Shown here in pieces: positions 1 through 64,000 of a DNA stretch of 64,000 nucleotides. The position numbers were made by a program, and so were the translations under genes. How positions within the stretch are numbered: position 1 is the stretch's first letter; the number at the start of each line of letters is the position of its first letter. Origin of the DNA: Escherichia coli (lineage in GTDB: Bacteria; Pseudomonadota; Gammaproteobacteria; Enterobacterales; Enterobacteriaceae); the NCBI RefSeq assembly GCF_030013205.1, contig NZ_CP122648.1; one strand, written 5' to 3'. The notes under the pieces were generated by a model. It was not told where the DNA came from. It ran no database searches and saw only the letters and a program-made list of their open reading frames with translations.

Positions 1-1448
<1,448 letters not shown>

Positions 1449-1540
1449 CTATTAATTGGCTGATCGGACTTGTTCGGCGTACAAGTGTACGCTATTGTGC
1501 ATTCGAAACTTACTCTATGTGCGACTTACAGAGGTATTGA

Positions 1541-2761
1541 ATGAAACGTGCAGTGATTACTGGCCTGGGCATTGTTTCCAGCATCGGTAATAACCAGCAG
1601 GAAGTCCTGGCATCTCTGCGTGAAGGACGTTCAGGGATCACTTTCTCTCAGGAGCTGAAGGATTCCGGCATGCGTAGCCACGTCTGGGGCAACGTAAAAC
1701 TGGATACCACTGGCCTCATTGACCGCAAAGTTGTGCGCTTTATGAGCGACGCATCCATTTATGCATTCCTTTCTATGGAGCAGGCAATTGCAGATGCTGG
1801 CCTCTCCCCGGAAGCTTACCAGAATAACCCGCGCGTTGGCCTGATTGCAGGTTCTGGCGGCGGTTCCCCGCGTTTCCAGGTCTTCGGCGCTGACGCAATG
1901 CGCGGCCCGCGCGGCCTGAAAGCGGTTGGCCCGTATGTGGTCACCAAAGCGATGGCATCTGGCGTTTCTGCCTGCCTCGCCACGCCGTTTAAAATTCACG
2001 GCGTTAACTACTCCATCAGCTCCGCGTGTGCGACCTCCGCACACTGTATCGGTAACGCAGTAGAGCAGATCCAACTGGGCAAACAGGACATCGTGTTTGC
2101 TGGCGGCGGCGAAGAGCTGTGCTGGGAAATGGCTTGCGAATTCGACGCAATGGGCGCGCTGTCTACCAAATACAACGACACCCCGGAAAAAGCCTCCCGT
2201 ACTTATGACGCTCACCGTGACGGTTTCGTTATCGCTGGCGGCGGCGGTATGGTGGTGGTCGAAGAACTGGAACACGCGTTGGCACGTGGTGCTCATATCT
2301 ACGCTGAAATCGTTGGCTACGGCGCAACGTCTGATGGCGCAGACATGGTTGCTCCGTCTGGCGAAGGCGCAGTGCGTTGCATGAAGATGGCGATGCACGG
2401 TGTTGATACCCCAATCGACTACCTGAACTCCCACGGTACTTCGACTCCGGTTGGCGACGTGAAAGAGCTGGCGGCTATCCGTGAAGTGTTCGGCGATAAG
2501 AGCCCGGCGATTTCTGCAACCAAAGCAATGACCGGTCACTCTCTGGGCGCTGCTGGCGTACAGGAAGCTATCTACTCTCTGCTGATGCTGGAACACGGCT
2601 TTATCGCCCCGAGCATCAACATTGAAGAGCTGGACGAACAGGCTGCGGGTCTGAACATCGTGACCGAAACGACCGATCGCGAACTGACCACCGTGATGTC
2701 TAACAGCTTCGGCTTCGGCGGCACCAACGCCACGCTGGTAATGCGTAAGCTGAAAGATTAA
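1541..2761 (+). CDS. fabB: 3-oxoacyl-ACP synthase I (KAS I)
   Basis: 406-aa [25 protein letters not shown]... with the characteristic ketosynthase sequence; expected neighbours present. Confidence 0.95.
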
Positions 2762-2767
2762 TTCGGA

Positions 2768-2803
2768 GTAGGTCGGATAGGACGCGTCAGCGTCGCATCC
2801 GAC
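2768..2803. repeat. REP-like palindromic element downstream of fabB
   Basis: gtaggtcggataggacgcgtcagcgtcgcatccgac, a typical enterobacterial REP unit with a GC-rich imperfect palindrome. Confidence 0.5.
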
Positions 2804-3022
2804 GATATGCGGCAATGCTGCCTCCGGTACTAAAGAATAAGGGAACCCGATGGTTCCCTTTTTCACATTATTGACAATCGCCGCCTGTTCCAGGCAAACT
2901 TCCCGCTTTGTCGATTTCCTTCTGAAAAGACGTACGCGTTAAATCCTGCCAACGCACCGTAACCCTGAAACCAGAGATATGAGACGGGGAAATTCCTCGC
3001 CTTGCGCTGCATTCTGGAGTAA

Positions 3023-5196
<2,174 letters not shown>

Positions 5197-5297
5197 TACG
5201 TATCCTTATACCTGAAATCTTCGCAAGTATGCCTGGCCGCGAGATTATGGCACACTTGTCCGGTTAACTCTCGTCTCATACAGGTAACACAAACGTG

Positions 5298-5317
5298 AAA
5301 ATCCTTGTTGATGAAAA
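5298..5317. repeat. attL core: left copy of 20-bp direct repeat AAAATCCTTGTTGATGAAAA (native pdxB start GTG-AAA-ATC-CTT-GTT-GAT-GAA)
   Basis: Exact 20-bp repeat also at 32441..32460; the left copy is preceded by GTG and continues the pdxB N-terminal codons (V)KILVDE before diverging into phage DNA. Confidence 0.7.
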
Positions 5318-5395
5318 AAATGATGATTTAATTTATTGATATAAAAGGATTTATATCAGCACGTGTCCACGTAGTGACCACATTTTCGAGTTACA

Positions 5396-5433
5396 GATAA
5401 CACAAAGCCCGTTTTCACGGGCTTTGTGTTATC
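5396..5433. terminator. Long perfect hairpin (16-bp stem), probable bidirectional terminator
   Basis: gataacacaaagcccg / cgggctttgtgttatc inverted repeat just downstream of the minus-strand cargo operon ending at 5463. Confidence 0.5.
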
Positions 5434-5462
5434 TGGATTGTGGCTAAGCCACATGATTTATG

Positions 5463-6356
5463 CTATTTCCAGTTACAAGCAGCTTGAAGTGGTTTTAGCG
5501 CGTTTGACAGGCCGTTTAAATTGAAAGTTGCACTTACAGGGCTCTCATTATAAGGAGTTATTTTTGTATACATTTTGTTTGAGTTGGCTAGTTTTCGGAT
5601 GAAATCAATGTCATTACCTTTATAAAAAACAGCCTTTGTATCTGTAGATACTAGCCAGTTTCGCTCAACTGCTTTCTGTTTATCAAGACGATAAAGCATG
5701 CTGGTTTGTTCAAGGCCTAAATATACATCCCAACTAAGAAATACTTCGGTTTTCTTTTCTCGGCAAGCTATAAACAGAGTGGGAGTAACCGCTTCTCCAA
5801 ATGGAGTTCTGATATAATCATCACTTTCTAACGATAAAATTACATTTTTCGAATCATCAATTGGCGATGTAGTAATGGATGTGTGCCATTTTCCTACATC
5901 TGTGGCTTTCTCTAATTTTGATTCAGCTTGAACAGCTTTATCCTGTGGGAATAGTTTATCGTAGCAGTTTAGTCTGGCTTCTTTATCATTTTCTGCTCGG
6001 CATTTAGATATCTCAGAAAGATTTGGTTGCTGAGCCTCTGTTGTTACTGGCTTTTCCGTTTTAGATTTTGAGTTTACAGATGGAGTAAATGTTGGAGAAA
6101 AAAAACGATCATAACAAGATAAACGTCTGTCATCATCTTTCTCATCAGGGCATTGATCTCTGCTTTCGAATTTTTCAGCAACTTTCGTTCGAGTCGGTTG
6201 TATTGACTTATCGTAACAAGAAAGTCTGTCTTTATTATTTTCTATTGCTCGGCACTGGAGTACTGCATTGAAGTTATTATGTTCAGTTGCTGCGTGAACA
6301 GGCAGTACACTAATTGATATAAATGATGCACCTATAGAAAAAATTATATTTTTCAT
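5463..6356 (-). CDS. Secreted protein with three Cys-containing repeats (RLSCYDK-type) and a C-terminal domain of unknown function
   Basis: 297-aa ORF; N-terminal signal peptide (cleavage near VHA-AT); three ~40-aa repeats each with an R-L-(S/N)-C-Y-D-(K/R) motif; AT-rich, atypical composition; inside the prophage boundaries. Confidence 0.6.
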   Translation of the reverse strand: MKNIIFSIGASFISISVLPVHAATEHNNFNAVLQCRAIENNKDRLSCYDKSIQPTRTKVAEKFESRDQCPDEKDDDRRLSCYDRFFSPTFTPSVNSKSKTEKPVTTEAQQPNLSEISKCRAENDKEARLNCYDKLFPQDKAVQAESKLEKATDVGKWHTSITTSPIDDSKNVILSLESDDYIRTPFGEAVTPTLFIACREKKTEVFLSWDVYLGLEQTSMLYRLDKQKAVERNWLVSTDTKAVFYKGNDIDFIRKLANSNKMYTKITPYNESPVSATFNLNGLSNALKPLQAACNWK

Positions 6357-6360
6357 TTTG

Positions 6361-6702
6361 TTATCCTTTTGGTTTAGTAAGAAATACTAAAATTCCGATA
6401 ATGATATCGCCAATAACCCATAAACTTCCAATGGTAATTAAACCTAAGCCTGTACCAATAACTGCACCGGCTTTTTCGGCATCGGATGTAGCATTATTTA
6501 TTATTTCACTAGTGCCTCCCAGTCCAACTAAAAGCGTATAGATCATAAAAATATTAAATAATATAAATATCCACTTGATGAGCTTTCCAAAAAATGAACG
6601 CTTAAGTTTTTTTATTTGTTTACCGCAAGCAGGGCAATACAATGCTGAATCGCTCACCTCTTTCTGGCATTCAGGACATTTGATTAATGCCATGTAATCC
6701 AC
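6361..6702 (-). CDS. Small membrane protein with N-terminal zinc ribbon (CPEC...CPAC) and two predicted TM helices
   Basis: 113-aa ORF (real start may be the Met at 6690, MALIKCPECQ...); 4-bp gap to the downstream secreted-protein gene suggests an operon. Confidence 0.55.
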   Translation of the reverse strand: MDYMALIKCPECQKEVSDSALYCPACGKQIKKLKRSFFGKLIKWIFILFNIFMIYTLLVGLGGTSEIINNATSDAEKAGAVIGTGLGLITIGSLWVIGDIIIGILVFLTKPKG

Positions 6703-6954
6703 CTCCTTTGGATCAATACGAGTTGATATTTGTTACAAAACATTTTGATTTTATCAGATTTTTTTTTATTGATAAGTGTCAATTGATTAGCTGGTATAGA
6801 GTGAGACATATAGAAGGGCAGATCTGTATCAGTAGTGATGCAAAAATCCCACAGTTTCATGGAATTTTTGCATTTAGAGCCGTGAGATAGGGTGCCTTAT
6901 CGACCTTACCCTGGCAACCGATTGACGGGGGATTACTCCCCCGTCGCGGTTTCC

Positions 6955-7095
6955 TTACTGCTTACACTGTAAGAACGCCGCAAACTCCGCTCCCCAGAAA
7001 CTCATCCGTATTTCGCACAGCGAACCGTGCAACATCCAGATGATGAGGATTACCGTCACGCAGAACGTGATGGCTGTAAGCGATTTTTGCGACAT
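6955..7095 (-). CDS. hok: Hok/Gef-family type I toxin (46 aa)
   Basis: Unlisted short ORF MSQKSLTAITFCVTVILIIWMLHGSLCEIRMSFWGAEFAAFLQCKQ: single TM helix followed by SLCEIR and E-F/V-AAF motifs typical of Hok/Gef; AAGGAG Shine-Dalgarno 9 nt upstream; structured flanks. Confidence 0.65.
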   Translation of the reverse strand: MSQKSLTAITFCVTVILIIWMLHGSLCEIRMSFWGAEFAAFLQCKQ

Positions 7096-7285
7096 AGCAC
7101 TTGCTCCTTTTCCGGAGAGGCGCTAACCTTTCACTTGCTTAGGGTAGACGGTTAGGGCCTCGGTTAAACAAAAGTGTTTTCCGGGGCCTTTCCACATCTG
7201 GCCTTCGGGTATTCCCTCCGACCATCAGCCGAAAGGCACCCGCGCGTAATCTATCGCTTTTTTGTTACTCCGGCAATTCTGCTTG

Positions 7286-7546
7286 TTAATTCTGAGGTAA
7301 AGGCAAACTCATCTGATTGTTTCCCCTGTGTGAAGCTGGTAGCTCATGCCACGGGATACCTTCTGAAGAGTGAACGCCGGAGGCGTGTTTCGATGTGAAT
7401 TTATGGAAAGCTTCCAGTGTTGAGAAGCATACGCCGCATTCCAGATTGTTACACTGGTAATACTTTTGCCGCACGGTGTTTGAATCATTTTCCGGACGAC
7501 TTGTGCGGATACGGGCAGATGCGCCACAAAGCGGACAACGGAACAT
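7286..7546 (-). CDS. ogr: Ogr/Delta-type zinc-finger late transcription activator
   Basis: 86-aa ORF MFRCPLCGASARIRTSR...YYQCNNLECGVCF, with the Cys-X2-Cys...Cys-X4-Cys pattern and N-terminal similarity to P2 Ogr. Confidence 0.85.
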   Translation of the reverse strand: MFRCPLCGASARIRTSRPENDSNTVRQKYYQCNNLECGVCFSTLEAFHKFTSKHASGVHSSEGIPWHELPASHRGNNQMSLPLPQN

Positions 7547-7630
7547 AGCGACCTCCCTTAACGTGGTGTTGCCGCTATTCTAGATTGTACGTTCCCTAAT
7601 TCCAACTAACAGCTCGCTCTGTGCGAAGAG

Positions 7631-7686
7631 TGAAAATTGAACTTTCAATAGTTGTTGAACTTTCATACATCCAATGTGAAAATTCA
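7631..7686. promoter_or_regulatory. Direct repeats (TTGAACTTTCA x2, TGAAAATT x2) upstream of the orphan cargo gene
   Basis: 11-bp exact repeat at 7637..7647 and 7655..7665, plus TGAAAATT at 7631 and 7677, in the AT-rich leader of the 7738 ORF. Confidence 0.35.
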
Positions 7687-7737
7687 TACGTTCATAATAG
7701 TTAAAATTTAAAATATTGTATATCAGGTGAATAAAGC

Positions 7738-8760
7738 ATGGGAAGAGATATAACGCTGTACCCTAAAAAAGCAACTAGAAACGAACTTAAAAATTACCTT
7801 GAAAATTTAGGTTTTAAAAGGTGTAAACATTTGTGGGAATGGCCCCAAGGAACGTTGAATTACTCTTGGTTTGATGATACGGACTTCAAATCTACAGATG
7901 GAGTTTCGGCTGATATATATCCTGTTTCAAATGACGAATTACACATATCTGGTAATAAATGGGCATTGCATGTGCGTAATTTATATAGCGCTAGTTGGCA
8001 TGATGTAAAAATGCTTAATGATGTTCTAAAAGGCGCAAGGAGTCTTTTTGGTGGAACACTTATAGGTGATTATGGGAAAAATAGGTACGCTCCTCTATGG
8101 AAGGATTCTAGTAGTCCGATCAGTCGTGGCATTTCTTCAATATTTAATCATGTCCATCATGAGATTTCCGCTGTTAAACATGCCTTACCTGAACCTTCTA
8201 TTAAATTAAACCTACCGGAAGATGGCGGCTTATCCGAATACTTTGATTACATGCAATGTATGGATCCCAGTAGAGTTATATATAATGGATTAGTACCTTT
8301 TGCGGTTGCTATGTTTGAATACTTTTTCTCTAGAGCTTTTCAAATACTTATAAAGTACGATCCTTTCGCAATAGCAAAAAGAACATCGTATAAGCAAAAA
8401 GTTGATTTTGATATTCTGCTTGAGATAGAGAAAGGAAATATTTCAATAGAAAGTGTTATTGCAAGAAATTACACTTTTCAAAACTTAACCCACCTAAACA
8501 AAGCATATAAAGAGTGGCTGGATATAGATGTGAGAGCGATTCTTTATAAGAAAAAAAGAATTGGAAAATCAGTTGATTTTCTTGAGAATCGAATTTCTGA
8601 AATCATACAATATAGACATGGGATAGTTCATCACTTTGAGTTGGATAGGACCTTAAATCGGGATGGATATATTCATATATTAGATGCGCTAGAAAAAAGC
8701 ATAATTGAATTTATCCATTACATAGAAGGCAAATACAAATTTAAATTAAATGCGTATTAA
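7738..8760 (+). CDS. Orphan AT-rich cargo gene; hypothetical protein with HEPN-like R-x4-H motif near the C-terminus (candidate abortive-infection/defence protein)
   Basis: 340-aa ORF on the strand opposite the flanking late genes D and ogr; low GC; strong start context; C-terminal ...YRHGIVHHFELDRT...; followed by a hairpin. Confidence 0.6.
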   Translation: MGRDITLYPKKATRNELKNYLENLGFKRCKHLWEWPQGTLNYSWFDDTDFKSTDGVSADIYPVSNDELHISGNKWALHVRNLYSASWHDVKMLNDVLKGARSLFGGTLIGDYGKNRYAPLWKDSSSPISRGISSIFNHVHHEISAVKHALPEPSIKLNLPEDGGLSEYFDYMQCMDPSRVIYNGLVPFAVAMFEYFFSRAFQILIKYDPFAIAKRTSYKQKVDFDILLEIEKGNISIESVIARNYTFQNLTHLNKAYKEWLDIDVRAILYKKKRIGKSVDFLENRISEIIQYRHGIVHHFELDRTLNRDGYIHILDALEKSIIEFIHYIEGKYKFKLNAY

Positions 8761-8788
8761 GCAATCAACCTTACATAGGGATGACAAA

Positions 8789-8826
8789 GTCCGCTTCTGA
8801 CACGGAGCGGACCGTCGTTTATGTTT
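8789..8826 (+). terminator. Putative intrinsic terminator after the orphan cargo gene
   Basis: gtccgc...gcggac stem followed by a T-rich tract (cgtcgtttatgttt). Confidence 0.4.
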
Positions 8827-8880
8827 AATTCTATACTGTAAACTTGCCAGTTTAAGTTTGAGCTAATATGTCTAAGTTGC

Positions 8881-9990
8881 TCACTCTGTTTCTGCTATCC
8901 ATTCCGGGATTTTTGCCTCAAGCTCAAGCTGTGTGGTAAAGCCGCTGTTATCAATGGTGTGCTCGGCTTTCGCAATAATCCAGTCCTGATTATCAATCTC
9001 GCTTTTAAATCCTGTTACCGTGCCATGCATTTCGGGGTAGAGTTCTGCACGTCCACGCACCAGCGTGATGGAAAACGATGCGGCTCCGCGTTGTAGCTGC
9101 TGCCACTTTGCCGCCGCTGCGCGTCTTGCTGCCTGCTCGTTCTGATAAGTCTTGCGTAACACAAACACATTGCCTTCCGCGCCTTCCATATAATCACCTT
9201 CACGGCTGCTGCTTTTCTCCTTTTTGGGTTTTGGCGGTTTGCGGCGTTTCACGCTGACTTTTTTCTTTTTCCCGTAATTAAGATCAAGCCAGTAAGCGCG
9301 TACCCCCGTATACGCCTCGCGGTCAGCAATGCGGAACTGATGGCGATCGCCGCTGCTGCGTGTGATGGCGAACGATGGCAACGGCTGGCCCTGTGCGTTC
9401 ACGCCACCGCCGGGCATGATGAATAACAGATTACCGCTTTTTACCGTGGTGATTGCGCCCAGCATTTCCGCCATGCGCGTAAGGAAGGACATGTCGCTTT
9501 CTTCAGTCTGGTCGGCGTGGTCGATTTCGATATCCATCAGCATTTCGCTGATTTGCGGTTTCAGGCCGTACCGATGAGCGATGGCGGATACCACACGTTC
9601 AACGGTCACATCATGCCAGGACGCCTCACGTTTAACATTAAATTCATCCCGAAAATCTGCGCTTCTGGCTGAAACAGTCAGCCTGTCCGGCGGTCCTTCG
9701 TGAGCGATTTCATCAATAATGTAAGTGCCTTTTTCTGTCAGCGGTTCCCCTTTCCAGCCAATGAGAACCGTCAGACGCGCGCCCCGTGGCGGTAGCTGCA
9801 ACTGGCCATCGGCATCATCCAGCGTGATGGTGAGCTGGTCCGCCTCAAATCCCCGGTTGTCGGTCAGTGACAGGCTCATCAGGCGTTCTGCCACGCCGGA
9901 CAGCGTTTTACCCTCGGCGAGAATATCAAAATCCGGCATTTTCACGGGGTCTGTGCCCTGACTGAGCAATTGCATGGTGGTGTCGGTCAT
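8881..9990 (-). CDS. P2 gpD-like tail protein (late control gene D family)
   Basis: ORF 8881..10122; likely true start is ATG at 9990, preceded by GGGAGGG (MTDTTMQLLSQGTDPVK...); Lys-rich central stretch and overall gpD-like size. Confidence 0.75.
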   Translation of the reverse strand: MTDTTMQLLSQGTDPVKMPDFDILAEGKTLSGVAERLMSLSLTDNRGFEADQLTITLDDADGQLQLPPRGARLTVLIGWKGEPLTEKGTYIIDEIAHEGPPDRLTVSARSADFRDEFNVKREASWHDVTVERVVSAIAHRYGLKPQISEMLMDIEIDHADQTEESDMSFLTRMAEMLGAITTVKSGNLLFIMPGGGVNAQGQPLPSFAITRSSGDRHQFRIADREAYTGVRAYWLDLNYGKKKKVSVKRRKPPKPKKEKSSSREGDYMEGAEGNVFVLRKTYQNEQAARRAAAAKWQQLQRGAASFSITLVRGRAELYPEMHGTVTGFKSEIDNQDWIIAKAEHTIDNSGFTTQLELEAKIPEWIAETE

Positions 9991-10147
9991 CTGTTCCCTC
10001 CCTGTGCGGCATGGTCGCATGTGCGTGCGGAGGGGGTTACTGCTTTTTGTTGTCGCCGTGGCGGGAGAATAGCGCAGGGGTGAGATTACGCGCGTGGTGG
10101 GTGATGATTGTTGCTGAATCATTTAACGGATACAAGGGGCTGAAGCT

Positions 10148-11332
10148 ATGAGTGAAACTCGTTTTCATGGTGCCCGTGTTACGGAAAATACCGACCTGGT
10201 AACAGCGATTAACGATGTTGATTCCAGCGTTATCGGTATCGTGGCAACGGCGGATGATGCGGACGCGAAGCTGTTCCCGCTGAACAAGCCCACATTGCTG
10301 ACCCGCGTCAATGACGTGCTGGGAAAATGCGGAACAACGGGGACGCTTTATCGTGCGCTTAAGGCCATCGCAGACCAGGTGAGCACAAAGGTGATCGTCG
10401 TTCGCGTGGCTGAACACAAAGAAGAAGACGGAAAGACGCAGGATCAACTGGTTATCGGTGGTTCTGAGGATGACGGCAGCTATACGGGGATGTATGCGCT
10501 GCTTGTTGCAGAGCAGGATGAAAGCATCGGATACCGTCCGCGTATTCTGGCCGCGCCGGAGCTGGACACGGAGGCTGTAACAAAATCCCTGTGCGTGATT
10601 GCAGGTAAACTGCGCGCGTTTGTGTATGCCTCATGTCACGGCTGTAACACGATGGCTGAGGCGATTACCTACCGCCAGAAATTCAACGAACGTGAGGTGA
10701 TGCTCTTATGGCCGGACTTCATCGCCTACAACCCGAAAAGTGGCAAAAACGAAACGTTCCCCGCGCCTGCCTATGCGTGCGGCCTTCGTGCGTACATTGA
10801 CCATGAGCAGGGCTGGCACAAATCGCTGTCCAACGTTCCGGTTAAAAATGTGCTGGGGATGTCCAGGCATGTGTTCTGGTCGTTGCAGGCCGAAGACAGT
10901 GATGCCAACAGCCTCAACAACAAAGAAATCACGACCATTATTCGTCGCAACGGGTTCCGCTTCTGGGGCAACCGCACACCGGAAACGAACGCCTACATCT
11001 TTGAGGTGTATACCCGAACCGCACAGGTGCTGGCTGATTCAATTGCGGAAGCGCAGTTTGAAACCATCGACAGTCCACTGACGCCTGCGAACGTGAAAGA
11101 TGTTATCAGTGCCATCAGGGCAAAACTGGATTCACTGGTTACTGCCGGGAAACTGATTGGGGCGTCGTGCTGGTATGACGTGGTGGATAACGGCACCACG
11201 AATTTACGTCAGGGGCGCGTGCGTATTCGCTACAAATATACGCCTGTTCCCCCGCTGGAAGACATGGAGCTTTACCAGTCGTTTACTGATGAATTCTTTG
11301 GTCCCGCATTTGCGGTGCTGGGAGGTGCCTGA
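10148..11332 (+). CDS. Contractile tail sheath protein (P2 gpFI-like)
   Basis: 394 aa; aligns by eye with P2 FI (FPLNKP, CxKLRAF, IRRxGFRFWGNRT, YxYTPVPPLE motifs). Confidence 0.9.
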   Translation: MSETRFHGARVTENTDLVTAINDVDSSVIGIVATADDADAKLFPLNKPTLLTRVNDVLGKCGTTGTLYRALKAIADQVSTKVIVVRVAEHKEEDGKTQDQLVIGGSEDDGSYTGMYALLVAEQDESIGYRPRILAAPELDTEAVTKSLCVIAGKLRAFVYASCHGCNTMAEAITYRQKFNEREVMLLWPDFIAYNPKSGKNETFPAPAYACGLRAYIDHEQGWHKSLSNVPVKNVLGMSRHVFWSLQAEDSDANSLNNKEITTIIRRNGFRFWGNRTPETNAYIFEVYTRTAQVLADSIAEAQFETIDSPLTPANVKDVISAIRAKLDSLVTAGKLIGASCWYDVVDNGTTNLRQGRVRIRYKYTPVPPLEDMELYQSFTDEFFGPAFAVLGGA

Positions 11333-11844
11333 TGGCTGTACCAAAACATCTTCGCTTTTTTACGCTGTTTGTGGATGGTGAAAACGAAGTGGGTAAGGTG
11401 ACGTCCGTCACTCTGCCTAAGCTGACGCGCAAAACCGACAGCTACCGGGGTGGTGGCATGATGGGTGCGGTAAGTATTGATCTCGGTCTGGACGACTCCG
11501 CGCTTGATGCGAGCTTTGTCATGGGGGGCGCAGTTCGTGAGCTGTTCCTTAAGTATGGCGGCACGATTGACGGCACGCTGCTGCGTTTTGCGGGTGAATA
11601 CTACACCGATGCAGAAAGCGACCTGTATGAAGTCGAAATGCGCGGACGTGTGACGGAAATTGATATGGGGGAAGCCAAACAGGGCGAAGCCACATCACAC
11701 ACTTACGCCATTAAAAACACCTACTACAAGCTGAGTGTTAACGATCGCCCGTTGTGGGAGATTGACCTGCTGAACTTCATTTACCGGAAGGACGGCAAGG
11801 ACATTGTGCCCGATCGCATCCGTTCCGCGCTCGGGCTTGGCTGA
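11332..11844 (+). CDS. Tail tube protein (P2 gpFII-like)
   Basis: 170 aa, immediately after the sheath gene with overlapping stop/start (ATGA). Confidence 0.85.
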   Translation: MAVPKHLRFFTLFVDGENEVGKVTSVTLPKLTRKTDSYRGGGMMGAVSIDLGLDDSALDASFVMGGAVRELFLKYGGTIDGTLLRFAGEYYTDAESDLYEVEMRGRVTEIDMGEAKQGEATSHTYAIKNTYYKLSVNDRPLWEIDLLNFIYRKDGKDIVPDRIRSALGLG

Positions 11845-11899
11845 TAAGTAATATGCAGGCGGCGCAGTGCGTCGCCTCTGACTGAAAAGGAGACAACTG

Positions 11900-12274
11900 A
11901 TGAAAGACATCGATACTGAAACCCGGAATAACACCGTGGCGGATGATGTGACGGCAGGTGAGGATATGGCTGTCGAACATGGCGTAAAACTGACCCGACC
12001 AATTGAGCGTGGTGGCGAAAAAATCACGTATGTGGAGATCACCGGGGCTATTGAACAGGCTGGATCCCTGCGTGGTCTGTCGCTGTCTGATGTGCTGAAT
12101 CTGAAAGCGGATACCATGTTCACGCTGTTGCCTCGCGTGACCTCGCCACGACTGGATGAAGTGATGATTAAAAAAATGTCGTCACGCGATTTTATTCAGT
12201 TGTGCGCTGTGGCTGTAAATTTTATGAGCGAGCCAGACTCTGGCGCGAAGAGCGTGCAGGAGACGGCAGCGTAA
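11900..12274 (+). CDS. Tail assembly chaperone (P2 gpE-like)
   Basis: 124-aa ORF between tube and tape-measure genes, with an overlapping -1 frame ORF (E'). Confidence 0.75.
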   Translation: MKDIDTETRNNTVADDVTAGEDMAVEHGVKLTRPIERGGEKITYVEITGAIEQAGSLRGLSLSDVLNLKADTMFTLLPRVTSPRLDEVMIKKMSSRDFIQLCAVAVNFMSEPDSGAKSVQETAA

Positions 12275-12438
12275 TCACCCTGGTGTGCTTTGAGCACATC
12301 GAAGATCTGGTGGCAGATATCGCCGCCATTTTTAACTGGTCGCCCGCCGAAATCTTCATGATGACGCCCGGCGAAGTGGTTAGCTGGCGTGAGCGGGCGG
12401 CACTTCGCAGCGGGAATGCAGACAATGAAGACTCTTGA
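12202..12438 (+). CDS. E' extension, -1 frame of the tail chaperone (predicted E+E' frameshift product)
   Basis: ORF in the -1 frame overlapping the 3' end of E; candidate slippery heptamer A-AAT-TTT at 12217..12223 in the E frame. Confidence 0.5.
   Translation: MRCGCKFYERARLWREERAGDGSVITLVCFEHIEDLVADIAAIFNWSPAEIFMMTPGEVVSWRERAALRSGNADNEDS
12217..12223 (+). promoter_or_regulatory. Candidate programmed -1 ribosomal frameshift site (AAATTTT)
   Basis: XXXYYYZ heptamer inside the E/E' overlap, in the correct phase for E to E' slippage. Confidence 0.4.
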
Positions 12439-15232
12439 CATCCGGGTCGCTTTCAGCGCCGTTGACAGGCTGACCCGGCCTGCCGAAAACGCCCGCCGCC
12501 TGATGGGGCAGTTTGGTGACTCCATCCAGCGAACGCAGGGGGCGATCAAAAATCTCGAGCGTCAGGCGCGTTCATTTGAGCGCGCCCGTGACGCTGTCAG
12601 TAAAGCGGATGCTGGCATATTGAAAGCACGACGCCAGCTTAACGCCCTTAATCAGTTACAACGCACGGGTACAGTGCTCAGCGAAAAACAACAAAAGCTG
12701 ATGCAGCAGTTAAGCACCCGGCTTGAACGCCTGAATGAATCGCGCACACGGGAAATTCAGAAAATGCGGGAGCTTGGCGGAGAGCTGAAACGCCACGGCA
12801 TTTCCCTGACAGGCAGCGATAACACCATCCAGCAGGCCATCAGACGCACCGAACAGTACAACAACCAGCTTGAACGCGAACGGCAGGCGCTTGCGCGTGT
12901 AACACGGGCGCGTGAGCGGTATTCGCGCGCGCAGGAAACAGCGGGAAAACTGAAAACAGGTGGTGCGCTGGCAATTGGTGCGGCAACGGCGGGCGGCTAT
13001 GCTGCCGGGCGTTTTTTGCAGCCTGCGATCGGGTTCGGCAAAGAGATGTCCCGCGTTCAGGCACTGACGCGAATCGACAAAAACAGCCCGCAGTTTAAGG
13101 CGCTGCGTGAGCAGGCGTTAAAACTTGGCTCTGAAACACAGTTTACTGCGAGTGATGCCGCCAGTGGGCAGAGCTTTCTGGCAATGGCTGGTTTTACTCC
13201 GCAGGCCATTCAGGCCGCATTGCCCGGTGTTCTTAATATGGCGCTGGCAGGTGGCGTCGAACTCGGCGAGACGGCTGATATAGGCTCCAATATCCTCACA
13301 CAGTTCAACCTGACAGCCGATCAAATGGACCGTGTTGGCGATACGCTGACAGCAGCATTCACCCGGACCAATACTGATTTACGCGCGCTGGGCGAAACCA
13401 TGAAGTATACCGGTCCGGTTGCCGCAAAACTTGGTATCAGTCTTGAAGAAGCGGCGGCCATGGCCGGGATGCTTGCCAATAATGGTCTTCGCGGAAGCGA
13501 TGCTGGTACGGCCATGCGCGCAAGTCTGTCCCGCCTTGCATCACCGCCAAAAGCTGCGGCTGATGCACTGAAAGAGCTGGGGGTGTCAGTTGCTGACGCC
13601 AGAGGCAAAATGCGCCCGATGGAGGATGTGCTGCTTGATCTCTATAAGGCGACACAAAAATACGGACAGGTGGACCAGGTTTCCTTCTTCAAGGACATCG
13701 CCGGAGAAGAGGCGTTCGTTGGTTTGCAGACGCTTGTTGCGGCGGCTGGTTCAGGAGAGCTGCAAAAACTGACCAGAGAATTGCAGGGGGCAAGGGGAGA
13801 GGCCGATCGCGTCGCAAAAGTAATGGCCGATAATCTTGATGGGGACCTGAAAAATCTCGACAGCGCATGGGAAGGTCTTCGTATTCGCATCAGTGATCTG
13901 GTTGACGGTCCGCTGCGTTCTGTCACGCAGTGGCTCACGCGGGTGCTTGAAAAAATCACCTCGCTGGCGCAGGCCCATCCGGTACTGACGCGCCAGCTAC
14001 TGATAGCAGGCGGTGCGTTGCTGGCAATGACTGCAACGATTGGCTCGTTGTCGCTGGTTATTGGGGTGCTTTACGGGAAGCTGGCCACCCTGCGTCTTGG
14101 TTTTGACATTCTTACCCGGTCAATGAATGTCGTCAGGGTGTTGCCTGCGCTGTGGGGAATGGTGACGGGTTCCGTTTCTTTACTGGGAGGCGCCATCGGG
14201 GCGTTGTTCAGTCCGGTTGGTCTTATCGTGGCTGCGCTTGCCGGAGCTGCCGTTCTTATCTGGAAATACTGGGATCCCATCAGGGCATTTTTTGCCGGGG
14301 TGTTCAGCGGGATTATGGAAAGGCTGACCCCGTTGCGCGAAACCTTTGAACGGTTTGGTCCTGTTTTTGACACAATCGGAAGCGGGATCAGCCAGGTGTT
14401 TAACTGGTTTAAATCGCTGCTGTCACCGATGGAGTCCAGCAAGGAAACGCTGGATAAATGTACCAGTGCTGGCGAGATATTCGGTAACGTTCTTGGCGGT
14501 GCGTTACAGCTTGTTCTGACACCTGCAAAAATGCTACTGGATACGCTGGCGTGGATACTTGAAAAACTTGGCGTCCTTCCGGATGAAGCGGAAAGGGCGC
14601 GCAAGAAAATCGAAGACGCACAGCGTGCGGCCATTCTTCAGGACAAGGTTGTCTTGCTTCAGGGTGACCTGGCGAAAATCAATCCGCCGAAGCCTGTGGA
14701 AAATGGCAATGGCACCGGAGGTAATAAACCCAAAGACAACAAACCGCTCACAGACAGCAATACCGGGACGCTACGCAGACTCAGCAAAATTGCTGATAAC
14801 ACAGGTAAGCTGGTTGATGAGACGAAAAAACGCATTGGCCCCGGCGATATTGTCTTTAAGAACCTGCCCCGCGCACTTGCTGTTCGTGGAGAGTGGCAGG
14901 AGCGGAAGATTGCGCAGGTCAGTAAGCCTGCCCCCGCAATTAATATCACACCCGTGGTCCCGGCTCCGCTGCCTCCGGCGCTGGTCCCTGTTGTTGCGGC
15001 CAGCTCCCGCCCGGTGGCGGAGGCCATACGATCTCCAGTGGCATCAGTTCCTGTAACTTCCCGTAACCGGGAGCCTGTTGCCTCCGGATTTGGTGGTGAA
15101 ATTCATGTTCATCTGCATAACGTTGTTACGCAGAATCCCCGCGAACTGGCGAAACTGGTCGGTGAAATGGTCAGGGCAGAAATGGAACGGCGCGCCCGTG
15201 CCGGGCGTGGCAGTTTTTACGATAAAGATTGA
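12389..15232 (+). CDS. Tail tape measure protein (P2 gpT-like)
   Basis: 947 aa, long coiled-coil-rich N-terminus and C-terminal hydrophobic segments, position after E/E'; true start probably a downstream Met (12416 or 12425). Confidence 0.85.
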   Translation: MSGRHFAAGMQTMKTLDIRVAFSAVDRLTRPAENARRLMGQFGDSIQRTQGAIKNLERQARSFERARDAVSKADAGILKARRQLNALNQLQRTGTVLSEKQQKLMQQLSTRLERLNESRTREIQKMRELGGELKRHGISLTGSDNTIQQAIRRTEQYNNQLERERQALARVTRARERYSRAQETAGKLKTGGALAIGAATAGGYAAGRFLQPAIGFGKEMSRVQALTRIDKNSPQFKALREQALKLGSETQFTASDAASGQSFLAMAGFTPQAIQAALPGVLNMALAGGVELGETADIGSNILTQFNLTADQMDRVGDTLTAAFTRTNTDLRALGETMKYTGPVAAKLGISLEEAAAMAGMLANNGLRGSDAGTAMRASLSRLASPPKAAADALKELGVSVADARGKMRPMEDVLLDLYKATQKYGQVDQVSFFKDIAGEEAFVGLQTLVAAAGSGELQKLTRELQGARGEADRVAKVMADNLDGDLKNLDSAWEGLRIRISDLVDGPLRSVTQWLTRVLEKITSLAQAHPVLTRQLLIAGGALLAMTATIGSLSLVIGVLYGKLATLRLGFDILTRSMNVVRVLPALWGMVTGSVSLLGGAIGALFSPVGLIVAALAGAAVLIWKYWDPIRAFFAGVFSGIMERLTPLRETFERFGPVFDTIGSGISQVFNWFKSLLSPMESSKETLDKCTSAGEIFGNVLGGALQLVLTPAKMLLDTLAWILEKLGVLPDEAERARKKIEDAQRAAILQDKVVLLQGDLAKINPPKPVENGNGTGGNKPKDNKPLTDSNTGTLRRLSKIADNTGKLVDETKKRIGPGDIVFKNLPRALAVRGEWQERKIAQVSKPAPAINITPVVPAPLPPALVPVVAASSRPVAEAIRSPVASVPVTSRNREPVASGFGGEIHVHLHNVVTQNPRELAKLVGEMVRAEMERRARAGRGSFYDKD

Positions 15233-15238
15233 GGAGTC

Positions 15239-15733
15239 ATGGCCATGATGATGATCTACGGCATGTTTGTTTTTGAGCTGCGCACGCTGCCGCATCAGCA
15301 GTTACAGCAAAACAAAAGCTGGCGGCATGTGAAAAATGAACGCGTTAACCGTTCAGCAAGCTGGCAGTATATCGGTGCAGGTGATGATCGCATCGTTCTT
15401 TCTGGTGTGCTTTATCCTGAAATTACAGGTGGCGAAGTGTCGCTGTCGCTGCTGACCACGCAGGCGTATACAGGACGCCCCTGGCCTCTTATTGATGGCG
15501 TCGGGCAGATTTACGGCATGTATGTCCTGACCGAAACGAATACGACCCGTTCCGAGTTTGATCGCTACGGTAAGGCGAAAAAGATAGAATTTTCACTGAC
15601 CCTTGAACGCTGTGATGAGGATTTGCGGGAGCGCCTGCAATCCTCATCGTTCAGCGATATGCTGTCCGGCTTCAAAGATAAAGTGACATCATCCCTTAAC
15701 AGCGCGGCCAGTTCAGTTAAAGGGCTGTTCTGA
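15239..15733 (+). CDS. Tail protein (P2 gpU-like)
   Basis: 164 aa MAMMMIYGMFVFELRTLPHQ...; N-terminal similarity to P2 U; directly follows the tape measure gene. Confidence 0.75.
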   Translation: MAMMMIYGMFVFELRTLPHQQLQQNKSWRHVKNERVNRSASWQYIGAGDDRIVLSGVLYPEITGGEVSLSLLTTQAYTGRPWPLIDGVGQIYGMYVLTETNTTRSEFDRYGKAKKIEFSLTLERCDEDLRERLQSSSFSDMLSGFKDKVTSSLNSAASSVKGLF

Positions 15734-15903
15734 TTTAATGCTGGCCACTCATACCCTCATACCTGGTAATAAGTGGCCAGTCTTAACACTCACCATTTGA
15801 TTGCACCAGTGTTAACGATTTGTTACTGGACATCAGGCACGCTGGATAGCCAGTAGAAACATACCATTAAAATTATTACAATAATTGGTCACATGATTAT
15901 CTT

Positions 15904-16467
15904 ATGCTGAATAATAGAGATATGAATATTAATGAACTTAAAGATTGTATTCACTATGAAGTAATCGGTAGCGAGCGTCCTTTCTCCTGGCGAAAGGCAA
16001 TTGTTCGCGCAATAAAACATAGAAGAGTTCGTTATTTATTTTGGTGGCGCATAGCCAAATACCTTTTTGATAAAGGCGGATACTGTCGGAAGATTGCGGG
16101 GAAAATAGAACGTTTCATTCTTGATAAATATAATGTAACAGTCCCTTTAACTGTAAATATAGGGAAAGGCTTTGATATTTCTTATCTCAACAGTGTTGTT
16201 ATCGGTCACAAAGTAACAATCGGTGAAAATTGTTCAATAAAACCAGGGGTAACTATTGGGCTGCGTGGTGATTTTAATGATATGGATATTGTTATAGGAC
16301 ATAATGTGACCATTGGTTGTAATGCCACCATTCTTGGTGGCAAAGTGCGTATAGGAAACAATGTCACAATAGGTGCTCATGCATTGGTATTGCATGATAT
16401 TCCAGATGATTCAACATTCATCACTAAATTTCAGTCTGAAGTTATCTGCTCGTCCTCCCGCACATAA
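15904..16467 (+). CDS. Hexapeptide-repeat (left-handed beta-helix) acyl/acetyltransferase, cargo at the Z/fun position
   Basis: 187 aa with tandem [LIV]-G-x-x-x-x hexapeptide repeats ([22 protein letters not shown]...[16 protein letters not shown]...); AT-rich; convergent with and overlapping the 3' end of the tail-fibre assembly gene. Confidence 0.7.
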
Positions 16468-17048
16468 CCCTGATTCATCAGCTCTGGCCATACGATATCC
16501 GGAGCTGTACTGGTGTCAATTCTACTCACTAATACTCTGTATTTTCTCCAGGAATCCAGTTGTGAATTTTCCTCGTTTGTTGCTATTTCAAGATTAACTG
16601 CATCCTGCAGAATTGCGATGTTATCTGTTGCTTCCTGGATCAACCTTGCCTTTTTCTCTTCCGCTTCCCGTATCCGAAACAGTTTTTCTGCTTCCTCATC
16701 CTTCACCCAGGATACGCCGTCCCACTTCTGATACTCCCCTGCTGGCGACAACCAGGTGACATTCTCTGGTAGCGGTCCGGGTTCAGAAATAAACAACGCG
16801 TCCCCCGATGCCACGTCATAGACCGTTTTACCACGATGGTCTTCAACAATATTCCACGATTCATTTTCACTGTTAAAAACTGCCACAAAGCCAGCAGGAA
16901 TTTCCGGTGGGGCGATATCTGTAGAATTGGCTGGCAGCCCTGTATGAGGTGGAATATATGCGTCACCTTCACCAATAAACTCATTAGTTCCGGCCAGCAG
17001 GTTATAAATTTTTACAGTACGTGATTGTTCACTCATTCTGAATGCCAT
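16431..17048 (-). CDS. Tail fibre assembly protein (P2 gpG / Tfa family)
   Basis: 205 aa; typical Tfa N-terminal region; start overlaps the stop of the upstream tail-fibre fragment (TAATG). Confidence 0.8.
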
Positions 17049-17395
17049 TATGCAAGCCTCACAATATAATTAAATGCGATGTTTTTAACGGTGTTTTCCG
17101 CGTTACCAGCAGCGTTAACGGTGATGGTGTGTCCATGTGAACCAATCGCAACAGAGTGCGTATGAGCGCCAATAGCTGATTGAGTGTGACGCCATACGCC
17201 CCACGGACCATCAGTGCCATTCCACTTATTGGCGAGTTTACGCATGTATACATTGCCGTCTCTCGTGATAAAACGTTGCGTGCCTGCAAAATTGCCAGCT
17301 GCAAAAACCTCAAGCACACCGACAGCATTATCTTCCGGGAAATTTTTCTCCAGTGTTGCGTTGGTGGATGTTGCTTTAGACCAGATGCCAGTGCA
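17048..17395 (-). pseudogene. Tail fibre gene (H-like), 3' fragment only
   Basis: Open frame from the stop at 17396..17398 to 17048 encodes ...[40 protein letters not shown], a typical tail-fibre C-terminus; no N-terminal part; fused out of frame to the truncated capsid gene. Confidence 0.7.
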
Positions 17396-18033
17396 TCAGC
17401 GTTCGCATACTTACCCGCGTGCGCCACGGTGTTGTCCATGTTACGGGAGGTCAGCGTCACGTCATTCATAACGCGTTCGCTGGCGTCGGTTCTGATGTGC
17501 TCCAGCCACCCCACGTTAACGTCCTGAAGCAACTTGTTGGTGCTGAAGTTGGACTCATCCGCGTGAGACGTGCCGTTGAAACCGATCATGATTCGGTCAA
17601 GCGCCACCTGTCGGGCAATCTGTGCGCTGATGCGGGACTGAAAATCGCTGTGTGCCGACCAGGCATCAAGCTGCGGATACGAAATAAACGTGTCGTAGTT
17701 CACCTGTTCGCACTGGTATTTGCGGTTTTTCAGATCAACCACGTTATTCGGGTTACGGCGTTTTGTTCCGTCATAACTGGTATTCGTGCGCGCAATCGGT
17801 CCTGTGGTATCCAGGAGGATTTTTTCGCCCTTCTGGTCGGTCACGCCGATCACGTTAATTCTTTTTGTAAATTCGGTGCTTTCCTTTGAGGCGTTTTCAA
17901 AACGCTGCTGTACCGAGGGTTCCACGGTAAATCGCGATACCAGTGCGGAAACCGGGATATTGTTAAGCGACGCCTGCTGCGCCATATAGCAACCCAGCTT
18001 GTTGCGGGTAATATCTGACATCACCAGATTCAT
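17381..18033 (-). pseudogene. Major capsid protein gene (P2 gpN-like), truncated after ~217 codons
   Basis: N-terminal 217 aa align with P2 N (FTVEPSV, GEKI, KYxCxQ, IMxGFNG, LQDVxVGWL, RVM); after ADALAS the frame runs into tail-fibre DNA and yields low-complexity sequence. Confidence 0.75.
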
Positions 18034-18056
18034 AAAAAATTTGCTCCTTTGTCTTA

Positions 18057-18926
18057 TCAGAAGTCAGCCAACTGGTCGGAGGCTGCGCCTGTTGCGGTGA
18101 ACCGGTTCTGCGGATCGCCGTCCTGCGTGCGCAGTTTTTCCTTCAGTTCTGCCAGCTCTGTGGTCAGTAAAGTGATTTTCTGGCTGTCCTGCTGATGGCG
18201 GGTTTCCAGCACATTAAAACGGTCGATAATGTCGGCCTGTGACGTTGCGACACCTTCCACCGCTTCCTGAATACGGGAGAAACTGGCGTCATCCGCTTTG
18301 CGGCCACGGCCAATAATCCCCATAACGCGGTTAAACCACTGGGTGCCTTCCTCCTGACGTTGTTCGGTGAGTTCGATAAGTTCTGACTCCATAGCGGCGG
18401 TAAACATCGCCACGTCTCCCTGCTGACAGTTGAATGTCATCAGTTGCATACGTTGTTGTGCCGCAAAGGCCAGACGTTCCGTGCCCAGGCTGGCGGGGGT
18501 GTCGGTCATTGCCAGCCCGCGCAGGTAAGGGCCTCCCGTGATGGTTGACTGTGGTTCCAGCTCAATACTGGAGTAAATTTTTTTACCATCGTTAAGCAGG
18601 GACATCATGCGAGCGGTCGGCTCAATTTCGGCATACAGTGCCGTGCGACCTGCCAGCGGGCCATCGGTTATGTCTTCGGTGCTCAACCCCACAACATCGC
18701 CCATAGCGGAAAACTCGCTACCGGGGAGTGGTGACAGGATGTGCTCAATATTCACACGTGCACCATAAACGGACGGGTTATAACTGGTGGCGGCAGCTTT
18801 CAGCATGTCGCCGTTGATTTCGCGCCCGTCTGCCGTTACACCGGAGACAGCCACGCGAAACTTTTTGCGGGATGTCTTTTTTTCATTAGCCATAGTTTTT
18901 GCCCCTCTGACTGGTTCTTCAGTCAT
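18057..18926 (-). CDS. Capsid scaffold protein (P2 gpO-like)
   Basis: 289 aa, similar to P2 O (FRVAVSGVTADGREI..., GLAMTDTPASLGTE); divergent from the terminase gene. Confidence 0.85.
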   Translation of the reverse strand: MTEEPVRGAKTMANEKKTSRKKFRVAVSGVTADGREINGDMLKAAATSYNPSVYGARVNIEHILSPLPGSEFSAMGDVVGLSTEDITDGPLAGRTALYAEIEPTARMMSLLNDGKKIYSSIELEPQSTITGGPYLRGLAMTDTPASLGTERLAFAAQQRMQLMTFNCQQGDVAMFTAAMESELIELTEQRQEEGTQWFNRVMGIIGRGRKADDASFSRIQEAVEGVATSQADIIDRFNVLETRHQQDSQKITLLTTELAELKEKLRTQDGDPQNRFTATGAASDQLADF

Positions 18927-19047
18927 GATGGCAAAGCGTAACAGGCTGATACAAAGGGCTTTTGTTGTAAGAAAACAGTCAGAACAGGGGGTTAAGGAGA
19001 ACGGTTTCGCGCGCGGGTAATCTTCCTGTAATTACTCAGGGGGAGCA

Positions 19048-20799
19048 ATGATTCAGGACGCTTTTGTGCGCCAGCGTGCGCGACAACTTTACTGGCAGGG
19101 TTATCCGCCCGCAGAAATATCACGTCTGATGGGAATAAACCCGAACACGATTTATGCGTGGAAAAAACGCGACCAGTGGGATGAAACGCCACCCGTGCAG
19201 CGTGTCACGCAGTCCATCGATGCGCGCCTCATCCAGCTTACTGAAAAACAGAATAAAACAGGCGGTGACTTTAAGGAAATAGACCTGCTGACCCGGCAGC
19301 TTAAAAAACTGCATGATGGCCAGCCGGATGTGACGGCCACAGGAAAGAAAGGCCGGGCGAAAAAACTCAAAAATCATTTCACGCCGGAACAGATTGCCGC
19401 ACTGCGGGAAAAAATCATCAGCAGGCTGGAGTGGCATCAGCGGGGCTGGTTTGACTCCCTGACCCTTTGCAGGGAAGCCGGGATACGTAACAGGATGATC
19501 CTGAAATCCCGACAGATTGGGGCGACCTGGTATTTTGCACAGGAAGCACTGCTGATGGCGCTGCGTGACGATGTGGCGCAACCTTACCAGCGTAACCAGA
19601 TTTTTTTGTCTGCGTCGCGTCGTCAGGCGTTCCAGTTTAAAAGCATTATTCAGAAGGCCGCGGCTGAAGTTGATGTGGAGCTGAAAGGGGGCGATAAAAT
19701 CATCCTCTCCAACGGCGCAGAGCTGCATTTTCTCGGCACTTCTGCTGCGTCGGCACAGTCCTATACGGGCAATTTTTATTTTGATGAATTCTTCTGGGTC
19801 AGTCGCTTTGCTGAACTGCGCAAGGTGGCTGGCGCTATGGCAACCCTCAGCGGACTGCGGCGCACCTACTTCTCCACGCCATCCACCGAAACGCACGAGG
19901 CATACGCCTACTGGAACGGCGACCGCTGGAACGAGAAAAAGGCCACGCATAAACGCCAGCGTTTTTCTGTGGACTGGAAAACGCTGCATAACGGGCTTAT
20001 CTGCCCTGACCGGACGTGGCGGCAAATTGTCACGCTGGAAGATGTGGTTAATCACGGCTGGAAACACACCGATATTGACGAAATCCGTGATGAAAACACC
20101 GAAGACGAGTTCCTCAATCTCTATATGTGTGAGTTTGTTCGCGAAGGGGAATCGGCATTTAACCTGAATATCCTGATTGGCTGCGGTGTTGACGGATACG
20201 ACGACTGGAAAGACTGGAAACCTTTTGCTCCCCGCCCGATGGGGAATCGTCCGGTATGGATTGGGTATGACGCAAACGGCAGCAGTGGCAACGGCGACAG
20301 CGGCGCTGTGTCCGTGGTGGTTCCTCCGGCTGTTCCTGGTGGCCGTTTTCGAACGGTGGAGACGCGACGCGTTCAGGGGCTGGAGTTTGAAGAACAGGCC
20401 AGAGTCATTGAAGAGTTCACGTATCGCTACAACGTGGAACACATCGGCATTGATGTGACGGGCGGGAACGGGGAGGCTGTTTATCAGATAGTGAAACGGT
20501 TTTTCCCTGCTGCTATTCCGTACACCTTCACGCTGTCATCAAAACGGTCGCTGGTACTGAAAATGCTGCAAATAATGCGTGCCGGGCGGTGGGAATACGA
20601 TCGCGCCGAACGCGAGCTGGTCGCGGCCTTTAACGCCGTGCGTAAGGTGAAAACACCGGGCGGCTTTATCACTTACGAAACGGACCGCGCGAGGGGGATC
20701 AGCCACGGCGACCTTGCGTGGGCAACCATGCTTGCTGTCATTAACGAACCGATTGGCGGCGAAGGAGAAAACGAGCGTTTCACGGTTATGGAGTTCTGA
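19048..20799 (+). CDS. Terminase large (ATPase) subunit (P2 gpP-like)
   Basis: 583 aa with N-terminal HTH-like region and nuclease-like C-terminus; size and position as P2 P. Confidence 0.85.
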   Translation: MIQDAFVRQRARQLYWQGYPPAEISRLMGINPNTIYAWKKRDQWDETPPVQRVTQSIDARLIQLTEKQNKTGGDFKEIDLLTRQLKKLHDGQPDVTATGKKGRAKKLKNHFTPEQIAALREKIISRLEWHQRGWFDSLTLCREAGIRNRMILKSRQIGATWYFAQEALLMALRDDVAQPYQRNQIFLSASRRQAFQFKSIIQKAAAEVDVELKGGDKIILSNGAELHFLGTSAASAQSYTGNFYFDEFFWVSRFAELRKVAGAMATLSGLRRTYFSTPSTETHEAYAYWNGDRWNEKKATHKRQRFSVDWKTLHNGLICPDRTWRQIVTLEDVVNHGWKHTDIDEIRDENTEDEFLNLYMCEFVREGESAFNLNILIGCGVDGYDDWKDWKPFAPRPMGNRPVWIGYDANGSSGNGDSGAVSVVVPPAVPGGRFRTVETRRVQGLEFEEQARVIEEFTYRYNVEHIGIDVTGGNGEAVYQIVKRFFPAAIPYTFTLSSKRSLVLKMLQIMRAGRWEYDRAERELVAAFNAVRKVKTPGGFITYETDRARGISHGDLAWATMLAVINEPIGGEGENERFTVMEF

Positions 20800-21845
20800 T
20801 GAGCAGAAAAAATAAAAAAGTGCGCATGAGTTCACGCATTGATCTCGCTGATGCGCTCAGGAAAGAATCATCGCTCAGTGCATTCACATTTGATGGTCCT
20901 TATCGCCTGACCGGGCATGACCTGCTGGACAATATGTACTGTGCTGATAACGGGCGGTGGTATGAAACCCCGGTGGACTGGTACGGTCTGGCAAGAGCAG
21001 CCCGGCAAACGTCCTGGCATCAGTCTGCGCTTTACTTTAAGCGCAATGTATTACTCGGTTGCTACATCCCGCACCCGCTGCTTTCCCGGCAGGATTTCTC
21101 GGCGCTGGCGCTGGACTGGTTTGTGTTCGGTAACGCATTCCTTGAGCTTCGAAGCAATATGCTCGGCGAACCGCTTAAATTACGGCACGCACTGGCGAAA
21201 TACATGCGACGCGGAAGCGATCTTGAATCATGGTGGTATGTGCAGGATGGCAAGGACGCGTTCCAGTTTCGCCCTGGCAAAGTGTGCCACCTGATGAATC
21301 CGGACATTAACCAGGAAATTTACGGCATGCCGGAATATCTTGGCGCATTACTCTCGGCAAGCCTGTCTCATTCGGCGGACATGTTCAGAAAACTGTATTA
21401 CGACAATGGATCCCACGCCGGGTGCATTATCTACATCGGTGCAGCGCAGGTAAACCGCGAAAGCATGGACTCCCTGAAAGAAACGCTACAGGGTGCGCGT
21501 GGTGGTGGTGCGTTTAAAAACGTGCTCATTCATGCGCCCAACGGGGGCAAAGAGGGGGTGCAAATTTTGCCGTTCCAGCAGATCACCGCAAAGGATGAGT
21601 TCATGAATGTTAAGGCGGCATCCCGTGATGATGTGCTGGCTGCGCACCGCGTTCCGCCGCAACTGATGGGGGCGATGCCGGGTGAAAAAAGTGCGTTTGG
21701 TGATGTGGAGAAGGCCGCGCGGGTTTACGCAATTAACGAGCTGATGCCCGTCATGGAGGCCATGAAGCACATCAATGACTGGCTTGGCGAAGAGGTGATC
21801 CGCTTTAACCCTTACGCACTGTTAGACACCCAGCCCACATCCTGA
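20799..21845 (+). CDS. Portal protein (P2 gpQ-like)
   Basis: 348 aa immediately after the terminase gene (ATGA overlap); P2 portal is ~344 aa. Confidence 0.8.
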   Translation: MSRKNKKVRMSSRIDLADALRKESSLSAFTFDGPYRLTGHDLLDNMYCADNGRWYETPVDWYGLARAARQTSWHQSALYFKRNVLLGCYIPHPLLSRQDFSALALDWFVFGNAFLELRSNMLGEPLKLRHALAKYMRRGSDLESWWYVQDGKDAFQFRPGKVCHLMNPDINQEIYGMPEYLGALLSASLSHSADMFRKLYYDNGSHAGCIIYIGAAQVNRESMDSLKETLQGARGGGAFKNVLIHAPNGGKEGVQILPFQQITAKDEFMNVKAASRDDVLAAHRVPPQLMGAMPGEKSAFGDVEKAARVYAINELMPVMEAMKHINDWLGEEVIRFNPYALLDTQPTS

Positions 21846-21861
21846 CGCGCTTCGCTTGTCT

Positions 21862-21906
21862 GCTGCTTCGCCGGGGCATAAAAAATTTATGCCCCGGCGA
21901 AGCAGC
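21862..21906. terminator. Long GC-rich perfect hairpin after the portal gene (bidirectional terminator; cos region lies beyond)
   Basis: gctgcttcgccggggcataaa / tttatgccccggcgaagcagc inverted repeat. Confidence 0.6.
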
Positions 21907-22332
21907 TCCTGTATCAGTCAGATAATTTCACGACGCTTTCCTGCTTATTGCCATCATCGACGGTCAGACTCTTACGCAATCCCACCGCGTTGACTGCATG
22001 TTCTTCGACGCCTCAGTGCGATTTTGACGGCCTTACCTTTCACCCCATCAAATTAGAATCCCTCACGTCTTTTTCACACTCAGCGTGAGAAATACAGCCA
22101 TTCTGTTGTGTTGCTGCGACATCGTTCAGGGGATGCTATTTACCCCCTGAAACGCGGGCTGTTCCCCCGTCACCTGCGCGCAGAAAAAACGCGTTTTTTT
22201 GTGCACGTACGGATCCTTGACGGATCCAGCCACCACGCGGGCCGGAAGTACAAAAAGTCGTTCAAAAAAATTGTGCAAACTTGTGCACTATCGTGCAAAC
22301 AAAAAAAGCGCCTTATCGGCGCTTCAAAAGTA

Positions 22333-22602
22333 TCAATTGTTGCTGTGTATTAATCGCCAACCACGAACATATGCTTCATAGGCATCTCTGTGCCTTACAG
22401 TTCCAGCCTGGCTAAACGGAATGTTAGCTAAAACTAAATCATTCTGAGCCATAGCGCGTCCTTCAAGCGCATCTTTTATGCCTAGCTCAAAAGCACAGGC
22501 AGCGCATTTGTGCCGACCTTCTTGTCCTTGATATTCAGGGAGAGACAGAAATGTTGGATTATAACGATGAGGGTTCTTGCAAATACCTGTTTTAGCCCGC
22601 AC
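22333..22602 (-). CDS. Hypothetical small protein, Cys/His-containing
   Basis: 89-aa ORF between the cos region and parR; no clear family assignment from sequence. Confidence 0.4.
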   Translation of the reverse strand: MRAKTGICKNPHRYNPTFLSLPEYQGQEGRHKCAACAFELGIKDALEGRAMAQNDLVLANIPFSQAGTVRHRDAYEAYVRGWRLIHSNN

Positions 22603-22732
22603 TTTATTTACCTCATAGGAAAAATATGCGTGCCTTTACAGAGGTGCGTGTAAGCAATAAAATATACGACGCACATTTTGATTTACTTCGGAAGGCACGC
22701 ATATCAGGTTAAGTGAGTCCGACCGAGTTTTA

Positions 22733-22765
22733 CGCCCCAATAGTTGCTGCTATTGGGGCGTTTTG
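22733..22765 (+). terminator. Intrinsic terminator hairpin plus U-tract on the plus strand, ending a structured region
   Basis: cgccccaatagttgctgctattggggcg followed by ttttg; a long-range complementary pair tatgcgtgcctt / aaggcacgcata lies upstream at 22615..22693. Confidence 0.45.
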
Positions 22766-22966
22766 CATGGACAATGCCGCGCAATTATCTTGTCGCTCAC
22801 AATGCGAACGATCTTACAAAAAGGCACATTACTGTCAAGATAATTGATCGTTTTAATCGATAGATAATAGACAATCTATTTGTTTAACAGATCGATTATT
22901 GAAGTAAGTGTGCCAAGTGGAATGATACTGTCTCTATAAACGTGAGCATTTTTCGCGCAGATGCTT

Positions 22967-23278
22967 TTACTCAGGAAATAACGCCCGGATATTCCCAGCC
23001 ATCTGGCTGGTTATCTTAGCCACTGGTGCAGACTGTGCTTCAAACTTTTTTGAGCTGATTTGTGTCACAGGTAACATCTCATCATCAGCCCATGCGGCCA
23101 GTCGGTAAGCCTCTGCCGGATTCGTCTTCAGAAGTGCCAGCCCGGCCAGAAAAGCCACGCGTTGGCCGCTTTTGCGGGCTTCTGGTGTAAGGCTGTCCAG
23201 CCAGGCGCATGCTTCTCCTTCGTTCTTGACGGCAGCTGGCTTCAGATAGAAACTTATCCGTCTGGTTGGTGTTGTCAT
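22967..23278 (-). CDS. parR: ParR-like centromere-binding adaptor
   Basis: 103 aa from the ATG at 23278, preceded by AGGAG 7 nt upstream and only 4 nt after the parM stop; resembles R1 ParR (RRISFYLKP...LDSLTPEARKSGQRVAFLAGLALL). The longer annotated ORF 22967..23413 overlaps parM and is rejected. Confidence 0.7.
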   Translation of the reverse strand: MTTPTRRISFYLKPAAVKNEGEACAWLDSLTPEARKSGQRVAFLAGLALLKTNPAEAYRLAAWADDEMLPVTQISSKKFEAQSAPVAKITSQMAGNIRALFPE

Positions 23279-23282
23279 TGGT

Positions 23283-24242
23283 TTACTCCTTGTCCATTGC
23301 GTACAGCCCATTAACCAGAGCAAACTGTGGCACCCCGTCCGCGATGAAAGTCGCATTAACTCCGCAGGCTTCGCGGATAGCGGGTGCCACAATCTCCGCC
23401 CCGCCACCGACAACCATCACCCGCCCGTAACCCGAAAAACCCGCCAGCGCGCGGATCACGCGTTGTTTCAGTGTTTCTTCCTTTTCACGAATAACCGCCA
23501 TCAGGCTGGCGTAATGCGCGTCATTGTGGATGTGCTGGCGCAGCCAGGCTTCATCATGGCGATGTTCGATAATGGTATTGGCGATGTGGTGACTGGTACG
23601 CATACCGTTAGTGGCCATCACCGACAGTACGGCATCGGCCATCAGGGAAACGCCTACGTGTGGATCGCAAAACACCTGGCTGATACCTGCCAGTTGTCCC
23701 TGAACCTTTGCCACATCCAGCGTGGTTCCGCCTAAATCCACAATCAGCAGGGATTCAAACGGACTCATGTCAGCCAGTGCTTTAAAGCCAGCCGGAATGG
23801 ATTCAGGCATAACCCGTACGTTACGGATAGTGAATGCTTCGCCGTTCTGGTACTCCACCGGGCGCATGACGTTCGCTTTTTTGCGGTTGATGTTGGCCAT
23901 GTCCGGCTGTGCGTTTGTGTCGAAATATTCGCTCAGTGGCAGGGTGACAACCACATCCACTTCCTGTGGTGTGATGCCTGATTTGACCAGCGCGTGATGA
24001 ATGGCAATGACATTCACATCGCTGTACTGGTATTGCGTGTCGGTCGTCTGGACAAAGCGATCGCTGACCGGATCAAAACCATAGCGCACGCCATCAAGCA
24101 TGTAGTTCGCGGGCTGCGTGCCACCGAACGGCGCAGACCATTCCGACTTGAAGCTGTTCGGGCTGATGGCGTTGCGGCGTTCGCCGTTCTCAGTCCATGC
24201 CAGCTTGATGTTGGTGGAGCCGTCATCGATACAAATTTTCAT
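23283..24242 (-). CDS. parM: ParM/StbA-family actin-like segregation ATPase
   Basis: 319 aa MKICIDDGSTNIKLAW...SPNSF...VMPESIPAG...LIVDLGGTTLD...VMVVGGGAE; close to plasmid R1 ParM along the whole length. Confidence 0.85.
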   Translation of the reverse strand: MKICIDDGSTNIKLAWTENGERRNAISPNSFKSEWSAPFGGTQPANYMLDGVRYGFDPVSDRFVQTTDTQYQYSDVNVIAIHHALVKSGITPQEVDVVVTLPLSEYFDTNAQPDMANINRKKANVMRPVEYQNGEAFTIRNVRVMPESIPAGFKALADMSPFESLLIVDLGGTTLDVAKVQGQLAGISQVFCDPHVGVSLMADAVLSVMATNGMRTSHHIANTIIEHRHDEAWLRQHIHNDAHYASLMAVIREKEETLKQRVIRALAGFSGYGRVMVVGGGAEIVAPAIREACGVNATFIADGVPQFALVNGLYAMDKE

Positions 24243-24274
24243 GTCGCTTTTCCTTATGTTGATTAATTAATCGC

Positions 24275-24382
24275 TTACGGGATTCTGAAATCCCGTTTTT
24301 GCCTGTTTTATGCGCGCTTCATATATCGCGGCGCGTTTTTTGCTCATTTACGGGATTTGTGAATCCCGTTTCTGTCTGTTTT
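24275..24382. promoter_or_regulatory. parC-like centromere/operator: two 35-bp direct repeats, each holding a 20-bp palindrome, flanking a putative promoter
   Basis: Repeat A 24275..24309 (ACGGGATTCTGAAATCCCGT) and repeat B 24348..24382 (ACGGGATTTGTGAATCCCGT), 73 bp apart, directly upstream of parM; repeat B overlaps the last codons of the A-like ORF. Confidence 0.6.
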
Positions 24383-27141
24383 TTGTTTCCACTGGTCAGG
24401 CCTCCCCGCAGCAGGTCTGCTTTGCGGCGGGCGCGTTCAGTGGTTTCACTGATTCTCTGTGCGTGCTCTGCGTCGCGGATGGCGCGCAGCATGTCAGAAA
24501 GCACGGTAACGGGTGTTTTCATGGTGTTCTGGTCCTGCTGAAGTGTGGATGCCAGGCGTGCGGCGGCTTCGGGGTCTGATGCCCCCAGCTGTTCCAGATA
24601 GCTGGCGACCGGGTTATGGCGGATCTCCGTGCTGCTTACGCCGTGGTTACGGCTCAGGCGCTGCCAGAGCTGCGTGATCCGGCTGTCCGGTCGGGTATCC
24701 GGTTTGCGTACAATTTCAAATCCCTGCGGTGCAATGATGCTGCCGTCGACGTACAGACTGCCGCCCCGTAACAGGTGCTGCATCTGCTGTTCACCGATAT
24801 GCAGGCCGAGAGATTCAGCAGACTCCCGCCATTCTTTAGCGAGTAACTCGTGGTTATCAGGCAAAGGCCGTGGCTGTTTGCGGCTCTGTGTCCAGTTCTG
24901 CATTTCATCACTGCTGTTTTTTGCCTGTTTGTCACGCAGCGAACGCATCAGCGCCCGGCGTTCGTGCCGTTTCAGTGAGCGCATCCATTCATTCACGTCA
25001 ACGCCGTCAGGAAGCTGCGGCCACGGTGCTGGCCGTTCTTCCGGCTGTTCTGTCCCGTTGTTGTCCGTTTCCTGTACACGGGGACAGTTATTGCCACGAG
25101 TCCAAGGGGCGGCAGGGCCGCCCTGAAGGTCAAAACCATTTTCGCGGGCGCTGTCTTCCGCTTCCGGTTTACGTCTTACCAGCTTCCAGTTATCCGGATG
25201 TGTGCACACACGGGAAGACTCCCCGATGAGCGGTGACCAGATCCCGTAAATCTGTACGCTCTGTTCGCCGTAATCGTTCAGCTCATCTGCGAGGTCGTAG
25301 GCGGTGCGAATCAGGTAGTCTTTGCGTGGAACAAGTACGCCGCCCTGTTTTTCAATGTAGGAGGCAAAACACCCGGCATCAGCGGCAGCGAGCACTGCAT
25401 CCATTGCGTCATCCTTCAGTCGTTGCGGGCCTTCCGGGTTGCGTGCCATCTGGCTGGCAAGGCGGCGCAGTTCACGCCACACCTGACGGGAGGGGATGCC
25501 AAAGAACTGGAACTGGCGGACCCGGTGAAGGCGCGCCCAGCCGATGGCGCGCTCCACGCTCTCGGCCATTGATTTTCCGGTTTCGTGGTCAACGCGTGGC
25601 TTGCCCGTTTTCGGGTCGATACCATCCACGGCGCGGCTGTCCAGGTTCTTTCCGATGTAGGTGGCGATGTAGCTGGTTGGCGTGCCTTTTGAGCCGTCGA
25701 CGTACTCCGCCTTAAAACGCGGAGTTATGTCATCGCCCAGCTCGTGGCGGTCTTCCTGAATGGCAATATCGCAGACGTGGGACACGATGGTTTCAATCTC
25801 GTCCGGATGTGCAAAGACCATCATATGCCAGTGCACAGTGCCGTCATGGTGAGGCTCCACCGTGCGGATGCCATACCAGCGAAGACCGTCGCGGTTCAGT
25901 TTTTTGCGGACCGCCGCAAAAAACGTGTTAACCAGGTAATCGCTGGAGTCGCGCATGGTGGCCCCGTTCCATTTGGGATTCGGATGACCGTTCTCTGTTG
26001 TGGCGTGGTATTTTGACGGGCAGGTGACAGTCAGAAACACCGCTCTGTCGCCACGGGCTTCGGCCAGAAGTTCCAGTCCCTTCATGGTGGCCATCATTTC
26101 TGCCTTACGGTGAACCGGGTTACTTACTCCCGCGTAATACACCGTCTCGAGATCAATCGTGAACCCGTCTTCATTTTCCAGCATGAAACTTTTCAGGAAA
26201 TCGCGTGTTTTCTCGCGCTGTGCGCGAAACTCGCTTAACGCGTCCTGGCTCAGATAGGGTGATGTTTTTCTGGAAACCAGACAGGCGGCGCGGAGTTGTT
26301 CTTCTCTCCACTCGCAACGTAACAGCCACAGTTTGCGTTTCCACCATTCCGCACAGGTCAGGCGAAGGATTGCGCCCGGCAGCAGCTCCGTGTCCGGTTC
26401 GTTCCTCCGGTCTTTGTCTGTTGTCAGTGCGTCATAATGTGGAGGCATGGCGTGCAGGTGTAACGCCATGCGGGCCAGCATCTGATACGCCTTCAGCGTT
26501 ACATCCATGGTCAGTTCGCCATCAGTAGCGCCAAAGCCATCGCAGAGTTTTTCGAAGGTGCTGCTGAACATCGCCGCCGTCATGGTGGCCAGCGTCTGTA
26601 TCTGGTGTTTGTTGAGCTGCGGCAGGTAAAGCAAATCGTCCAGGCGTTCGCGTCCGGCAAGGGAGCGATAACCCGGTGTCAGCCAGCGGTGATCGGTGCG
26701 GTCCAGACGTTCGAATATTTTGCGCAGGGTTCCGCGCGCGTAGCGTTCCGCCTGCCAGCTCTTTTTGCCTTTCTGACGATCGGCTTCCTGCTTCTTGCGC
26801 AGGAAGGAGAGGTGGCGAATAAGCGGATCGCGCAGATAGGACGGCAGCAGGCGCAGCGAGGCCATGGCTTCATCCACCGCGCCGCGTGCCTGTTTTCTGG
26901 CGTCTCCTGCCAGTGTGATGGTTTTGTCCTGTTTTTCCTGTGCGTCCAGGCTTTTATTAATCAGGTTGCCCAGCGGCGTGGCGGAGAACGCCGCATCAGC
27001 CATTTCCTGGCGGCGCTCGTTCTCTACCCGGTAGGCATCCAGCCAGGAGGAAAGCGCGGATTCAGGAGCGGAGATCCCCGTTCCTTCACGCCCCACTGCG
27101 TGGCGCGGTTGTTGCCAGTCCCTGATGTACTCTGCCGTCAT
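24319..27141 (-). CDS. Replication initiation endonuclease (P2 gpA-like, rolling-circle)
   Basis: 940-aa ORF containing SKYH and VEPHHDGTVHWHMMVF, matching the P2 A signature (VEPHHDGTPHWHMMLF) and the catalytic Tyr region; longer than P2 A (761 aa), so start and C-terminal extent are uncertain. Confidence 0.85.
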   Translation of the reverse strand: MTAEYIRDWQQPRHAVGREGTGISAPESALSSWLDAYRVENERRQEMADAAFSATPLGNLINKSLDAQEKQDKTITLAGDARKQARGAVDEAMASLRLLPSYLRDPLIRHLSFLRKKQEADRQKGKKSWQAERYARGTLRKIFERLDRTDHRWLTPGYRSLAGRERLDDLLYLPQLNKHQIQTLATMTAAMFSSTFEKLCDGFGATDGELTMDVTLKAYQMLARMALHLHAMPPHYDALTTDKDRRNEPDTELLPGAILRLTCAEWWKRKLWLLRCEWREEQLRAACLVSRKTSPYLSQDALSEFRAQREKTRDFLKSFMLENEDGFTIDLETVYYAGVSNPVHRKAEMMATMKGLELLAEARGDRAVFLTVTCPSKYHATTENGHPNPKWNGATMRDSSDYLVNTFFAAVRKKLNRDGLRWYGIRTVEPHHDGTVHWHMMVFAHPDEIETIVSHVCDIAIQEDRHELGDDITPRFKAEYVDGSKGTPTSYIATYIGKNLDSRAVDGIDPKTGKPRVDHETGKSMAESVERAIGWARLHRVRQFQFFGIPSRQVWRELRRLASQMARNPEGPQRLKDDAMDAVLAAADAGCFASYIEKQGGVLVPRKDYLIRTAYDLADELNDYGEQSVQIYGIWSPLIGESSRVCTHPDNWKLVRRKPEAEDSARENGFDLQGGPAAPWTRGNNCPRVQETDNNGTEQPEERPAPWPQLPDGVDVNEWMRSLKRHERRALMRSLRDKQAKNSSDEMQNWTQSRKQPRPLPDNHELLAKEWRESAESLGLHIGEQQMQHLLRGGSLYVDGSIIAPQGFEIVRKPDTRPDSRITQLWQRLSRNHGVSSTEIRHNPVASYLEQLGASDPEAAARLASTLQQDQNTMKTPVTVLSDMLRAIRDAEHAQRISETTERARRKADLLRGGLTSGNKKQTETGFTNPVNEQKTRRDI

Positions 27142-27147
27142 AGTGAT

Positions 27148-27513
27148 TTACTTCGTCATGCCATTCAGGGTGTCGCGGCAGACTGTAGCCAGCCGCTGAA
27201 TTTCCAGCACGGTGTCTTCTGTGTCGGCATGGCGATGTGTGATGCGGATGCTGTCGGCAATCACATCGACGATTGCAGAGGATGGGCGCTGGTAAATGCC
27301 AATAACGGACGGGGTGCCACCTTCAATGCGGTAAAGCCTGTAATTTCCCTCGTGGCTGTCAATCATGTAGCGACCATCAATAACAATCTTTCCGTCAGCG
27401 AGCTGCGGTACAGGCAGGGATTTCAGGTACATGTCATAACGATCACGCACGCGAGCGGCAAGATCACGCTCTGTGTTGAGCAGGTATTCAAGAAAGTCGT
27501 TGGCGAGAATCAT
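27148..27513 (-). CDS. Early-region hypothetical protein
   Basis: 121-aa ORF immediately upstream of the A-like gene, same strand. Confidence 0.5.
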   Translation of the reverse strand: MILANDFLEYLLNTERDLAARVRDRYDMYLKSLPVPQLADGKIVIDGRYMIDSHEGNYRLYRIEGGTPSVIGIYQRPSSAIVDVIADSIRITHRHADTEDTVLEIQRLATVCRDTLNGMTK

Positions 27514-27585
27514 TGCGGCAATCCTCTTGTTACAGATGTGCGAAGGCCTCCCGCCGCAAGGTGCAGGAAAGGCCCGGAACAGGAA

Positions 27586-27816
27586 TTAATGGAGTTTGTT
27601 TTGCTGCTGGATGAGCTGTTGAAGCTCGTGCAGATCATCCGCCAGATAGCTGAAAACAGAGGCGGAATAAATGTTTGATAGTGCGTGGCTGCGCTCATGC
27701 AACATATTGATGTGCATGATTTGCGCGACGCGTGATGCGCGGGAAAGTCTGCGGTTGATTTCAGTCTGGATGTGACGACGCTCCGCGATAGCGCGGTGTG
27801 GTTTGCGGTTTGCCAT
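27586..27816 (-). CDS. Early-region hypothetical small basic protein
   Basis: 76-aa ORF with an AAGGGG Shine-Dalgarno upstream. Confidence 0.45.
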   Translation of the reverse strand: MANRKPHRAIAERRHIQTEINRRLSRASRVAQIMHINMLHERSHALSNIYSASVFSYLADDLHELQQLIQQQNKLH

Positions 27817-28138
27817 GGTGTGGCCCCTTGTGTAGTAAGTTGTGAAAACTCACCATCCAGAGCTGCGAAACTGTGGGTGGCGAGACGTACGAGGTTCGCA
27901 GTACCGGCTACACAAGAACCCGGCCCGACCGAAGTCGGCCCCGTACGCCCCGCCATAATTCTGACGCGAAAAAAACGTGGCAATACAGTACGCACAAAAA
28001 AACCGCTGGCGCGGTTGTGCGCTTGTGTAGTCAGCAGGCTGCGAAACCCGGCACCCGTTTTGTGAGGTGCAGCGGAAATGTAACCTGACTGATTGCGGCA
28101 TGGCAAGCGGTTTTTTTGTGTGTGCATGTTCTGGTTTC

Positions 28139-28438
28139 TTAGTGGTTCAGAAAAAAATCAAAAACCTTGTCAATGCGTTGCAGCAGCTCTTGCTGTATTG
28201 CTTTCGGCGTTTCCGGTTCGCCTGGCGCCTCCAACGTCGCGCAGAAATCCTCGATTTCATGACGGAGCGTCAGGCGAATGGCGAGAGGTGTGGTTCTGGC
28301 GTGCTCCAGCTCATCCAGCAGCGCCAGCACAGCAGACGGCGAGAGCATTGCGCGAAACGCCAGTAATTTTTGAGGCGTTGCCATTCGTTGCAGGTCAGTC
28401 GCCAGTTCGCGTAATTCCTGGTGGTTGATGGCGCTCAT
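28139..28438 (-). CDS. Early-region hypothetical protein
   Basis: 99-aa ORF; stop/start overlap with the neighbouring ORF (ATGA-type coupling). Confidence 0.5.
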   Translation of the reverse strand: MSAINHQELRELATDLQRMATPQKLLAFRAMLSPSAVLALLDELEHARTTPLAIRLTLRHEIEDFCATLEAPGEPETPKAIQQELLQRIDKVFDFFLNH

Positions 28439-28680
28439 GCTCTGGCTTCCTTCAGTAGCTGGTTAAACGTGTTGGTAAGTGGATTGCCGCACCCGAACGG
28501 CATCGGGTTTATCTGGTAAGAAAAGCGACCGCCTGTTTTGCGCTCTTTTCTTATGACTGAACCGCTGCGCCAGAGTCGGCGTAACTCCGCATTAATGGCT
28601 GTGGTTGGGGTATTCAGTGCTGCGGCGATTTCTCCACCGCTACACCCCGGATTGGCGGCGATATAGTCCAGAATGGTCAT
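28435..28680 (-). CDS. Early-region small DNA-binding-like (winged-helix) protein
   Basis: 81 aa MTILDYIAANPGCSGGEIAAALNTPTTAINAELRRLWRSGSV...; translationally coupled to its neighbours. Confidence 0.5.
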   Translation of the reverse strand: MTILDYIAANPGCSGGEIAAALNTPTTAINAELRRLWRSGSVIRKERKTGGRFSYQINPMPFGCGNPLTNTFNQLLKEARA

Positions 28681-28880
28681 CTGCGTGACTCCTGTACCTG
28701 TCGGATAAGGTTCACCCGCACCACATTCGTGGCGCAGAAGTAAGTGCCGTCAGTGAGATAGATGTGATGTGCATCCTTTTCTGAACGGTGTTTGTCGATT
28801 GTGGTAATCAGGCGTTCGTCGACTTCGTATTCACGCCCTCTGGAGGTAAAACGAACGACAGGAAAATGCTTAATTGCCAT
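28677..28880 (-). CDS. Early-region hypothetical protein
   Basis: 67-aa ORF overlapping the downstream start. Confidence 0.45.
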   Translation of the reverse strand: MAIKHFPVVRFTSRGREYEVDERLITTIDKHRSEKDAHHIYLTDGTYFCATNVVRVNLIRQVQESRR

Positions 28881-29076
28881 TACGCCTCCTTGGCGTGTGC
28901 GAATACCTCCGCGAATGCGGATTGTTTTTACATTTTCTTATTTAATCTGTGGTTTTATTTGCTCTGTTATTCGCCAGTGAAAAAGCGTTCAATCTTTTTT
29001 ATTGAATGAATAATTCGCATAATCCCAATAGCGCAGGCCACCGAAATAATCAGAACAAGCCATGAGATAAATATAC

Positions 29077-29319
29077 TCATGCGATATTCCCCAGCTCATA
29101 CGGTTCAATATGTTCCCCGCATTCTGCGGCACAGATCAGCTCGGAAAGTTCGTTAAGTGCATCCAGATCATCAGCGTAAAAAGCCACGTCATACAGACTT
29201 CGGATTGCTCTGGTCAATGAGTCACGGGCCGCACGTTCAGCATGAGCGCCTGATGCACTTAAGCGAAAATAAAAGCGCTCAAGTGCTTTGTTAATGAGAG
29301 TTTTATATTCTTTGCCCAT
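29077..29319 (-). CDS. Early-region hypothetical protein
   Basis: 80-aa acidic ORF in the cox-to-A operon. Confidence 0.45.
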   Translation of the reverse strand: MGKEYKTLINKALERFYFRLSASGAHAERAARDSLTRAIRSLYDVAFYADDLDALNELSELICAAECGEHIEPYELGNIA

Positions 29320-29330
29320 CGCAACGCCCT

Positions 29331-29618
29331 TTAATCTGCTTTCTGAATTTCAGTTTCTGAATCCATACAGATAATTTCGATATAGGGTTTATCGCCATTA
29401 ACCTGACGAGCCTTTTCAGCTTCGCTAATGATTTCGCGTACGGTCTGGTACGGAAGTTCCACGATCAGTCGCGTGCCGTTCAGATAAACGTAAGTGGCTT
29501 CGGCGGCTCCGTTTTTCCCCGCCGGAGCCACTCCATCAATAGCGGATGCGCGTAATAACAGTTCACCGCGAAAATCAATAAAGCGGATAAATACACCTTG
29601 AGTATGGTCTTTAGTCAT
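29331..29618 (-). CDS. Early-region hypothetical protein
   Basis: 96 aa from the ATG at 29618 (AGGTG Shine-Dalgarno); the longer ORF to 29717 overlaps the upstream gene. Confidence 0.45.
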   Translation of the reverse strand: MTKDHTQGVFIRFIDFRGELLLRASAIDGVAPAGKNGAAEATYVYLNGTRLIVELPYQTVREIISEAEKARQVNGDKPYIEIICMDSETEIQKAD

Positions 29619-29628
29619 AAAGCACCTG

Positions 29629-29970
29629 TTATAAATCAGCCTGTTTAATAAAACTCTGTCCACGCAGCAGACGATCAACCGTGCGAAGCGCTTCGTATAA
29701 TGTGAAATCCTGCCCAAACTGATTGTCGCCGCTGCTCAGAGCAAAAATGCGGTTTCCGGTAAACGGATTGCGCGGGCATTTGTGGACCACGATTCCAGCT
29801 TTCTCAATCAGCCAGGCATGCTCGCCGATTTGTTTTACTGGGTAGCCATCCGGCGTTGCGTGTGTATCACTCAGGCTGTAGCGGATGTTGCTGCGTGATG
29901 CACTGGTAGCAAAACGGTTAGCGTGGCGTTCTGCACCATTGCGAAAGCGTGAATTACGTTGCTGTTTCAT
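29629..29970 (-). CDS. Early-region hypothetical protein
   Basis: 113-aa ORF. Confidence 0.45.
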   Translation of the reverse strand: MKQQRNSRFRNGAERHANRFATSASRSNIRYSLSDTHATPDGYPVKQIGEHAWLIEKAGIVVHKCPRNPFTGNRIFALSSGDNQFGQDFTLYEALRTVDRLLRGQSFIKQADL

Positions 29971-30222
29971 GTTAAAGACTCTGTACAGATTTAATTATTC
30001 CGGCATAGAGGCCGAACTCAAAATATTTGCGATTAAATCGCATCGCATTGTTTTCACGTTTTGCGGACTGCTGGTTCATTTTCGTTTGCCTCCGCACATG
30101 AGAATTGCGCCGCTTAAGAGGTAACCGAAGTTAATTGATAGTATTACAATTAACATAAGGTCCAATTTGTCCATGCCACACATAATTACCCTCATTGCAG
30201 TAGTTGTGGGTTGTCAGGTTTC

Positions 30223-30429
30223 TCACCCGATAAACCAGATAACAAACGCTATCAACATCGCCCCAATAGCTGCCGGGAAAAGTCCTTTGGTATAAGCGGC
30301 GATATATTCAATGCTGAGTTCAATAAAGCGTTCTTTATGTCCCGTTAACTTGCGAAACAAATAGATCTCTATTACGCCTATCTCAATAAAAACAAGGGTC
30401 AGAATGGCGCTGATGATATGGCTGGTCAT
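30223..30429 (-). CDS. Small hydrophobic membrane protein
   Basis: 68 aa with two predicted TM helices, directly downstream of cox. Confidence 0.45.
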   Translation of the reverse strand: MTSHIISAILTLVFIEIGVIEIYLFRKLTGHKERFIELSIEYIAAYTKGLFPAAIGAMLIAFVIWFIG

Positions 30430-30435
30430 TTATGA

Positions 30436-30723
30436 CTAAAGTCCCAGCCACAACAACCATGCGTCGCGGCGTTCTTTCGGTTGCTCAAAAAACGCTTTGC
30501 GCATGCCTTCGTTAAATGCTGGCAGATATACCCAGTTTTCTGATGCACGCGTCTTTACTGAACCTGGTTTCACAAAGTCAATTGTTGGTAGCTTTGCTGC
30601 GTCAATCATGGTTCTGACTGTGGATTCCTTGCGGCCGATCATCTTGGCGAATAGTTGATATGGCACCGCTTCAAGTGGATATGGTGCTACCTGAATGAAC
30701 CCCCCAAGCTCTGATTCGCTCAT
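30436..30723 (-). CDS. cox: Cox-like excisionase / early repressor
   Basis: 95 aa; ...YQLFAKMIGRKESTVRTMIDAAKLPTIDFVKP...WVYLPAFNEG...RRDAWLLWLGL matches P2 Cox (YWVYLPAWNNG...RDGWLMWLGL). Confidence 0.85.
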   Translation of the reverse strand: MSESELGGFIQVAPYPLEAVPYQLFAKMIGRKESTVRTMIDAAKLPTIDFVKPGSVKTRASENWVYLPAFNEGMRKAFFEQPKERRDAWLLWLGL

Positions 30724-30782
30724 TGTGGTAATCTCCCTAATTCGTTCGAATGGCTCAAAATGGCTTATATCGGCTTATTTGA

Positions 30783-31157
30783 GTGTTTTTATGTTTGTGC
30801 CCGATGTGGCATGTTGTGATGGAGGATATGCCCGATATGGCATCTTTGTCAAGCATGGGTGAAAAATTTCGCCTGATTCGTGAAGCAGAAGGTATGACCC
30901 GCCAGGAGTTTGCGGATTGTGTTGGGCTGCCTTATGGGACGGTAACTAACTATGAGGTGAGGGGGAAGCAAGTAACAGAGGGTGCCTTACTTAAGGTTAC
31001 GAAACACCCTAAATTTAAGAAGTATGCTTATTGGTTATCAACAGATGAAACGATGCCGGAGGTCGGGCAAATTTCTCCGGCTCTCTCTCTTGATGGTTCC
31101 TGCAATTCGGAGGGAGATCGCGTTTCAACCGAAACAATCCAAAAATTATCCCGCTGA
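30783..31157 (+). CDS. Immunity repressor (P2 C-like)
   Basis: HTH region ...QEFADCVGLPYGTVTNYE... and C-terminal ...KYAYWLSTDE...VGQISPALS resemble P2 C; true start probably an internal Met (about 30837). Confidence 0.75.
   Translation: MFLCLCPMWHVVMEDMPDMASLSSMGEKFRLIREAEGMTRQEFADCVGLPYGTVTNYEVRGKQVTEGALLKVTKHPKFKKYAYWLSTDETMPEVGQISPALSLDGSCNSEGDRVSTETIQKLSR
30799..30843. promoter_or_regulatory. Putative C-repressor operator: 14-bp direct repeats GCCCGAT(G/A)TGGCAT in the C/cox switch region
   Basis: Repeats at 30799..30812 and 30830..30843 between divergent cox and C; P2 C is known to bind direct repeats at the early promoter. Confidence 0.45.
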
Positions 31158-31253
31158 GGCCAGAAAACTGGTTAGACCTGCTTTTTGTCTGGTCTGATTA
31201 TTGCTGGAAAGAGGCTGGAGAAATTGTAGAGCGGTTCATTGGAGGGCTTCGTA

Positions 31254-32258
31254 ATGTCGATTAAGAAGCTCGAAGATGGTCGTTATTTGCTGGACATCAG
31301 GCCGAACGGACGCAAGGGAAAGCGCGTGCGTAAGGTATTTGACAAAAAATCGGTAGCGGTGGCCACTGAACGCTACATCATGGCGAACGCTGAAAAGCGG
31401 GAATATATACAGGGCTACCGTGATCGTCGAACGCTAAATGATTTGCTTGAGTTGTGGTGGATGTATCACGGCCAGCACAGGCGTAAGGCGGAAGAAGACC
31501 GAAAACAACTGCGCAACATAATCAATGAGCTTGGCGCTGATATGCAGGCTGTGGATCTTGATAAGCTGAAAATTATCGCGTGGCGTTCTCAAAAGATAGC
31601 TGATGGATTGAAACCGTCATCTGCTAACAGGTACATGAATCGGTTATCCGGAATGTTTACCGTGCTGAAAAAAATAGGTCTTTGGGATGCAGAACATCCA
31701 GTAAGGGGAATTTCTATTCTTTATGTATCTCCACGAGAAATGGCGTTCCTGTCACAGAAGGAAGTGGCGCTATTGCTCGATACACTGGAGGGCGACTACT
31801 GGCGTGTTGCGCTTTTGTGTTTAAGCACAGGGGCGCGCTGGAGTGAAGCTTGTAAGCTTCGTGGTGAACAGATAGTTCATAACCGTGTAACGTTTCTTGA
31901 AACCAAAAATGGCCGGAAGAGAACAGTGCCAATTTCGCAGGCAGTTTGTGAGGCGATCAAAACCAGAGAAACAGGCGGCTTGTTTGAGGTGAAGTACCGG
32001 GAATTCTGCCTGGCGCTGAAAAGAGTTAAGCCCGATTTACCAAAAGGCCAGGCTGCACATGTGCTGCGGCATACGTTCGCCAGCCATTTTGTGATGAACG
32101 GAGGAAACATTATTGCGCTTCAGAAGATTCTTGGTCACGCAACCATTCAGCAAACAATGGCATATGCGCATTTTGCACCGGATTACCTGCAGGATGCGGT
32201 GGCCCTTAATCCGCTGAAAGGTGGCGTAAGTGTCCACGCAGTGTCCACGGGGGATTAA
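31254..32258 (+). CDS. int: Tyrosine integrase (P2 Int-like)
   Basis: MSIKKLEDGRYLLDIRPNGRKGKRVRKVFDKKSVAVA... is close to the P2 Int N-terminus; C-terminal region has HxxR and a catalytic Tyr context; adjacent to attR. Confidence 0.9.
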   Translation: MSIKKLEDGRYLLDIRPNGRKGKRVRKVFDKKSVAVATERYIMANAEKREYIQGYRDRRTLNDLLELWWMYHGQHRRKAEEDRKQLRNIINELGADMQAVDLDKLKIIAWRSQKIADGLKPSSANRYMNRLSGMFTVLKKIGLWDAEHPVRGISILYVSPREMAFLSQKEVALLLDTLEGDYWRVALLCLSTGARWSEACKLRGEQIVHNRVTFLETKNGRKRTVPISQAVCEAIKTRETGGLFEVKYREFCLALKRVKPDLPKGQAAHVLRHTFASHFVMNGGNIIALQKILGHATIQQTMAYAHFAPDYLQDAVALNPLKGGVSVHAVSTGD

Positions 32259-32416
32259 TTTTATATAGCCTGAAACGGCTTAAAGGGCGATACTGAATAA
32301 CAATTTTTCAGTATTGCCCGTCTAAATGGTTATGTTGTTATCTGTATGATTATTAATGTTTTTTCAGATTAAACAGCAGTTTGCAAATGGGCGTTTGTTG
32401 ATAAAGGAGCCTTAGA

Positions 32417-33574
32417 TTGTCAGAGACTGAAAAAGGGTTAAAAATCCTTGTTGATGAAAATATGCCTTATGCCCGCGACTTATTTAGCCGTTTGGGTGAG
32501 GTGACCGCGGTTCCCGGGCGTCCAATCCCCGTGGCTCAACTGGCAGACGCGGATGCGCTGATGGTGCGTTCGGTCACGAAAGTGAATGAATCTTTGCTGG
32601 CAGGAAAACCCATTAAATTTGTTGGCACTGCCACCGCGGGGACCGACCATGTCGATGAAGCGTGGTTAAAGCAGGCGGGAATTGGTTTTTCCGCGGCACC
32701 AGGCTGTAATGCGATTGCGGTGGTGGAATATGTTTTCTCCTCACTGCTGATGCTTGCCGAACGCGATGGATTTTCACTGCGCGAGCGTACCGTGGGGATC
32801 GTGGGCGTTGGTAACGTTGGTCGGCGTTTACAGGCACGACTGGAAGCGTTAGGGATTAAAACCTTACTTTGCGATCCGCCTCGCGCCGACCGTGGGGATG
32901 AGGGTGATTTCCGCTCGCTGGATGAATTAGTTCAGCATGCGGATATTCTGACTTTCCATACGCCACTCTTTAAAGATGGTCCGTACAAAACGCTACATCT
33001 GGCGGATGAAAAACTGATCCGTAGCCTGAAGCCCGGAGCGATTCTGATTAACGCCTGCCGTGGCGCAGTCGTCGATAATACTGCCCTATTGACCTGTCTG
33101 AACGAAGGCCAGAAGTTAAGCGTAGTGCTGGATGTCTGGGAAGGCGAACCGGAACTCAACGTGGAATTGCTGAAAAAAGTGGATATCGGCACGCCGCATA
33201 TCGCAGGCTATACCCTGGAAGGTAAAGCACGCGGTACTACGCAAGTGTTTGAAGCCTATAGCAAGTTTATTGGGCATGAACAACACGTTGCGCTGGATAC
33301 GTTGCTGCCCGCGCCAGAGTTTGGCCGCATTACGCTGCATGGTCCGCTCGATCAACCGACGCTGAAAAGGCTGGTGCATTTGGTGTATGATGTGCGCCGC
33401 GATGACGCACCGCTGCGTAAAGTCGCCGGAATACCGGGTGAGTTCGATAAGCTGCGCAAAAACTATCTTGAGCGCCGTGAATGGTCATCTCTGTATGTGA
33501 TTTGTGATGACGCCAGTGCGGCATCATTGCTGTGTAAACTGGGTTTTAACGCCGTTCATCATCCGGCACGTTAA
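32417..33574 (+). CDS. pdxB: Erythronate-4-phosphate dehydrogenase with phage-supplied 5' end
   Basis: Body matches PdxB ([15 protein letters not shown]...); here the reading frame starts at TTG 32417 behind an AAAGGAG Shine-Dalgarno in phage DNA, giving MSETEKGL + KILVDEN... Confidence 0.85.
32441..32460. repeat. attR core: right copy of the 20-bp direct repeat, inside the pdxB 5' coding region
   Basis: AAAATCCTTGTTGATGAAAA identical to 5298..5317. Confidence 0.7.
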
Positions 33575-33639
33575 TCTCTTCTTCATGCTCTCTGCTGTAA
33601 TATTGGCAGGGAGCTTTGCTATTTCTGGAGTAAACCACC

Positions 33640-34653
33640 ATGTCTGAAGGCTGGAACATTGCCGTCCTGGGCGCAACTGGCGCTGTGGGCGAAGCCCTGC
33701 TTGAAACGCTGGCTGAACGTCAGTTCCCGGTTGGGGAAATTTATGCACTGGCACGTAACGAAAGCGCAGGCGAACAACTGCGCTTTGGTGGTAAGACAAT
33801 CACCGTGCAGGATGCCGCTGAATTCGACTGGACGCAGGCACAGCTGGCGTTTTTTGTCGCAGGCAAAGAAGCTACCGCTGCCTGGGTTGAAGAAGCGACC
33901 AACTCAGGTTGCCTGGTGGTCGATAGCAGCGGATTGTTTGCTCTCGAACCTGACGTACCGCTGGTGGTGCCGGAAGTAAACCCGTTTGTACTGACCGATT
34001 ACCGCAACCGGAATGTCATCGCCGTACCGGACAGTCTGACCAGCCAACTGCTGGCGGCACTGAAACCGTTAATCGATCAGGGCGGTTTGTCGCGTATCAG
34101 CGTTACCAGCCTGATTTCAGCCTCCGCCCAGGGCAAAAAAGCGGTCGATGCGTTAGCGGGGCAGAGTGCGAAATTGCTCAACGGCATTCCGATTGATGAA
34201 GAAGATTTCTTCGGGCGTCAGCTGGCGTTCAACATGCTGCCGTTACTGCCGGATAGCGAAGGTAGCGTGCGTGAAGAACGTCGTATCGTTGACGAAGTAC
34301 GCAAAATCCTGCAGGACGAAGGGCTGATGATTTCGGCAAGCGTCGTCCAGGCACCGGTATTCTACGGTCATGCCCAGATGGTCAACTTTGAAGCTCTGCG
34401 TCCGCTGGCGGCAGAAGAAGCGCGTGATGCGTTTGCTCAGGGCGAAGATATTGTGCTCTCTGAAGAGAACGAATTTCCGACTCAGGTGGGGGATGCTTCT
34501 GGTACGCCGCATCTTTCCGTTGGCTGCGTACGTAATGACTACGGTATGCCGGAGCAAGTTCAGTTCTGGTCGGTGGCCGATAACGTTCGCTTTGGCGGCG
34601 CGCTGATGGCAGTAAAAATCGCCGAGAAACTGGTGCAGGAGTATCTGTACTAA
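33640..34653 (+). CDS. usg: USG-1 protein (aspartate-semialdehyde dehydrogenase paralogue)
   Basis: 337 aa, Rossmann N-terminus VLGATGAVG; position between pdxB and truA. Confidence 0.85.
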
Positions 34654-35465
34654 TGTCCGACCAGCAACAACCGCCAGTTTATAAAATTGCGCTGGGCATT
34701 GAGTACGACGGCAGTAAGTATTACGGCTGGCAACGGCAGAACGAAGTCCGCAGTGTGCAGGAGAAGCTGGAAAAGGCGCTCTCCCAGGTGGCGAACGAAC
34801 CGATCACCGTCTTCTGCGCCGGGCGTACTGACGCAGGTGTACACGGCACCGGGCAGGTTGTGCATTTCGAAACGACCGCGCAGCGCAAAGACGCTGCGTG
34901 GACGTTGGGCGTAAATGCGAATTTACCTGGTGACATCGCCGTGCGTTGGGTTAAAGCTGTACCTGATGATTTTCATGCCCGATTTAGCGCCACGGCTCGC
35001 CGTTATCGCTACATCATCTACAATCATCGGCTGCGCCCGGCGGTACTGAGTAAAGGGGTAACCCATTTTTACGAACCGCTGGACGCTGAACGGATGCATC
35101 GGGCCGCGCAATGCTTGCTGGGCGAGAATGATTTCACCTCGTTCCGTGCGGTGCAGTGCCAGTCCCGAACCCCGTGGCGCAACGTTATGCATATTAATGT
35201 CACGCGTCACGGTCCTTATGTGGTGGTAGATATCAAAGCGAATGCCTTTGTACATCATATGGTCAGGAATATTGTCGGCAGCCTGATGGAAGTCGGTGCC
35301 CACAACCAGCCGGAGAGCTGGATAGCAGAGTTGCTGGCGGCAAAGGACAGAACGCTGGCGGCAGCAACGGCAAAAGCGGAAGGGCTGTATCTGGTCGCGG
35401 TGGATTACCCTGACCGGTATGATCTTCCAAAACCGCCAATGGGCCCGCTATTTCTGGCGGACTAA
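34653..35465 (+). CDS. truA: tRNA pseudouridine(38-40) synthase
   Basis: 270 aa; ...[11 protein letters not shown]... catalytic Asp motif. Confidence 0.9.
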
Positions 35466-35547
35466 CAAGAATAATGCTCGGAACATTTCAGGCTGTAGCC
35501 AACGTAGTTACAGCCTGAAAGATGACGAGTACAAGGCATAGGCTAAT

Positions 35548-36207
35548 ATGGACCTGATTTATTTCCTCATCGATTTTATCCTGCACATTGACGTGCATCT
35601 GGCAGAACTGGTCGCGGAGTATGGCGTCTGGGTTTATGCCATTTTGTTCTTAATTTTGTTCTGTGAAACCGGTCTGGTGGTAACGCCGTTTTTACCGGGT
35701 GATTCATTGCTGTTTGTTGCCGGTGCGTTGGCATCACTGGAAACCAACGATCTCAACGTCCATATGATGGTGGTGCTGATGCTGATCGCCGCGATTGTGG
35801 GTGACGCGGTGAACTACACCATTGGACGGTTATTTGGTGACAAACTGTTCAGTAATCCGGATTCGAAAATCTTTCGTCGCAGTTATCTTGATAAGACTCA
35901 TCAGTTTTACGAGAAACATGGCGGCAAAACGATTATTCTCGCCCGTTTTGTGCCGATCGTCAGAACGTTCGCGCCGTTCGTTGCGGGAATGGGCCACATG
36001 TCGTATCGTCATTTCGCCGCTTTTAACGTCATCGGCGCGTTGCTATGGGTACTGATTTTTACCTACGCGGGTTATTTCTTCGGAACGCTCCCCTTCATTC
36101 AGAGCAACCTTAAACTGATGATTGTTGGCATTATTTTTGTTTCAATATTGCCAGGTGTTTTCGAATTTATTCGCCACAAACGCGCTGCGGCACGCGCCGC
36201 AAAATAA
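35548..36207 (+). CDS. dedA: DedA-family inner membrane protein
   Basis: 219-aa hydrophobic ORF in conserved context. Confidence 0.85.
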
Positions 36208-36362
36208 AAAGTAACTCCGCGGTTCGACCACTTTTTTATCCAAAGTTTCGGGCTGTTATGTTTTAATGTGCAACATTCATGGTCTGTTGGGGGCAAAAAT
36301 GGCATTATGCGTCCCCAAAGATAAAACTGGCATCGAACCAGGTTCAGACAGAAAGGTCCCTA

Positions 36363-37277
36363 ATGAGCTGGATTGAACGAATTAAAAGCAACATTACTCC
36401 CACCCGCAAGGCGAGCATTCCTGAAGGGGTGTGGACTAAGTGTGATAGCTGCGGTCAGGTTTTATACCGCGCTGAGCTGGAACGTAATCTTGAGGTCTGT
36501 CCGAAGTGTGACCATCACATGCGTATGACAGCGCGTAATCGCCTGCATAGCCTGTTAGATGAAGGAAGCCTTGTGGAGCTGGGTAGCGAGCTTGAGCCGA
36601 AAGATGTGCTGAAGTTTCGTGACTCCAAGAAGTATAAAGACCGTCTGGCATCTGCGCAGAAAGAAACCGGCGAAAAAGATGCGCTGGTGGTGATGAAAGG
36701 CACCCTGTATGGAATGCCAGTTGTCGCTGCGGCATTCGAGTTCGCCTTTATGGGCGGTTCCATGGGGTCTGTGGTAGGTGCACGTTTCGTGCGTGCCGTT
36801 GAGCAGGCGCTGGAAGATAACTGCCCACTGATCTGCTTCTCCGCCTCTGGTGGCGCACGTATGCAGGAAGCACTGATGTCGCTGATGCAGATGGCGAAAA
36901 CCTCTGCGGCGCTGGCAAAAATGCAGGAGCGCGGCTTGCCGTACATCTCCGTGCTGACCGACCCGACCATGGGTGGTGTTTCTGCAAGTTTCGCCATGCT
37001 GGGCGATCTCAACATCGCTGAACCGAAAGCGTTAATCGGCTTTGCCGGTCCGCGTGTTATCGAACAGACCGTTCGCGAAAAACTGCCGCCAGGATTCCAG
37101 CGCAGTGAATTCCTGATCGAGAAGGGCGCGATCGACATGATCGTCCGTCGTCCGGAAATGCGCCTGAAACTGGCGAGTATTCTGGCGAAGTTGATGAATC
37201 TGCCAGCGCCGAATCCTGAAGCGCCGCGTGAAGGCGTAGTGGTGCCACCGGTACCAGATCAGGAACCTGAGGCCTGA
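36363..37277 (+). CDS. accD: Acetyl-CoA carboxylase carboxyltransferase beta subunit
   Basis: From [13 protein letters not shown]..., with the zinc-ribbon CDSCGQ...CPKCDHH; ORF track start 36279 is an upstream extension. Confidence 0.9.
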
Positions 37278-37346
37278 TAACTGATAAGGGCAGGGCCACT
37301 GGCTCTGCCCTTTTGCTATTCTCACCGTAACGAATCAGCGGATACC

Positions 37347-38615
37347 ATGATTATCAAACGCACTCCTCAAGCCGCGTCGCCTCTGGCTTCGTGGCTTTCT
37401 TATCTGGAAAACCTGCACAGTAAAACTATCGATCTCGGCCTTGAGCGCGTGAGCCAGGTCGCGGCGCGTCTTGGCGTCCTGAAACCTGCGCCATTTGTGT
37501 TTACCGTTGCGGGTACGAATGGCAAAGGCACCACCTGCCGTACGCTGGAGTCGATTCTGATGGCGGCAGGGTACAAAGTGGGCGTCTACAGTTCACCGCA
37601 TCTGGTGCGTTATACCGAGCGCGTACGTGTGCAGGGTCAGGAATTGCCGGAATCGGCCCACACCGCCTCTTTTGCGGAGATTGAATCGGCACGCGGTGAT
37701 ATTTCCCTGACCTATTTCGAGTACGGTACGCTGTCGGCGTTGTGGCTGTTCAAGCAGGCACAACTTGACGTGGTGATTCTGGAAGTAGGGCTGGGCGGTC
37801 GTCTGGACGCAACCAATATTGTCGATGCCGATGTCGCGGTAGTAACCAGCATTGCGCTGGATCATACCGACTGGCTGGGGCCAGATCGCGAAAGCATTGG
37901 TCGCGAGAAAGCAGGCATCTTCCGCAGCGAAAAACCGGCAATTGTCGGTGAGCCGGAAATGCCTTCTACCATTGCTGATGTGGCGCAGGAAAAAAGTGCA
38001 CTGTTACAACGTCGGGGCGTTGAGTGGAACTATTCCGCCACCGATCATGACTGGGCGTTTAGCGATGCTCACGGCACGCTGGAAAATCTGCCGTTGCCGC
38101 TTGTCCCGCAACCGAATGCCGCAACGGCGCTGGCGGCACTGCGTGCCAGCGGGCTGGAGGTCAGTGAAAATGCCATTCGCGACGGGATTGCCAGCGCAAT
38201 TTTGCCGGGACGTTTCCAGATTGTGAGCGAGTCGCCACGTGTTATTTTTGATGTCGCGCATAATCCACATGCGGCGGAATATCTCACCGGGCGTATGAAA
38301 GCGCTACCGAAAAACGGGCGCGTGCTGGCGGTTATCGGTATGCTACATGATAAAGATATTGCCGGAACTCTGGCCTGGTTGAAAAGCGTGGTTGATGACT
38401 GGTATTGTGCGCCACTGGAAGGGCCGCGCGGTGCCACGGCAGAACAACTGCTTGAGCATTTGGGTAACGGCAAATCATTTGATAGCGTGGCGCAGGCATG
38501 GGATGCCGCAATGGCGGACGCTAAAGCGGAAGATACCGTGCTGGTGTGTGGTTCGTTCCACACGGTCGCACATGTCATGGAAGTGATTGACGCGAGGAGA
38601 AGCGGTGGCAAGTAA
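37347..38615 (+). CDS. folC: Folylpolyglutamate synthase / dihydrofolate synthase
   Basis: 422 aa; P-loop-like TVAGTNGKGTT. Confidence 0.9.
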   Translation: MIIKRTPQAASPLASWLSYLENLHSKTIDLGLERVSQVAARLGVLKPAPFVFTVAGTNGKGTTCRTLESILMAAGYKVGVYSSPHLVRYTERVRVQGQELPESAHTASFAEIESARGDISLTYFEYGTLSALWLFKQAQLDVVILEVGLGGRLDATNIVDADVAVVTSIALDHTDWLGPDRESIGREKAGIFRSEKPAIVGEPEMPSTIADVAQEKSALLQRRGVEWNYSATDHDWAFSDAHGTLENLPLPLVPQPNAATALAALRASGLEVSENAIRDGIASAILPGRFQIVSESPRVIFDVAHNPHAAEYLTGRMKALPKNGRVLAVIGMLHDKDIAGTLAWLKSVVDDWYCAPLEGPRGATAEQLLEHLGNGKSFDSVAQAWDAAMADAKAEDTVLVCGSFHTVAHVMEVIDARRSGGK

Positions 38616-39255
38616 GTTTCAGAATCGGTTAGTGGGCACGATCGTGCTGGTGGCGCTGGGGGTGATTGTACTTCCAGGGCTGCTGGACGGGCAGAAAAAA
38701 CATTATCAGGATGAGTTCGCGGCTATCCCGCTGGTGCCAAAAGCGGGCGATCGCGATGAGCCTGATATGATGCCAGCCGCCACCCAAGCGCTGCCGACGC
38801 AGCCGCCGGAAGGCGCAGCGGAAGAGGTGCGGGCAGGTGATGCCGCAGCACCGTCGCTCGATCCGGCCACTATTGCAGCCAATAACACCGAGTTTGAACC
38901 GGAACCTGCACCGGTCGTCCCACCGAAGCCGAAACCGGTAGAGCCGCCGAAACCGAAGGTTGAAGCACCACCTGCGCCGAAGCCGGTCGTGGAAGAAAAA
39001 GCAGCGCCAACGGGTAAAGCCTATGTTGTACAACTGGGCGCACTGAAAAATGCCGATAAAGTGAATGAGATTGTCGGTAAGCTGCGCGGTGCCGGTTATC
39101 GGGTTTATACGTCGCCATCCACGCCAGTGCAGGGTAAAATTACTCGTATTCTGGTTGGGCCAGATGCCTCGAAAGATAAGCTGAAAGGTTCGCTGGGTGA
39201 GTTGAAGCAACTTTCTGGCTTAAGTGGCGTGGTAATGGGTTATACGCCGAATTAA
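38605..39255 (+). CDS. dedD: Cell division protein DedD (SPOR domain)
   Basis: GTG start with GAGGAG Shine-Dalgarno (VASKFQNRLVGTIVLVALG...); Pro/Ala-rich linker and C-terminal SPOR-like domain. Confidence 0.8.
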   Translation: MASKFQNRLVGTIVLVALGVIVLPGLLDGQKKHYQDEFAAIPLVPKAGDRDEPDMMPAATQALPTQPPEGAAEEVRAGDAAAPSLDPATIAANNTEFEPEPAPVVPPKPKPVEPPKPKVEAPPAPKPVVEEKAAPTGKAYVVQLGALKNADKVNEIVGKLRGAGYRVYTSPSTPVQGKITRILVGPDASKDKLKGSLGELKQLSGLSGVVMGYTPN

Positions 39256-39261
39256 TACGGT

Positions 39262-39375
39262 CTTATCTGATGCGACGCTGGCGCGTCTTATCAGTCCTAC
39301 GCAGGAGTAGAAACGTAGGTCGGATAAGGCGTTTACGCCGCATCCGACACGCATTGCCCGATGCCGCAAAGGCAT
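39262..39375. repeat. REP/BIME-type palindromic repeat cluster after dedD
   Basis: Several REP-like units (gcgacgctggcgcgtc; gtaggtcggataaggcgtttacgccgcatccgac). Confidence 0.5.
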
Positions 39376-39513
39376 AAAAAGTCGATGGCGTTGAATATTT
39401 TTTCAGCGCCATTTTTATTGATGCGTGGGAAGGAAATCCCTACGCAAACGTTTTCTTTTTCTGTTAGAATGCGCCCCGAACAGGATGACAGGGCGTAAAA
39501 TCGTGGGACACAT

Positions 39514-40002
39514 ATGGTCTGGATTGATTACGCCATAATCGCGGTGATTGCTTTTTCCTCTCTGGTTAGCCTGATCCGCGGCTTTGTTCGTGAAGCGTTA
39601 TCGCTGGTGACATGGGGTTGTGCTTTCTTTGTTGCCAGTCATTACTACACTTACCTGTCAGTCTGGTTTACGGGCTTTGAAGACGAACTGGTTCGAAATG
39701 GGATTGCCATCGCGGTACTGTTTATCGCTACCCTGATCGTTGGTGCTATCGTGAACTTCGTGATAGGCCAGTTGGTGGAGAAAACGGGGTTGTCAGGCAC
39801 CGATCGGGTGCTGGGCGTCTGTTTCGGTGCGTTGCGCGGTGTGTTGATTGTTGCCGCCATTCTCTTCTTTCTCGACTCCTTTACCGGGGTGTCGAAAAGC
39901 GAAGACTGGAGCAAATCACAGCTGATCCCGCAGTTCAGTTTTATCATCAGATGGTTTTTTGATTATCTGCAAAGCTCGTCAAGTTTCTTGCCCAGAGCGT
40001 AA
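39514..40002 (+). CDS. cvpA: Colicin V production membrane protein
   Basis: 162-aa hydrophobic ORF preceding purF. Confidence 0.85.
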   Translation: MVWIDYAIIAVIAFSSLVSLIRGFVREALSLVTWGCAFFVASHYYTYLSVWFTGFEDELVRNGIAIAVLFIATLIVGAIVNFVIGQLVEKTGLSGTDRVLGVCFGALRGVLIVAAILFFLDSFTGVSKSEDWSKSQLIPQFSFIIRWFFDYLQSSSSFLPRA

Positions 40003-40038
40003 GTGCTCTGAGATGTGGCTTAACGAGGAAAAAGACGT

Positions 40039-41556
40039 ATGTGCGGTATTGTCGGTATCGCCGGTGTTATGCCGGTTAACCAGTCGATTTATGATGCCTT
40101 AACGGTGCTTCAGCATCGCGGTCAGGATGCCGCCGGCATCATCACCATAGATGCCAATAACTGCTTCCGTTTGCGTAAAGCGAACGGGCTGGTGAGCGAT
40201 GTATTTGAAGCTCGCCATATGCAGCGTTTGCAGGGCAATATGGGCATTGGTCATGTGCGTTACCCTACGGCTGGCAGCTCCAGCGCCTCTGAAGCGCAGC
40301 CGTTTTACGTTAACTCTCCGTATGGCATTACGCTTGCCCACAACGGCAATCTGACCAACGCTCACGAGTTGCGTAAAAAACTGTTTGAAGAAAAACGCCG
40401 CCACATCAATACCACTTCCGACTCGGAGATTCTGCTTAATATCTTCGCCAGCGAGCTGGACAACTTCCGCCACTACCCGCTGGAAGCCGACAATATTTTC
40501 GCTGCCATTGCTGCCACAAACCGCTTAATCCGCGGCGCGTATGCCTGTGTGGCGATGATTATCGGCCACGGTATGGTTGCTTTCCGCGATCCTAACGGTA
40601 TTCGTCCGCTGGTACTGGGAAAACGTGATATTGACGAGAACCGCACAGAATATATGGTCGCTTCCGAAAGCGTTGCGCTCGATACACTAGGCTTTGATTT
40701 CCTGCGTGACGTCGCGCCGGGCGAAGCGATTTACATCACTGAAGAAGGGCAGTTGTTTACCCGTCAATGTGCTGACAATCCGGTCAGCAATCCGTGCCTG
40801 TTTGAGTATGTATACTTTGCTCGCCCGGACTCGTTCATCGACAAAATTTCCGTTTACAGCGCGCGTGTGAATATGGGCACGAAGCTGGGCGAGAAAATTG
40901 CCCGCGAATGGGAAGATCTGGATATCGACGTGGTGATCCCGATCCCGGAAACCTCGTGTGATATCGCGCTGGAAATTGCTCGTATTCTGGGCAAACCGTA
41001 CCGTCAGGGCTTCGTTAAAAACCGCTATGTAGGCCGTACCTTCATCATGCCGGGTCAGCAACTGCGTCGTAAGTCCGTGCGCCGTAAACTGAACGCCAAC
41101 CGCGCCGAGTTCCGCGATAAAAACGTCCTGCTGGTCGACGACTCCATCGTCCGTGGCACCACTTCTGAGCAGATTATCGAGATGGCACGCGAAGCCGGAG
41201 CGAAGAAAGTGTACCTCGCTTCTGCGGCACCGAAGATTCGCTTCCCGAACGTTTACGGTATCGATATGCCGAGCGCTACGGAGCTTATCGCTCACGGTCG
41301 CGAAGTAGATGAAATTCGCCAGATCATCGGTGCTGACGGGTTGATTTTCCAGGATCTGAACGATCTGATCGAAGCCGTTCGCGCTGAAAACCCGGATATT
41401 CAGCAGTTTGAGTGTTCGGTGTTCAACGGCGTCTACGTCACCAAAGATGTTGATCAGGGCTACCTCGATTTCCTCGATACGTTACGTAATGATGACGCCA
41501 AAGCAGTGCAACGTCAGAACGAAGTGGAAAATCTCGAAATGCATAACGAAGGATGA
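40039..41556 (+). CDS. purF: Amidophosphoribosyltransferase
   Basis: 505 aa starting MCGIVGI (N-terminal nucleophile Cys) with a PRPP-binding motif. Confidence 0.95.
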
Positions 41557-41650
41557 TGCCTTCGCTCAGGGTGCCGGTCTGGCACCCTGACTTGCAACTC
41601 CCGCCGAAATCCTGCAAAGTCTGCCTGCAAGTCTGACAGGGCAACTATTT

Positions 41651-42220
41651 ATGAAACGACTCATTGTAGGCATCAGCGGTGCCAGCGGCGCGATTTATGG
41701 CGTGCGCTTATTACAGGTTCTGCGCGATGTCGCAGATGTTGAAACGCATTTGGTGATGAGCCAGGCCGCGCGCCAGACCTTATCCCTCGAAACGGATTTT
41801 TCCCTGCGCGAAGTGCAGGCATTAGCCGATGTGACGCACGATGCGCGCGATATTGCTGCCAGCATTTCTTCCGGTTCTTTCCAGACACTGGGGATGGTGA
41901 TTTTACCCTGTTCAATCAAAACCCTGTCCGGCATTGTCCATAGCTATACTGATGGCTTACTGACCCGTGCGGCAGATGTGGTGCTGAAAGAGCGTCGCCC
42001 GTTGGTGCTCTGCGTACGTGAAACACCATTGCACTTAGGCCATCTGCGTTTAATGACTCAGGCAGCAGAAATCGGTGCGGTGATTATGCCTCCCGTTCCG
42101 GCGTTTTATCATCGCCCGCAATCCCTTGATGATGTGATAAATCAGACGGTTAACCGTGTACTCGATCAATTCGCCATAACGCTTCCTGAAGATCTCTTTG
42201 CCCGCTGGCAGGGCGCATAA
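41651..42220 (+). CDS. ubiX: Flavin prenyltransferase UbiX
   Basis: 189-aa flavoprotein fold; conserved context. Confidence 0.9.
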   Translation: MKRLIVGISGASGAIYGVRLLQVLRDVADVETHLVMSQAARQTLSLETDFSLREVQALADVTHDARDIAASISSGSFQTLGMVILPCSIKTLSGIVHSYTDGLLTRAADVVLKERRPLVLCVRETPLHLGHLRLMTQAAEIGAVIMPPVPAFYHRPQSLDDVINQTVNRVLDQFAITLPEDLFARWQGA

Positions 42221-42485
42221 CTCCGCTGTTGCCCTGTTTCAGGGCAATTTTGCAACCGCGATCAAATCCTCGACATTTTGTTCCTTTCGATGAATCGAAA
42301 CGCTGCGATTCAACCGCCATACCTGCTATCTTCAACTTCAGGACAATAATGCAACGTCTTATTAACATGTTTAACGTTGAATGTTACTGCTGTCGTAAAG
42401 ATGGCATAAGACCTGCATGAAAGAGCCTGCAAACACACAACACAATACACAACATAAAAAAGCCATTTTCACTTGAGGGTTATGT

Positions 42486-43268
42486 ATGAAGAAGTCGATT
42501 CTCGCTCTGTCTTTGTTAGTCGGTCTCTCCGCAGCGGCTTCCAGCTATGCGGCGCTACCGGAGACGGTACGTATCGGAACTGATACCACCTATGCGCCGT
42601 TCTCATCGAAAGATGCCAAAGGTGACTTTGTTGGCTTTGATATCGATCTCGGTAACGAGATGTGCAAACGGATGCAGGTGAAATGTACCTGGGTTGCCAG
42701 TGACTTTGACGCGCTGATCCCCTCACTGAAAGCGAAAAAAATCGACGCCATTATTTCGTCGCTTTCCATTACCGATAAACGTCAGCAGGAGATTGCTTTC
42801 TCCGACAAGCTGTACGCCGCAGATTCTCGTTTGATTGCCGCCAAAGGTTCGCCGATTCAGCCAACGCTGGATTCACTGAAAGGTAAACATGTTGGTGTGC
42901 TGCAGGGATCAACCCAGGAAGCTTACGCTAACGAGACCTGGCGTAGCAAAGGTGTGGATGTGGTGGCCTATGCCAACCAGGATTTGGTCTATTCCGATCT
43001 GGCTGCAGGACGTCTGGATGCTGCGTTACAAGATGAAGTTGCTGCCAGCGAAGGATTCCTCAAGCAACCTGCTGGTAAAGACTTCGCCTTTGCTGGCTCA
43101 TCAGTGAAAGACAAAAAATACTTCGGTGACGGCACCGGTGTAGGGCTACGTAAAGATGATGCGGAACTGACGGCGGCGTTTAATAAGGCGCTTGGCGAGC
43201 TGCGTCAGGACGGCACCTACGACAAGATGGCGAAAAAGTATTTTGACTTTAATGTCTACGGTGACTGA
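42486..43268 (+). CDS. argT: Lysine/arginine/ornithine periplasmic binding protein
   Basis: 260 aa with signal peptide; paralogous to the downstream hisJ. Confidence 0.9.
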
Positions 43269-43488
43269 TACGTCGCAGGGAAGCTGTACCTGATGGAATG
43301 ATCATCATGGTGCACGGCAGGTTTGTTGCACTATCGTAGTGCATTGAAATGCATACTTAAGCATTTTTAATGAAAAATAATACGTCTAACGGGGCGGGAT
43401 ATTTTGCCTTGATGGTCAATTTTATGGCACGATAAGTGTAACAAACCTGTAAATATTCCCTATAAAAAGACTGTCAGTTGAGGACATT

Positions 43489-44271
43489 ATGAAAAAACTG
43501 GTGCTATCGCTCTCTCTGGTTCTGGCCTTCTCCAGCGCAACTGTGGCGTTTGCTGCGATTCCGCAAAACATCCGCATCGGTACCGATCCGACCTATGCGC
43601 CATTTGAATCAAAAAATTCACAAGGTGAACTGGTTGGCTTCGATATCGATCTGGCAAAGGAGTTGTGCAAACGCATCAATACGCAATGTACGTTTGTCGA
43701 AAACCCACTGGATGCGTTAATCCCGTCCTTAAAAGCGAAGAAGATTGACGCCATCATGTCATCGTTTTCCATTACGGAAAAACGTCAGCAAGAAATAGCA
43801 TTCACCGACAAACTATACGCAGCCGATTCTCGTCTGGTGGTGGCGAAAAATTCCGACATTCAGCCGACAGTCGAATCGCTGAAAGGCAAACGGGTAGGCG
43901 TATTGCAGGGCACCACCCAGGAGACGTTCGGTAACGAACACTGGGCACCAAAAGGCATTGAAATCGTTTCTTATCAGGGGCAGGACAATATTTATTCTGA
44001 CCTGACTGCCGGACGTATTGATGCCGCGTTCCAGGATGAGGTCGCAGCCAGCGAAGGTTTCCTCAAACAACCCGTCGGTAAAGATTACAAATTCGGTGGT
44101 CCGTCTGTTAAAGATGAAAAACTGTTTGGCGTAGGGACCGGCATGGGCCTGCGTAAAGAAGATAACGAACTGCGCGAGGCACTGAACAAAGCCTTTGCCG
44201 AAATGCGCGCTGACGGTACTTACGAGAAATTAGCGAAAAAGTACTTCGATTTTGATGTTTATGGTGGTTAA
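43489..44271 (+). CDS. hisJ: Histidine periplasmic binding protein
   Basis: 260 aa, signal peptide, highly similar to argT. Confidence 0.9.
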
Positions 44272-44360
44272 TCGCCATCGGTGAAAGAAAGTCCGCTCCC
44301 TTCGGGTAACCGGAGGGAGACAAGAGGCGGTAATTCACCACACACGACAGGACAGGCAGC

Positions 44361-45047
44361 ATGTTGTATGGGTTTTCAGGTGTTATTTTACAGGGTGCGC
44401 TCGTCACGCTGGAGCTGGCTATCAGCTCTGTAGTGCTCGCTGTAATCATCGGTTTAATTGGCGCTGGCGGTAAGCTCTCGCAAAATCGGCTTTCGGGGCT
44501 GATTTTCGAAGGGTACACCACGCTGATTCGAGGCGTGCCGGACTTGGTGTTGATGCTGCTAATTTTCTACGGTTTGCAGATTGCACTAAACACGGTGACG
44601 GAGGCGATGGGCGTCGGGCAGATTGATATCGATCCGATGGTCGCTGGTATTATTACTCTCGGTTTTATCTACGGTGCTTATTTTACCGAAACGTTCCGTG
44701 GCGCTTTTATGGCAGTGCCGAAAGGACATATAGAGGCGGCGACGGCGTTCGGTTTCACTCGTGGGCAAGTGTTTCGGCGGATCATGTTTCCGGCGATGAT
44801 GCGTTACGCCCTGCCAGGCATTGGCAACAACTGGCAGGTGATCCTCAAATCTACCGCTCTGGTTTCGTTACTTGGCCTGGAAGATGTGGTCAAAGCCACG
44901 CAGCTGGCAGGCAAAAGTACCTGGGAACCGTTCTATTTCGCCATCGTCTGTGGCGTGATTTACCTGGTTTTCACCACTGTTTCCAATGGTGTGCTGCTGG
45001 TCCTTGAGCGCCGCTACTCCGTGGGTGTGAAGAGGGCTGACCTGTGA
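44361..45047 (+). CDS. hisQ: Histidine ABC transporter permease
   Basis: 228-aa membrane protein. Confidence 0.9.
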   Translation: MLYGFSGVILQGALVTLELAISSVVLAVIIGLIGAGGKLSQNRLSGLIFEGYTTLIRGVPDLVLMLLIFYGLQIALNTVTEAMGVGQIDIDPMVAGIITLGFIYGAYFTETFRGAFMAVPKGHIEAATAFGFTRGQVFRRIMFPAMMRYALPGIGNNWQVILKSTALVSLLGLEDVVKATQLAGKSTWEPFYFAIVCGVIYLVFTTVSNGVLLVLERRYSVGVKRADL

Positions 45048-45760
45048 TCGAAATCTTACATGAATACTGGAAACCGTTGTTGTGGACCGACGGTTATCGC
45101 TTTACTGGCGTGGCGATCACCCTGTGGCTGCTGATTTTGTCGGTAGTGATAGGCGGAGTTCTGGCGCTGTTTCTGGCGATTGGTCGTGTCTCCAGTAATA
45201 AATACATCCAGTTTCCAATCTGGTTATTTACCTATATTTTTCGCGGTACGCCGCTGTATGTTCAGTTGCTGGTGTTCTATTCCGGCATGTATACGCTGGA
45301 GATTGTTAAGGGGACCGAGTTTCTTAACGCCTTTTTTCGCAGTGGCCTGAACTGTACCGTGCTGGCGCTGACGCTTAACACCTGTGCTTACACCACCGAG
45401 ATTTTTGCCGGAGCGATCCGTTCAGTGCCGCATGGGGAAATCGAAGCCGCCAGAGCCTATGGCTTCTCGACCTTTAAAATGTATCGCTGCATTATTTTGC
45501 CATCGGCGCTGCGTATTGCGTTACCGGCCTACAGCAACGAAGTGATCCTGATGCTGCACTCTACTGCGCTGGCTTTCACCGCTACTGTGCCGGATCTGCT
45601 GAAAATAGCCCGCGATATTAACGCCGCCACGTATCAACCTTTTACCGCCTTCGGCATTGCCGCGGTGCTCTATTTAATCATCTCTTATGTCCTGATCAGC
45701 CTCTTTCGCAGAGCGGAAAAACGCTGGTTGCAGCATGTGAAACCTTCTTCAACGCACTGA
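45044..45760 (+). CDS. hisM: Histidine ABC transporter permease
   Basis: 238-aa membrane protein; overlapping start. Confidence 0.9.
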
Positions 45761-45767
45761 GAATACG

Positions 45768-46541
45768 ATGTCCGAGAATAAATTAAACGTTATCGATTTG
45801 CACAAACGCTACGGCGAACACGAAGTGCTGAAAGGGGTCTCACTGCAAGCGAATGCCGGAGATGTCATAAGCATCATCGGATCGTCGGGATCGGGGAAAA
45901 GTACCTTTCTGCGCTGCATTAACTTCCTCGAAAAACCGAGCGAAGGATCGATCGTGGTTAACGGCCAGACGATCAATCTGGTGCGCGACAAAGACGGTCA
46001 ACTCAAAGTCGCCGATAAAAATCAGCTGCGCTTACTGCGCACACGCCTGACGATGGTATTCCAGCACTTCAATCTCTGGAGCCATATGACGGTGCTGGAA
46101 AACGTCATGGAAGCGCCGATTCAGGTGTTGGGCCTGAGCAAGCAGGAAGCGCGCGAGCGGGCGGTGAAGTATCTGGCGAAAGTCGGGATAGACGAACGTG
46201 CGCAGGGGAAATACCCGGTGCACCTGTCCGGTGGTCAGCAACAGCGTGTTTCTATCGCGCGGGCGCTGGCGATGGAACCGGAAGTTTTACTGTTTGATGA
46301 ACCTACCTCGGCGCTCGATCCTGAACTGGTAGGCGAAGTGTTACGTATTATGCAGCAATTGGCAGAAGAGGGGAAAACCATGGTGGTAGTGACTCACGAA
46401 ATGGGCTTTGCTCGCCATGTTTCTACTCACGTCATTTTCCTCCATCAGGGGAAAATAGAAGAAGAGGGCGCGCCAGAACAGTTATTTGGTAACCCGCAAA
46501 GCCCTCGTCTGCAACAGTTCCTTAAGGGATCGCTGAAATAA
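45768..46541 (+). CDS. hisP: Histidine ABC transporter ATP-binding protein
   Basis: Walker [13 protein letters not shown] signature LSGGQQQR, Walker [12 protein letters not shown]. Confidence 0.95.
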
Positions 46542-46737
46542 TTCCCCCTCCGGTGGCTAACGCTACCGGAGTATTTTCAAGGGGAATTTGCGAGTCCGCT
46601 TCCGCTGAAATGTAAAAGTTGCAGTCCGCTAAAAATAGTTCTGAATTCGCTGTCCAAAGATAAAAACTGCCTGCTGCATTGGGTGTAAATCGTGGTTATT
46701 GTCGCGTCATCTTAAATTTGAGGGGTGACGGAACGCC

Positions 46738-47640
46738 ATGACAATATCGACAACTTCCACGCCGCATGATGCGGTATTTAAATCTTTTTTACGCCATCCA
46801 GACACCGCGCGGGATTTTATTGATATTCATCTTCCCGCGCCGCTGCGCAAACTGTGTGATTTAACAACACTTAAACTGGAACCAAACAGTTTTATTGATG
46901 AAGACCTGCGGCAATATTATTCCGACCTCTTGTGGTCTGTGAAAACGCAGGAGGGAGCGGGTTATATTTATGTGGTGATAGAGCACCAAAGTAAGCCAGA
47001 GGAATTAATGGCTTTTCGCATGATGCGCTATTCCATTGCGGCGATGCAAAACCATCTTGATGCGGGCTATAAAGAGCTTCCATTAGTGATCCCGATGCTG
47101 TTTTATCATGGTTGCAGAAGTCCTTATCCATATTCACTCTGCTGGCTTGATGAATTTGCCGAGCCTGCGATTGCCCGCCAAATTTATTCATCGGCTTTTC
47201 CGCTGGTGGATATTACCGTGGTGCCGGATGACGAGATTATGCAACATCGCAAAATGGCGCTGTTGGAGTTAATTCAGAAACATATTCGTCAGCGCGATCT
47301 GTTGGGATTAGTCGACCAAATTGTTTCGCTGCTAGTTACAGGGAACACTAATGACAGACAGCTAAAAGCCCTGTTTAATTACGTATTACAAACGGGGGAT
47401 GCCCAGCGTTTCCGTGCATTTATTGGTGAGATAGCGGAACGCGCACCACAAGAAAAGGAGAAACTGATGACTATTGCTGACAGATTACGTGAAGAAGGGC
47501 GGAATGATGGATTAATTCTTGGCAAACGCGAAGAAGCCCTGCGTATTGCTCAGGAGATGCTGGATAGAGGTTTAGACCGAGAGTTAGTTCTGATGGTGAC
47601 CCGACTTTCACCAGACGATCTTATCGCGCAAAGCCACTAA
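46738..47640 (+). CDS. rpnB: Recombination-promoting nuclease RpnB (transposase_31 / PD-(D/E)XK-like; YfcI)
   Basis: 300 aa with the Rpn-family N-terminus (DAVFKSFL...YSDLLW). Confidence 0.75.
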
Positions 47641-47687
47641 CCCTGTAACACCGGGAGTTAACTGGCGGATGTTTGCAGTAAACCACA

Positions 47688-48581
47688 TCAGCGAACGACA
47701 TCCGCCAGCGCCTCTTCTAAATCGTACCAACGAAACGCAAAACCCGCTTCTTCCAGCCGTTTAGGCAGCGCGCGTTGTCCACCTAATACCAGTACTGAAG
47801 ATTCGCCCATTAACAGCCGAATGGCGGTTGCGGGGACGCGCAAAATAGCCGGGCGATGCAGCGCATGACCGAGCGCATGGGCAAATTGTTCATTGCGTAT
47901 CGGGTAGGGCGAAACCATATTAAATGGCCCGCGCAGCTCGTTATCCAGCAGCCAGAGAATGCCGTTGACCATATCATCGATATGAATCCAGGCCAGATAC
48001 TGCCGACCGGAACCAATCGGCCCGCCTAGGCCAAGACGAAACGGCGGCAGCATTTTACCGAGAATACCGCCATCCGGTGCCAGCACTACGCCGGTACGCA
48101 GCAGGCACACTCGCGTTTTGTCACTTTGTGCCCGACAGGCAATTTCTTCCCAGCGGGCGCAGAGTTTATGGGTAAATTCGTTATGCGGCGGTTCCTCTTC
48201 GGTAACCACCACTTCACCTAAGTCGCCATAAAAGCCCGTTGCCGAGCCGGAAATGAGTACCGACGGTGGCGTGTCGCTGGCATTAATCAAATCGACCAGT
48301 TTTTGCGTGATATTCCAGCGGCTTTGGCAGAGACGCTCTTTTTGCTCGTGAGTCCAGCGTTTATCAGCAATCGGTTCTCCGGCCAGGTTGATTACCGCAT
48401 CAACGCCGTTGAGGTTGCTTTGTTCGGCAAGCCCTTGCCATAGTGTCACCCGAGGGCCGAGAACAGAACTGGCTTTCTGCGGGTTACGCGTCATTACCGT
48501 GATTTGATGGCCCAGCTCCAGCAAACGTGGAATCAAATGGCGACCAATTAATCCCGTCCCTCCGGTGATCACTATCTTCAT
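47688..48581 (-). CDS. yfcH: Epimerase-family NAD-binding protein
   Basis: 297 aa, Rossmann motif ITGGTGLIG. Confidence 0.85.
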
Positions 48582-48601
48582 GCAGCCTCCCGATATGGCG
48601 G

Positions 48602-48964
48602 TTAACGCTGCCAGCTTAAGGTCATGGATACCGAATCAGCGTAGCGCAGCGCGTGCAGTTTATCGATCTCCACTTCAGCATACGTCACCCAGTGATGTTC
48701 ACGTGCGATATCGAGCACATCCTGAGTTAATTTTTCCAGCAAAGAGAAACGGTTATTCTCTACATGCTGAATAATGTTTTTCGTTACGGTGCGATAATTC
48801 AGCGCATCGTTGATATCTTCGCTGGTGCGCGCTTTATCGGCGGGATAGTGGATAGTCACATTGATAACAATATCCTGACGGTTGTTAATTTCTTCTTCCT
48901 TAATTCCGATAAACGTACGTAAACGAAGGTTCTTTATACGAATAATAGCGGCAGGTTGTGCCAT
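48602..48964 (-). CDS. folX: Dihydroneopterin triphosphate 2'-epimerase
   Basis: 120 aa, FolB/FolX fold. Confidence 0.85.
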
Positions 48965-49020
48965 TGCAGGTTCTCCGTTGTTTTTCTTAGGATGAAATAA
49001 TACACGAGAACCTGTTTCTG

Positions 49021-50497
<1,477 letters not shown>

Positions 50498-50500
50498 TGA

Positions 50501-51055
50501 GTGATGAAACTGATGTTTGCATCGGACATTCATGGGTCGTTACCGGCGACGGAACGTGTTCTGGAGTTGTTTGCCCAAAGCGGTGCCCAGTGGCTGGTGA
50601 TCCTTGGCGACGTGTTGAATCACGGCCCGCGTAATGCTTTACCGGAGGGTTACGCGCCAGCCAAAGTCGCTGAACGGCTTAATGAAGTGGCACATAAGGT
50701 TATCGCTGTGCGCGGCAACTGCGACAGCGAAGTGGATCAAATGCTTTTGCATTTCCCGATAACCGCGCCGTGGCAACAGGTATTACTGGAAAAACAACGT
50801 CTGTTTTTGACGCATGGTCATCTGTTTGGGCCGGAAAATCTGCCTGCTTTAAACCAGAACGATGTGCTGGTGTACGGTCATACCCATCTGCCAGTGGCAG
50901 AACAGCGGGGGGAGATTTTCCACTTTAACCCCGGCTCGGTGAGTATTCCGAAAGGCGGTAATCCGGCGAGTTATGGCATGCTGGATAATGACGTACTTAG
51001 TGTAATCGCACTCAATGATCAAAGTATCATTGCGCAGGTCGCGATTAATCCGTAA
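50501..51055 (+). CDS. yfcE: Metallophosphoesterase (phosphodiesterase)
   Basis: 184 aa with calcineurin-like motifs (DIHG, GDVLNHG, GNCD, GHTH). Confidence 0.85.
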   Translation: MMKLMFASDIHGSLPATERVLELFAQSGAQWLVILGDVLNHGPRNALPEGYAPAKVAERLNEVAHKVIAVRGNCDSEVDQMLLHFPITAPWQQVLLEKQRLFLTHGHLFGPENLPALNQNDVLVYGHTHLPVAEQRGEIFHFNPGSVSIPKGGNPASYGMLDNDVLSVIALNDQSIIAQVAINP

Positions 51056-51112
51056 TTTACCCACAACTCAAAATGCGCCGTAAGAGCGCCAGAAAAAGAA
51101 GGTTTCCTGATA

Positions 51113-51655
51113 ATGGAACAGCGTCGTTTGGCAAGTACTGAATGGGTGGATATTGTCAATGAAGAGAACGAAGTCATTGCACAAGCCAGCCGGGAACAAA
51201 TGCGGGCACAGTGTCTGCGTCATCGTGCAACTTACATCGTCGTGCATGATGGCATGGGCAAAATTCTGGTCCAGCGTCGTACCGAGACAAAAGACTTTTT
51301 ACCCGGCATGTTAGATGCGACCGCAGGCGGTGTAGTCCAGGCCGATGAGCAACTGCTGGAATCCGCGCGTCGCGAAGCGGAAGAAGAGTTGGGCATTGCC
51401 GGTGTCCCCTTTGCCGAGCACGGGCAGTTCTATTTCGAAGATAAAAATTGCCGTGTCTGGGGCGCGTTGTTCAGTTGCGTCTCTCACGGTCCCTTCGCCC
51501 TACAGGAAGATGAAGTCAGTGAAGTTTGCTGGCTGACACCGGAAGAAATCACCGCACGCTGCGATGAGTTCACTCCAGACTCGCTGAAAGCGCTGGCGTT
51601 GTGGATGAAGCGCAATGCCAAAAATGAAGCCGTAGAGACTGAAACGGCAGAATGA
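51113..51655 (+). CDS. yfcD: Nudix hydrolase
   Basis: 180 aa with Nudix box (GGx5Ex7REAEEELGI). Confidence 0.85.
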
Positions 51656-51680
51656 AAAAAGAGCCGCAATTGCGGCTCTT
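51655..51680. terminator. Bidirectional intrinsic terminator between yfcD and yfcC
   Basis: aaaaagagccgcaattgcggctctt hairpin flanked by A/T tracts. Confidence 0.6.
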
Positions 51681-51687
51681 AACATTT

Positions 51688-53208
51688 TTAGTGGTAGCCC
51701 ATCAACTGAGCGCCGATCACCACGACGCTGGACATAATAAACAGCAGTCCAAGCAGTGTCGAGCCCACCTTCAGCCAGTTACGGAAGTCCACCCGGCAAA
51801 CACCTAGCGTTGCCATTAACGAAGCTGAGGTCGGGTAAATGATGTGGCTGAAGCCATCACCAAACTGGAACGCCAGCACGGTAACCTGACGGTTAACACC
51901 GACCAGATCGCCAAGCGGTGCCAGTAACGGCATGGTTAACGCCGCCTGACCAGAACCGGACGTCACGAAGAAATTAAATACCGCCTGGAAGAGCAACATA
52001 AACCAGGCCGCGACCGCGTTATCCAGACCGCTAATGGCATTGGCAATGCTGTTGAGGATGGTATTTAACACGCTGGCATCACCCGCTTCACCATTACCGA
52101 CCAGCAGCAAAATCCCTTTGGCGAAACCTACCAGCAGGGCAGGGGCGATCATCATTCGCGCCCCTTCGGTGAAGGATGAAGCCATGGTATTAACCGTCAT
52201 GCCGTTAAGGCGGAAAACAACGCCGATGATGCCAATCACCAGACCCATGGTGAAGAACTGGCTGGCAATTTCTGGAATAAACCAGGCATTAACGATCACG
52301 CCCCAAATCACCCAGACCATTACGGCGGTCAGGACAATCAATACCAGCCAGTCACCAAAGGTAAACGGACGTTGTTCAACATCCGCCTGCTTTTCACGAA
52401 AGAAGCGGTCGGACTCATGCACGCGTGACAGAAGAGGATTCTTTTTCACTCGTGAGGCGTACACCATGGTAAAGATCAGGCCAATCAGAGTGGCGATAAC
52501 CCACACCACGATGCGCAACCCGGAGCCAGAAAGCACCGGAACGCCGGCAATCCCCTGAGCAACAACCACACAAAACGGGTTCATCCACGAACTGGCAAAA
52601 CCGATTTGCGTGGCGATATAGGTCACCAGGACGGTGGTAATACTGTCATAGCCTAGCCGGACCATTAGCGGTGCGATGATAATGGCAAAGGCGACGGCCT
52701 CTTCTCCCATACCAAATACCGCGCCGCCAAGTGAAAACAGAATAAAGAGCGCAGGAATAAAGAGAATTTCATTTCCGCGGGTATGGCGAATAAGCGCCAG
52801 GATACCGTTATCAATGGTTCCTGTACGCATCACAATGCCAAACGCGCCGCCAATCACCAGCATAAACATGATGATGCCAACGGCTGTCCCGTATTTCGAT
52901 CCTGAGGTTAACCCTTCAAACGGGAAGTTCATCAGACCCGGGCGTTCATCGCCCGTCGTGAACAGCTGTACGCGGTGATACTCAGGTTCGCCTGCTTCGT
53001 TAGTCAGAATGCGAAAAGAGTGTGGATCTACGACTTTGCGAGTTTTTGTTTGACCATCAACCTGATACTGCACTTCCTGACTGTCAAACATCCCCACCGG
53101 AACTACCCAGGTGGCAAGACTGGTTAAAATGGCAACAAAAAAGATAATCACCAACGTATCGGGCATTGCCCATCTTCTGGTTGGTTTGGATTCAGTGATT
53201 GCGGACAT
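51688..53208 (-). CDS. yfcC: Inner membrane protein (YfcC family)
   Basis: About 506-aa polytopic membrane protein; start chosen at MSAITESKP. Confidence 0.8.
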   Translation of the reverse strand: MSAITESKPTRRWAMPDTLVIIFFVAILTSLATWVVPVGMFDSQEVQYQVDGQTKTRKVVDPHSFRILTNEAGEPEYHRVQLFTTGDERPGLMNFPFEGLTSGSKYGTAVGIIMFMLVIGGAFGIVMRTGTIDNGILALIRHTRGNEILFIPALFILFSLGGAVFGMGEEAVAFAIIIAPLMVRLGYDSITTVLVTYIATQIGFASSWMNPFCVVVAQGIAGVPVLSGSGLRIVVWVIATLIGLIFTMVYASRVKKNPLLSRVHESDRFFREKQADVEQRPFTFGDWLVLIVLTAVMVWVIWGVIVNAWFIPEIASQFFTMGLVIGIIGVVFRLNGMTVNTMASSFTEGARMMIAPALLVGFAKGILLLVGNGEAGDASVLNTILNSIANAISGLDNAVAAWFMLLFQAVFNFFVTSGSGQAALTMPLLAPLGDLVGVNRQVTVLAFQFGDGFSHIIYPTSASLMATLGVCRVDFRNWLKVGSTLLGLLFIMSSVVVIGAQLMGYH

Positions 53209-53397
53209 AGCGCAAATATTCCCTTGCACAAAACAAAGTGGTAAGTATGCAAAGTGAGATGGCGCAATTCATTGATGCAGCGCAGTTAAGCAAGATAATC
53301 AGAAAGGATTAATGCAAATTAAGAGAATAAAAAACCGGAAATAGTGACTATTTCCGGTTCAGATATCCGCAGCGCAAAGCTGCGGATGATGACGAGA

Positions 53398-55542
53398 TTA
53401 CTGCTGCTGTGCAGACTGAATCGCAGTCAGCGCGATGGTGTAGACGATATCGTCAACCAGTGCGCCACGGGACAGGTCGTTAACCGGTTTGCGCATACCT
53501 TGCAGCATCGGCCCGATGGAGATCAGGTCGGCAGAACGCTGTACCGCTTTGTAGGTGGTGTTACCGGTGTTCAGATCCGGGAAGATGAACACGGTAGCGC
53601 GACCTGCAACCGGAGAGTTCGGCGCTTTGGATTTCGCAACGTCAGCCATTACCGCAGCGTCGTACTGCAGCGGACCGTCGATCATCAGGTCAGGACGTTT
53701 TTCCTGCGCCAGACGAGTTGCTTCGCGAACTTTTTCTACGTCGCTACCAGCACCAGAAGTCCCGGTGGAGTAGGAGAGCATAGCAACGCGCGGTTCGATA
53801 CCGAAGGCCGCAGCGGAATCAGCGGACTGAATCGCGATTTCTGCCAGCTGTTCTGCGGTCGGATCCGGGTTGATCGCACAGTCACCGTAAACGTAAACCT
53901 GTTCCGGCAGCAGCATGAAGAACACGGAAGATACCAGGGAGCTGCCCGGTGCAGTTTTGATCAGCTGCAGCGGCGGACGGATGGTGTTTGCGGTGGTGTG
54001 AACAGCACCGGAAACCAGACCATCAACTTCATCCTGTTCCAGCATCAGCGTACCGAGAACCACGTTGTCTTCCAGCTGTTCGCGGGCAACGGTTTCGGTC
54101 ATGCCTTTGTTCTTACGCAGTTCGACCAGACGACCAACATAGCTTTCGCGAACCACTTCTGGATCAACGATTTCAATGCCTGCACCCAGTTCTACACCCT
54201 GAGACGCTGCAACACGGTTGATCTCTGCCGGATTACCCAGCAGTACGCAAGTTGCGATACCACGTTCAGCACAGATAGCGGCTGCTTTAACGGTACGCGG
54301 TTCGTCACCTTCCGGCAGAACGATACGTTTGCCCGCTTTGCGCGCAAGTTCAGTCAGCTGATAACGGAACGCTGGCGGAGACAGACGACGGCTGCGCTCA
54401 GAAGTGGCAGTCAGAGAATCGATCCAGTCAGCGTTGATGTAGTTAGCAACGTATTCCTGAACTTTCTCGATACGCTCGTGATCGTCAACCGGAACTTCCA
54501 GGTTGAAGCTCTGCAGGCTCAGAGAAGTCTGCCAGGTGTTGGTGTTCACCATAAATACCGGCAGGCCGGTAGCGAAAGCACGTTCGCACAGTTTAGAAAT
54601 GCGCGCGTCCATTTCGTAGCCGCCAGTCAGCAGCAGGGCACCGATTTCTACGCCGTTCATGGCAGCCAGGCAAGCGGCAACCAGCACGTCAGGACGGTCT
54701 GCGGAAGTCACCAGCAGAGAACCGGCACGGAAGTGCTCCAGCATGTGCGGAATGCTGCGTGCGCAGAAAGTGACGGATTTAACGCGGCGAGTATTGATGT
54801 CGCCTTCGTTGATGATGGTCGCATTCAGGTGGCGAGCCATATCGATCGCACGAGTCGCGATCAGGTCAAAGCTCCACGGAACCGCGCCGAGAACCGGCAG
54901 CGGGCTGGATTCTTGCAGCTTCGCCGGATCAACATTGTTTACTTTAGCTTTGGAAGAGTCGTCGAAAATCTCGGACAGATCCGGGCGAGTACGACCCTGT
55001 TCATCAACCGGTGCGTTCAGTTTGTTAACGATAACGCCGGTGATGTTGGTGTTTTTGGCACCGCCGAAGCTGTTGCGGGTCAGTTCGATACGCTCTTTCA
55101 GCTGTTCCGGGGTGTCAGTGCCCTGAGACATAACGAAGACGATTTCCGCATTCAGCGTTTTAGCGATTTCGTAGTTCAGAGACTGGGCAAACTGGTGCTT
55201 ACGTGTCGGGACCAGACCTTCAACCAGAACGACTTCAGCGTCTTTGGTGTTAGCGTGGTAGTTTGCGACGATCTCTTCCATCAGCACATCTTTCTGATTG
55301 CTGGAAAGCAGACCTTCAACGTAGCTCATTTTCAGCGGTTCAGCGGCCGTCGTGGTGGAAGAGTTCGCACGCACGATAGTGGTAGTCTGATCGGGCGCAT
55401 CGCCACCGGTACGCGGCTGAGCGATAGGTTTGAAAACGCTCAGACGAACGCCTTTGCGTTCCATTGCACGGATCACGCCAAGGCTGACGCTGGTCAGACC
55501 GACGCTGGTTCCGGTAGGGATCAGCATAATAATACGGGACAC
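53398..55542 (-). CDS. pta: Phosphate acetyltransferase
   Basis: 714 aa ([32 protein letters not shown]...); pta-ackA operon arrangement. Confidence 0.95.
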
Positions 55543-55588
55543 GGTTTATCCTCTTTCGTTACCGCCGATTTGGCGGGTTACAAAACAG

Positions 55589-55610
55589 CACCGCCAGCTG
55601 AGCTGGCGGT
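55589..55610 (-). terminator. Hairpin between ackA and pta
   Basis: caccgccagctgagctggcggtg palindrome just after the ackA stop. Confidence 0.4.
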
Positions 55611-55616
55611 GTGAAA

Positions 55617-56819
55617 TCAGGCAGTCAGGCGGCTCGCGTCTTGCGCGATAACCAGTTCTTCGTTGGTTGGGATAACCACCGCAGGACGGGTACCTTCTTT
55701 GTTGATGAAACCAGATTTGCCGAAACGTGCAGCCAGGTTGCGTTCATGATCAACTTCAAAGCCCAGCACGCCCAGTTTGCCCAGAGACAGCTCACGAACC
55801 ATCGCGGCATTTTCACCGATACCACCGGTGAATACAACAGCGTCCAGACGACCATCCATCAGCGCAGTGTAGGCACCGATGTATTTCGCCAGGCGGTGGC
55901 AGTAAACGTCCATTGCGCGCTTCGCGTCTTCTTTCGTCGCGTAGTTGTCTTCAACATAGCGGCAGTCGCTGGTCACTTCGGTCAGACCCAGCAGGCCAGA
56001 CTCTTTGGTCAGCAGTTTGTTGATTGCGTCAACGCTCATGCCCAGGGTGTCGTGCAGGTGGAAGATGATCGCCGGATCGATATCACCAGAACGGGTACCC
56101 ATGACCAGACCTTCCAGCGGGGTCAGGCCCATAGAGGTGTCAACGCATTTACCGTTGCGGATAGCAGAAACGGAACCACCGTTGCCCAGGTGGCAGGTGA
56201 TGATGTTCAGTTCTTCTACCGGTTTGTTCAGCATTTTTGCCGCTTCCTGGGTTACATAGAAGTGGCTGGTGCCGTGCGCGCCGTAACGACGGATGCCGTG
56301 CTCTTTGTACAGGTTGTACGGCAGGGCGTAGAGGTAAGACTCTTCCGGCATAGTCTGGTGGAACGCGGTGTCAAATACAGCAACGTTTTTGTCTTTCAGC
56401 TGTGGGAAAGATTTCAGAGCTTCTTCGATACCGATCAGGTGAGCCGGGTTGTGCAGCGGTGCAAAAGAAGCTGCATCTTTGATACCCTGAATAACAGACT
56501 CATCGATCACTACGGAGCTGGTATACTTTTCACCGCCGTGTACGATACGGTGACCGATAGCAGTCAGCTGCGCAGACAGTTCTGGTTTTTGTGCCAGAAT
56601 AGTATTAACGATAAAGTTGAGCGCTTCGCTGTGAGCGGCGCCTGCACCTAAAGCCGATTCCTGTTTATTGCCGTCCATTTTCCATTTGATACGTGCTTCG
56701 GGCAGGTGGAAACATTCGGCTAAACCAGAAAGGTACTCTTCACCATTTACTGCATCGATGATTGCAAATTTCAGTGAAGAACTACCGCAGTTCAGAACCA
56801 GTACTAACTTACTCGACAT
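55617..56819 (-). CDS. ackA: Acetate kinase
   Basis: 400 aa ([20 protein letters not shown]...). Confidence 0.95.
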
Positions 56820-57156
56820 GGAAGTACCTATAATTGATACGTGGCTAAAAAAACGTCAGGGAGCCATAGAGCGTAGCGCATGATGACACCGACATTTATG
56901 ATTAACATCATGCACTGCAAATTTTTTTTGCATGATGGAAGAAATATCTTGAGTCTATGCCATTTTGCGTAATTTTCAGCCAATGGCATAATGTATATGA
57001 ATTTGACGACTCAATGAATATGTACTACTTAGGCCTTCAGGCTGCTAAAGGATACCTGATAGTGGGTATGGAAGACAAAATGTTTTGAACGTTGTCCCGC
57101 TGAGTTGTGAATTTGCACAAATTTTTGAATCTTTATATGTGAAGTTGAGGTGAAGC

Positions 57157-57612
57157 ATGTCAACGCCGGATAATCGTTCTGTTAATTTTTTTAGCTTGTT
57201 TCGCCGGGGACAGCATTACTCAAAGACGTGGCCGCTGGAAAAACGCCTTGCCCCGGTCTTTGTCGAAAATCGCGTTATCAAGATGACGCGTTATGCGATC
57301 CGTTTTATGCCGCCGATCGCCGTATTTACTCTCTGCTGGCAGATTGCCCTGGGCGGTCAGCTTGGGCCGGCAGTTGCCACTGCGCTGTTCGCCTTAAGTT
57401 TACCCATGCAGGGATTGTGGTGGCTGGGCAAGCGTTCTGTAACGCCATTACCCCCTGCTATCCTCAACTGGTTTTATGAAGTTCGCGGTAAATTGCAGGA
57501 GTCTGGACAGGTGTTGGCACCCGTTGAAGGCAAGCCTGATTACCAGGCATTAGCTGACACGCTTAAGCGCGCCTTCAAACAACTGGATAAAACTTTCCTT
57601 GATGATTTGTAA
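57157..57612 (+). CDS. yfbV: UPF0208 membrane protein
   Basis: 151 aa with two TM helices; divergent from ackA. Confidence 0.85.
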
Positions 57613-57616
57613 TTGA

Positions 57617-58189
<573 letters not shown>

Positions 58190-58199
58190 GGAGGCCCGC

Positions 58200-58850
58200 G
58201 TGCGGTGCAAAGGTTTTCTGTTTGATCTTGATGGAACGCTGGTGGATTCCCTGCCTGCGGTAGAACGGGCGTGGAGCAACTGGGCCAGACGTCATGGGTT
58301 AGCGCCGGAAGAGGTGCTGGCTTTTATTCACGGTAAACAGGCGATCACCTCTCTGCGCCATTTTATGGCGGGCAAATCCGAGGCTGATATTGCCGCCGAG
58401 TTTACGCGTCTGGAGCAAATCGAGGCCACGGAAACCGAGGGTATTACCGCGCTTCCGGGGGCAATCGCCTTACTCAATCATTTGAATAAAGCAGGTATTC
58501 CGTGGGCCATTGTGACTTCTGGCTCCATGCCGGTAGCGCGAGCGCGCCATAAAGTAGCTGGGCTTCCCGCACCAGAGGTGTTTGTAACCGCTGAGCGAGT
58601 GAAGCGCGGAAAACCAGAACCTGATGCGTATCTGTTAGGCGCGCAGCTGCTGGGGCTTGCGCCGCAGGAGTGTGTGGTGGTGGAAGATGCTCCCGCTGGC
58701 GTGCTTTCTGGCCTGGCGGCGGGTTGTCATGTCATTGCGGTTAACGCTCCGGCAGATACCCCGCGCCTGAATGAGGTCGATTTGGTCCTCCACAGTCTGG
58801 AGCAAATTACTGTGACCAAACAGCCAAATGGCGATGTTATTATTCAGTGA
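58200..58850 (+). CDS. hxpA: HAD-family sugar/hexitol phosphatase
   Basis: 216 aa with HAD motif I FLFDLDGTLVDS. Confidence 0.85.
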   Translation: MRCKGFLFDLDGTLVDSLPAVERAWSNWARRHGLAPEEVLAFIHGKQAITSLRHFMAGKSEADIAAEFTRLEQIEATETEGITALPGAIALLNHLNKAGIPWAIVTSGSMPVARARHKVAGLPAPEVFVTAERVKRGKPEPDAYLLGAQLLGLAPQECVVVEDAPAGVLSGLAAGCHVIAVNAPADTPRLNEVDLVLHSLEQITVTKQPNGDVIIQ

Positions 58851-58936
58851 AACACCTGATCATGATTTAGCCCCGTCTCGTCGGGGCTTTTTTATGGCAG
58901 AATCAAGTCATCCCCCTCAATTAACAAGGATAAGTT

Positions 58937-60769
58937 GTGAACGGTGAATTGATTTGGGTTCTTTCATTACTGGCCGTTGCCATCGTCTTGTTTGCGACGG
59001 GCAGAGTGCGTATGGATGCGGTCGCTTTGTTTGTTATTGTCGCGTTTGCATTAAGCGGAACGCTGACGGTCCCCGAAGTATTTTCCGGCTTTTCCGATCC
59101 TAACGTTGTCCTGATTGCCGCCTTGTTTATTATTGGCGATGGTTTGGTCCGTACCGGTGTTGCCACTGTAATGGGGACATGGCTGGTCAAAGTGGCGGGC
59201 AACAGTGAAATCAAAATGTTGGTTTTGTTGATGCTGACCGTCGCGGGGCTTGGCGCGTTTATGAGTTCAACCGGCGTTGTCGCTATCTTTATTCCCGTGG
59301 TGTTAAGCGTTGCCATGCGTATGCAAACGTCGCCGTCGCGCCTGATGATGCCGTTAAGTTTTGCCGGGCTGATAAGCGGCATGATGACGCTGGTGGCGAC
59401 GCCGCCGAACCTGGTAGTCAACAGTGAATTGCTGCGTGAAGGCTATCACGGCTTCAGTTTCTTTAGCGTAACACCTATTGGCCTGGTCGTGCTGGTGCTG
59501 GGTATTTTGTATATGTTAGTGATGCGTTTCATGCTGAAAGGGGATACCCAGACCCCGCAGCGCGAAGGCTGGACGCGTCGAACCTTTCGCGATCTTATCC
59601 GTGAATATCGACTGACCGGGCGTGCGCGACGTCTGGCTATTCGCCCCGGATCGCCAATGATTGGTCAACGGCTGGACGATCTCAAATTACGTGAGCGTTA
59701 TGGCGCTAACGTCATCGGTGTTGAACGCTGGCGGCGTTTTCGTCGTGTTATCGTGAACGTGAATGGGGTTTCTGAATTTCGCGCGCGTGACGTTTTGCTT
59801 ATTGATATGTCTGCGGCTGATGTCGATCTCCGGCAATTTTGTAGTGAGCAGTTGCTGGAGCCGATGGTACTACGCGGCGAGTATTTTTCTGACCAGGCAC
59901 TTGATGTGGGCATGGCAGAGATTTCATTAATTCCTGAGTCTGAACTTATTGGTAAATCGGTGCGCGAAATTGGTTTTCGTACCCGCTACGGACTGAATGT
60001 GGTGGGGCTAAAGCGCAATGGCGAGGCGATGGAAGGTTCGCTGGCGGATGAGCCTCTGCTGCTGGGCGATATCATCCTGGTTGTGGGTAACTGGAAACTG
60101 ATCGGTATGCTGGCAAAACAGGGGCGTGACTTTGTGGCGCTGAACTTACCAGAAGAAGTGAGTGAAGCATCGCCCGCGCACAGCCAGGCACCCCATGCGA
60201 TTTTCTGTCTGGTGCTAATGGTGGCGTTAATGCTGACCGATGAAATTCCTAATCCTGTTGCCGCTATCATCGCCTGCCTGCTGATGGGGAAATTCCGTTG
60301 TATCGATGCTGAAAGCGCCTATAAATCCATTCACTGGCCGAGCATTATTTTGATCGTTGGGATGATGCCGTTTGCTGTGGCATTACAGAAAACGGGAGGT
60401 GTCGCGCTGGCGGTGAAAGGGCTGATGGACATTGGCGGCGGTTACGGGCCACATATGATGCTGGGTTGTTTGTTTGTCTTGTCGGCGGTTATTGGGCTAT
60501 TTATCTCTAATACCGCAACGGCGGTGTTGATGGCTCCGATTGCGCTGGCTGCTGCCAAAACGATGGGTGTGTCGCCTTATCCATTTGCGATGGTCGTGGC
60601 GATGGCAGCATCCGCCGCCTTTATGACGCCGGTTTCTTCACCTGTTAACACACTGGTTTTAGGTCCGGGAAATTACAGCTTCAGTGACTTTGTGAAGTTG
60701 GGGGTACCGTTCACCATTATCGTGATGGCGGTTTGTGTGGTGATGATCCCGATGCTGTTTCCGTTTTGA
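58937..60769 (+). CDS. yfbS: SLC13/DASS-family transporter with central TrkA-C domains
   Basis: 610-aa polytopic membrane protein. Confidence 0.85.
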
Positions 60770-60775
60770 CAAGAG

Positions 60776-60826
60776 CCTGATGTCGCATCCGGCGCTTATT
60801 GCCTGATGCGACGCAGACTCCGGCTG
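60776..60826. repeat. REP-like palindromic element
   Basis: gatgtcgcatccggcg...gcctgatgcgacgc motif between yfbS and yfbR. Confidence 0.45.
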
Positions 60827-60827
60827 C

Positions 60828-61427
60828 TTACAGCGGTGAATCCTGGCTAATCTCATCGAGCGAAAGATGGAAGCTGGGAACAAAGACTTCCATGAAGTAG
60901 TCCATCTCCTGGCTGCGGCGCGCTTCAAGCGTCGCTTCCAGTCGCGTTTTTGCCAGCAAGAATTCATTATTTCCCGCCGCGAGTTCTTCCAGACATTTCA
61001 GATATGCACATAGTGCATCTGCCTGTTTCACCAGTGATTTTTCTTCATCACTATATGCATGCTCGTCAATTAACGGCGCAAAGATATCCCGCAACTCTTC
61101 CGGAACCATATCGACCAGTTTTTGCTGAGCGATTTTTTCAATCGCCTTGTATTCCTGAGCGATTTGCGAATTGAAGTATTTCACCGGGGTAGGGAGATCG
61201 CCGGTAAGCACTTCTGAGGCATCGTGGTACATCGCCAGTAAAGCGATACGTTCGGCGTTGACATTACCGCCAAATTTACGATTTTTGATAGCTGCCAGCG
61301 CATGGGCGACCATCGCTACCTGCAAACTGTGTTCGGACACATTTTCCGTCCGCACATTGCGCATTAGCGGCCAGCGGTTAATGAGTTTCAGGCGGGAGAG
61401 ATGGGCAAAAAAATGGCTCTGTTTCAT
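60828..61427 (-). CDS. yfbR: 5'-deoxynucleotidase (HD domain)
   Basis: 199 aa with HD motif (HSLQVA...HDASE). Confidence 0.85.
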
Positions 61428-61510
61428 AGTGACCTTACGTATGATGACATCATCAGGTCATTGTGGCGGGATAACACTGCCGGATGCAATCTCCGGCAGT
61501 GAAATTAAGA

Positions 61511-62728
61511 TTACAGCTGATGATAACCAGAAAGGAAACGCGCGAACTTGCTCAAAGACAGCTCGATATCATCGACACGCGGTAGCGTGACAATGCGGAA
61601 GTGATCCGGCCACGGCCAGTTGAATGCCGTCCCTTGCACCAACAGAACTTTTTCCTGCAACAGGAAATCCAGCACCATTTTCTGATCGTCGTGAATATTA
61701 AAGCGTTTGGCGTCGATTTTCGGGAACATGTACAGCGCACCACGAGGTTTCACGCAGGAAACGCCCGGAATATCATTGATCAATTCCCATGCGCGGTTAC
61801 GCTGCTCATAAAGACGACCGCCAGGGGTAATAAATTCACTGATGCTCTGATAACCGCCCAGCGCGGTCTGAATGGCGTGTTGCGCAGGAACGTTAGCACA
61901 CAGGCGCATTGAAGCCAGCATTTCCAGACCTTCGATGTAGCCTTTGGCGTGTTTTTTCGGCCCGTTCAACACCATCCACCCCTGACGGAAGCCTGCAACG
62001 CGGTATGTTTTCGACAGGCCGTTAAAGGTAATGGTCAGCAGATCAGGTGCCAGCGGCGCAATTGAGTGATGCTCAGCGTCGTCGTAGAGAATTTTGTCAT
62101 AAATTTCATCGGCGAAGATAATGAGATTATGCTGACGTGCAATCTCCACTATCTCCATTAAAAGCTCTTTGGAATATACCGCGCCGGTTGGGTTATTTGG
62201 GTTGATAATAACGATCCCACGCGTACGAGGCGTAATTTTAGCGCGAATATCATCAAGGTCCGGGAACCAGTCAGAGGATTCATCGCAAAGATAATGCACC
62301 GCTTTACCGCTGGAGAGCGAAACCGCCGCGGTCCATAGTGGGTAATCAGGTGCAGGAACCAACATTTCGTCGCCGCTGTTCAGCAATGCCTGCATTGCCT
62401 GAACGATAAGCTCCGATACACCATTTCCGATGTAAATATCTTCCACGGTAACATCACGCATGCCACGAGCCTGGTAGTGCTGCATGATGGCTTTACGCGC
62501 GGAGTAAAGCCCTTTGGAATCGCAATACCCTTGAGCGGTAGGCAGGTTGCGAATCACGTCAACGAGGATTTCATCTGGCGCGTCAAAACCGAACGGGGCA
62601 GGGTTGCCGATGTTCAGTTTCAGTACCTTGTTACCTTCTTCTTCTAGGCGTTTTGCTTCTTTCAGCACCGGACCACGGATGTCGTAACAGACATTCTCTA
62701 ATTTGCTGGATTTTTCAATGGGGGACAT
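61511..62728 (-). CDS. alaA: Glutamate-pyruvate aminotransferase (PLP-dependent)
   Basis: 405-aa aminotransferase class I/II, MSPIEKSSKLENVCYDIRGPVLKEA... Confidence 0.9.
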   Translation of the reverse strand: MSPIEKSSKLENVCYDIRGPVLKEAKRLEEEGNKVLKLNIGNPAPFGFDAPDEILVDVIRNLPTAQGYCDSKGLYSARKAIMQHYQARGMRDVTVEDIYIGNGVSELIVQAMQALLNSGDEMLVPAPDYPLWTAAVSLSSGKAVHYLCDESSDWFPDLDDIRAKITPRTRGIVIINPNNPTGAVYSKELLMEIVEIARQHNLIIFADEIYDKILYDDAEHHSIAPLAPDLLTITFNGLSKTYRVAGFRQGWMVLNGPKKHAKGYIEGLEMLASMRLCANVPAQHAIQTALGGYQSISEFITPGGRLYEQRNRAWELINDIPGVSCVKPRGALYMFPKIDAKRFNIHDDQKMVLDFLLQEKVLLVQGTAFNWPWPDHFRIVTLPRVDDIELSLSKFARFLSGYHQL

Positions 62729-63644
62729 GAATCTTGACCTTTTTTGCTGTTATCGCCACTCCCTGCCGTGGAAGTCAGCTTAGAACAATGTACTCCCCCA
62801 GGACGGCGTTTTGAAGGTCTGCAGAATAAGATTTTGCCAGAGGGGAAGACTCGATTGTGCTGTTAATAACTTAATAATGGCAAAATAATGAGGTGTATAT
62901 GCTTAGTAATTAATGTTATGTAGTGAATTGTTCTGATTCTTAATTGTGACTGTGGTTTTTTTATCTGTAAGATAATTGTTTGAAAATGCCTCGTTTAAGA
63001 ATTCACTAATGAATCGTGATGATGATATTTCCGCATTACGGAGAGTTTAACAGCGTGATGATTTCCGAGGTGTCGTAATGGGTGCAAGGTGTGAAACTAT
63101 TGTTAAGCGGGATTAATGTATGAGGATGATGCTAATTAATTATTATTTAATATTCAAAAAGGTTTTGTTGTGCTTATTAATAATAGAAGATTACTTTGCC
63201 TAACATAACATAACTTTGCATCAGATAATTCGCAATGACCCTTATAAATAAAAGGTTTTTGGGGTAAAATGCTCGCATAAATGACGGATCCCTGCTCTTG
63301 ATGCCGCCTCACCATTGCTGTTTGTACGTGTTCGCGTATGACCAGCGATGCTGCACGAGAGTGGAACAAGGACTCACATTTACATTTATACAAACACGCG
63401 CATGTCATAAATACAAAAGAGTGAGTAACTTAATAGATATGCGATTCCTGAAGATATATTCTGTGATCTACTTCAGGCATTATAACGGAACAATGTGAGT
63501 CGCTTTTTTAGTGCAACTCATATGCATTTTTACTTTCGTCCGGGTTCCGGATGAAACTGCCAGGGAGGCACATTACAAATGGAATTGCTTGTTTGTGTAT
63601 GCACAGCATTAACCAGCTCAGTATGAGCCGCCAGTAAGTGATAA

Positions 63645-64000
<356 letters not shown>

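Follow-up and report, generated by a model that had tools for sequence, protein, structure and literature searches.

A predicted P2-type E/E+E' frameshift site, displaced one codon upstream, in the tail operon of a P88-like prophage of Escherichia coli

Does a tail chaperone gene of the P2 family still yield both E and an E+E' fusion once the slippery heptamer used by P2 has been destroyed? The question is raised by a locus in a 64,000-nucleotide stretch of Escherichia coli DNA (contig NZ_CP122648.1), referred to here in its entirety as the window. The tail operon in the window belongs to a P88-like (Xuanwuvirus) prophage of the P2 family and has the order FI-FII-E-(E')-T-U (Table 1). Over the 651 bases around the slip region, several E. 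coli chromosomes match the window at 100% identity, phages P88_4B11, Shae_phiSM, 503458 and 520873 at 98.5-98.9%, and P88, Chuche, 500465-2 and PhiR44_2 at about 84-86%. The sequence evidence described below points, with a probability of about 0.85, to a P2-type E/E+E' -1 frameshift at A_AAT_TTT as the source of the fusion in the window lineage.

Gene E is flanked by the tube gene FII and the tape measure gene T. An AGGAG Shine-Dalgarno sequence stands 7 nt 5' of its ATG, and its codons start at positions that leave a remainder of 2 on division by 3. The E product was found to match PHROG 103 'tail protein' (1.2e-36). Residues 29-109 also match the Pfam family PF10109 (Phage_TAC_7) at 20.6 bits, under the 25-bit cut-off, and this match stops at residue 109, exactly at the heptamer position. 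No NCBIfam family was matched by E or by the E+E' fusion. The -1 frame, preceded by TAA at 12169-12171, has no stop between 12172 and the TGA at 12436-12438 and overlaps E by 103 nt; of the interval 12181-12438 given in the first-pass annotation, the end therefore stands and the start is to be moved to 12172. The GpE domain in this frame (PF06528) scores 46.3 bits against a 23-bit cut-off and covers residues 47-82 of the translation from 12172, and the translation matches PHROG 1756 (4.8e-42). Downstream, the PGAP start of gene T in an identical E. coli record maps to 12425, and 14 nt are shared by the start of T and the end of E'. Homology, the position between FII and T, and the PF06528 match agree with the earlier proposal of a tail chaperone gene with an overlapping -1 ORF, as in the P2 E/E' pair. 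Conservation of the E' frame in homologues, on which that proposal had been made to depend, was examined as well, and the frame was intact in all 172 loci surveyed. Judged from homology and conservation, the -1 frame is both coding and conserved.

Table 1. Features of the tail operon and slip region, in window coordinates
Feature	Position	Strand	Evidence or remark
gpD-like hub gene	upstream of FI	opposite strand	
Sheath gene FI	10148-11332		
Tail tube gene FII	11332..11844	+	PF04985, 7.5e-47; 5' neighbour of E
Gene E, candidate tail assembly chaperone	11900..12274	+	ORF; zero-frame product 124 aa
A7 run within the open -1 frame	12170..12176	+	alternative slip site, rejected
Slippery heptamer A_AAT_TTT	12217..12223	+	P-site AAU (Asn), A-site UUU (Phe)
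P2-homologous slip position	12220..12226	+	reads T_TTT_ATG, slippery no longer; alignment with P88-like phages
E' coding segment, -1 frame	12223..12438	+	first codon TAT 12223-12225, stop TGA 12436-12438
Phage_P2_GpE domain (PF06528), -1 frame	12310..12417	+	2.9e-12
Tape measure gene T	12425..15232	+	PF10145, 1.6e-56; 3' neighbour
Gene U	15239-15733		

Within the overlap, no canonical X_XXY_YYZ heptamer other than A_AAT_TTT is in phase. The AAT (12218-12220) and TTT (12221-12223) of this heptamer are zero-frame codons within the motif V-N-F-M, so that the phase A_AAT_TTT is correct, and the codon frame upholds the first-pass reading of AAATTTT as a correctly phased heptamer inside the overlap. 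The background rate in the long open frames of the window is 0.0028 in-phase canonical heptamers per codon, and the chance expectation in the 34-codon overlap is ~0.09 such heptamers, or ~0.03 for the efficient subset. The heptamer by itself is not strongly improbable, and the case must therefore rest on other evidence, chiefly that from relatives. Among 38 distinct P88-like sequences, the synonymous positions of the heptamer, 12217, 12220 and 12223, were observed to be invariant in 37, 38 and 38, respectively, and the five wobble positions just 5' of it are all polymorphic. A literature search for AAATTTT in tail chaperones gave nothing specific to the P88-like phage group.

What has become of the P2 slip site in this lineage? 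The P2 record (NC_001895) annotates E+E' as a -1 frameshift product at TTTTTTG, and PMC3091744 gives the same slip site and describes T_TTT_TTG as conserved among P2-like phages; the P2 sequence given in the first pass was thus the right one. The P2 codons are GTC GGT TTT TTG, with the slip on T_TTT_TTG. The 84% identical phages P88, Chuche, 500465-2 and PhiR44_2, which form clade B, read GTA AAT TTT TTG and hold both heptamers, and the window lineage reads GTA AAT TTT ATG. The P2-homologous heptamer position lies 3 nt, or one codon, 3' of A_AAT_TTT, and the single T-to-A change from TTG to ATG destroys the P2-type heptamer there, leaving A_AAT_TTT as the sole slippery sequence. The idea that the site is a variant of the P2 sequence thus holds in a specific form, with the P2-type heptamer mutated in the window lineage and A_AAT_TTT remaining. 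From the comparison of these sequences, the ancestor of the lineage very probably carried the extended run A_AAT_TTT_TTG, of which the P2-type half was then lost, with reliance falling on the upstream heptamer.

The same exchange was traced through 172 related loci, consisting of 160 contigs from IMG/VR together with 12 annotated sequences of phages or the window. An in-phase canonical heptamer was found at the V-x-F-L position in every one of them. TTTTTTN is present in 137, with N mostly G and in a few cases A or C, and is missing from two groups only: the window lineage (20 loci, two mosaics among them) and a Klebsiella group (15 loci) with the codons GTC CCT TTC TTG and the heptamer C_CCT_TTC. 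Both groups have retained, 3 nt upstream, a heptamer of the canonical form X_XXT_TTY. Where the upstream codon is GGT, ACT or GAT, or occurs as G_CCT or T_AAT, no upstream heptamer is possible, and TTTTTTN is kept in all such lineages. With TTTTTTA, TTTTTTC and CCCTTTC also occurring, T_TTT_TTG varies inside the family, and the P2 slip sequence is therefore not defining for membership. On one contig (L029), the sequence on either side of the ATG is otherwise of clade-B type (7 clade-B-type sites 5' of it and 20 on the 3' side), a pattern that suggests a second origin of ATG or a very short gene conversion.

The frame of coding constraint was followed by tallying variable sites in the 38 distinct P88-like sequences by E codon position (1/2/3). 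The counts are 26/16/50 in the E-only part and 5/4/13 over 12172-12216, the latter with the wobble periodicity of the E frame. They become 4/10/4 over 12224-12271 and 7/23/11 where E' alone is encoded. The second codon position of E is the third of E', and the dominant constraint frame thus flips at the heptamer (Fisher p = 0.012), although the 38 sequences are essentially two deep clades plus mosaics and so represent few independent evolutionary changes. Judged from this periodicity, reading in the -1 frame covers the stretch after the heptamer, still 5' of a GTG at 12283, but not the one from the A7 run to the heptamer.

A conceptual fusion of E residues 1-108 with the -1 frame from 12223 gives a 179-aa E+E'. 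In BLASTP against P2 E+E', it was found to yield a single HSP that spans the junction (33% identity, 8e-29), and it is collinear with five homologous fusions, namely those of P2, P88, two Klebsiella phages and one Enterobacter phage. V106 and F108 of the V-x-F-L slip motif are invariant in this alignment. The slippage that we infer would proceed as follows. Most ribosomes on E would stop at the TAA at 12272-12274 and release the 124-aa gpE. A minority would slip back 1 nt with tRNA-Asn on AAU (12218-20) and tRNA-Phe on UUU (12221-23), both moving jointly to re-pair with AAA and UUU, and the next codon would be the TAT at 12223-12225. Translation in the -1 frame would then run to the TGA at 12436-12438 and give the 179-aa E+E' with the junction ...AVAVNF-YERARLW... 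and a C-terminal GpE domain; the predicted tryptic junction peptide for a slip at 12217-12223 is DFIQLCAVAVNFYER. By analogy with P2 and lambda G/GT, gpE and E+E' would be tail assembly chaperones acting around the tape measure protein, in a ratio set by the slip efficiency.

Elements that might stimulate the slip were sought on both sides of the heptamer. Segments of 32, 60 and 100 nt 3' of it were folded for the window, P88, P2, and Klebsiella and Enterobacter relatives, and compared with shuffled sequences. The search for a downstream stimulatory structure, which the first-pass annotation had put forward as a check, found none that was convincing: for the window, neither the 60-nt fold (z = -0.46) nor the 100-nt fold (z = -1.14) surpasses shuffled sequences in stability, and the covariation term of the alignment fold is positive (+1.04), with double changes at three pairs and several others disrupted. 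Clade B does not preserve the small hairpin seen at 12232-12244 in the window. The sole significant fold among those compared is the 100-nt fold of P88 (z = -2.41), which is driven by a distal hairpin. Upstream of the heptamer, no Shine-Dalgarno-like element was found in the window, where the best anti-Shine-Dalgarno pairing is -2.3 kcal/mol; P2 has AAGGUGG 5-11 nt 5' of its slip site, with a pairing of -7.8. An Rfam scan of 11800-12600 returned nothing relevant. A weak or unconventional stimulator may still act at the site. For neither P2 nor the Burkholderia P2-like phages does PMC3091744 report a downstream stimulatory structure.

How slippery is the remaining heptamer? P2-type frameshifting reportedly exceeds the lambda efficiency of roughly 1:30 by 2- to 3-fold. 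A direct comparison of heptamers is provided by Sharma et al. 2014 (PMC4066793), in which 64 heptamers were assayed with an E. coli reporter without a stimulator, with the IS911 stimulators or with the IS3 pseudoknot. Under these three settings, frameshifting was 0.070, 0.355 and 11.4% for A_AAU_UUU (Table S3), 0.118, 0.247 and 0.77% for U_UUU_UUG, and 0.193, 1.39 and 23.2% for C_CCU_UUC (PMC4066793). By these figures, the remaining heptamer is at least as good as the lost one. The pattern H_HH.U_UU.Y was classed among the most efficient motifs in E. coli, and in E. coli genes in-phase occurrences of A_AAU_UUU are strongly avoided (z = -9.1) (PMC4066793).

Among the alternatives to a joint slip, the one that survives best has tRNA-Phe slipping alone on U_UUU (12220-12223), with the upstream AAA idle and an identical protein as the product. 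The U_UUU tetramer is among the few that are active in E. coli, at 0.80% with the pseudoknot (PMC4066793 Table S2), and P2 (C_GGT_TTT_TTG) and others have no slippery P-site codon before the first Phe codon. However, A_AAU_UUU is ~14-fold above the tetramer in the same setting (11.4% vs 0.80%), the wobble bases 12217 (A) and 12220 (T), which matter only for the heptamer, are conserved, and both lineages without TTTTTTG had the full upstream heptamer. A slip of tRNA-Phe alone is thus considered unlikely, and a joint slip of both tRNAs on A_AAT_TTT is preferred.

A second alternative holds that the change of TTG to ATG disabled the ancestral slip site, that little or no E+E' is made, that the tail module is decaying and that A_AAT_TTT is a leftover. 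The P2-homologous heptamer is indeed destroyed, the stimulator search in the window found none, and A_AAU_UUU without a stimulator, at 0.070%, is at the reporter background of 0.055% (PMC4066793). In the same assay, however, U_UUU_UUG is no better than A_AAU_UUU, and an equivalent switch was made independently by the Klebsiella clade. The E' frame is intact in 20/20 loci of the window lineage and visibly under purifying constraint, and the 55-nt slip region is found in 598 of 5426 complete E. coli genomes, in 528 of them exactly. A further test case is provided by Shae_phiSM from C. rodentium DBS100 (36,753 bp), which is taken here as the phiSM/CRP38 prophage (36,759 bp) and has a slip region identical to that of the window. 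phiSM/CRP38 was described as a fully functional phage that forms plaques and lysogens (Magaziner et al. 2019, PMC6456863). Its release titre is low, about 10^3 PFU/ml (PMC6456863), a point on the side of a disabled site; that it forms plaques and lysogens at all counts against one. On the identity of the two slip regions, the slip-site variant is judged to be viable, and loss of frameshifting in this lineage is regarded as very improbable.

Production of E' as a separate 51-aa protein started at GTG 12283, with no need for a frameshift, would account for the way in which these loci are annotated. PGAP and most phage records give two CDSs: those of E. coli K_EC180, P88, Chuche, 500465-2, P88_4B11, 503458 and PhiR44_2 have separate CDSs and no join, PGAP names the ORF from GTG 12283 a 51-aa 'GpE family phage tail protein', and in the inspected P88-like phage and RefSeq E. 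coli records E' is either this 51-aa GTG ORF or uncalled. A frameshift annotation and the 179-aa E+E' are absent from all P88-like records inspected. The GTG is present in the window, but no Shine-Dalgarno sequence precedes it, the nearest AGGAG ending 20 nt upstream, and the start is not conserved across the family. Moreover, E'-frame constraint is already visible over 12224-12271, 5' of the GTG, and the W..ER.GDG residues encoded there are conserved in more distant relatives. P2 itself is annotated, and reported in the literature, to make E+E' by frameshifting. Independent initiation at GTG 12283 was therefore rejected as a highly improbable source of E'.

Least credible of all is a shift 45 nt earlier at the A7 run, whether through ribosomal slippage at T_AAA_AAA or through an extra A inserted during transcription (predicted junction peptide KKNVVTR...): the -1 frame does open at 12172, directly inside the run, and A homopolymers are known slippage sites, with AAAAAAA strongly avoided in E. 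coli genes (PMC4066793), but this site was rejected because T_AAA_AAA is no canonical in-phase heptamer, 12172-12216 keeps E-frame and not E'-frame periodicity, a fusion there would cost the chaperone domain its conserved D-F-I..V-x-F end, and a -1 stop between the conserved run and the heptamer means that the run cannot serve in clade B.

Seven A residues also make a short run for efficient transcriptional slippage, which counts further against the A7 run. What distinguishes the window lineage from P2, for which the programmed -1 frameshift between E and E+E' was reportedly described by Christie et al. in 2002? The two systems share the position between FII and T, homologous proteins, a GpE domain in the -1 frame, a slip at the conserved V-x-F-L and an E' end that overlaps the start of T, and no downstream stimulatory structure has been recognised for P2 (PMC3091744) or, convincingly, in the folds of the window. 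They differ in five respects: 1) P2 uses T_TTT_TTG with Phe and Leu tRNAs, whereas the window would use A_AAT_TTT with Asn and Phe tRNAs; 2) the P2 heptamer position reads T_TTT_ATG in the window, where the only slippery heptamer lies one codon upstream; 3) the Shine-Dalgarno-like AAGGUGG is upstream of the P2 site only; 4) E is 124 aa in the window, with an N-terminal extension, versus 91 aa in P2; and 5) the D gene is not downstream of U in the window.

Other relatives stand nearer or further. P88, Chuche, 500465-2 and PhiR44_2 have the same genes, A_AAT_TTT at the same position and a separately annotated E', but in P88 clade B the sequence is A_AAT_TTT_TTG, with both heptamers, and just 27 nt of open -1 frame precede the heptamer. 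The Klebsiella Reipivirus-type loci (ST16-OXA48phi5.4 and 14 IMG/VR loci) have lost the P2-type heptamer in parallel while keeping the upstream one; they differ in having C_CCT_TTC, in the disabling change, which is TTT to TTC in the Phe codon, and in proteins that are ~50% identical. The G/GT pair of lambda, with the slip site G_GGA_AAG, resembles the system in its shared N-terminus, its two proteins at a fixed ratio and a -1 slip near the gene end before the tape measure gene. The lambda frameshift, and the one conserved in the tail genes of dsDNA phages, were reportedly described by Xu, Hendrix and Duda in 2004 and by Levin in 1993. Both tail chaperone proteins of the lambda G/GT type are reported to be absent from virions.

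On this comparison of sequences, the window lineage falls within a known recoding family as an ordinary member, with its slip site displaced one codon upstream and no new mechanism, and the understanding of tail chaperone frameshifting is unchanged by it. For annotation, the point is that in the P88-like phage and RefSeq E. coli records inspected E' is called as a separate ORF or is missing, and the 179-aa fusion is absent; the slip region itself is carried by 598 of 5426 complete E. coli genomes. For the family, loss of a heptamer regarded as 'conserved', TTTTTTG, is seen to be tolerated by lineages that have a canonical heptamer one codon upstream, which amounts to a small natural experiment; this tolerance agrees with the reporter data, in which A_AAU_UUU and C_CCU_UUY outperform U_UUU_UUG in E. 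coli. Extended runs X_XXT_TTT_TTG occur in many phages of the P2 family, as A_AAT_TTT_TTG in P88-like phages and C_CCT_TTT_TTG in several enterobacterial phages. It is conceivable, though less likely than not, that in phages with X_XXT_TTT_TTG the operative enterobacterial slip site is the upstream X_XXU_UUY and not U_UUU_UUG; the predicted junction peptides of P88, DFIQLCVVAVNFFER versus DFIQLCVVAVNFLER, would distinguish which of its two heptamers is used. If the upstream heptamer is the operative one, U_UUU_UUG would be dispensable, which would explain its loss at least twice and perhaps three times, and losing U_UUU_UUG or keeping both heptamers would be a way to tune the ratio of E to E+E'.

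In phage P2 (L009, 2667-2675), an SD-like AAGGUGG element lies 5-11 nt upstream of the T_TTT_TTG slippery heptamer and pairs with the 16S 3' end at -7.8 kcal/mol, whereas no comparable SD-like element was found in the P88-like phages in the region corresponding to window 12195-12216. AAGGUGG may be a so far unrecognised stimulator in P2. Downstream of gene E, a 9-bp hairpin begins 7 nt past the stop codon. Both P88-like clades retain it, and one of its pairs shows a compensatory change from GC to UA. The hairpin lies 58 nt past the A_AAT_TTT heptamer of the window, and is thus too distant to be a classical frameshift stimulator.

The TTG-to-ATG change by which the window lineage lost the P2-type heptamer was also observed in L029, the IMG/VR contig IMGVR_UViG_2534681835_000034. 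Its flanks are of the type found in the P88-containing clade B, with 7 informative sites of B type ahead of the change and 20 beyond. Because the flanks are of this type, the sequence suggests that the ATG of L029 had a second independent origin or was acquired by very short gene conversion.

Features in and around the tail operon (window coordinates)
Feature	Position	Strand	Details
gpD-like baseplate hub gene	8881-10122	minus	PF05954
Top anti-Shine-Dalgarno match within gene E	11953-11968		GGCAGGUG, -8.7 kcal/mol; sequence AGGUGAGGA
Hairpin, 9 bp	12281-12301		UGGUGUGCU-UUG-AGCACAUCG; -10.8 kcal/mol, z = -1.55
Hexapeptide-repeat acyltransferase-like ORF	15904-16467		PF00132, 1.1e-12
Tail fibre assembly gene	16431-17048	minus	PF02413

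Unlike in the P2 FETUD operon, where D is downstream of U, the gpD-like hub gene of the window is located upstream of the sheath gene FI, in divergent orientation. The PGAP CDS at this gene in an identical E. coli record is shorter and is named 'VgrG/Pvc8 family'. FI itself (10148-11332) encodes a P2-type contractile sheath (PF04984), as does the phiSM genome (L010). phiSM is currently classified in Peduoviridae, whereas its description from electron microscopy was that of a siphovirus whose long tail is non-contractile (PMC6456863). Between gpU and the tail fibre assembly gene lies the acyltransferase-like ORF, which is AT-rich as judged by eye and looks like accessory cargo.

The strongest anti-Shine-Dalgarno match within gene E sits ahead of an internal ATG at 11966 (Met23 of E), the point at which the start of P2 gpE aligns. 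The E proteins of clade B have no Met at the equivalent position, and the 22-aa N-terminal extension of E may therefore be optional in the P88-like clade of the window.

What the first reader, a model, noticed from the sequence alone, without database searches (positions are those of the whole stretch)
15734..16467. Hexapeptide-repeat acyltransferase at the Z/fun cargo position
Between the tail-fibre assembly gene and the F block, where P2 has Z/fun, there is an AT-rich gene for a 187-aa left-handed beta-helix acyltransferase (WcaF/WbbJ/LacA-like repeats) on the opposite strand to the tail genes. It could modify surface polysaccharide (lysogenic conversion or receptor masking) or act on a small molecule. 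Either way it is accessory, not a P2 backbone gene.
Basis: partly seen in the sequence, partly recalled or inferred. Interest (0 to 1): 0.45.

Follow-up and report, generated by a model that had tools for sequence, protein, structure and literature searches.

The report
Tail-fibre-linked phage acetyltransferase-like gene
A small accessory gene in a decayed P2-like prophage of E. coli encodes an acetyltransferase-fold protein that moves between unrelated phages together with the tail-fibre tip and its chaperone. It has lost the usual catalytic histidine, so it probably alters a cell-surface sugar, but not by the textbook mechanism.

Summary
The gene is real: an ORF at 15904-16467 (+), more likely starting at 15922 (181 aa). 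It has about 36% GC against 50-57% in the flanks, two Hexapep repeats, and a confident model of a helical N-domain plus a left-handed beta-helix.

It is CysE/WcaB-type, not WcaF/WbbJ/LacA-type, and passes no curated family cut-off.

The position is only partly as described. The gene is convergent with the tail-fibre assembly gene, as fun(Z) is in P2. Its other neighbour is U, because the FI-U block is inverted in this lineage.

It is accessory:
- It occurs in 183 of 5426 complete E. coli genomes.
- A sibling prophage lacks it.
- One copy is disrupted by IS1.

It travels as a roughly 1.85-kb cassette (promoter-like region, gene, tfa, fibre tip) shared by P2-like prophages and P1-like phage-plasmids; 47-kb phage-plasmids also carry the gene beside tfa. 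In IMG/VR, 31 of 32 close relatives and about half of the 35-49% relatives sit convergent to a tfa gene.

The catalytic His/Asp dyad is replaced by Tyr94/Thr79 in the whole subclade at 53% identity or more, yet dN/dS is 0.02-0.08.

Most likely it is a lysogen-expressed modifier of an envelope glycan, and so of a receptor or serotype. This is inferred, not shown. It is an uncharacterised variant of a known kind, of moderate interest.

The parts
15740..15781 (+). Stem-loop directly after the U stop codon (10-bp stem GCUGGCCACU/AGUGGCCAGU). It may terminate or insulate the F-U late operon upstream of the cargo gene. It has no U-tract.
   Evidence: MFE -22.5 kcal/mol, z -4.6, 0 of 200 shuffles as stable. 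It is present in the P2-like and 47-kb plasmid backgrounds but not in the P1-like one.
15834..15921 (+). Conserved upstream region of the cargo gene, carrying a sigma-70-like promoter at 15854-15882 (TAGAAA, 17 nt, TACAAT; TATAAT in the P1-like allele).
   Evidence: One search gives the promoter scan, 9 of 12 matches. One search shows the region nearly invariant across the P2-like, 47-kb plasmid and P1-like backgrounds. Homology to the P1-like plasmids starts here. Promoter activity is inferred, not shown.
15904..16467 (+). CDS for a CysE/WcaB-type left-handed beta-helix acetyltransferase-like protein. It is 187 aa from the first ATG and more probably 181 aa from the ATG at 15922 (RefSeq WP_001447286.1). 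Residues 9-75 form the helical domain and about 76-175 the beta-helix. Tyr94 and Thr79 stand where the family has the catalytic His and Asp/Glu.
16431..17048 (-). Tail-fibre assembly (chaperone) gene, the homologue of P2 G and lambdoid Tfa. It is convergent with the cargo gene, overlaps it by 37 nt, and is part of the same mobile cassette.
   Evidence: phrog_105, E 3e-93; cassette; 88% identity to K-12 tfaQ over part of its length.
17048..17389 (-). Remnant of the 3' end of the tail-fibre gene, i.e. the receptor-binding tip. In intact relatives the last ~630 nt of the fibre gene belong to the cassette. Here it is truncated by the deletion that joins it to a capsid-gene fragment.
   Evidence: the fibre C-terminus matches tail-fibre PHROGs; RefSeq partial pseudogenes; locus coordinates converted with offset 6733; shared block L003 5101-6947.

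Best explanation
The gene is a moron-type accessory gene of a P2-like prophage. It encodes a soluble, presumably trimeric, CysE/WcaB-type left-handed beta-helix acyl-CoA transferase-like protein.

It is probably transcribed from its own promoter, independently of the late tail operons. It is inherited and exchanged as one cassette with the tail-fibre chaperone and the receptor-binding tip of the fibre.

The most likely role is modification of an envelope glycan while that glycan is still on the cytoplasmic side. Candidates are the LPS core, an O-unit, ECA, or a colanic-acid-type Und-PP or nucleotide-sugar intermediate. Such a change would alter the surface structure seen by phages with related fibres, or by the immune system, giving lysogenic conversion or superinfection exclusion.

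The family's His/Asp catalytic dyad is replaced by Tyr/Thr, so the chemistry is either non-canonical or weak.

Shown: the gene, the fold, accessory status, cassette linkage, dyad replacement and purifying selection.

Inferred: expression in the lysogen, glycan substrate, receptor masking.
For: Gene and fold:
- establish the ORF, the low GC, the Hexapep repeats and the model (pLDDT 93.7).
- The top 50 PDB fold matches are all CysE-type enzymes, TM about 0.7.
- The nearest named families are EpsC, CysE, WcaB and NeuD/PglB. E. coli WcaB is 38% identical over 98 aa.

Glycan link:
- More distant full-length relatives that keep the His lie inside sugar clusters. P0123 (41%) follows a neuB/neuC/CMP-synthetase nonulosonic-acid cluster. 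P0085 sits among glycosyltransferases.
- Some phage relatives sit next to YibB/HtrL (above cut-off), a WaaZ-like gene and a weak GT9 gene.

Accessory status:
-.

Cassette and linkage:
- An 1847-bp block of 94.9% identity is shared by a P2-like prophage and a P1-like phage-plasmid. It covers the upstream region, the gene, tfa and the last ~630 nt of the fibre gene.
- The same gene lies next to tfa in 47-kb phage-plasmids and in Hafnia phage yong2 at 53% identity.
- His-type relatives occupy the same convergent slot in Citrobacter phiNP, in P1-like JL22 and in another E. coli P2-like prophage.
- In IMG/VR, 31 of 32 Tyr-type loci have a convergent tfa within 200 nt. So do 20 of 42 His-type loci, and 3 more abut a fibre gene directly.

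Expression and selection:
- A conserved promoter-like upstream region and a stem-loop after U suggest independent expression.
- dN/dS is 0.02-0.08 between alleles.

Precedent:
- The prophage-encoded beta-helix O-acetyltransferase NeuO modifies the K1 capsule (PMC3046976) and raises phage resistance (PMC13001214, abstract).
Against: - No experiment bears on substrate or phenotype. Published work that noticed the gene leaves its role open (PMC9603915; PMC6456863 lists it only as a 'fitness' gene).
- The catalytic His (CysE His158) is Tyr and its Asp/Glu partner is Thr/Lys/Val in every member at 53% identity or more. An O-acetyltransferase normally needs that base.
- Close relatives (40-55%) are solitary genes, not inside polysaccharide clusters.
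- Carriers come from many different sources and strain backgrounds. A target specific to one O-antigen is therefore unlikely.
- Linkage to tfa could reflect a shared moron slot plus hitch-hiking rather than a functional tie. Some relatives sit next to int/att instead.
- The promoter is only a consensus match.
Confidence: 0.42

Rival explanations
1. The protein is a pseudoenzyme or binding protein. The Tyr subclade would have lost acyl transfer and would act by binding, for example by sequestering a nucleotide-sugar or Und-PP intermediate, or by blocking a host enzyme or pathway. The outcome could still be an altered envelope or some other lysogen phenotype.
For: - Both residues of the catalytic dyad are replaced throughout the subclade, while 213 of 234 family members keep His.
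- The CysE substrate-binding residues are also absent.
- Strong purifying selection shows the protein still matters, but not that it is an enzyme.
- The NeuO paper states that all beta-helix acyltransferases crystallised by 2011 share a catalytic His (PMC3046976).
Against: - The fold, the repeat register and the beta-helix glycines are fully conserved.
- From my own knowledge, some beta-helix sugar N-acetyltransferases (the QdtC/WlbB class) work without a catalytic base, so losing His need not abolish transfer.
- The Tyr is invariant, which suggests a functional replacement rather than decay.
- No binding partner is known.
Confidence: 0.2
2. The protein is a small-molecule or metabolic acetyltransferase. 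It would be a true serine O-acetyltransferase, as annotated, or an antibiotic or metabolite acetyltransferase of the Vat/CatB/LacA/MAT kind that benefits the lysogen.
For: - RefSeq and GenBank annotate it as 'serine acetyltransferase'.
- The closest solved structures are CysE.
- It is a solitary gene that needs no pathway partners.
Against: - Scores fall far below the curated cut-offs: cysE 70.5 against 210.65, PRK11132 44 against 397, Vat/CatB/LacA/MAT 25-32 against 300-475.
- CysE residues Asp143, Asp157, His158, Arg192 and His193 align to Thr, Ser, Tyr, Met and Asp (residue roles are from my own knowledge of the E. coli and H. influenzae SAT structures).
- The protein is about 90 aa shorter than CysE at the N-terminus and lacks the CysK-binding C-terminal tail.
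- Nothing under this reading explains the persistent position beside fibre genes.
Confidence: 0.1
3. The function is directed at the virion. The protein would act during lytic growth on the phage's own fibre or chaperone, or on the dying cell's envelope so that progeny are not trapped on debris. It would not be a lysogenic-conversion factor.
For: - The gene is tightly linked to tfa and the fibre tip across P2-like, P1-like and other myoviruses.
- In JL22 it sits inside the cin-invertible fibre segment.
Against: - The gene is on the opposite strand to tfa and the fibre gene, with its own conserved promoter-like region.
- It has low GC, typical of morons.
- A sibling phage with a different fibre cassette does without it, and one copy is disrupted by IS1.
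- It is retained intact and 100% identical in this defective prophage, which has lost most tail and head genes.
- To my knowledge, beta-helix transferases are not known to acylate proteins.
Confidence: 0.08
4. It is a dedicated intracellular anti-phage defence gene, in the way P2 fun(Z) blocks T5, working through something other than receptor change.
For: - It occupies the fun(Z)-like slot downstream of G.
- P2-like phages carry defence hotspots (PMC9122126).
Against: - There are no PADLOC hits.
- The hotspot characterised in PMC9122126 is the tin/old locus, and neither hotspot paper mentions an acetyltransferase.
- No defence system known to me uses this fold as an effector.
Confidence: 0.07

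Closest known systems
NeuO, the polysialic-acid O-acetyltransferase of prophage CUS-3 (E. coli K1)
   Same: Both are prophage-encoded soluble left-handed beta-helix acetyltransferase-fold proteins carried as cargo, not as part of the host polysaccharide cluster (PMC3046976). NeuO alters a phage receptor or capsule and raises phage resistance (PMC13001214). From my own knowledge, neuO lies next to the tailspike gene, as this gene lies next to tfa and the fibre gene.
   Different: - No sequence relationship beyond the superfamily. NeuO is absent from the 53 PDB sequence hits at E <= 1e-3.
- NeuO is of the LacA/MAT/NodL type and has catalytic His119 and Trp143. This protein is CysE/WcaB-type with Tyr at the His position.
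- There is no phase-variable repeat tract here.
- The backbone is a myovirus (P2-like or P1-like), not P22-like.
WcaB, the colanic-acid O-acetyltransferase of E. coli
   Same: It is the closest E. coli paralogue: 38% identity over the beta-helix and the same short CysE-like architecture. It acts on a cytoplasmic Und-PP-linked sugar intermediate, which is the kind of substrate proposed here.
   Different: - WcaB keeps the His and Glu dyad.
- The score is 59.8 bits against a cut-off of 194.65.
- WcaB lies inside the wca cluster, whereas this gene is solitary phage cargo.
CysE, serine O-acetyltransferase
   Same: It is the best structural match, with a helical N-domain plus a beta-helix. It is also the source of the database annotation.
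   Different: - The catalytic and serine-binding residues are absent.
- The protein is much shorter.
- The score is below the cut-off.
- The context is phage, not cysteine metabolism.
P2 fun(Z) cargo locus
   Same: Both lie immediately downstream of the tail-fibre assembly gene, on the opposite strand, and are non-essential lysogenic-conversion-type cargo.
   Different: - fun(Z) is a 528-aa protein with no annotated similarity to this one. Homology was not tested directly.
- In P2 the other neighbour is FI. Here it is U, because FI-U is inverted.
His-type 'serine acetyltransferase' genes of phages JL22 (sacF), phiNP (sat) and ESSI2_ev015
   Same: They belong to the same protein family (37-49% identity) and are also uncharacterised. 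JL22 and phiNP carry them in the same slot, convergent with tfa.
   Different: They retain the His and Asp/Glu dyad. ESSI2_ev015 carries its copy next to int rather than tfa.

Membership tests
Hexapeptide-repeat (left-handed beta-helix) acyltransferase superfamily | [quoted passage not shown] | tested here: met
   Pfam Hexapep twice. AF2 model pLDDT 93.7, with short strands from residue 77 to 150. All top fold matches are beta-helix acetyltransferases.
Hexapeptide-repeat (left-handed beta-helix) acyltransferase superfamily | Catalytic histidine acting as general base | tested here: not met
   The position aligned to CysE His158 and the WcaB His is Tyr94. It is His in 213 of 234 relatives and Tyr in all 14 sequences (query included) at 53% identity or more, plus one distant sequence. 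No other His is invariant within the subclade.
Hexapeptide-repeat (left-handed beta-helix) acyltransferase superfamily | Homotrimer that binds acyl-CoA at subunit interfaces, with transfer activity | not testable with these tools
   Only a monomer model without coordinates was available. No biochemistry was possible.
Serine O-acetyltransferase (CysE) | Score above the curated family cut-off | tested here: not met
   TIGR01172 70.5 bits against 210.65; PRK11132 44.2 against 397.
Serine O-acetyltransferase (CysE) | Catalytic dyad Asp143/His158 and serine-binding residues Asp157, Arg192 and His193 (E. coli numbering, from my own knowledge) | tested here: not met
   These align to Thr79, Tyr94, Ser93, Met127 and Asp128.
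Serine O-acetyltransferase (CysE) | Full-length N-terminal helical domain and a C-terminal tail ending in Ile that binds CysK | tested here: not met
   The protein is 181-187 aa against about 273 aa. It aligns only to chain residues from about 110 onward. Its C-terminus is ...SSSRT.
WcaB colanic-acid acetyltransferase | Score above the curated cut-off, and location in a wca/EPS cluster | tested here: not met
   TIGR04016 59.8 bits against 194.65. The gene sits in a prophage between U and tfa, not in the wca cluster.
   WbbJ 39.8 bits against 243, LacA 31.6 against 347, MAT 30.5 against 314, WcaF 26.1 against 192. All rank below EpsC, CysE and WcaB. No such structure is among the top 50 fold matches.
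NeuO-like prophage polysaccharide O-acetyltransferases | Sequence homology to NeuO/OatWY with catalytic His and Trp, and a phase-variable 5' heptanucleotide repeat | tested here: not met
   NeuO is not among the PDB sequence hits at E <= 1e-3. There is no tandem repeat in the coding 5' end.
NeuO-like prophage polysaccharide O-acetyltransferases | Prophage cargo placed next to the gene for the receptor-binding protein | tested here: met
   The gene is convergent with tfa and the fibre gene here and in many phages.
P2 fun(Z) cargo slot | Non-essential gene downstream of G, on the opposite strand, between G and FI | tested here: inconclusive
   Downstream of and convergent with the G homologue: yes. 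Between G and FI: no, since the other neighbour is U. Sequence homology to Fun(Z) was not tested.
Known anti-phage defence systems (PADLOC) | Match to a defence-protein model | tested here: not met
   0 families at E <= 0.1.

The most novel reading that the evidence does not exclude
Temperate myoviruses of enterobacteria (P2-like, P1-like and 47-kb phage-plasmids) would exchange a three-part 'host-range plus immunity' cassette: fibre tip, chaperone, and a cognate envelope-modifying beta-helix protein. The modifier would mask the very receptor that the co-transferred tip recognises. One lineage would have rewired the enzyme's active site from His/Asp to Tyr/Thr, giving either new chemistry (for example base-independent N-acylation or a different acceptor) or a non-catalytic blocker.
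Probability: 0.2. Interest if true: 0.65.

Novelty: new variant of a known kind. Interest (0 to 1): 0.4.

Why it matters
Receptor-modifying cargo decides which phages can infect a lysogen, and it can change serotype or immune recognition.

If this protein masks the receptor of the fibre tip it travels with, then swapping one 2-kb cassette changes two things at once: the host range of a phage and the susceptibility of its lysogen. That matters for phage-therapy design and for reading E. coli prophage content. About 3% of complete genomes carry the gene, including pig ETEC strains and P1-like phage-plasmids.

The His-to-Tyr active site is held under strong purifying selection. It is a simple test case for how left-handed beta-helix transferases can work, or be repurposed, without their general base.

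Tried and rejected
- PADLOC: no hit. A recognised defence protein is rejected.
- NCBIfam: every named family is far below its cut-off. CysE, WcaB, WcaF, WbbJ, LacA, Vat and CatB membership are all rejected.
- Tandem repeats: none in the coding 5' end. NeuO-style phase variation is rejected.
- Inverted repeats flanking the FI-U block: only short, chance-level pairs. They do not explain the inversion.
- Rfam over 15000-17500: only a sub-threshold IS009 match inside tfa.
- Literature searches found no functional study. The P1-like plasmid paper states that the reason for the gene is unknown. The two P2-hotspot papers do not mention it.
- Contexts of the 40-55% relatives were checked for polysaccharide clusters. 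None was found; they are solitary genes or lie at prophage edges.
- A trimer model to locate Tyr94 relative to the CoA tunnel was considered and dropped, because the tools do not return model coordinates.

Full report
**1. Is it there?**

Yes. An intact ORF runs from 15904 to 16467 on the + strand and encodes 187 aa. GC falls to 0.35-0.40 over 15750-16500, against 0.50-0.59 in the tail genes on either side.

Pfam finds two Hexapep repeats. The protein matches phage family phrog_2154 over its full length, E 4e-79, annotated 'unknown function'. AlphaFold2 with a 31-sequence alignment gives pLDDT 93.7, with four helices at residues 9-75 followed by a beta-helix. This is not a chance ORF.

RefSeq starts the gene at the second ATG, 15922, giving 181 aa (WP_001447286.1). 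The homologues' N-termini align to that Met. Both ATGs are conserved, so the start remains unresolved, with 15922 favoured.

**2. Where is it?**

The window is E. coli. It is 100% identical over the finding to strain K_EC180 and to several pig ETEC chromosomes.

The surroundings are a P2-like prophage lying next to fabB and flk. The gene order is:
- ogr (-)
- a 340-aa cargo ORF (+)
- D (-)
- FI, FII, E/E', T, U (+)
- the finding (+)
- tfa, the G homologue (-)
- a fibre C-terminal remnant (-)
- a truncated capsid gene (-)
- O (-)
- P and Q (+)
- parM-type partition genes (-)
- A (-)
- int (+)

This order rests.

The prophage is defective. The fibre remnant is fused to a capsid-gene fragment near 17389, which removes M through I and most of H.

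The P2 record itself reads G(+), terminator, fun(Z)(-), FI...U, D, ogr(+). Relative to G, D and ogr, the FI-U block is therefore inverted here. That is not an artefact of this strain. Intact relatives in strains 631, RIVM_C040348, SCU-124, EC20017429 and L2_E1649 have the same order.

It is wrong in another: the other neighbour is U, not FI, and the gene shares its strand with FI-U.

**3. What kind of protein?**

It is CysE/WcaB-type, not WcaF/WbbJ/LacA-type.
- The best NCBIfam hits are EpsC (80.7 bits against a cut-off of 150), cysE (70.5 against 210.65) and WcaB (59.8-62.2 against about 195). WbbJ, LacA, MAT, WcaF, Vat and CatB score far lower. Nothing reaches a curated cut-off.
- The closest solved sequences are serine acetyltransferases, E 6e-12.
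- All of the top 50 Foldseek PDB matches are CysE, TM about 0.7.
- E. coli WcaB is 38% identical over the beta-helix.

**4. The active site is not canonical.**

Three independent alignments agree: phmmer against PDB, MAFFT with WcaB, and a 234-sequence family alignment.
- The general-base histidine of the family (CysE His158, the WcaB His) corresponds to Tyr94.
- Its carboxylate partner 15 residues upstream (CysE Asp143) corresponds to Thr79.
- The CysE serine-binding residues Asp157, Arg192 and His193 correspond to Ser93, Met127 and Asp128. The roles of these residues come from my own knowledge of the E. coli and H. influenzae SAT structures.

Across the family the position is His in 213 sequences, Asn in 5 and a gap in 1. 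It is Tyr in 15 sequences: the query, 13 sequences at 53% identity or more to it, and one distant sequence, P0240. Hafnia phage yong2 also carries the Tyr. Every relative in that ranked list at 49% identity or less with a residue there has His, apart from occasional Asn and P0240.

Other subclade-specific changes are Pro114 (Gln in 71% of the His-type), Cys139 and His159. No alternative His is invariant within the subclade.

The protein is nevertheless under strong purifying selection. Between the window allele, the 47-kb plasmid allele and the P1-like plasmid allele, dN/dS is 0.02-0.08, with dS up to 0.31.

So this is a maintained and functional protein, whose chemistry is either unconventional or lost. 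The NeuO structure paper notes that every beta-helix acyltransferase crystallised by then had a catalytic His (PMC3046976). From my own knowledge, a class of sugar N-acetyltransferases (QdtC, WlbB) manages without a base, so loss of His does not prove inactivity.

**5. Accessory and mobile.**

The 734-bp finding occurs in 183 of 5426 complete E. coli genomes, at 156 chromosomal and 59 plasmid places.

Plasmid carriers are about 47-kb non-mobilizable phage-plasmids, where the gene lies between repA and tfa. They also include plasmids of about 95-118 kb. In the one examined in detail it lies between the lysis genes and tfa plus the fibre gene, as in a P1-like phage-plasmid.

A sibling P2-like prophage, SCU-124, shares the flanks at 92-94% identity. 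It replaces the stretch from just after U to about 690 nt into the fibre gene with a different tfa and tip and no acetyltransferase. One copy, in strain E8, is split by IS1.

A direct blastn of an intact P2-like prophage against a P1-like plasmid gives a single 1847-bp block at 94.9% identity. It begins 88 nt upstream of the 15922 ATG and ends about 630 nt into the fibre gene. This defines a cassette: upstream region, gene, tfa, fibre tip.

The tfa-plus-tip allele is found at 80% coverage or more in 219 genomes. The gene is found at that coverage in 180.

**6. The position beside fibre genes is old and recurrent.**

- Hafnia phage yong2 (53% identity, Tyr-type) has the order gene, then tfa and fibre convergent with it.
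- Citrobacter phiNP 'sat' (40%, His-type) has the same arrangement.
- P1-like JL22 'sacF' (37%, His-type) sits between U and tfa, inside the cin-S-U...tfa-stf region.
- E. coli EC20017429 carries a His-type gene (37%) in exactly the U|gene|tfa slot of the same P2-like lineage.

An IMG/VR scan returned 80 loci. Of the 75 with at least 700 nt of downstream sequence:
- 31 of 32 Tyr-type loci have a convergent tfa within 200 nt.
- 20 of 42 His-type loci (34-49% identity) do as well.
- Three more His-type loci abut a tail-fibre gene directly.
- The remainder lie next to an integrase, a repressor or other genes.

A minority of relatives sit at the int/att end instead (ESSI2_ev015 and P0020).

**7. 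Hints to substrate.**

More distant full-length relatives that keep the His lie inside sugar pathways. P0123 (41%) directly follows a PglF/DegT/PglD/NeuB/NeuC/CMP-synthetase nonulosonic-acid cluster. P0085 sits among glycosyltransferases together with NeuB, NeuC and a CMP-synthetase-family gene.

Among the viral loci, one His-type relative neighbours YibB/HtrL (364.9 bits against a cut-off of 342). One neighbours a WaaZ-like gene (74 against 200). One neighbours a weak GT9 heptosyltransferase-like gene. These are hints only, and some may be host flank.

The 40-55% relatives are solitary. That argues for an acceptor that needs no dedicated partner genes.

**8. Expression.**

About 95 nt upstream of the gene are nearly invariant across all three phage backgrounds. 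They contain TAGAAA, 17 nt, then TACAAT, which is TATAAT in the P1-like allele.

A strong stem-loop at 15740-15781 follows the U stop codon (-22.5 kcal/mol, z -4.6). Together with the low GC, this fits a moron with its own promoter. No expression data were available.

**9. Interpretation.**

Most likely (about 0.4): a lysogen-expressed, cytoplasmic, CysE/WcaB-type transferase modifies an envelope glycan intermediate and so changes a receptor or serotype. It would resemble NeuO of CUS-3 in logic but not in lineage.

Main rival (about 0.2): the Tyr subclade is a non-catalytic binder.

Lesser rivals are a small-molecule or serine acetyltransferase, a virion-directed late function, and a non-receptor defence gene.

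Published work has noticed the gene but not explained it. [quoted passage not shown] The C. rodentium prophage paper lists the phiNP homologue as a 'fitness' gene (PMC6456863).

**10. Verdict.**

The gene is real and accessory. It is a known kind of cargo, a prophage beta-helix acetyltransferase beside a receptor-binding module, in an uncharacterised family.

Two features are worth following up: the tight cassette linkage across P2-like, P1-like and 47-kb phage-plasmids, and the replaced catalytic dyad under purifying selection.

Interest is moderate (0.4). Novelty: new variant of a known kind.

Noticed in passing
window 17048-18033 (junction near 17389): The prophage is defective. A C-terminal remnant of the tail-fibre gene is fused to a truncated P2-type major capsid gene, which deletes M through I and most of H. 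The cargo gene and tfa remain intact.
   Followed up: partly
window 10148-15733 versus 8881-10122 and 16431-18926: The FI-FII-E-T-U block is inverted relative to D, ogr and the H-G operon when compared with P2. Several intact E. coli prophages share the same order, so it is a lineage trait. No flanking inverted repeats explain it.
   Followed up: partly
window 7738-8760 (+): A 340-aa cargo ORF lies between ogr and D. It has only a weak HEPN_RiboL-PSP Pfam match (E 3.7e-4) and no PHROG, NCBIfam or PADLOC hit. In sibling prophage SCU-124 the same slot holds a YecA-family gene, so this is a second variable cargo locus and possibly a defence gene.
   Followed up: partly
window 22967-24242 (-): ParM-type partition genes (phrog_691, phrog_2515) sit between the portal gene Q and the replication gene A, i.e. 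in the tin/old hotspot. This matches the remark in PMC9122126 that about a quarter of P2-like phages carry a plasmid-partitioning system there.
   Followed up: partly
window 5463-6356 (-) and about 6950-7550: A VasI-like (T6SS-associated) gene (E 3e-21, below cut-off; phrog_1848) and a Hok/Gef toxin gene lie at the ogr end of the prophage. C. rodentium prophage phiSM is reported with a VasI-family ORF1 and a partition gene, which suggests a related phage.
   Followed up: no
window 16507-16705 (-): A sub-threshold Rfam match to IS009 (80.8 bits against a gathering score of 117, E 5e-18) lies inside the tfa coding sequence. It probably reflects sequence homology to a K-12 cryptic-prophage tfa region rather than a separate RNA gene.
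   Followed up: no
window 15748-15763: An 8-bp tandem duplication, CTCATACC twice, lies in the loop of the stem-loop after U. It is specific to this allele; the other backgrounds have one copy.
   Followed up: no
L028 (phage JL22) 273-7489: In this P1-like phage the His-type homologue sits between U and tfa, within the cin-S-U...tfa-stf region. If that region inverts as in P1, the gene would flip with the alternative fibre tips.
   Followed up: no
L009 6001-7697: An Enterobacteriaceae chromosome (strain BIT-l23) carries three tandem hexapeptide-repeat genes. The first is 49-52% identical to the finding and of the His-type. They are not in a phage.
   Followed up: no
L107 3611-4471; L108 3810-4490; L074 3024-4157: In IMG/VR contigs some His-type relatives neighbour LPS-core-type genes: YibB/HtrL (above the curated cut-off), a WaaZ-like gene and a weak GT9 heptosyltransferase-like gene. 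This could be a phage LPS-modification module or simply host flank.
   Followed up: partly
L023 9574-9660: Sibling prophage SCU-124 has a short tfa pseudogene remnant on the + strand between U and the functional tfa. It may be a relic of an earlier convergent or invertible pair of fibre modules at this slot.
   Followed up: no

What the first reader, a model, noticed from the sequence alone, without database searches (positions are those of the whole stretch)
17048..18033. Large internal deletion fusing the major capsid gene to the 3' end of a tail-fibre gene
The N-like capsid ORF matches P2 N for ~217 residues and then, near 17330-17400, continues out of frame into DNA encoding a typical tail-fibre C-terminus, followed by the tail-fibre assembly gene. 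Homologues of M, L, X, the lysis genes, R, S, V, W, J, I and most of H are absent. The prophage therefore cannot form particles or lyse on its own, yet it retains integrase, the C/cox switch, A, terminase, portal, sheath, tube and tape measure, and its cargo.
Basis: seen in the sequence. Interest (0 to 1): 0.45.

Follow-up and report, generated by a model that had tools for sequence, protein, structure and literature searches.

The report
Defective P2-like prophage, capsid–fibre deletion scar
A P2-like prophage in a pig E. coli clone has lost about 9 kb of head, lysis, baseplate and tail-fibre genes, leaving a dead capsid/tail-fibre fusion; this is ordinary prophage decay, with one odd detail in how the scar was made.

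Summary
On the minus strand, the first 215 codons of a P2-family major capsid gene (18033 to 17388) run out of frame into tail-fibre DNA, followed by an intact tail-fibre assembly gene.

Alignment to intact relatives, including one at the same chromosomal site with the same cargo, shows two junctions rather than one:
- **J2 (17388-17390, microhomology CCA):** removes 7,529 bp, comprising fibre codons 1-257, I, J, W, V, S, R, the lysis genes, X, L, M and capsid codons 216-350.
- **J1 (17173-17174, microhomology TA):** removes a further 1,545 bp inside the fibre gene, in that gene's reading frame.

Between them sits a 218-bp island of the fibre gene. Both junctions occur together in the same 7 of 5,426 complete E. 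coli genomes, all from pigs. RefSeq already marks the pieces as pseudogenes. No intermediate with only one junction was found.

All other prophage genes checked are full length. A near-identical strain has the attachment site empty.

One unexpected point concerns a second, older P2-like remnant in the same genomes. It ends its fibre gene at the nucleotide where the island begins, so J1 probably involved inter-prophage recombination.

Verdict: a correctly read, unremarkable defective prophage. Interest is low.

The parts
5298..5317 (.). attL copy of the 20-bp attachment core AAAATCCTTGTTGATGAAAA (left end of the prophage)
   Evidence: It is an exact direct repeat of 32441-32460. A near-identical strain, ETEC6333, has one copy at an empty flk/pdxB site.
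32441..32460 (.). attR copy of the attachment core, overlapping codons 2-7 of pdxB (right end of the prophage)
15904..16467 (+). Hexapeptide-repeat acetyltransferase cargo gene between U and the fibre assembly gene, intact
   Evidence: It is 100% identical to the gene in intact relatives. Its NCBIfam matches are to serine and sugar O-acetyltransferases, all below their cut-offs.
16431..17048 (-). Tail-fibre assembly (chaperone) gene, intact, 205 aa
   Evidence: It matches phrog_105 at E=7e-94 and is 100% identical to the gene in intact relatives.
17048..17174 (-). Last 41 codons plus the stop of fibre gene H (aa 845-885 of the 885-aa parent)
   Evidence: PGAP annotates it as 'phage tail protein, missing N-terminus'.
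17173..17174 (.). Junction J1: the 2-bp microhomology TA, marking a 1,545-bp (515-codon) loss inside H that keeps the H reading frame
   Evidence: It is present in only 7 of 5,426 genomes.
17173..17390 (-). 218-bp island of H (aa 258-329, part of a 'pyocin knob' repeat), 100% identical to the parent type
   Evidence: PGAP annotates it as 'pyocin knob domain-containing protein, missing N- and C-terminus'.
17388..17390 (.). Junction J2: the 3-bp microhomology CCA, marking a 7,529-bp deletion running from within H (5' end), through I, J, W, V, S, R, lysC, lysB, K, Y, X, L and M, into the 3' end of N
   Evidence: It is present in only the same 7 genomes.
17388..18033 (-). 5' 646 nt (215 codons) of the P2-family major capsid gene N
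17059..18033 (-). Fused open reading frame of 324 aa: capsid aa 1-215 followed by 109 out-of-frame codons
18057..18926 (-). Capsid scaffold/protease gene O, intact
   Evidence: 278 of 278 aa aligned, 98.6% identical.
19048..21845 (+). Terminase large subunit P and portal Q, both intact
8881..15733 (.). Retained tail genes D (minus strand) and FI, FII, E/E', T, U (plus strand), all full length

Best explanation
This is the scar of gene loss in a P2-like (Peduoviridae) prophage integrated in the 5' end of pdxB.

**Shown.**
- The ancestor was a roughly 36-kb phage with the usual order U, acetyltransferase, tfa, H, I, J, W, V, S, R, lysis, X, L, M, N, O, P, Q.
- Two breaks were healed by illegitimate joining at 2-3 bp of microhomology, removing 7,529 bp and 1,545 bp.
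- What remains of the region is capsid codons 1-215, a 218-bp piece of the fibre gene and the last 41 fibre codons.

**Inferred.**
- The capsid fragment lacks the C-terminal 40% of the protein and runs into a wrong frame, so it should make no usable protein. Expression was not tested.
- With no capsid, small terminase, head completion, holin/endolysin/spanin, tail completion, baseplate or fibre, the element cannot build particles or lyse the cell.
- Because the integrase, Cox, repressor, replication gene A and partition genes are intact, it may still excise and replicate.
- The loss is recent. All remaining genes checked are full length. All 7 carriers are 100% identical in every stretch compared (400 bp, 2.4 kb and 4 kb), and one of them matches the window at all but 3 positions in 37.6 kb. 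A strain with essentially identical flanks has the site empty.
- Selection against the lysis cassette is the likely reason such deletions persist. Four independent deletions in related prophages all remove it.
- J1 was probably not a free-standing random deletion. Its right edge coincides with the truncation point of the fibre gene in a second, older P2-like remnant in the same genomes. This points to recombination between the two elements, with a break at the edge of their shared homology. I put this last step at about 50%.
For: - **Collinear alignment to three intact relatives gives identical breakpoints.** The deletion sizes agree in the two relatives that share this fibre type; the third matches at the same window coordinates on both sides.
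- **Junction sequences** show TA and CCA microhomology and no longer repeat.
- **An intact same-site, same-cargo counterpart** exists in RIVM_C040348.
- **Protein matches** for the fragments are.
- **The missing genes are absent** from the window.
- **The retained genes are full length**.
- **Both junctions occur in the same 7 genomes** and nowhere else among 5,426.
- **RefSeq annotates the pieces as pseudogenes**.
- **An empty site exists in a near-identical strain:** ETEC6333 shows 0 mismatches in 5,317 bp of left flank and 1 in 12,939 bp of right flank.
- **Independent central deletions** occur in related prophages: J joined to O in P15-25, I joined to N in ETEC4079, and H joined to a cargo gene in remnant B.
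- **The shared fibre break:** remnant B ends at parent coordinate 23721 and the island starts at 23719. Among 311 genomes holding this stretch, these are the only truncations seen at that point. B's junction is in 14 genomes, which include all 7 carriers.
Against: - Nothing contradicts the deletion or the loss of function.
- The order of J1 and J2 is unknown, and no one-junction intermediate was found.
- The link between J1 and remnant B rests on a coincidence of position and lineage. I could not derive a specific recombination pathway that yields exactly these products. After allowing for the several breakpoints compared, chance is unlikely but not excluded.
- Expression of the fused ORF, excision and replication were not tested.
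- The whole genomes could not be scanned gene by gene, so a divergent helper phage elsewhere is not excluded.
Confidence: 0.9

Rival explanations
1. The two junctions arose in one complex event. For example, replication template switching (microhomology-mediated break-induced replication) could have copied a short 218-nt stretch of H between the two deletion endpoints, rather than two successive deletions occurring.
For: - Both joints use very short microhomology (2 and 3 bp), and a short island sits in its native orientation between them.
- No genome among 5,426 has only one of the two junctions.
Against: - The absence of intermediates is weak evidence, because all 7 carriers belong to one clone.
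- Two ordinary deletions give the same product.
- This reading does not by itself explain why the island starts where remnant B ends.
Confidence: 0.3
2. J1 is a natural, functional short fibre variant (371 aa) that existed in the infecting phage. Only J2 is decay.
For: - J1 removes exactly 515 codons and keeps the H reading frame.
- Its left edge falls at the start of the 41-aa C-terminal module that is shared by about 3,800 E. coli genomes.
- An unrelated lambdoid remnant joins the same module at the same nucleotide.
Against: - The J1 joint is found in no other complete E. coli genome.
- None of the phage records matching this region carries it; the one that spans the fibre end aligns in two separated pieces.
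- The position of its right edge is not a natural mosaic boundary: 291 of the 311 genomes holding that stretch cover it almost in full.
- An in-frame outcome has a one in three chance anyway.
Confidence: 0.12
3. The junction is an assembly collapse or a chimera of two prophages made by the assembler.
For: Several related P2-like elements with more than 99% identical 4.5-kb stretches exist in the same genome, which is a situation that can confuse assemblers.
Against: - Identical junctions appear in 7 complete genomes from different laboratories and countries.
- The joints lie in unique sequence with only 2-3 bp shared.
- Both flanks are collinear with a single prophage bounded by its own att repeats.
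Confidence: 0.01
4. The element is a domesticated or satellite-like unit kept for function. It might be retained for its cargo or defence genes, or be mobilised by a helper P2-like phage through its retained packaging region, integrase and replication genes.
For: - All non-deleted genes checked are full length, including int, cox, A, parM and the cargo.
- The Q-proximal non-coding region shared by P2-like relatives is kept.
- A close relative has the site empty, which is compatible with excision.
- Defective P2-like prophages can still be excised and packaged in E. coli O157 (PMC2669165).
- Defective P2 elements with conserved defence genes have been reported (bioRxiv 10.64898/2026.02.27.708500).
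Against: - Intactness is equally expected from a very recent deletion.
- The cos site itself was not identified.
- The other two P2-like elements found in these genomes are also defective.
- No PADLOC defence family matched the cargo.
Confidence: 0.15

Closest known systems
Intact P2-like (Peduoviridae) prophages of E. coli. The closest named phage is Escherichia phage 500465-2 (Gemsvirus). The closest intact same-site prophage is in strain RIVM_C040348.
   Same: - Gene order, attachment site, cargo (TagO-like, zinc ribbon, hok, ogr, 340-aa protein), Cox and repressor (identical protein accessions) and an integrase of the same type all match.
- DNA identity is 94.6-98.5% along both arms.
   Different: The window element lacks 9,074 bp between capsid codon 215 and the last 41 fibre codons, apart from a 218-bp island. 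It also carries an extra segment of about 0.8 kb with C4 and isrK RNAs in the early region.
Sp13, the defective P2-like prophage of E. coli O157 Sakai (PMC2669165)
   Same: It is a P2-like prophage that has lost most morphogenetic genes, is judged unable to propagate alone, and retains its regulatory genes.
   Different: Sp13 lacks more, including the packaging genes. Its excision and packaging were shown by experiment; nothing of the kind has been tested here.
Other decayed P2-like elements in the same pig E. coli clade: remnant B at ihfA/btuC, and the serS/dmsA element in P15-25 and ETEC4079
   Same: Each has a central deletion that removes the lysis cassette and the neighbouring head and tail genes, while the ends of the prophage are kept.
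   Different: Each has its own breakpoints. B also carries IS66 and IS2 damage. B's fibre truncation point matches the start of the window's fibre island.

Membership tests
P2-like (Peduoviridae) prophage | Collinear P2 gene order (ogr, D, FI, FII, E, T, U ... N, O, P, Q ... A ... cox, C, int) and DNA homology to known members | tested here: met
   Both arms align collinearly at 94.6-98.5% to Peduoviridae records and to intact prophages.
P2-like (Peduoviridae) prophage | Integration by a tyrosine integrase, with a duplicated att core flanking the element | tested here: met
   There is a 20-bp direct repeat at 5298 and 32441, and a single copy at the empty site in ETEC6333. An integrase ORF of 339 aa is present.
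Functional (particle-forming, lytic) P2-like prophage | Complete P2-family major capsid protein (TIGR01551 above its cut-off) | tested here: not met
   The score is 137 bits against a cut-off of 219.65, and only profile positions 8-204 of 326 are matched. An intact relative scores 255 bits.
Functional (particle-forming, lytic) P2-like prophage | Presence of small terminase M, head completion L, the lysis cassette (Y, K, lysB/C), tail completion R and S, baseplate V, W, J and I, and a full-length fibre H | tested here: not met
   None of these has a tblastn or blastn match in the window apart from the H and N remnants. All are present between the breakpoints in intact relatives.
Microhomology-mediated (illegitimate) deletion | Junctions with only a few shared bases, and no IS element or long repeat at the endpoints in the parent sequence | tested here: met
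   The shared bases are TA (2 bp) and CCA (3 bp), and the parent flanks are otherwise unrelated. No significant repeats were found.
Invertase (Gin/Cin/Pin-type) rearrangement of a fibre gene | 26-bp crossover sites with an AAACC-NN-GGTTT core at the junctions, and an adjacent invertase gene | tested here: not met
   The junction sequences were inspected by eye against crossover-site sequences recalled from memory, and no such core was seen. This module carries an acetyltransferase where 500465-2 has an invertase.
R-type tailocin (phage-tail-like bacteriocin) | Sheath, tube, baseplate, fibre and a lysis cassette, without head genes | tested here: not met
   The baseplate, fibre and lysis genes are the ones deleted. 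The head genes O, P and Q are retained.
P4-like satellite | P4 hallmark genes (alpha primase, sid, psu, delta, epsilon) | not tested
   No dedicated search was made. The element's gene content is that of a P2-like helper-type phage.

The most novel reading that the evidence does not exclude
The compound scar records recombination between two co-resident P2-like elements. One break in the fibre gene is represented by complementary halves at two loci 700 kb apart: remnant B keeps the sequence up to the break, and the window element keeps it from the break onward. If so, deletion endpoints in prophage decay can be set by the edges of homology to paralogous prophage remnants rather than falling at random. 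A weaker variant is that the 27-kb element, which keeps int, cox, A and the packaging region, still moves as a helper-dependent unit. That would explain the empty site in a near-identical strain.
Probability: 0.35. Interest if true: 0.4.

Novelty: already known. Interest (0 to 1): 0.15.

Why it matters
For genome annotation it settles that this locus is a dead prophage. The capsid and fibre pieces are pseudogenes, and prophage-prediction tools that score it as intact would be wrong. For the biology of the pig enterotoxigenic E. coli clone it shows that all the P2-like elements found are defective, so none can act as a helper or lyse the cell. More generally, it adds one well-mapped case to the familiar pattern that prophages are disarmed by deletions removing the lysis and morphogenesis block while the regulatory, integration and cargo genes persist. 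The shared fibre break between two remnants is a small, testable hint that co-resident related prophages shape each other's decay.

Tried and rejected
- **P2 cohesive-end sequence.** I searched for the 19-nt P2 cos sequence, recalled from memory, allowing up to 3 mismatches. There were no matches, so cos retention is only inferred from the conserved 450-bp region next to Q.
- **IS element or long repeat at the junctions.** None was found. An IS with a 3-bp target duplication (TAG) would fit the 3-bp overlap between remnant B and the island. However, the sequence abutting B's fibre end is the 3' end of an ordinary cargo gene, not an IS end.
- **Invertase crossover sites at J1.** I found only a partial half-site resemblance, and the joint is not at the expected core. 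Rejected.
- **Position 23720 as a natural mosaic boundary in fibre genes.** Rejected: 291 of 311 genomes cover the stretch almost in full.
- **A complementary fragment for J2.** None was seen on the fibre side. The capsid side was not searched.
- **Explicit recombination schemes.** I tried reciprocal exchange, circle integration, homology-facilitated illegitimate recombination and gap repair templated on B, looking for one that would produce both J1 and B's junction. None reproduces the observed structures without extra ad hoc steps, so the link is reported as an observation only.
- **PADLOC search of the cargo genes.** No defence family matched.
- **Whole-genome check for the missing genes.** This was not possible with the tools. 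It was approached indirectly through place counts and by inspecting the two other P2-like loci found.

Full report
**What is at the coordinates.**

The minus-strand ORF at 17059-18033 (324 aa) begins as a P2-family major capsid protein.
- Residues 1-215 are 96% identical to the 350-aa capsid protein of an intact relative.
- They align to residues 4-215 of the solved P2 gpN structure, 7jw1.
- They match phrog_70 'major head protein'.
- They match TIGR01551 only over profile positions 8-204 of 326, well below the curated cut-off: 137 bits against 219.65, where an intact relative scores 255.

Beyond residue 215 the ORF has no capsid similarity. In a different frame, the same DNA encodes tail-fibre sequence. 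Immediately downstream is a 205-aa tail-fibre assembly gene (16431-17048), identical to that of intact phages.

**Mapping against intact relatives.**

The window is almost identical to E. coli K_EC180, a swine isolate from South Korea (3 differences in 37.6 kb). The element is a P2-like prophage lying between flk and pdxB. I aligned the window to three intact relatives:
- VG38-53E1, locus L004.
- TUM2820, locus L006, at the same site but with a different fibre.
- RIVM_C040348, locus L009, at the same site with the same cargo. Its Cox and repressor have the same protein accessions, and it has the same fibre type.

Against L004 and L009 the window splits into three collinear blocks (L004 coordinates below):

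| Window | L004 | Note |
|---|---|---|
| up to 17174 | up to 22175 | left arm |
| 17173-17390 | 23719-23936 | 100% identical island |
| 17388 onward | 31463 onward | right arm |

So there are two junctions.
- **J2 (17388-17390, shared CCA)** removes 7,529 bp. This covers the first 257 codons of fibre gene H, then I, J, W, V, S, R, lysC, lysB, the endolysin, the holin, X, L, M, and capsid codons 216-350.
- **J1 (17173-17174, shared TA)** removes another 1,545 bp, exactly 515 codons, inside H.

What is left of H is aa 258-329 plus aa 845-885. The parent sequences share nothing beyond these 2-3 bases at either joint. No longer repeat or IS element is present there. The total loss is 9,074 bp.

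**Prophage limits and related strains.**

The prophage is bounded by a 20-bp direct repeat at 5298 and 32441. It now measures about 27.1 kb, against about 35.4 kb for the intact same-site relative. ETEC6333 has this site empty with a single copy of the core. Its flanks are essentially identical to the window, with 0 mismatches in 5,317 bp on the left and 1 in 12,939 bp on the right.

**Is it real, and how widespread?**

Short queries centred on J2 and on J1 each find full-length matches in the same 7 of 5,426 complete E. coli genomes: K_EC180 and ETEC1748, 4067, 4069, 4070, 4071 and 4079, all from pigs. The countries recorded for those I inspected are South Korea and Belgium. No genome has one junction without the other. 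RefSeq annotation already lists the pieces as pseudogenes: capsid 'missing C-terminus', pyocin-knob fragment, and tail protein 'missing N-terminus'. An assembly artefact is excluded for practical purposes.

**What is lost and what is kept.**

None of the deleted genes has any DNA or protein match elsewhere in the 64-kb window. Every retained gene I compared is full length against intact relatives:
- Tail genes D, sheath, tube, E/E', tape measure and U.
- The acetyltransferase and the fibre assembly gene.
- Head and packaging genes O (scaffold), P (terminase large subunit) and Q (portal).
- The partition genes, replication gene A, Cox, the repressor and the integrase.

The integrase 'frameshift' annotated in K_EC180 is a one-base difference in an A-run, and the window copy is open.

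From established P2 genetics (my knowledge), N, M, L, V, W, J, I, H, R and S are needed for virions, and Y and K for lysis. The element therefore cannot make particles or lyse by itself. This is inference, not a test.

**Other P2-like elements in the same genomes.**

Searching with the 1.5-kb segment missing at J1 showed that all 7 carriers hold it elsewhere.
- **Remnant B, between ihfA and btuC (locus L010).** It is a more degraded P2-like remnant. It has hok, ogr and a His-Xaa-Ser cargo, an IS66 in D, and a truncated IS2 abutting a truncated tape-measure gene. These are followed by U, the acetyltransferase, tfa and the 3' 1.67 kb of H. H is joined to the 3' end of a cargo gene through 5 bp of microhomology.
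- **A third element at serS/dmsA in ETEC4079.** It has H and I, followed by a deletion running into the first 41 capsid codons. ETEC4069 also holds a third copy of the fibre's middle segment, which I did not inspect.
- **A sister of that element in P15-25.** It joins J to a truncated scaffold gene.

None of these supplies J, W, V, S, R, the lysis genes, X, L or M. That makes four independent deletions in related prophages, all removing the lysis block. This is the familiar pattern of prophage disarmament: Sp13 of O157 Sakai (PMC2669165) and defective P2 elements (bioRxiv 10.64898/2026.02.27.708500).

**The one unexpected detail.**

Remnant B's fibre gene ends at parent coordinate 23721 (...GGGCGGGTAG). 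The island in the window starts at 23719 (TAGCTGATT...), so the two overlap by TAG.

This stretch is not a natural mosaic boundary. Of the 311 genomes that hold it, 291 cover it almost fully (at least 80% of the 400-bp query), and the only truncations seen at this point are these two. B's junction is present in 14 genomes, which include all 7 carriers of J1 and J2. It is therefore the older event or a shared one.

Two independent random deletions ending within about 3 bp of each other, in the same small clade, are unlikely. I estimate well under 1% from position alone, before correcting for the handful of breakpoints compared.

My preferred reading is that J1 formed during recombination between the two elements, with breakage at the edge of their homology. 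I could not construct a pathway that gives exactly these products, so I rate this at about 50%. As a weaker observation, the left edge of J1 lies at the start of the 41-aa C-terminal fibre module shared by thousands of E. coli genomes. An unrelated lambdoid remnant joins that module at the same nucleotide.

**Verdict.**

- The scar is compound.
- Only the large terminase subunit survives.
- Mitomycin C is an unsuitable test for a P2-type repressor.

This is a recently disarmed prophage of a well-known kind, already flagged as pseudogenes in RefSeq, so interest is low. The shared break with a second remnant is a modest curiosity worth a targeted check.

Noticed in passing
Locus L010 (K_EC180 2.294-2.332 Mb) and locus L005 (ETEC6333): A second, more decayed P2-like remnant lies between ihfA and btuC in all 7 carrier genomes and in 7 others. 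It carries a His-Xaa-Ser (HxsDBCA) cargo, an IS66 in gene D and a truncated IS2 abutting a truncated tape-measure gene. Its fibre gene is cut at the nucleotide where the window's fibre island begins.
   Followed up: yes
Locus L007 25237-26461 (P15-25) and locus L014 18542-19640 (ETEC4079): A third P2-like element at serS/dmsA carries its own central deletions: J joined to a truncated scaffold gene in P15-25, and I joined to the first 41 capsid codons in ETEC4079. Loss of the lysis and morphogenesis block is recurrent in this clade.
   Followed up: partly
Window 27873-28070, minus strand: Rfam finds a C4 antisense RNA (83 bits) and an isrK RNA (64 bits) side by side in the early operon. They lie inside a segment of about 0.8 kb (27629-28423) that is absent from the intact relatives compared. 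A 205-aa ORF (27510-28127) that PGAP does not call overlaps them. This looks like a P1-type immI (c4-controlled antirepressor) module in a P2-like phage.
   Followed up: partly
Window 7738-8760, plus strand: A 340-aa protein sits in the variable slot between ogr and D. It has only a weak Pfam match to a HEPN domain (RiboL-PSP-HEPN, E=3.7e-4) and no PADLOC or PHROG match. It may be an uncharacterised defence or abortive-infection gene.
   Followed up: partly
Window 5463-6702, minus strand: The cargo next to attL is a VasI/TagO-like protein (Pfam VasI, E=1.7e-16) followed by a small zinc-ribbon protein. The same pair is found in phage 500465-2 and in 59 E. coli genomes at this site.
   Followed up: partly
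Window 32417-32470 (attR and the pdxB start): Integration replaces the native GTG start codon of pdxB, which remains at attL, with TTA. RefSeq therefore starts pdxB at an internal ATG (370 aa instead of 378). The empty site in ETEC6333 has the full 378-aa gene.
   Followed up: partly
Window 31662-31668: The integrase is open in the window but annotated as frameshifted in K_EC180. The cause is a one-base length difference in an A-run, which is either a sequencing error or a slippage-prone tract.
   Followed up: yes
Locus L011 1475-1612 (strain PE15): In a lambdoid prophage remnant, the same 41-codon fibre C-terminal module is joined, in frame, to a truncated TipJ gene at the same nucleotide (after CCAATA, 127 nt from the stop) as junction J1 in the window. 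Several other genomes give similar partial matches that were not inspected.
   Followed up: partly
Window 21845-22967: A 1.1-kb stretch after the portal gene has no annotated gene. Its first 450-500 bp are conserved among P2-like phages and probably hold the packaging site. The P2 cos 19-mer, recalled from memory, has no match with up to 3 mismatches.
   Followed up: partly
Window 8881-10122, minus strand: RefSeq annotates gene D as a 266-aa protein in this lineage. The ORF is in fact open for 413 codons and matches the full 369-aa D protein of a relative, so the gene is intact and the annotated start is too far downstream.
   Followed up: yes

Follow-up and report, generated by a model that had tools for sequence, protein, structure and literature searches.

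Cis-antisense systems, namely sar/ant of phage P22, type I toxin-antitoxin loci, RNA-OUT of IS10 and the countertranscripts of plasmids, appear from general knowledge to be the closest functional counterparts of the locus described here. In P22, the sar RNA covers the ribosome-binding site of ant. Type I toxin-antitoxin loci possess a long structured 5' UTR, a sequestered SD and an antisense promoter that lies within the leader or close by it, and the type I toxin is a small (usually under 60 aa), hydrophobic, toxic peptide. The IS10 promoter pIN carries a GATC and is Dam-sensitive. The locus analysed here is the ~360-bp gap between orf89 and parR in the window, which is a 64,000-nucleotide stretch of Escherichia coli DNA. 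The gap is probably best explained as a sense promoter and structured leader of orf89 combined with a convergent cis-antisense RNA that gates the gene.

On this explanation, the locus would resemble P22 immI sar/ant (RF00262) in its temperate phage setting, its short cis-antisense RNA (here predicted), a promoter inside the target transcript and an end at a GC-rich hairpin, and sister cassettes carry an Ant-like anti-repressor gene. However, it shows no homology to sar (22 bits against a gathering score of 43, from a hairpin match only), it lacks the arc and mnt genes of immI, and its predicted antisense RNA would face an upstream leader helix and not the SD. Type I toxin-antitoxin loci such as hok/sok, tisB/istR-1, zor/orz and symE/symR likewise have the structured 5' UTR, the sequestered SD, an antisense promoter within the leader or close to it and an antisense target ahead of the ribosome-binding site, whereas the cargo here is either an 89-aa predicted soluble protein of apparently novel fold or a 233-aa Ant-like Bro-N protein; neither Orf89 nor the Bro-N cargo is a small hydrophobic membrane toxin. 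Convergent promoters and a short stem-loop antisense RNA (here predicted) directed at the 5' part of an mRNA recall IS10 RNA-IN/RNA-OUT, CopA/CopT and ctRNA, as does the conserved GATC at the sense promoter in the case of IS10 pIN, but the target here would lie 60-130 nt upstream of the start codon. The likeness to R1-type ParMRC parC consists of adjacency to parR and dyad symmetry only; unlike parC, the gap is without iterons, and it occupies a variable slot downstream of parR and is missing from relatives that carry ParMR.

The structure prediction and covariance search suggested by the first-pass annotation of this DNA gave strong folds and Rfam matches below threshold only. An Rfam 15 cmscan of the window with 4227 models reached no gathering score and returned sub-threshold hairpin matches alone, the best of which (score/gathering score, in bits) were to ctRNA_pGA1 (RF00236, 22.1/45), sar (RF00262, 22.0/43) and Spot_42 (RF00021, 19.4/80). 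Given the shortfall of its weak, hairpin-only match, the element is therefore not a member of ctRNA_pGA1. A cmscan of four related loci gave no leader match, and none of the Rfam antitoxin families matched the leader in either the window or these four loci. The literature searched held no description of the leader/antisense element.

The part of the window around the gap is a P88-like prophage (genus Xuanwuvirus, P2 family) in the E. coli chromosome, with the following features:

19048-20799, plus strand: terminase
20799-21845, plus strand: portal
22305..22325, minus strand: terminator-like hairpin and T-run directly after the orf89 stop, from a terminator scan; 3' end of the cassette
22333-22602, minus strand: orf89, with a GTG start
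22603-22966: ~360-bp gap between orf89 and parR
22967-23281, minus strand: parR/StbB-type gene, whose stop at 22967 adjoins the gap
23283-24242, minus strand: parM
24275-24297 and 24348-24370: 23-bp dyad repeats just upstream of parM, parC candidates
24319-27141, minus strand: gpA-like replication endonuclease

Other Xuanwuviruses (P88, P884B11, Shae_phiSM and Chuche) are 86-88% identical to the window in parM and parR, and in each of them the P88-type homology ends exactly at the parR stop. On the other flank, backbone homology to P88 ends at ~22312-22316, and these two breaks therefore delimit a cargo slot at ~22313-22966. The same slot in P88 contains two other genes, with a plain terminator after parR and without the palindrome motif described below. 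The 671 bp comprising orf89 and the gap are present in 165 of 5426 complete E. coli genomes (~3%), at identities of at least 98.8% and always on the chromosome. Over 22300-22970, the E. coli strains 503025 and 14EC047 are 100% identical to the window. Because the slot is variable and holds other genes in P88, this distribution argues that the gap with orf89 is variable cargo outside the ParMR partition system. The gene that travels with the gap is orf89.

All the features that the first-pass annotation described within the gap are real and beyond chance. Its long-range complementary pair, placed at ~22615 and ~22682, is a perfect 13-nt inverted repeat that lies ~10 nt higher: a repeat search locates ATATGCGTGCCTT at 22624-22636 and AAGGCACGCATAT at 22692-22704. 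Its GC-rich hairpin and U-tract on the plus strand were recovered with arms at 22732-22743 and 22750-22761 and TTTT at 22762-22765, and its AT-rich dyad symmetries correspond to a perfect 11-nt repeat and a 26-nt imperfect palindrome. Perfect inverted repeats of at least 13 nt arose in three of 500 dinucleotide shuffles of the gap, and the real gap has repeats of 13, 12 and 11 nt. The predicted fold of the plus strand over 22603-22775 has an energy of -65 kcal/mol, with shuffles at -39.1 +/- 3.6 (z = -7.15), and that of the minus-strand leader has z = -4.46. The features of the gap are as follows:

22603..22623, minus strand: translation initiation region, with SD GAGG at 22614-22611, 8 nt before the GTG
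22624..22636, minus strand: 3' arm of helix P3 in the sense leader, given as tatgcgtgcctt in the first-pass annotation
22635..22663, plus strand: antisense promoter, with -35 TTTACA at 22635-22640, a 17-bp spacer and -10 TAAAAT at 22658-22663; predicted start at ~22670
~22670-22766, plus strand: predicted cis-antisense RNA of ~95-100 nt
22692..22704, minus strand: 5' arm of helix P3 in the sense leader, given there as aaggcacgcata
22732..22765, plus strand: GC-rich hairpin P2 of 12-13 bp with TTTT, putative terminator of the antisense RNA
22782-22792 and 22836-22846: perfect 11-nt inverted repeat CAATTATCTTG / CAAGATAATTG, which brackets the sense promoter
22811..22849, minus strand: orf89 sense promoter, with GATC at 22849-22846, -35 TTGACA at 22838-22833, a 16-bp spacer and -10 TAAGAT at 22816-22811
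22840-22865 and 22874-22899, no strand: AT-rich 26-nt imperfect palindrome upstream of the sense -35

Read on the minus strand, the gap has the make-up of the control region of orf89, consisting of a promoter and a ~200-nt structured leader. The earlier label of a structured non-coding region therefore holds for the structure and not for the minus strand, which carries the promoter and 5' leader of a gene. The sigma70-type promoter would start the orf89 mRNA at ~22804, giving a leader of ~200 nt, and its pattern, GATC-N5-6-TTGAnn-N16-19-TAnnnT, is present in 43 of 44 distinct homologous leaders. On the gene strand, the shared layout runs from TAAGnnGATC-N5-6-TTGAnn(-35)-N16-19-TAnnnT(-10) through a 5' hairpin (P1), the motif AUAnGGRAA, the GC-rich hairpin P2 (the 'terminator' of the first-pass annotation), an A-rich linker, the long-range helix P3 (its complementary pair), which encloses a hairpin or variable insert and an invariant UGUAAAG, and an SD-sequestering hairpin, to the start codon. 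In the window, P3 is formed by pairing of 22704-22692 with 22636-22624. Sequence and folds both point to a U-rich stretch within 22603..22623 that is able to base-pair with the SD and that shares nucleotides with the end of the P3 3' arm; in all lineages, the distal part of this arm overlaps with the anti-SD strand of the SD hairpin. Dam sensitivity is hinted at by the GATC conserved ahead of the sense -35 and by GAGATCTC, which is invariant in most leaders. The palindrome at 22840-22899 is confined to the P88-like lineage, where it is almost invariant, and is a candidate operator for a putative protein ligand. The 11-bp inverted repeat, CAATTATCTTG with CAAGATAATTG, is not conserved in L004-type relatives and is specific to the window.

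Homologous leaders were collected by protein-guided searches that yielded ~35 diverged viral loci and 80 genomic loci, and the search for related loci used a 9-sequence alignment. A protein homologue search with Orf89 gave only two near-identical clusters, and a 14-mer search of viral contigs gave mostly chance matches, a gapped pattern being more specific. The leaders fall into 44 distinct versions from P88-like, P22-like, Providencia, Morganella, Pantoea and Gilliamella phages. The same upstream layout precedes every Orf89 homologue of the enterobacterial and Orbales clade, the carriers being P88-like and P22-like phages and loci of Providencia, Morganella, Proteus, Pantoea, Yersinia, Rahnella, Citrobacter, E. 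whittamii and Gilliamella. The leader motifs are absent from distant Orf89 homologues in Bacteroidota, Spirochaetes, Firmicutes and some Enterobacterales, and the leader is therefore specific to one gammaproteobacterial clade. Two P88-like prophages, L004 and L005, carry a 57%-identical Orf89 homologue that is unannotated in RefSeq; their gap keeps the hairpin, the promoter region and the palindrome at ~75% identity with the window, and its long-range pair is replaced by a different complementary pair. DNA identity between the window and these L004-type intermediates is 74.6% over 22733-22912, and it is on the intermediates and the shared architecture that the putative family membership of the window's leader rests. 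At other sites, downstream of cI or near lysis genes, the leader occurs without parMR next to it.

To align the helices across lineages, plain MAFFT alignments were insufficient: RNAalifold left the helices unregistered on them (3 pairs; a partial result), and an anchored duplex analysis and a covariance model were therefore used. The model, R1, was built from three lineages and finds the leader in P88-like loci (E ~3e-6), Providencia loci and Gilliamella loci. It gives a weak partial match to the window's leader, which is the most diverged copy (15.9 bits, E = 0.42), and misses Morganella-type leaders. In the 29 distinct sequences of alignment A9, which was fitted to the model so that pairing is inflated, 88.4% of cells are paired against 73.6% when shuffled, 141 cells show double-sided change against 42.7, the covariation score is 0.374 against 0.141 (reached by 0 of 500 shuffles, with slid partners at 0.03-0.07), and compensatory changes affect ten of 12 P2 pairs and nine of 13 P3 pairs. 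None of the 44 distinct leaders lacks P3, which occurs in about ten sequence versions; duplexes between a lineage's own arms average -16.2 kcal/mol against -9.1 kcal/mol across lineages, and the own partner is the best in seven of ten lineages. An equivalent of the SD-sequestering hairpin also covaries in relatives (pairs 177-181 with 197-201).

The strand on which each helix acts can be read from its wobble pairs. Counted on the sense strand, P3 has ~54 G·U cells and P2 has two. Among 29 distinct P2 versions, the antisense strand forms 35 G·U pairs and 334 base pairs in total, against nine and 307 on the sense strand, and several single substitutions in P2 that would produce an A·C mismatch in the sense RNA leave a G·U wobble in the antisense RNA. 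The stability of P1 is far higher on the sense strand. This bias in G·U pairs and in P1 stability therefore argues for P1, P3 and the SD hairpin as structures of the orf89 mRNA, and for P2 as a hairpin that appears to have been selected in an RNA from the opposite strand.

A promoter for such an RNA is suggested by the conservation of the leader. All 44 distinct leaders carry, on the antisense strand, TTTACA (40) or TTTACT (four), an exact 17-bp spacer and TAnnnT, the last in seven different versions. In alignment A3, the columns invariant across all lineages are TGTAAAG and an A...TA 17 bp upstream on the sense strand, which read CTTTACA-N17-TA...T in the antisense direction; the invariant UGUAAAG of the leader is thus the sense-strand reading of the antisense -35. 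In the window, the antisense -10 (22658-22663) falls within the P3-enclosed insert and touches neither arm of the helix. A fixed 17-bp spacing combined with a variable inner -10 is the conservation pattern of a sigma70 promoter, as judged from these alignments, and is unlike that of a helix. Promoter-like sites in the window alone are no commoner than in shuffles (two found against 1.9 expected), and the argument for the promoter therefore rests on its conservation. On sequence evidence alone, the locus has the opposite-strand promoter within the leader of its target that is typical of countertranscripts.

From these observations, we infer that a cis-antisense RNA exists, ends at P2 and gates translation of orf89. 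The first-pass annotation had offered a small RNA antisense to the orf89 leader as one possibility, and this predicted RNA has strong comparative support, in that the promoter is present in 44 of 44 leaders, the hairpin covaries and pairing is better on the antisense strand; the size it gave, ~150 nt, is replaced by ~95-100 nt. In the predicted RNA, the complement of the P3 5' arm occupies the 5' part, and the P2 hairpin with UUUU the 3' part. If the RNA is made, its complementarity to the leader is perfect by virtue of the cis arrangement. The P2 stem has eight G-C pairs and a stability of -22.7 kcal/mol on the plus strand, and is followed by UUUU only, one U of which can pair. The U-tract is poor in some lineages, such as those with GCUUCUAUAUCU and GUCCUAUAUAUG, and the site was not called by a simple terminator scan of the window. 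As a 3' end for the antisense RNA, P2 is conserved, covarying and antisense-biased but has a short or poor U-tract.

In the proposed mechanism, the convergent plus-strand promoter inside the leader would produce an RNA of ~95 nt that is complementary to the P3 5' arm and the linker and ends at P2 and UUUU (22732-22765). This RNA would pair with the P3 5' arm and break P3, and the 3' arm and anti-SD freed in this way would close over the SD, resulting in low translation of Orf89. The antisense duplex may also form a substrate for RNase III, and convergent transcription may add interference. The effect on translation was modelled by folding the leader with the antisense footprint blocked and taking the mean unpaired probability of the initiation region. 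Accessibility changed from 0.61 (free) to 0.43 (blocked) in the window, from 0.77 to 0.02 in L078 (SD only), from 0.27 to 0.00 in L094 and from 0.61 to 0.29 in L109; blocking made the modelled SD/start accessibility lower or left it unchanged, with no material rise in any leader. Repression via a broken P3 is therefore proposed on the basis of this drop and of the overlap between P3 and the anti-SD strand. The predicted RNA overlaps the leader in part and leaves the ribosome-binding site/SD uncovered, and its effect on translation is therefore a modelled one. In several lineages, the model has the SD already sequestered without antisense RNA.

A search for the leader that was independent of the Orf89 protein returned a second type of cargo. 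Two loci in which the leader stands before a Bro-N 'anti-repressor Ant' protein reach 98.9 and 109.7 bits with model R1, and the leader motif precedes a 231-234-aa Ant-like ORF in eight further IMG/VR loci. Orf89-type and Ant-type cassettes share their sequence up to the SD and diverge thereafter. In L327, the Ant-like cassette lies immediately downstream of the cI repressor gene, and the Salmonella phage BIS08P22 carries an Orf89 homologue in that same slot. The occurrence of the same leader before an Ant-like gene, and of both cargos in one slot downstream of cI, therefore argues that the regulatory cassette is a portable module that is exchangeable between cargos.

Orf89 itself has 89 aa and belongs to phrog_3941, of function unknown, and its sequence clusters are all named 'hypothetical' or 'uncharacterized' protein at source. 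Its conserved residues are C8, H12, H31, C33 and C36. An AF2 model (pLDDT 91.9) is compact and helical and has no fold match in the PDB, and the modelled fold is accordingly described as novel. PADLOC returned no match for Orf89, and Pfam nothing usable. In other bacteria, NOV_C nuclease-like, WYL and DndB proteins occur as fusions with the Orf89 domain. The P2-family cargo position is where phage 186 carries tum. Because Orf89 occupies the same slots as the Ant-like anti-repressor, in addition to this position, it could be a new small anti-repressor or defence trigger. A broader and speculative reading, to which we give only a small chance, is that promoter, leader and antisense RNA form an undescribed, portable 'immunity-I-like' gate that silences induction-type genes in lysogens of temperate enterobacterial phages; Orf89, of novel fold, probably zinc-binding and in Ant-like slots, would be the anti-repressor or trigger so controlled, and its release would depend on the Dam-methylation or replication state through the invariant GATC sites that lie at the promoter and within the leader.

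Several other explanations were weighed against the sense promoter, leader and convergent antisense RNA. One of them, a type I toxin-antitoxin-like or abortive-infection module, is compatible with the preferred explanation as a narrower version of it, in which Orf89 would inhibit growth and the antisense RNA would be the antitoxin. The long structured 5' UTR, the SD sequestration and the antisense promoter inside the leader all fit such a module, as do the accessory-gene positions (downstream of cI and in the P2-family cargo slot) and the fusion partners of the Orf89 domain, but Orf89, 89 aa long, compact and helical by prediction and with conserved Cys and His residues, differs from a short hydrophobic peptide, PADLOC is without a match and the alternative cargo is an Ant-like protein and not a toxin, so that we consider this version rather doubtful. 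The leader might also act within the sense mRNA only, with UGUAAAG, P2 and P3 serving as a protein-, ribosome- or ligand-responsive element or a stability element and without a functional antisense RNA. UGUAAAG is also the base of P3, and part of its conservation could therefore act at the RNA level; P1, P3 and the SD hairpin are clearly sense structures whose G·U pairs favour that strand, many lineages sequester the SD with no antisense RNA involved, and the U-tract after P2 is weak in some. Against this stand the G·U pairs of P2 (35 antisense, nine sense) and the TA...T that lies exactly 17 bp from TTTACA, with seven hexamers in 44 of 44 leaders, which is promoter-like and not helix-like, and a leader acting by itself is considered unlikely.

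The distribution of the cassette bears on the two readings that tie the gap to its neighbours. The first-pass annotation had raised a protein-binding site linked to partition, in which case the dyads or hairpins would serve the adjacent parMR as its parC centromere or as an operator for ParR. The region does border on the parR stop (22967), and its dyad symmetries include the palindrome that is nearly invariant in the P88-like lineage, but P88, P884B11, Shae_phiSM and others keep parMR (86-88%) and lose homology at the parR stop, and in P88 a plain terminator and another gene follow parR. Elsewhere, the leader sits downstream of cI or near lysis genes with no parMR annotated nearby, and better candidates for parC exist in the two unique 23-bp dyad repeats that precede parM. 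A repeat search found no iteron array in the gap, only two-copy short repeats and dyads. A parC or ParR site in the gap was ruled out by this distribution and by the absence of iterons, and the partition-linked reading was dropped as very improbable, the region lying in a variable slot and being absent from P88 and other ParMR-carrying relatives. It is scarcely credible, finally, that the plus-strand hairpin is a mere terminator for the terminase-portal late operon or that the region encodes a small plus-strand peptide. The hairpin and T-run do lie on the strand of terminase and portal, and ORFs of 44 and 39 aa overlap the hairpin, but other terminator-like sites and the opposite-strand orf89 intervene between portal and hairpin, and the hairpin keeps its place in the leader in unrelated genome contexts. 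The two small ORFs were ruled out by frame changes in the relative L004, in agreement with the first-pass annotation, which had seen no convincing ORF on the plus strand.

If the predicted antisense RNA is real, the cassette is an uncatalogued RNA regulatory module with related versions in many prophages of Salmonella, Pantoea, Morganella, Providencia, Yersinia and Gilliamella, and it has been exchanged between two cargo proteins that are unrelated, the Ant-like anti-repressor being one. Such a module would provide a handle on the post-transcriptional silencing of induction or accessory genes in temperate phages and on the function of the widespread Orf89 family. The annotation of the locus is corrected in two respects: the gap is not a partition site, and the orf89 homologue is unannotated in at least two RefSeq genomes.

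The segment of the prophage at window positions ~22313-22966, which holds orf89 and its structured leader, is a variable cargo slot, flanked by the parR stop on one side and by conserved backbone on the portal side. In P88 (L003 3270-4000), two unrelated small genes fill the slot instead of orf89 and its leader, and the slot may represent an accessory-gene hotspot of Xuanwuviruses. The promoter, leader, and antisense-promoter cassette also occurs with a different cargo: in 10 related loci (L213, L242, L277, L283, L286, L324, L327, L328, L333 and L336), a Bro-N "anti-repressor Ant" protein of 231-234 aa replaces the Orf89 homologue behind the same cassette, and in L327 a cI repressor lies directly upstream of it.

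The AF2 model of the Orf89 family (window 22333-22602, minus strand, and homologues) is confident, and a fold search of this model against the PDB returned no match. The pattern C-x3-H ... H-x-C-x2-C is conserved, and the family alignment contains two similar segments, R-H-K-x-A-x2-A-Y-x2-G. In other phyla, the Orf89 domain occurs in fusions with NOV_C nuclease-like, WYL, and DndB proteins. A 92-aa homologue is present at identical coordinates in two P88-like prophages, from E. coli ECL27829 and TUM9812 (L004, L005), where it is followed by a 95-aa hypothetical gene and is missing from the RefSeq annotation of both records.

The repeats and homologue are as follows:
4617-4895 (L004 and L005), minus strand: 92-aa Orf89 homologue
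22209-22227 (window): ACGGATCC, two copies
22270-22300 (window): GTGCA-containing repeat, three copies, GTGCAAAC twice and GTGCAC once
22782-22792 / 22836-22846 (window): perfect 11-bp inverted repeat bracketing the sense promoter
24275-24297 and 24348-24370 (window), minus strand: 23-bp repeat pair, AACGGGATT(n4)AATCCCGTAA, two unique copies

Each of the 44 distinct leaders has a GATC 5-6 bp before the sense -35 (22846-22849 in the window), and the 8-bp palindrome GAGATCTC within the leader is invariant in most lineages (leaders of L082-L121). The conservation of these two motifs suggests possible recognition by Dam, SeqA, or another protein. One arm of the 11-bp inverted repeat overlaps the sense -35 and the other spans +12 to +22; the repeat is present in the window lineage and absent from L004-type relatives. 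In Pantoea-type loci (L097-L105), TACTGTATATAAATACAGTA, a perfect LexA-box-like site, occurs ~370 nt before the start of the orf and adjoins a divergently oriented gene that precedes the cassette.

At 22170-22325, in the interval that separates the portal gene from orf89, short repeats are densely packed alongside A/T runs bearing dyads. P2-family phages have their cos site at the equivalent position; this stretch is possibly the packaging site. The 23-bp repeats, each with an internal dyad and spaced 73 bp apart, lie on either side of the replication gene's stop, with parM immediately downstream; no such pair is expected by chance. They are candidates for parC/ParR sites or for paired terminators.

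Follow-up and report, generated by a model that had tools for sequence, protein, structure and literature searches.

Why should a phage that integrates into its host chromosome carry the DNA-segregation machinery of a low-copy plasmid, and on what could that machinery act? The question is raised by a 64,000-nucleotide stretch of an Escherichia coli genome (contig NZ_CP122648.1; hereafter the window), in which an intact plasmid-style parC-ParM-ParR cassette is sited in a P2-family prophage. This copy is chromosomal, in a prophage situated between flk and pdxB; it is neither an autonomous replicon, as a phage-plasmid would be, nor part of a low-copy plasmid. The prophage has a frameshifted integrase and has lost its head-to-tail-fibre genes. 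In this defective remnant the cassette, although intact, has no mobile substrate. The original prediction had placed the cassette between the replication gene gpA and the portal gene and had noticed a hok-like toxin gene in the same prophage, and it was correct on both counts.

parR: 22967..23278, minus strand; 103 aa, predicted ribbon-helix-helix centromere-binding adaptor (PF10784)
parM: 23283..24242, minus strand; 319 aa, actin-fold segregation ATPase with Pfam, phrog and PDB matches
Proximal parC repeat: 24275..24312, minus strand; palindrome ACGGGATT-N4-AATCCCGT at 24277-24296, overlapping a weak promoter candidate
Distal parC repeat: 24348..24385, minus strand; palindrome ACGGGATT-N4-AATCCCGT at 24350-24369, inside the 3' end of gpA
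gpA: 24319..27141, minus strand; replication endonuclease of 940 aa (Pfam Phage_GPA, 3.8e-129), P88-type allele
Portal gene: 20799-21845; the cassette sits between this gene and gpA
Hok/Gef-family toxin gene: 6955..7095, minus strand; companion maintenance function at the other end of the prophage, outside the cassette (RefSeq annotation of the identical chromosome)

The cassette encodes a ParM ATPase and a ParR-like adaptor

Profile searches against the ParM and ParR families had been named beforehand as the check on the two proteins, and in Pfam both match significantly. ParM, originally described as a ParM/StbA ATPase resembling R1 ParM over nearly its full length, matches StbA_N (2.5e-82) and the ParM C-terminal domain (2e-68) in Pfam and phrog_691 in PHROGs (1.8e-90), and a PDB sequence search aligns its residues 2-316 with R1 ParM (1MWK; E 9e-93). 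Identity to R100 ParM is 47% across 318 aligned aa, and in that alignment the nucleotide-binding motifs DDGSTNIK, DLGGTT (DLGGTTLD) and GGGAE are retained, with the phosphate-1, phosphate-2 and adenosine motifs of an actin-fold ATPase all found. A search of NCBIfam with the cassette proteins returned sub-threshold matches only; the 19.2 bits that ParM scores against NF010498 (plasmid segregation protein ParM, PRK13917) fall below the curated cut-off of 417 bits, and this model describes another ParM subfamily, leaving the Pfam-level family membership unaffected.

The assignment of the second protein as a ParR-like adaptor is likewise borne out, with matches to PF10784 (Plasmid_stab_B; 1.3e-23 in Pfam) and to phrog_2515 (2.3e-59 in PHROGs). 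Its gene begins 4 nt past the parM stop codon, with the ribosome-binding site AAGGAG within the final parM codons. A PDB sequence search with ParR found nothing, even at E ≤ 10. In the AF2 model helices follow an extended N-terminus, and the top Foldseek match of the model, which is also the sole meaningful structural one, is the pB171 ParR (PDB 2JD3; probability 1.00, TM 0.53-0.60 over 66 columns), at 23% sequence identity and an E-value of just 0.047. Compared with R100 ParR, the window protein is 34% identical across the N-terminal 56 aa and is without a middle segment of ~26 residues; common to it and the R1/R100 proteins are the ribbon-helix-helix N-terminal domain and a C-terminal tip with an invariant Asn and a hydrophobic helix. 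In the window protein a variable, disordered linker leads to this conserved C-terminal helix, NIRALFPE, which AF2 predicts as helical with a pLDDT of ~80. We considered whether NIRALFPE might instead be the internal R100 motif NILRSLFPKE, in which case the ParM-binding tail would be missing, and rejected this reading; an alignment with intermediate homologues places it at the true C-terminal tip, which is shared and in which N96 is invariant, and the tip pattern N-[AI]-x-x-L-F-P lines up, at the invariant Asn, with KKNAMKLIN, the C-terminus of R100 ParR.

Both open reading frames are intact in 13/13 E. coli-type copies, degraded prophages included. Pairs of parM copies show 10-24 synonymous but 0-9 non-synonymous differences, a dN/dS of 0-0.12, and in the N-terminal domain of parR dN is far below dS; both genes are under strong purifying selection. 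The 3' half of parR is mosaic among P88-like phages: the window carries the 520873-type allele, and DNA identity to it is 86% for the P88-type allele and ~72%, over the first 197 nt, for the 569R5-type allele.

Overall, the ATPase motifs of ParM, the predicted ribbon-helix-helix ParR and the repeated upstream sites support the assignment of a complete R1-type (type II) module. The R1/R100 ParMRC system (the parA/stb locus) likewise has a cis-site, parM and a closely spaced parR in that order. The two differ in their host replicon, which is a low-copy plasmid for R1/R100 and an integrating phage for the window cassette.

A putative two-site centromere upstream of parM

The resemblance to R1 is less clear at the centromere. 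The parC of R1 comprises ten 11-bp A/C-rich iterons around a strong promoter, whereas the window has two palindromes of 16-20 bp, 73 bp apart. Given the A/C-rich iterons of R100, the window parC does not look R1-like, although repeated and conserved sites stand at the expected place. The original prediction had described the upstream region as two 35-bp repeats, each with a 20-bp palindrome, flanking a promoter-like AT-rich core. The repeats and their palindromes are present, although each repeat measures 38 nt; the two are 82% identical, lie 73 bp apart from start to start and contain the palindrome in a perfect 8-4-8 form. The 35-nt spacer between them is ~51% G+C, not AT-rich, and includes the gpA stop codon, the distal repeat falling within the final ~20 codons of gpA. 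Nor does the spacer hold the expected promoter: the parC region contains no sigma-70 match of at least 9/12, and the best candidate (TTCAGA-16-ATTAAT, 8/12) overlaps the proximal palindrome instead, with its -35 element TTCAGA in the palindrome loop and ATTAAT as its -10 element.

With up to three mismatches allowed, the palindrome pattern occurs three times in the 64 kb, against 0.25 occurrences expected. As GGG-N10-CCC, the distal site (about -125 relative to the parM ATG) is found in 13/13 E. coli-type copies and the proximal one (about -52) in 10/13, the remaining three having one-mismatch variants. Such sites are also present in Hafnia and Plesiomonas lineages. In four lineages, with ParMs ~60-95% identical and flanks that cannot otherwise be aligned, they stand at about -125 and -52 with a spacing of 72-73 bp, against a background of 0.14 sites per kb and none in R100. 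Because the sequence itself is conserved, and not merely the pairing, we take the palindromes to be predicted protein-binding sites and not terminators. A reading as terminators was rejected also on the ground that the terminator pattern matched on the plus strand only, which runs antisense to parM and on which the nearest gene is 1.3 kb away; on the minus strand, no terminator was found between gpA and parM. This putative two-site centromere, GGG-N10-CCC at about -125 and -52 recurring in diverged P2-family cassettes, is what is new here.

The cassette is a backbone feature of P88-like phages

The cassette itself is already known as a standard feature of P88-like phages, previously annotated and published. 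The parM/parR genes of P88 (gp17/gp18) and those of Xuanwuvirus 520873, P88_4B11, phiSM (Citrobacter rodentium), 569R5 and Chuche are the same element, with parC-parM-parR DNA 95-99% identical to that of the window, ParM protein 98-100% identical and the same gpA-parM-parR order; what differs is the cargo downstream of parR and the defective state of the prophage in the window. Both RefSeq (as 'plasmid segregation protein ParM' and 'partition protein') and PHROGs carry annotations for the genes. Rousset et al. 2022 noted the cassette earlier, adjoining a defence hotspot, and put forward the same plasmid-maintenance hypothesis. In the literature searched we found no experiments on the P88-type parMR cassette; the P88 paper makes no mention of partition, and the EHEC ciprofloxacin omics supplements contain no ParM entry.

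The original prediction held type II partition systems to be foreign to integrating P2-like phages, and the distribution contradicts this. All 14 Xuanwuvirus records carry the cassette, all other P2-family records in the phage collection are without it, and 1303 of 5426 complete E. coli genomes, about a quarter, contain it, some of them in 2-3 copies. Among the 1449 places in E. coli, 1447 are chromosomal and 2 are on plasmids. The sole further ParM homologue among the 50,697 records of the phage collection is StbA of D6, a P1-like phage-plasmid of 91 kb, which is 48% identical to the window ParM over 99% of its length; D6 belongs to another phage family and lives as a true plasmid prophage, unlike the integrating P2-family phage of the window. 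A recent capture from a plasmid, which the original prediction had also entertained, does not fit these comparisons either, as true plasmid parM genes reach at most about 67% DNA identity to that of the window and the nearest ParR relatives are all in P2-like phages. A tblastn search of plasmids with ParR at E ≤ 1e-3 returned seven records only, all with P88-like phage DNA, a threshold at which plasmid ParRs are missed because ParR is too diverged.

The cassette is strictly linked to the long P88-type gpA allele of this lineage, which has a C-terminal extension whose last codons hold the distal parC site. Alleles of gpA at least 80% identical to it were found in only 14 phage records, all of them parMR-bearing; the other 368 gpA matches are <60% identical, the next best among the matches listed being 41-43% identical and covering residues 9-796 only. 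In two distant lineages (L018 and L020), two genes intervene between gpA and parM. The cassette had been taken for cargo at the position of tin and old, but gpA-parM-parR is constant, and the variable tin/old-type hotspot genes lie downstream, between parR and the portal gene. These observations support the view that the cassette belongs to the phage genome and is not a separate insertion: gpA-parM-parR is an invariant block of the P88-like backbone (Xuanwuvirus, Peduoviridae), not odd cargo.

A proposed role in the partition of transient phage circles

From the homology, motifs, cis-site conservation, purifying selection and distribution documented above, we infer how ParR engages its sites, when the cassette is expressed and what it does. 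Our best explanation, to which we assign a probability of about 45%, is that the cassette is the ParMRC segregation module of the P88-like backbone and segregates extrachromosomal phage circles while the early genes are on. In its favour are the identity of ParM and ParR, the overwhelmingly chromosomal location, the presence of hok in the same phage, the strict linkage to P88-type gpA, the stretch between gpA and parM with its weak promoter and no minus-strand terminator, purifying selection, the conserved two-site architecture and the precedent of srpMRC described below.

ParR dimers would bind the pair of GGG-N10-CCC palindromes that precedes parM, the 73 bp between them corresponding to seven helical turns, and because the proximal site overlaps the weak promoter, we propose that ParR may repress its own operon through that site. 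The C-terminal helix of ParR would capture the ends of ATP-ParM filaments, the growth of which would push sister DNA circles apart. As parM starts 76 bp beyond the gpA stop codon with no terminator between, the module would probably be expressed for the most part together with the early replication operon, once the phage has infected a cell or has been derepressed and excised, and its substrate would be extrachromosomal phage circles replicated by the rolling-circle mode. By analogy with srpMRC, the effect may be that fewer unintegrated or excised copies are lost at cell division, aided by the Hok toxin of the phage; most likely the cassette is not a device for permanent plasmid life. Since two sites are far fewer than the ten iterons of R1, an R1-like ParR-DNA scaffold may not form, and since a lysis-committed cell gains nothing from partition, a benefit would require a hypothetical dividing carrier or pre-integration state of P88-like phages.

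The precedent comes from the SXT/R391 elements. These integrate into the chromosome, depend on a rolling-circle initiator for replication after excision and possess a toxin-antitoxin stabiliser as well. They conserve a type II partition locus, srpMRC, that is expressed only on activation of the element and was shown to stabilise a test plasmid as well as the element itself (Carraro et al. 2015, PMC4489591). The function of srpMRC is thus demonstrated, whereas that of the window cassette is proposed by comparison. The carrier of srpMRC is an integrative and conjugative element, not a phage, and its proteins are distantly related to R1 ParMR; we liken the two systems by description.

Alternative roles

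P2-type phages package from monomeric circles, and ParM filaments acting via ParR and parC might position or spread replicating circles for efficient replication and packaging, not for inheritance. We consider this unlikely, although it is the alternative that survives best. In the Corynebacterium glutamicum prophage CGP3, AlpAC/alpS pairs an actin-like filament former with a co-transcribed adaptor, AlpA, which binds upstream of the operon; AlpA and the filament former, AlpC, are both induced early, and efficient replication of the phage requires them (Donovan et al. 2015, PMC4446434); it is this role, not inheritance, that has been demonstrated. The position of the cassette directly after gpA with no terminator, and its tie to a single gpA allele with a lineage-specific C-terminal extension, would suit such a function. 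However, AlpAC belongs to another actin-like family, has another gene order and comes from another host phylum, the window proteins are close to plasmid-segregation ParM and ParR and not to AlpC (ParM matches Pfam ALP_N weakly, at 2.7e-05), and ParM is missing from the 368 other P2-family phage records, whose phages replicate nonetheless.

Could the phage instead live as a plasmid? In one form of this idea, P88-like phages are facultative phage-plasmids, in which a gpA-replicated circle partitioned by the two-site ParMRC and policed by hok provides a heritable carrier state alongside integration; this seems to us improbable. In another, raised by the original prediction as well as by Rousset et al., the phage is a facultative or stable plasmid-prophage that persists for generations as a low-copy, ParMRC-partitioned, hok-policed episome, which we regard as more doubtful still. 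One complete P88-like genome is deposited as a circular 'plasmid' of 34,461 bp, pZ1323PEC0009-2, which encodes the same Hok protein (WP_000078920.1), a parMR-bearing P2-like phage of Plesiomonas forms a 32,167-bp contig ending 141 nt past the integrase gene, and the combination of hok with ParMR is one of classic plasmid-maintenance functions. Yet the circular record is the only circular phage-sized copy among the 72,556 plasmids of PLSDB, chromosomes account for all 310 occurrences of its integrase type and plasmids for none, and a circular contig could equally be an induced replicative form. The near-exclusively chromosomal location in E. coli also speaks against an episome, as do the integrase and cox genes, kept in all copies, the lack of any plasmid-type replicon seen in them, and a replication that relies on the rolling-circle gpA of a repressible early operon. 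A 26.8-kb Shigella boydii 'plasmid' was rejected as evidence of an episome; it is a linear unplaced contig with IS1 copies. Episomal persistence as the usual state is therefore disfavoured.

Retention of the genes in long-dead prophages could point instead to a host-level role. In the window, and in an O157:H7 remnant where IS1203 abuts parR, parM and parR are intact, so that ParR, with or without ParM, might act from the integrated state on incoming related phages or plasmids with the same sites, by incompatibility or repression, or confer some other benefit. The adjoining defence hotspot, the candidate ParR-controlled promoter and the 2-3 copies in some genomes would agree with this, for which we see a slender chance. 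PADLOC returned no match for ParM, ParR or the 89-aa ORF next to them, so a reading as a defence system is unsupported; the cassette is fixed to one gpA lineage and not swapped like hotspot cargo; and neither the DNA-reading N-terminus of ParR nor the sites differ between alleles, which gives no hint of diversified specificity. The intactness itself may merely reflect recent decay of the surrounding prophage.

That the cassette is a non-functional relic of an old plasmid-phage recombination, passively carried, might be suggested by its minimal two-site centromere and its absence from most P2-family phages, but this is very improbable, as the selection analysis already contradicts it, the ATPase motifs and reading frames are intact and the cis-sites are conserved across lineages at 60% ParM identity.

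Implications for P88-like prophages

About a quarter of E. coli genomes carry, in an integrating phage, a segregation cassette that is under strong purifying selection. Were P88-like phages facultative phage-plasmids after all, the cassette would define a subtype of ParMRC peculiar to phages, marked by a short ParR and by a centromere of two palindromes. The conserved two-site centromere offers a concrete and readily mutated target. If, as we favour, the cassette stabilises transient phage circles, the blurred boundary between plasmids and integrating elements that has been shown for the SXT/R391 ICEs would extend to a major prophage family, and partition would help to account for the spread and persistence of these prophages.

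The cassette encodes a ParMRC homolog

The locus is arranged as follows.

24319-27141, minus strand: gpA, 940 aa
24319-24750: P88-type C-terminal extension of gpA, residues ~797-940 (about 144 residues)
24348-24385: distal parC direct repeat, 38 nt
24275-24312: proximal parC direct repeat, 38 nt
23283-24242, minus strand: parM, 319 aa
22967-23278, minus strand: parR, 103 aa

The minus-strand order is gpA, a 76-bp gap, parM, a 4-nt gap and parR, and the AAGGAG ribosome-binding site of parR sits inside the final parM codons, an arrangement that fits the translational coupling originally predicted. Solved R1 ParM structures match ParM residues 2-316 (1MWK, E 9e-93), which bears out the claim of near full-length similarity to R1 ParM, and R100 ParM is 47% identical over 318 residues, with the nucleotide-binding motifs DDGSTNIK, DLGGTT and GGGAE retained in the window protein. 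HMM searches place both proteins in the expected families: ParM matches Pfam StbA_N (2.5e-82), the ParM C-terminal domain (2e-68) and PHROG 691 "partition protein" (1.8e-90), and ParR matches Pfam Plasmid_stab_B (1.3e-23) and PHROG 2515 (2.3e-59).

ParR is alignable with R100 ParR over its first 56 residues only (34% identity). When window ParR is aligned with intermediate homologs, an N-terminal RHH domain is conserved, the linker is hypervariable, and the C-terminal tip, x-x-N-[AI]-x-x-L-F-P with an invariant Asn, aligns with the extreme C terminus of R100 ParR, KKNAMKLIN, which corresponds to the ParM-binding peptide of PDB 4A62. Plasmid ParRs contain a middle segment of ~26 residues that the phage ParRs lack. 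The AlphaFold model (mean pLDDT 74.6) predicts an extended N terminus, helices at 18-29, 32-52, 54-61 and 86-100, and disorder at 62-85; its sole meaningful Foldseek match, pB171 ParR (2JD3; probability 1.00, TM 0.53-0.60), agrees with the assignment. The cassette is almost certainly a ParMRC homolog, and presumably a working one. The observation in the original prediction, an R1-type ParMR cassette in a P2-like prophage, is confirmed, and its interpretation is partly supported.

Paired sites upstream of parM are conserved across lineages

The two putative parC direct repeats are 82% identical and 73 bp apart, and each contains a perfect palindrome, ACGGGATT-N4-AATCCCGT. This pattern has three matches in the window against 0.25 expected, far over chance. 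The distal repeat falls within the final ~20 gpA codons. Proposed as an AT-rich, promoter-like core, the 35 nt between the repeats are in fact about 51% G+C and include the stop codon of gpA. No sigma-70 match there reaches 9/12; the best candidate, TTCAGA-16-ATTAAT (8/12), has its -35 element in the proximal palindrome loop. No minus-strand terminator was seen between gpA and parM.

We compared this region across four lineages.

E. coli-type: ParMs at least 95% identical
L012: Hafnia relative, ParM close to window ParM
L016: Plesiomonas P2-like phage, ParM 62% identical
L017: second Hafnia phage, ParM 62% identical

Relative to the parM ATG, all four have exactly two GGG-N10-CCC sites, near -125 and near -52, with a spacing of 72-73 bp, against a background of 0.14 per kb; in the two distant lineages the flanking DNA is unalignable. 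R100 has no such site and instead carries A/C-rich iterons around a strong promoter. This cross-lineage comparison is the strongest evidence that the putative parC sites matter. A fifth lineage (L018 and L020) is arranged differently, with inverted arms GGGAACG...CGTTCCC, 59-60 bp apart, replacing the two palindromes (L018 3887-4038; L020 3369-3412 and upstream), and is predicted to represent another centromere layout inside the same ParR clade. These more distant P2-like loci also have two genes between gpA and parM.

parMR is a backbone feature of P88-like phages

From parC through parR, the cassette has 95-99% identity to its counterparts in 14 phage records. All 14 come from P88-like phages (genus Xuanwuvirus, Peduoviridae), and they label the genes as ParM and partition protein. 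P2-like phages with parMR therefore exist in databases, and, contrary to what had been supposed, type II systems are not foreign to integrating P2-like phages. Across a 50,697-record phage collection, ParM homologs occur only in these 14 records and in phage-plasmid D6 (48% identity to window ParM). A gpA at least 80% identical is found in exactly the same 14, the other 368 P2-family gpA matches all being below 60%, so the cassette is tied to a lineage-specific long gpA. Among the matches listed, the next-best gpAs are 41-43% identical over residues 9-796 only, and the C-terminal extension falls outside every listed alignment with other P2-family gpAs. The extension, in which no Pfam domain was found, always accompanies parMR, and its final codons encode the distal parC site.

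The variable genes of the P88-like copies compared consistently sit between parR and portal, which makes parMR part of the backbone beside this hotspot rather than, as first proposed, cargo at the tin/old position. The only hotspot cargo in the window copy is a small ORF.

22333-22602, minus strand: 89-aa ORF, phrog_3941 (unknown function), Cys-rich motifs

It has a promoter-like site (22838-22811) and a terminator-like signal (22325-22305) of its own; this strain's RefSeq record leaves it unannotated, and searches of Pfam and PADLOC gave zero matches.

Pairwise comparison of eight parM copies gives 10-24 synonymous versus 0-9 non-synonymous differences (dN/dS 0-0.12), and the parR N-terminal domain is under similar constraint. 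Both genes are intact in 13/13 E. coli-type copies examined (parM, 319 codons; parR, 103 or 104). The parR linker and 3' half (window 22967-23100; comparison loci L001 and L006) form at least three deeply diverged allele groups (dS 0.6-0.9), with the N-terminal domain and last 8 codons conserved and the adjacent parM at about 98-99% DNA identity; a hotspot-edge recombination junction seems to lie inside parR. One of the 13 is a remnant in O157:H7 strain 2159 (L022 2445-4055), in which IS1203 lies about 80 bp past the parR stop codon and portal and terminase have been lost; gpA, parM and parR are still uninterrupted, and the proximal parC site is a one-base variant.

Of 5426 complete E. coli genomes, 1303 carry the cassette, at 1447 chromosomal versus 2 plasmid-borne places. 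True plasmid parM genes reach at most about 67% DNA identity to it, and tblastn with window ParR found no plasmid ParRs at E<=1e-3. Searched exhaustively with HMMER, 1.84 billion representative proteins yielded only 22 ParR relatives. Every relative that was traced sits in the gpA-portal interval of a P2-like phage, so these ParRs look like a clade confined to such phages. The parM divergence and ParR placement argue against recent capture from a plasmid.

The window prophage is a defective remnant

E. coli K_EC180 matches the window at 100% identity; RefSeq annotation places the P2-family prophage between flk and pdxB (5464-32257).

31254-32257: integrase gene, frameshifted
17048-18033: major capsid gene, truncated, abutting tail-fibre fragments
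8881-9681: gpD-like gene, truncated
6955-7095, minus strand: Hok/Gef-family toxin gene, adjoining ogr at the prophage left end

Because the truncated capsid gene abuts tail-fibre fragments, the genes normally between them are missing; this P88-like prophage is a defective remnant. Its gpA, parM and parR are intact. Our search found three cassette-matching places in the K_EC180 chromosome (NZ_CP062203.1), so this strain may carry as many as three parMRC-bearing P88-like elements. The predicted hok-like toxin is present, and a circular P88-like record (L003) encodes the same protein. The interval from this toxin gene to flk (5464-6694) encodes a "TagO" T6SS-associated protein and a zinc-ribbon protein, possible att-proximal cargo.

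Possible roles of the cassette

Partition-like systems on integrating elements have two precedents. The conserved srpMRC of SXT/R391 ICEs is expressed only upon activation and stabilizes the excised, rolling-circle-replicating form alongside a toxin-antitoxin system (Carraro et al. 2015, PMC4489591), and AlpAC of prophage CGP3 is early-induced and required for efficient phage replication (Donovan et al. 2015, PMC4446434). We tentatively favor (probability about 0.45) a role in which the cassette, when the early operon is on, would act on extrachromosomal phage circles and, similar to srpMRC, limit the loss of unintegrated or excised copies, with hok as backup. The main rival, an AlpAC-like role in lytic replication, strikes us as rather unlikely.

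A stable plasmid lifestyle is disfavored and improbable. In its favor are one complete P88-like genome submitted as a circular "plasmid" of 34,461 bp from E. coli Z1323PEC0009 (L003, NZ_CP148288.1, 1-34461) and a parMR-bearing Plesiomonas P2-like phage contig (L021, WEKF01000002.1; 32,167 bp) that ends 141 nt past its integrase gene; both may be episomal or induced forms. Against it, chromosomal places outnumber plasmid ones 1447 to 2, the integrase type found in that lone circular record has 310 chromosomal occurrences and none on plasmids, and replication relies on a repressible gpA. Slightly less probable still is a conflict or host-level function exerted from the integrated state, for which retention of the cassette in dead prophages is the only suggestion. 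The selection data (parM dN/dS 0-0.12) contradict the idea that the cassette is a relic.

The gpA-gpQ locus was surveyed by Rousset et al. (2022), who made the same observation and offered the same hypothesis as the original prediction, so both the cassette and the plasmid-maintenance idea were already known; the searchable literature yielded no functional study. Our additions are modest: a putative conserved two-site centromere, the linkage of the cassette to a gpA allele, the mosaic structure of parR, and the finding that the window copy lies in a defective prophage.
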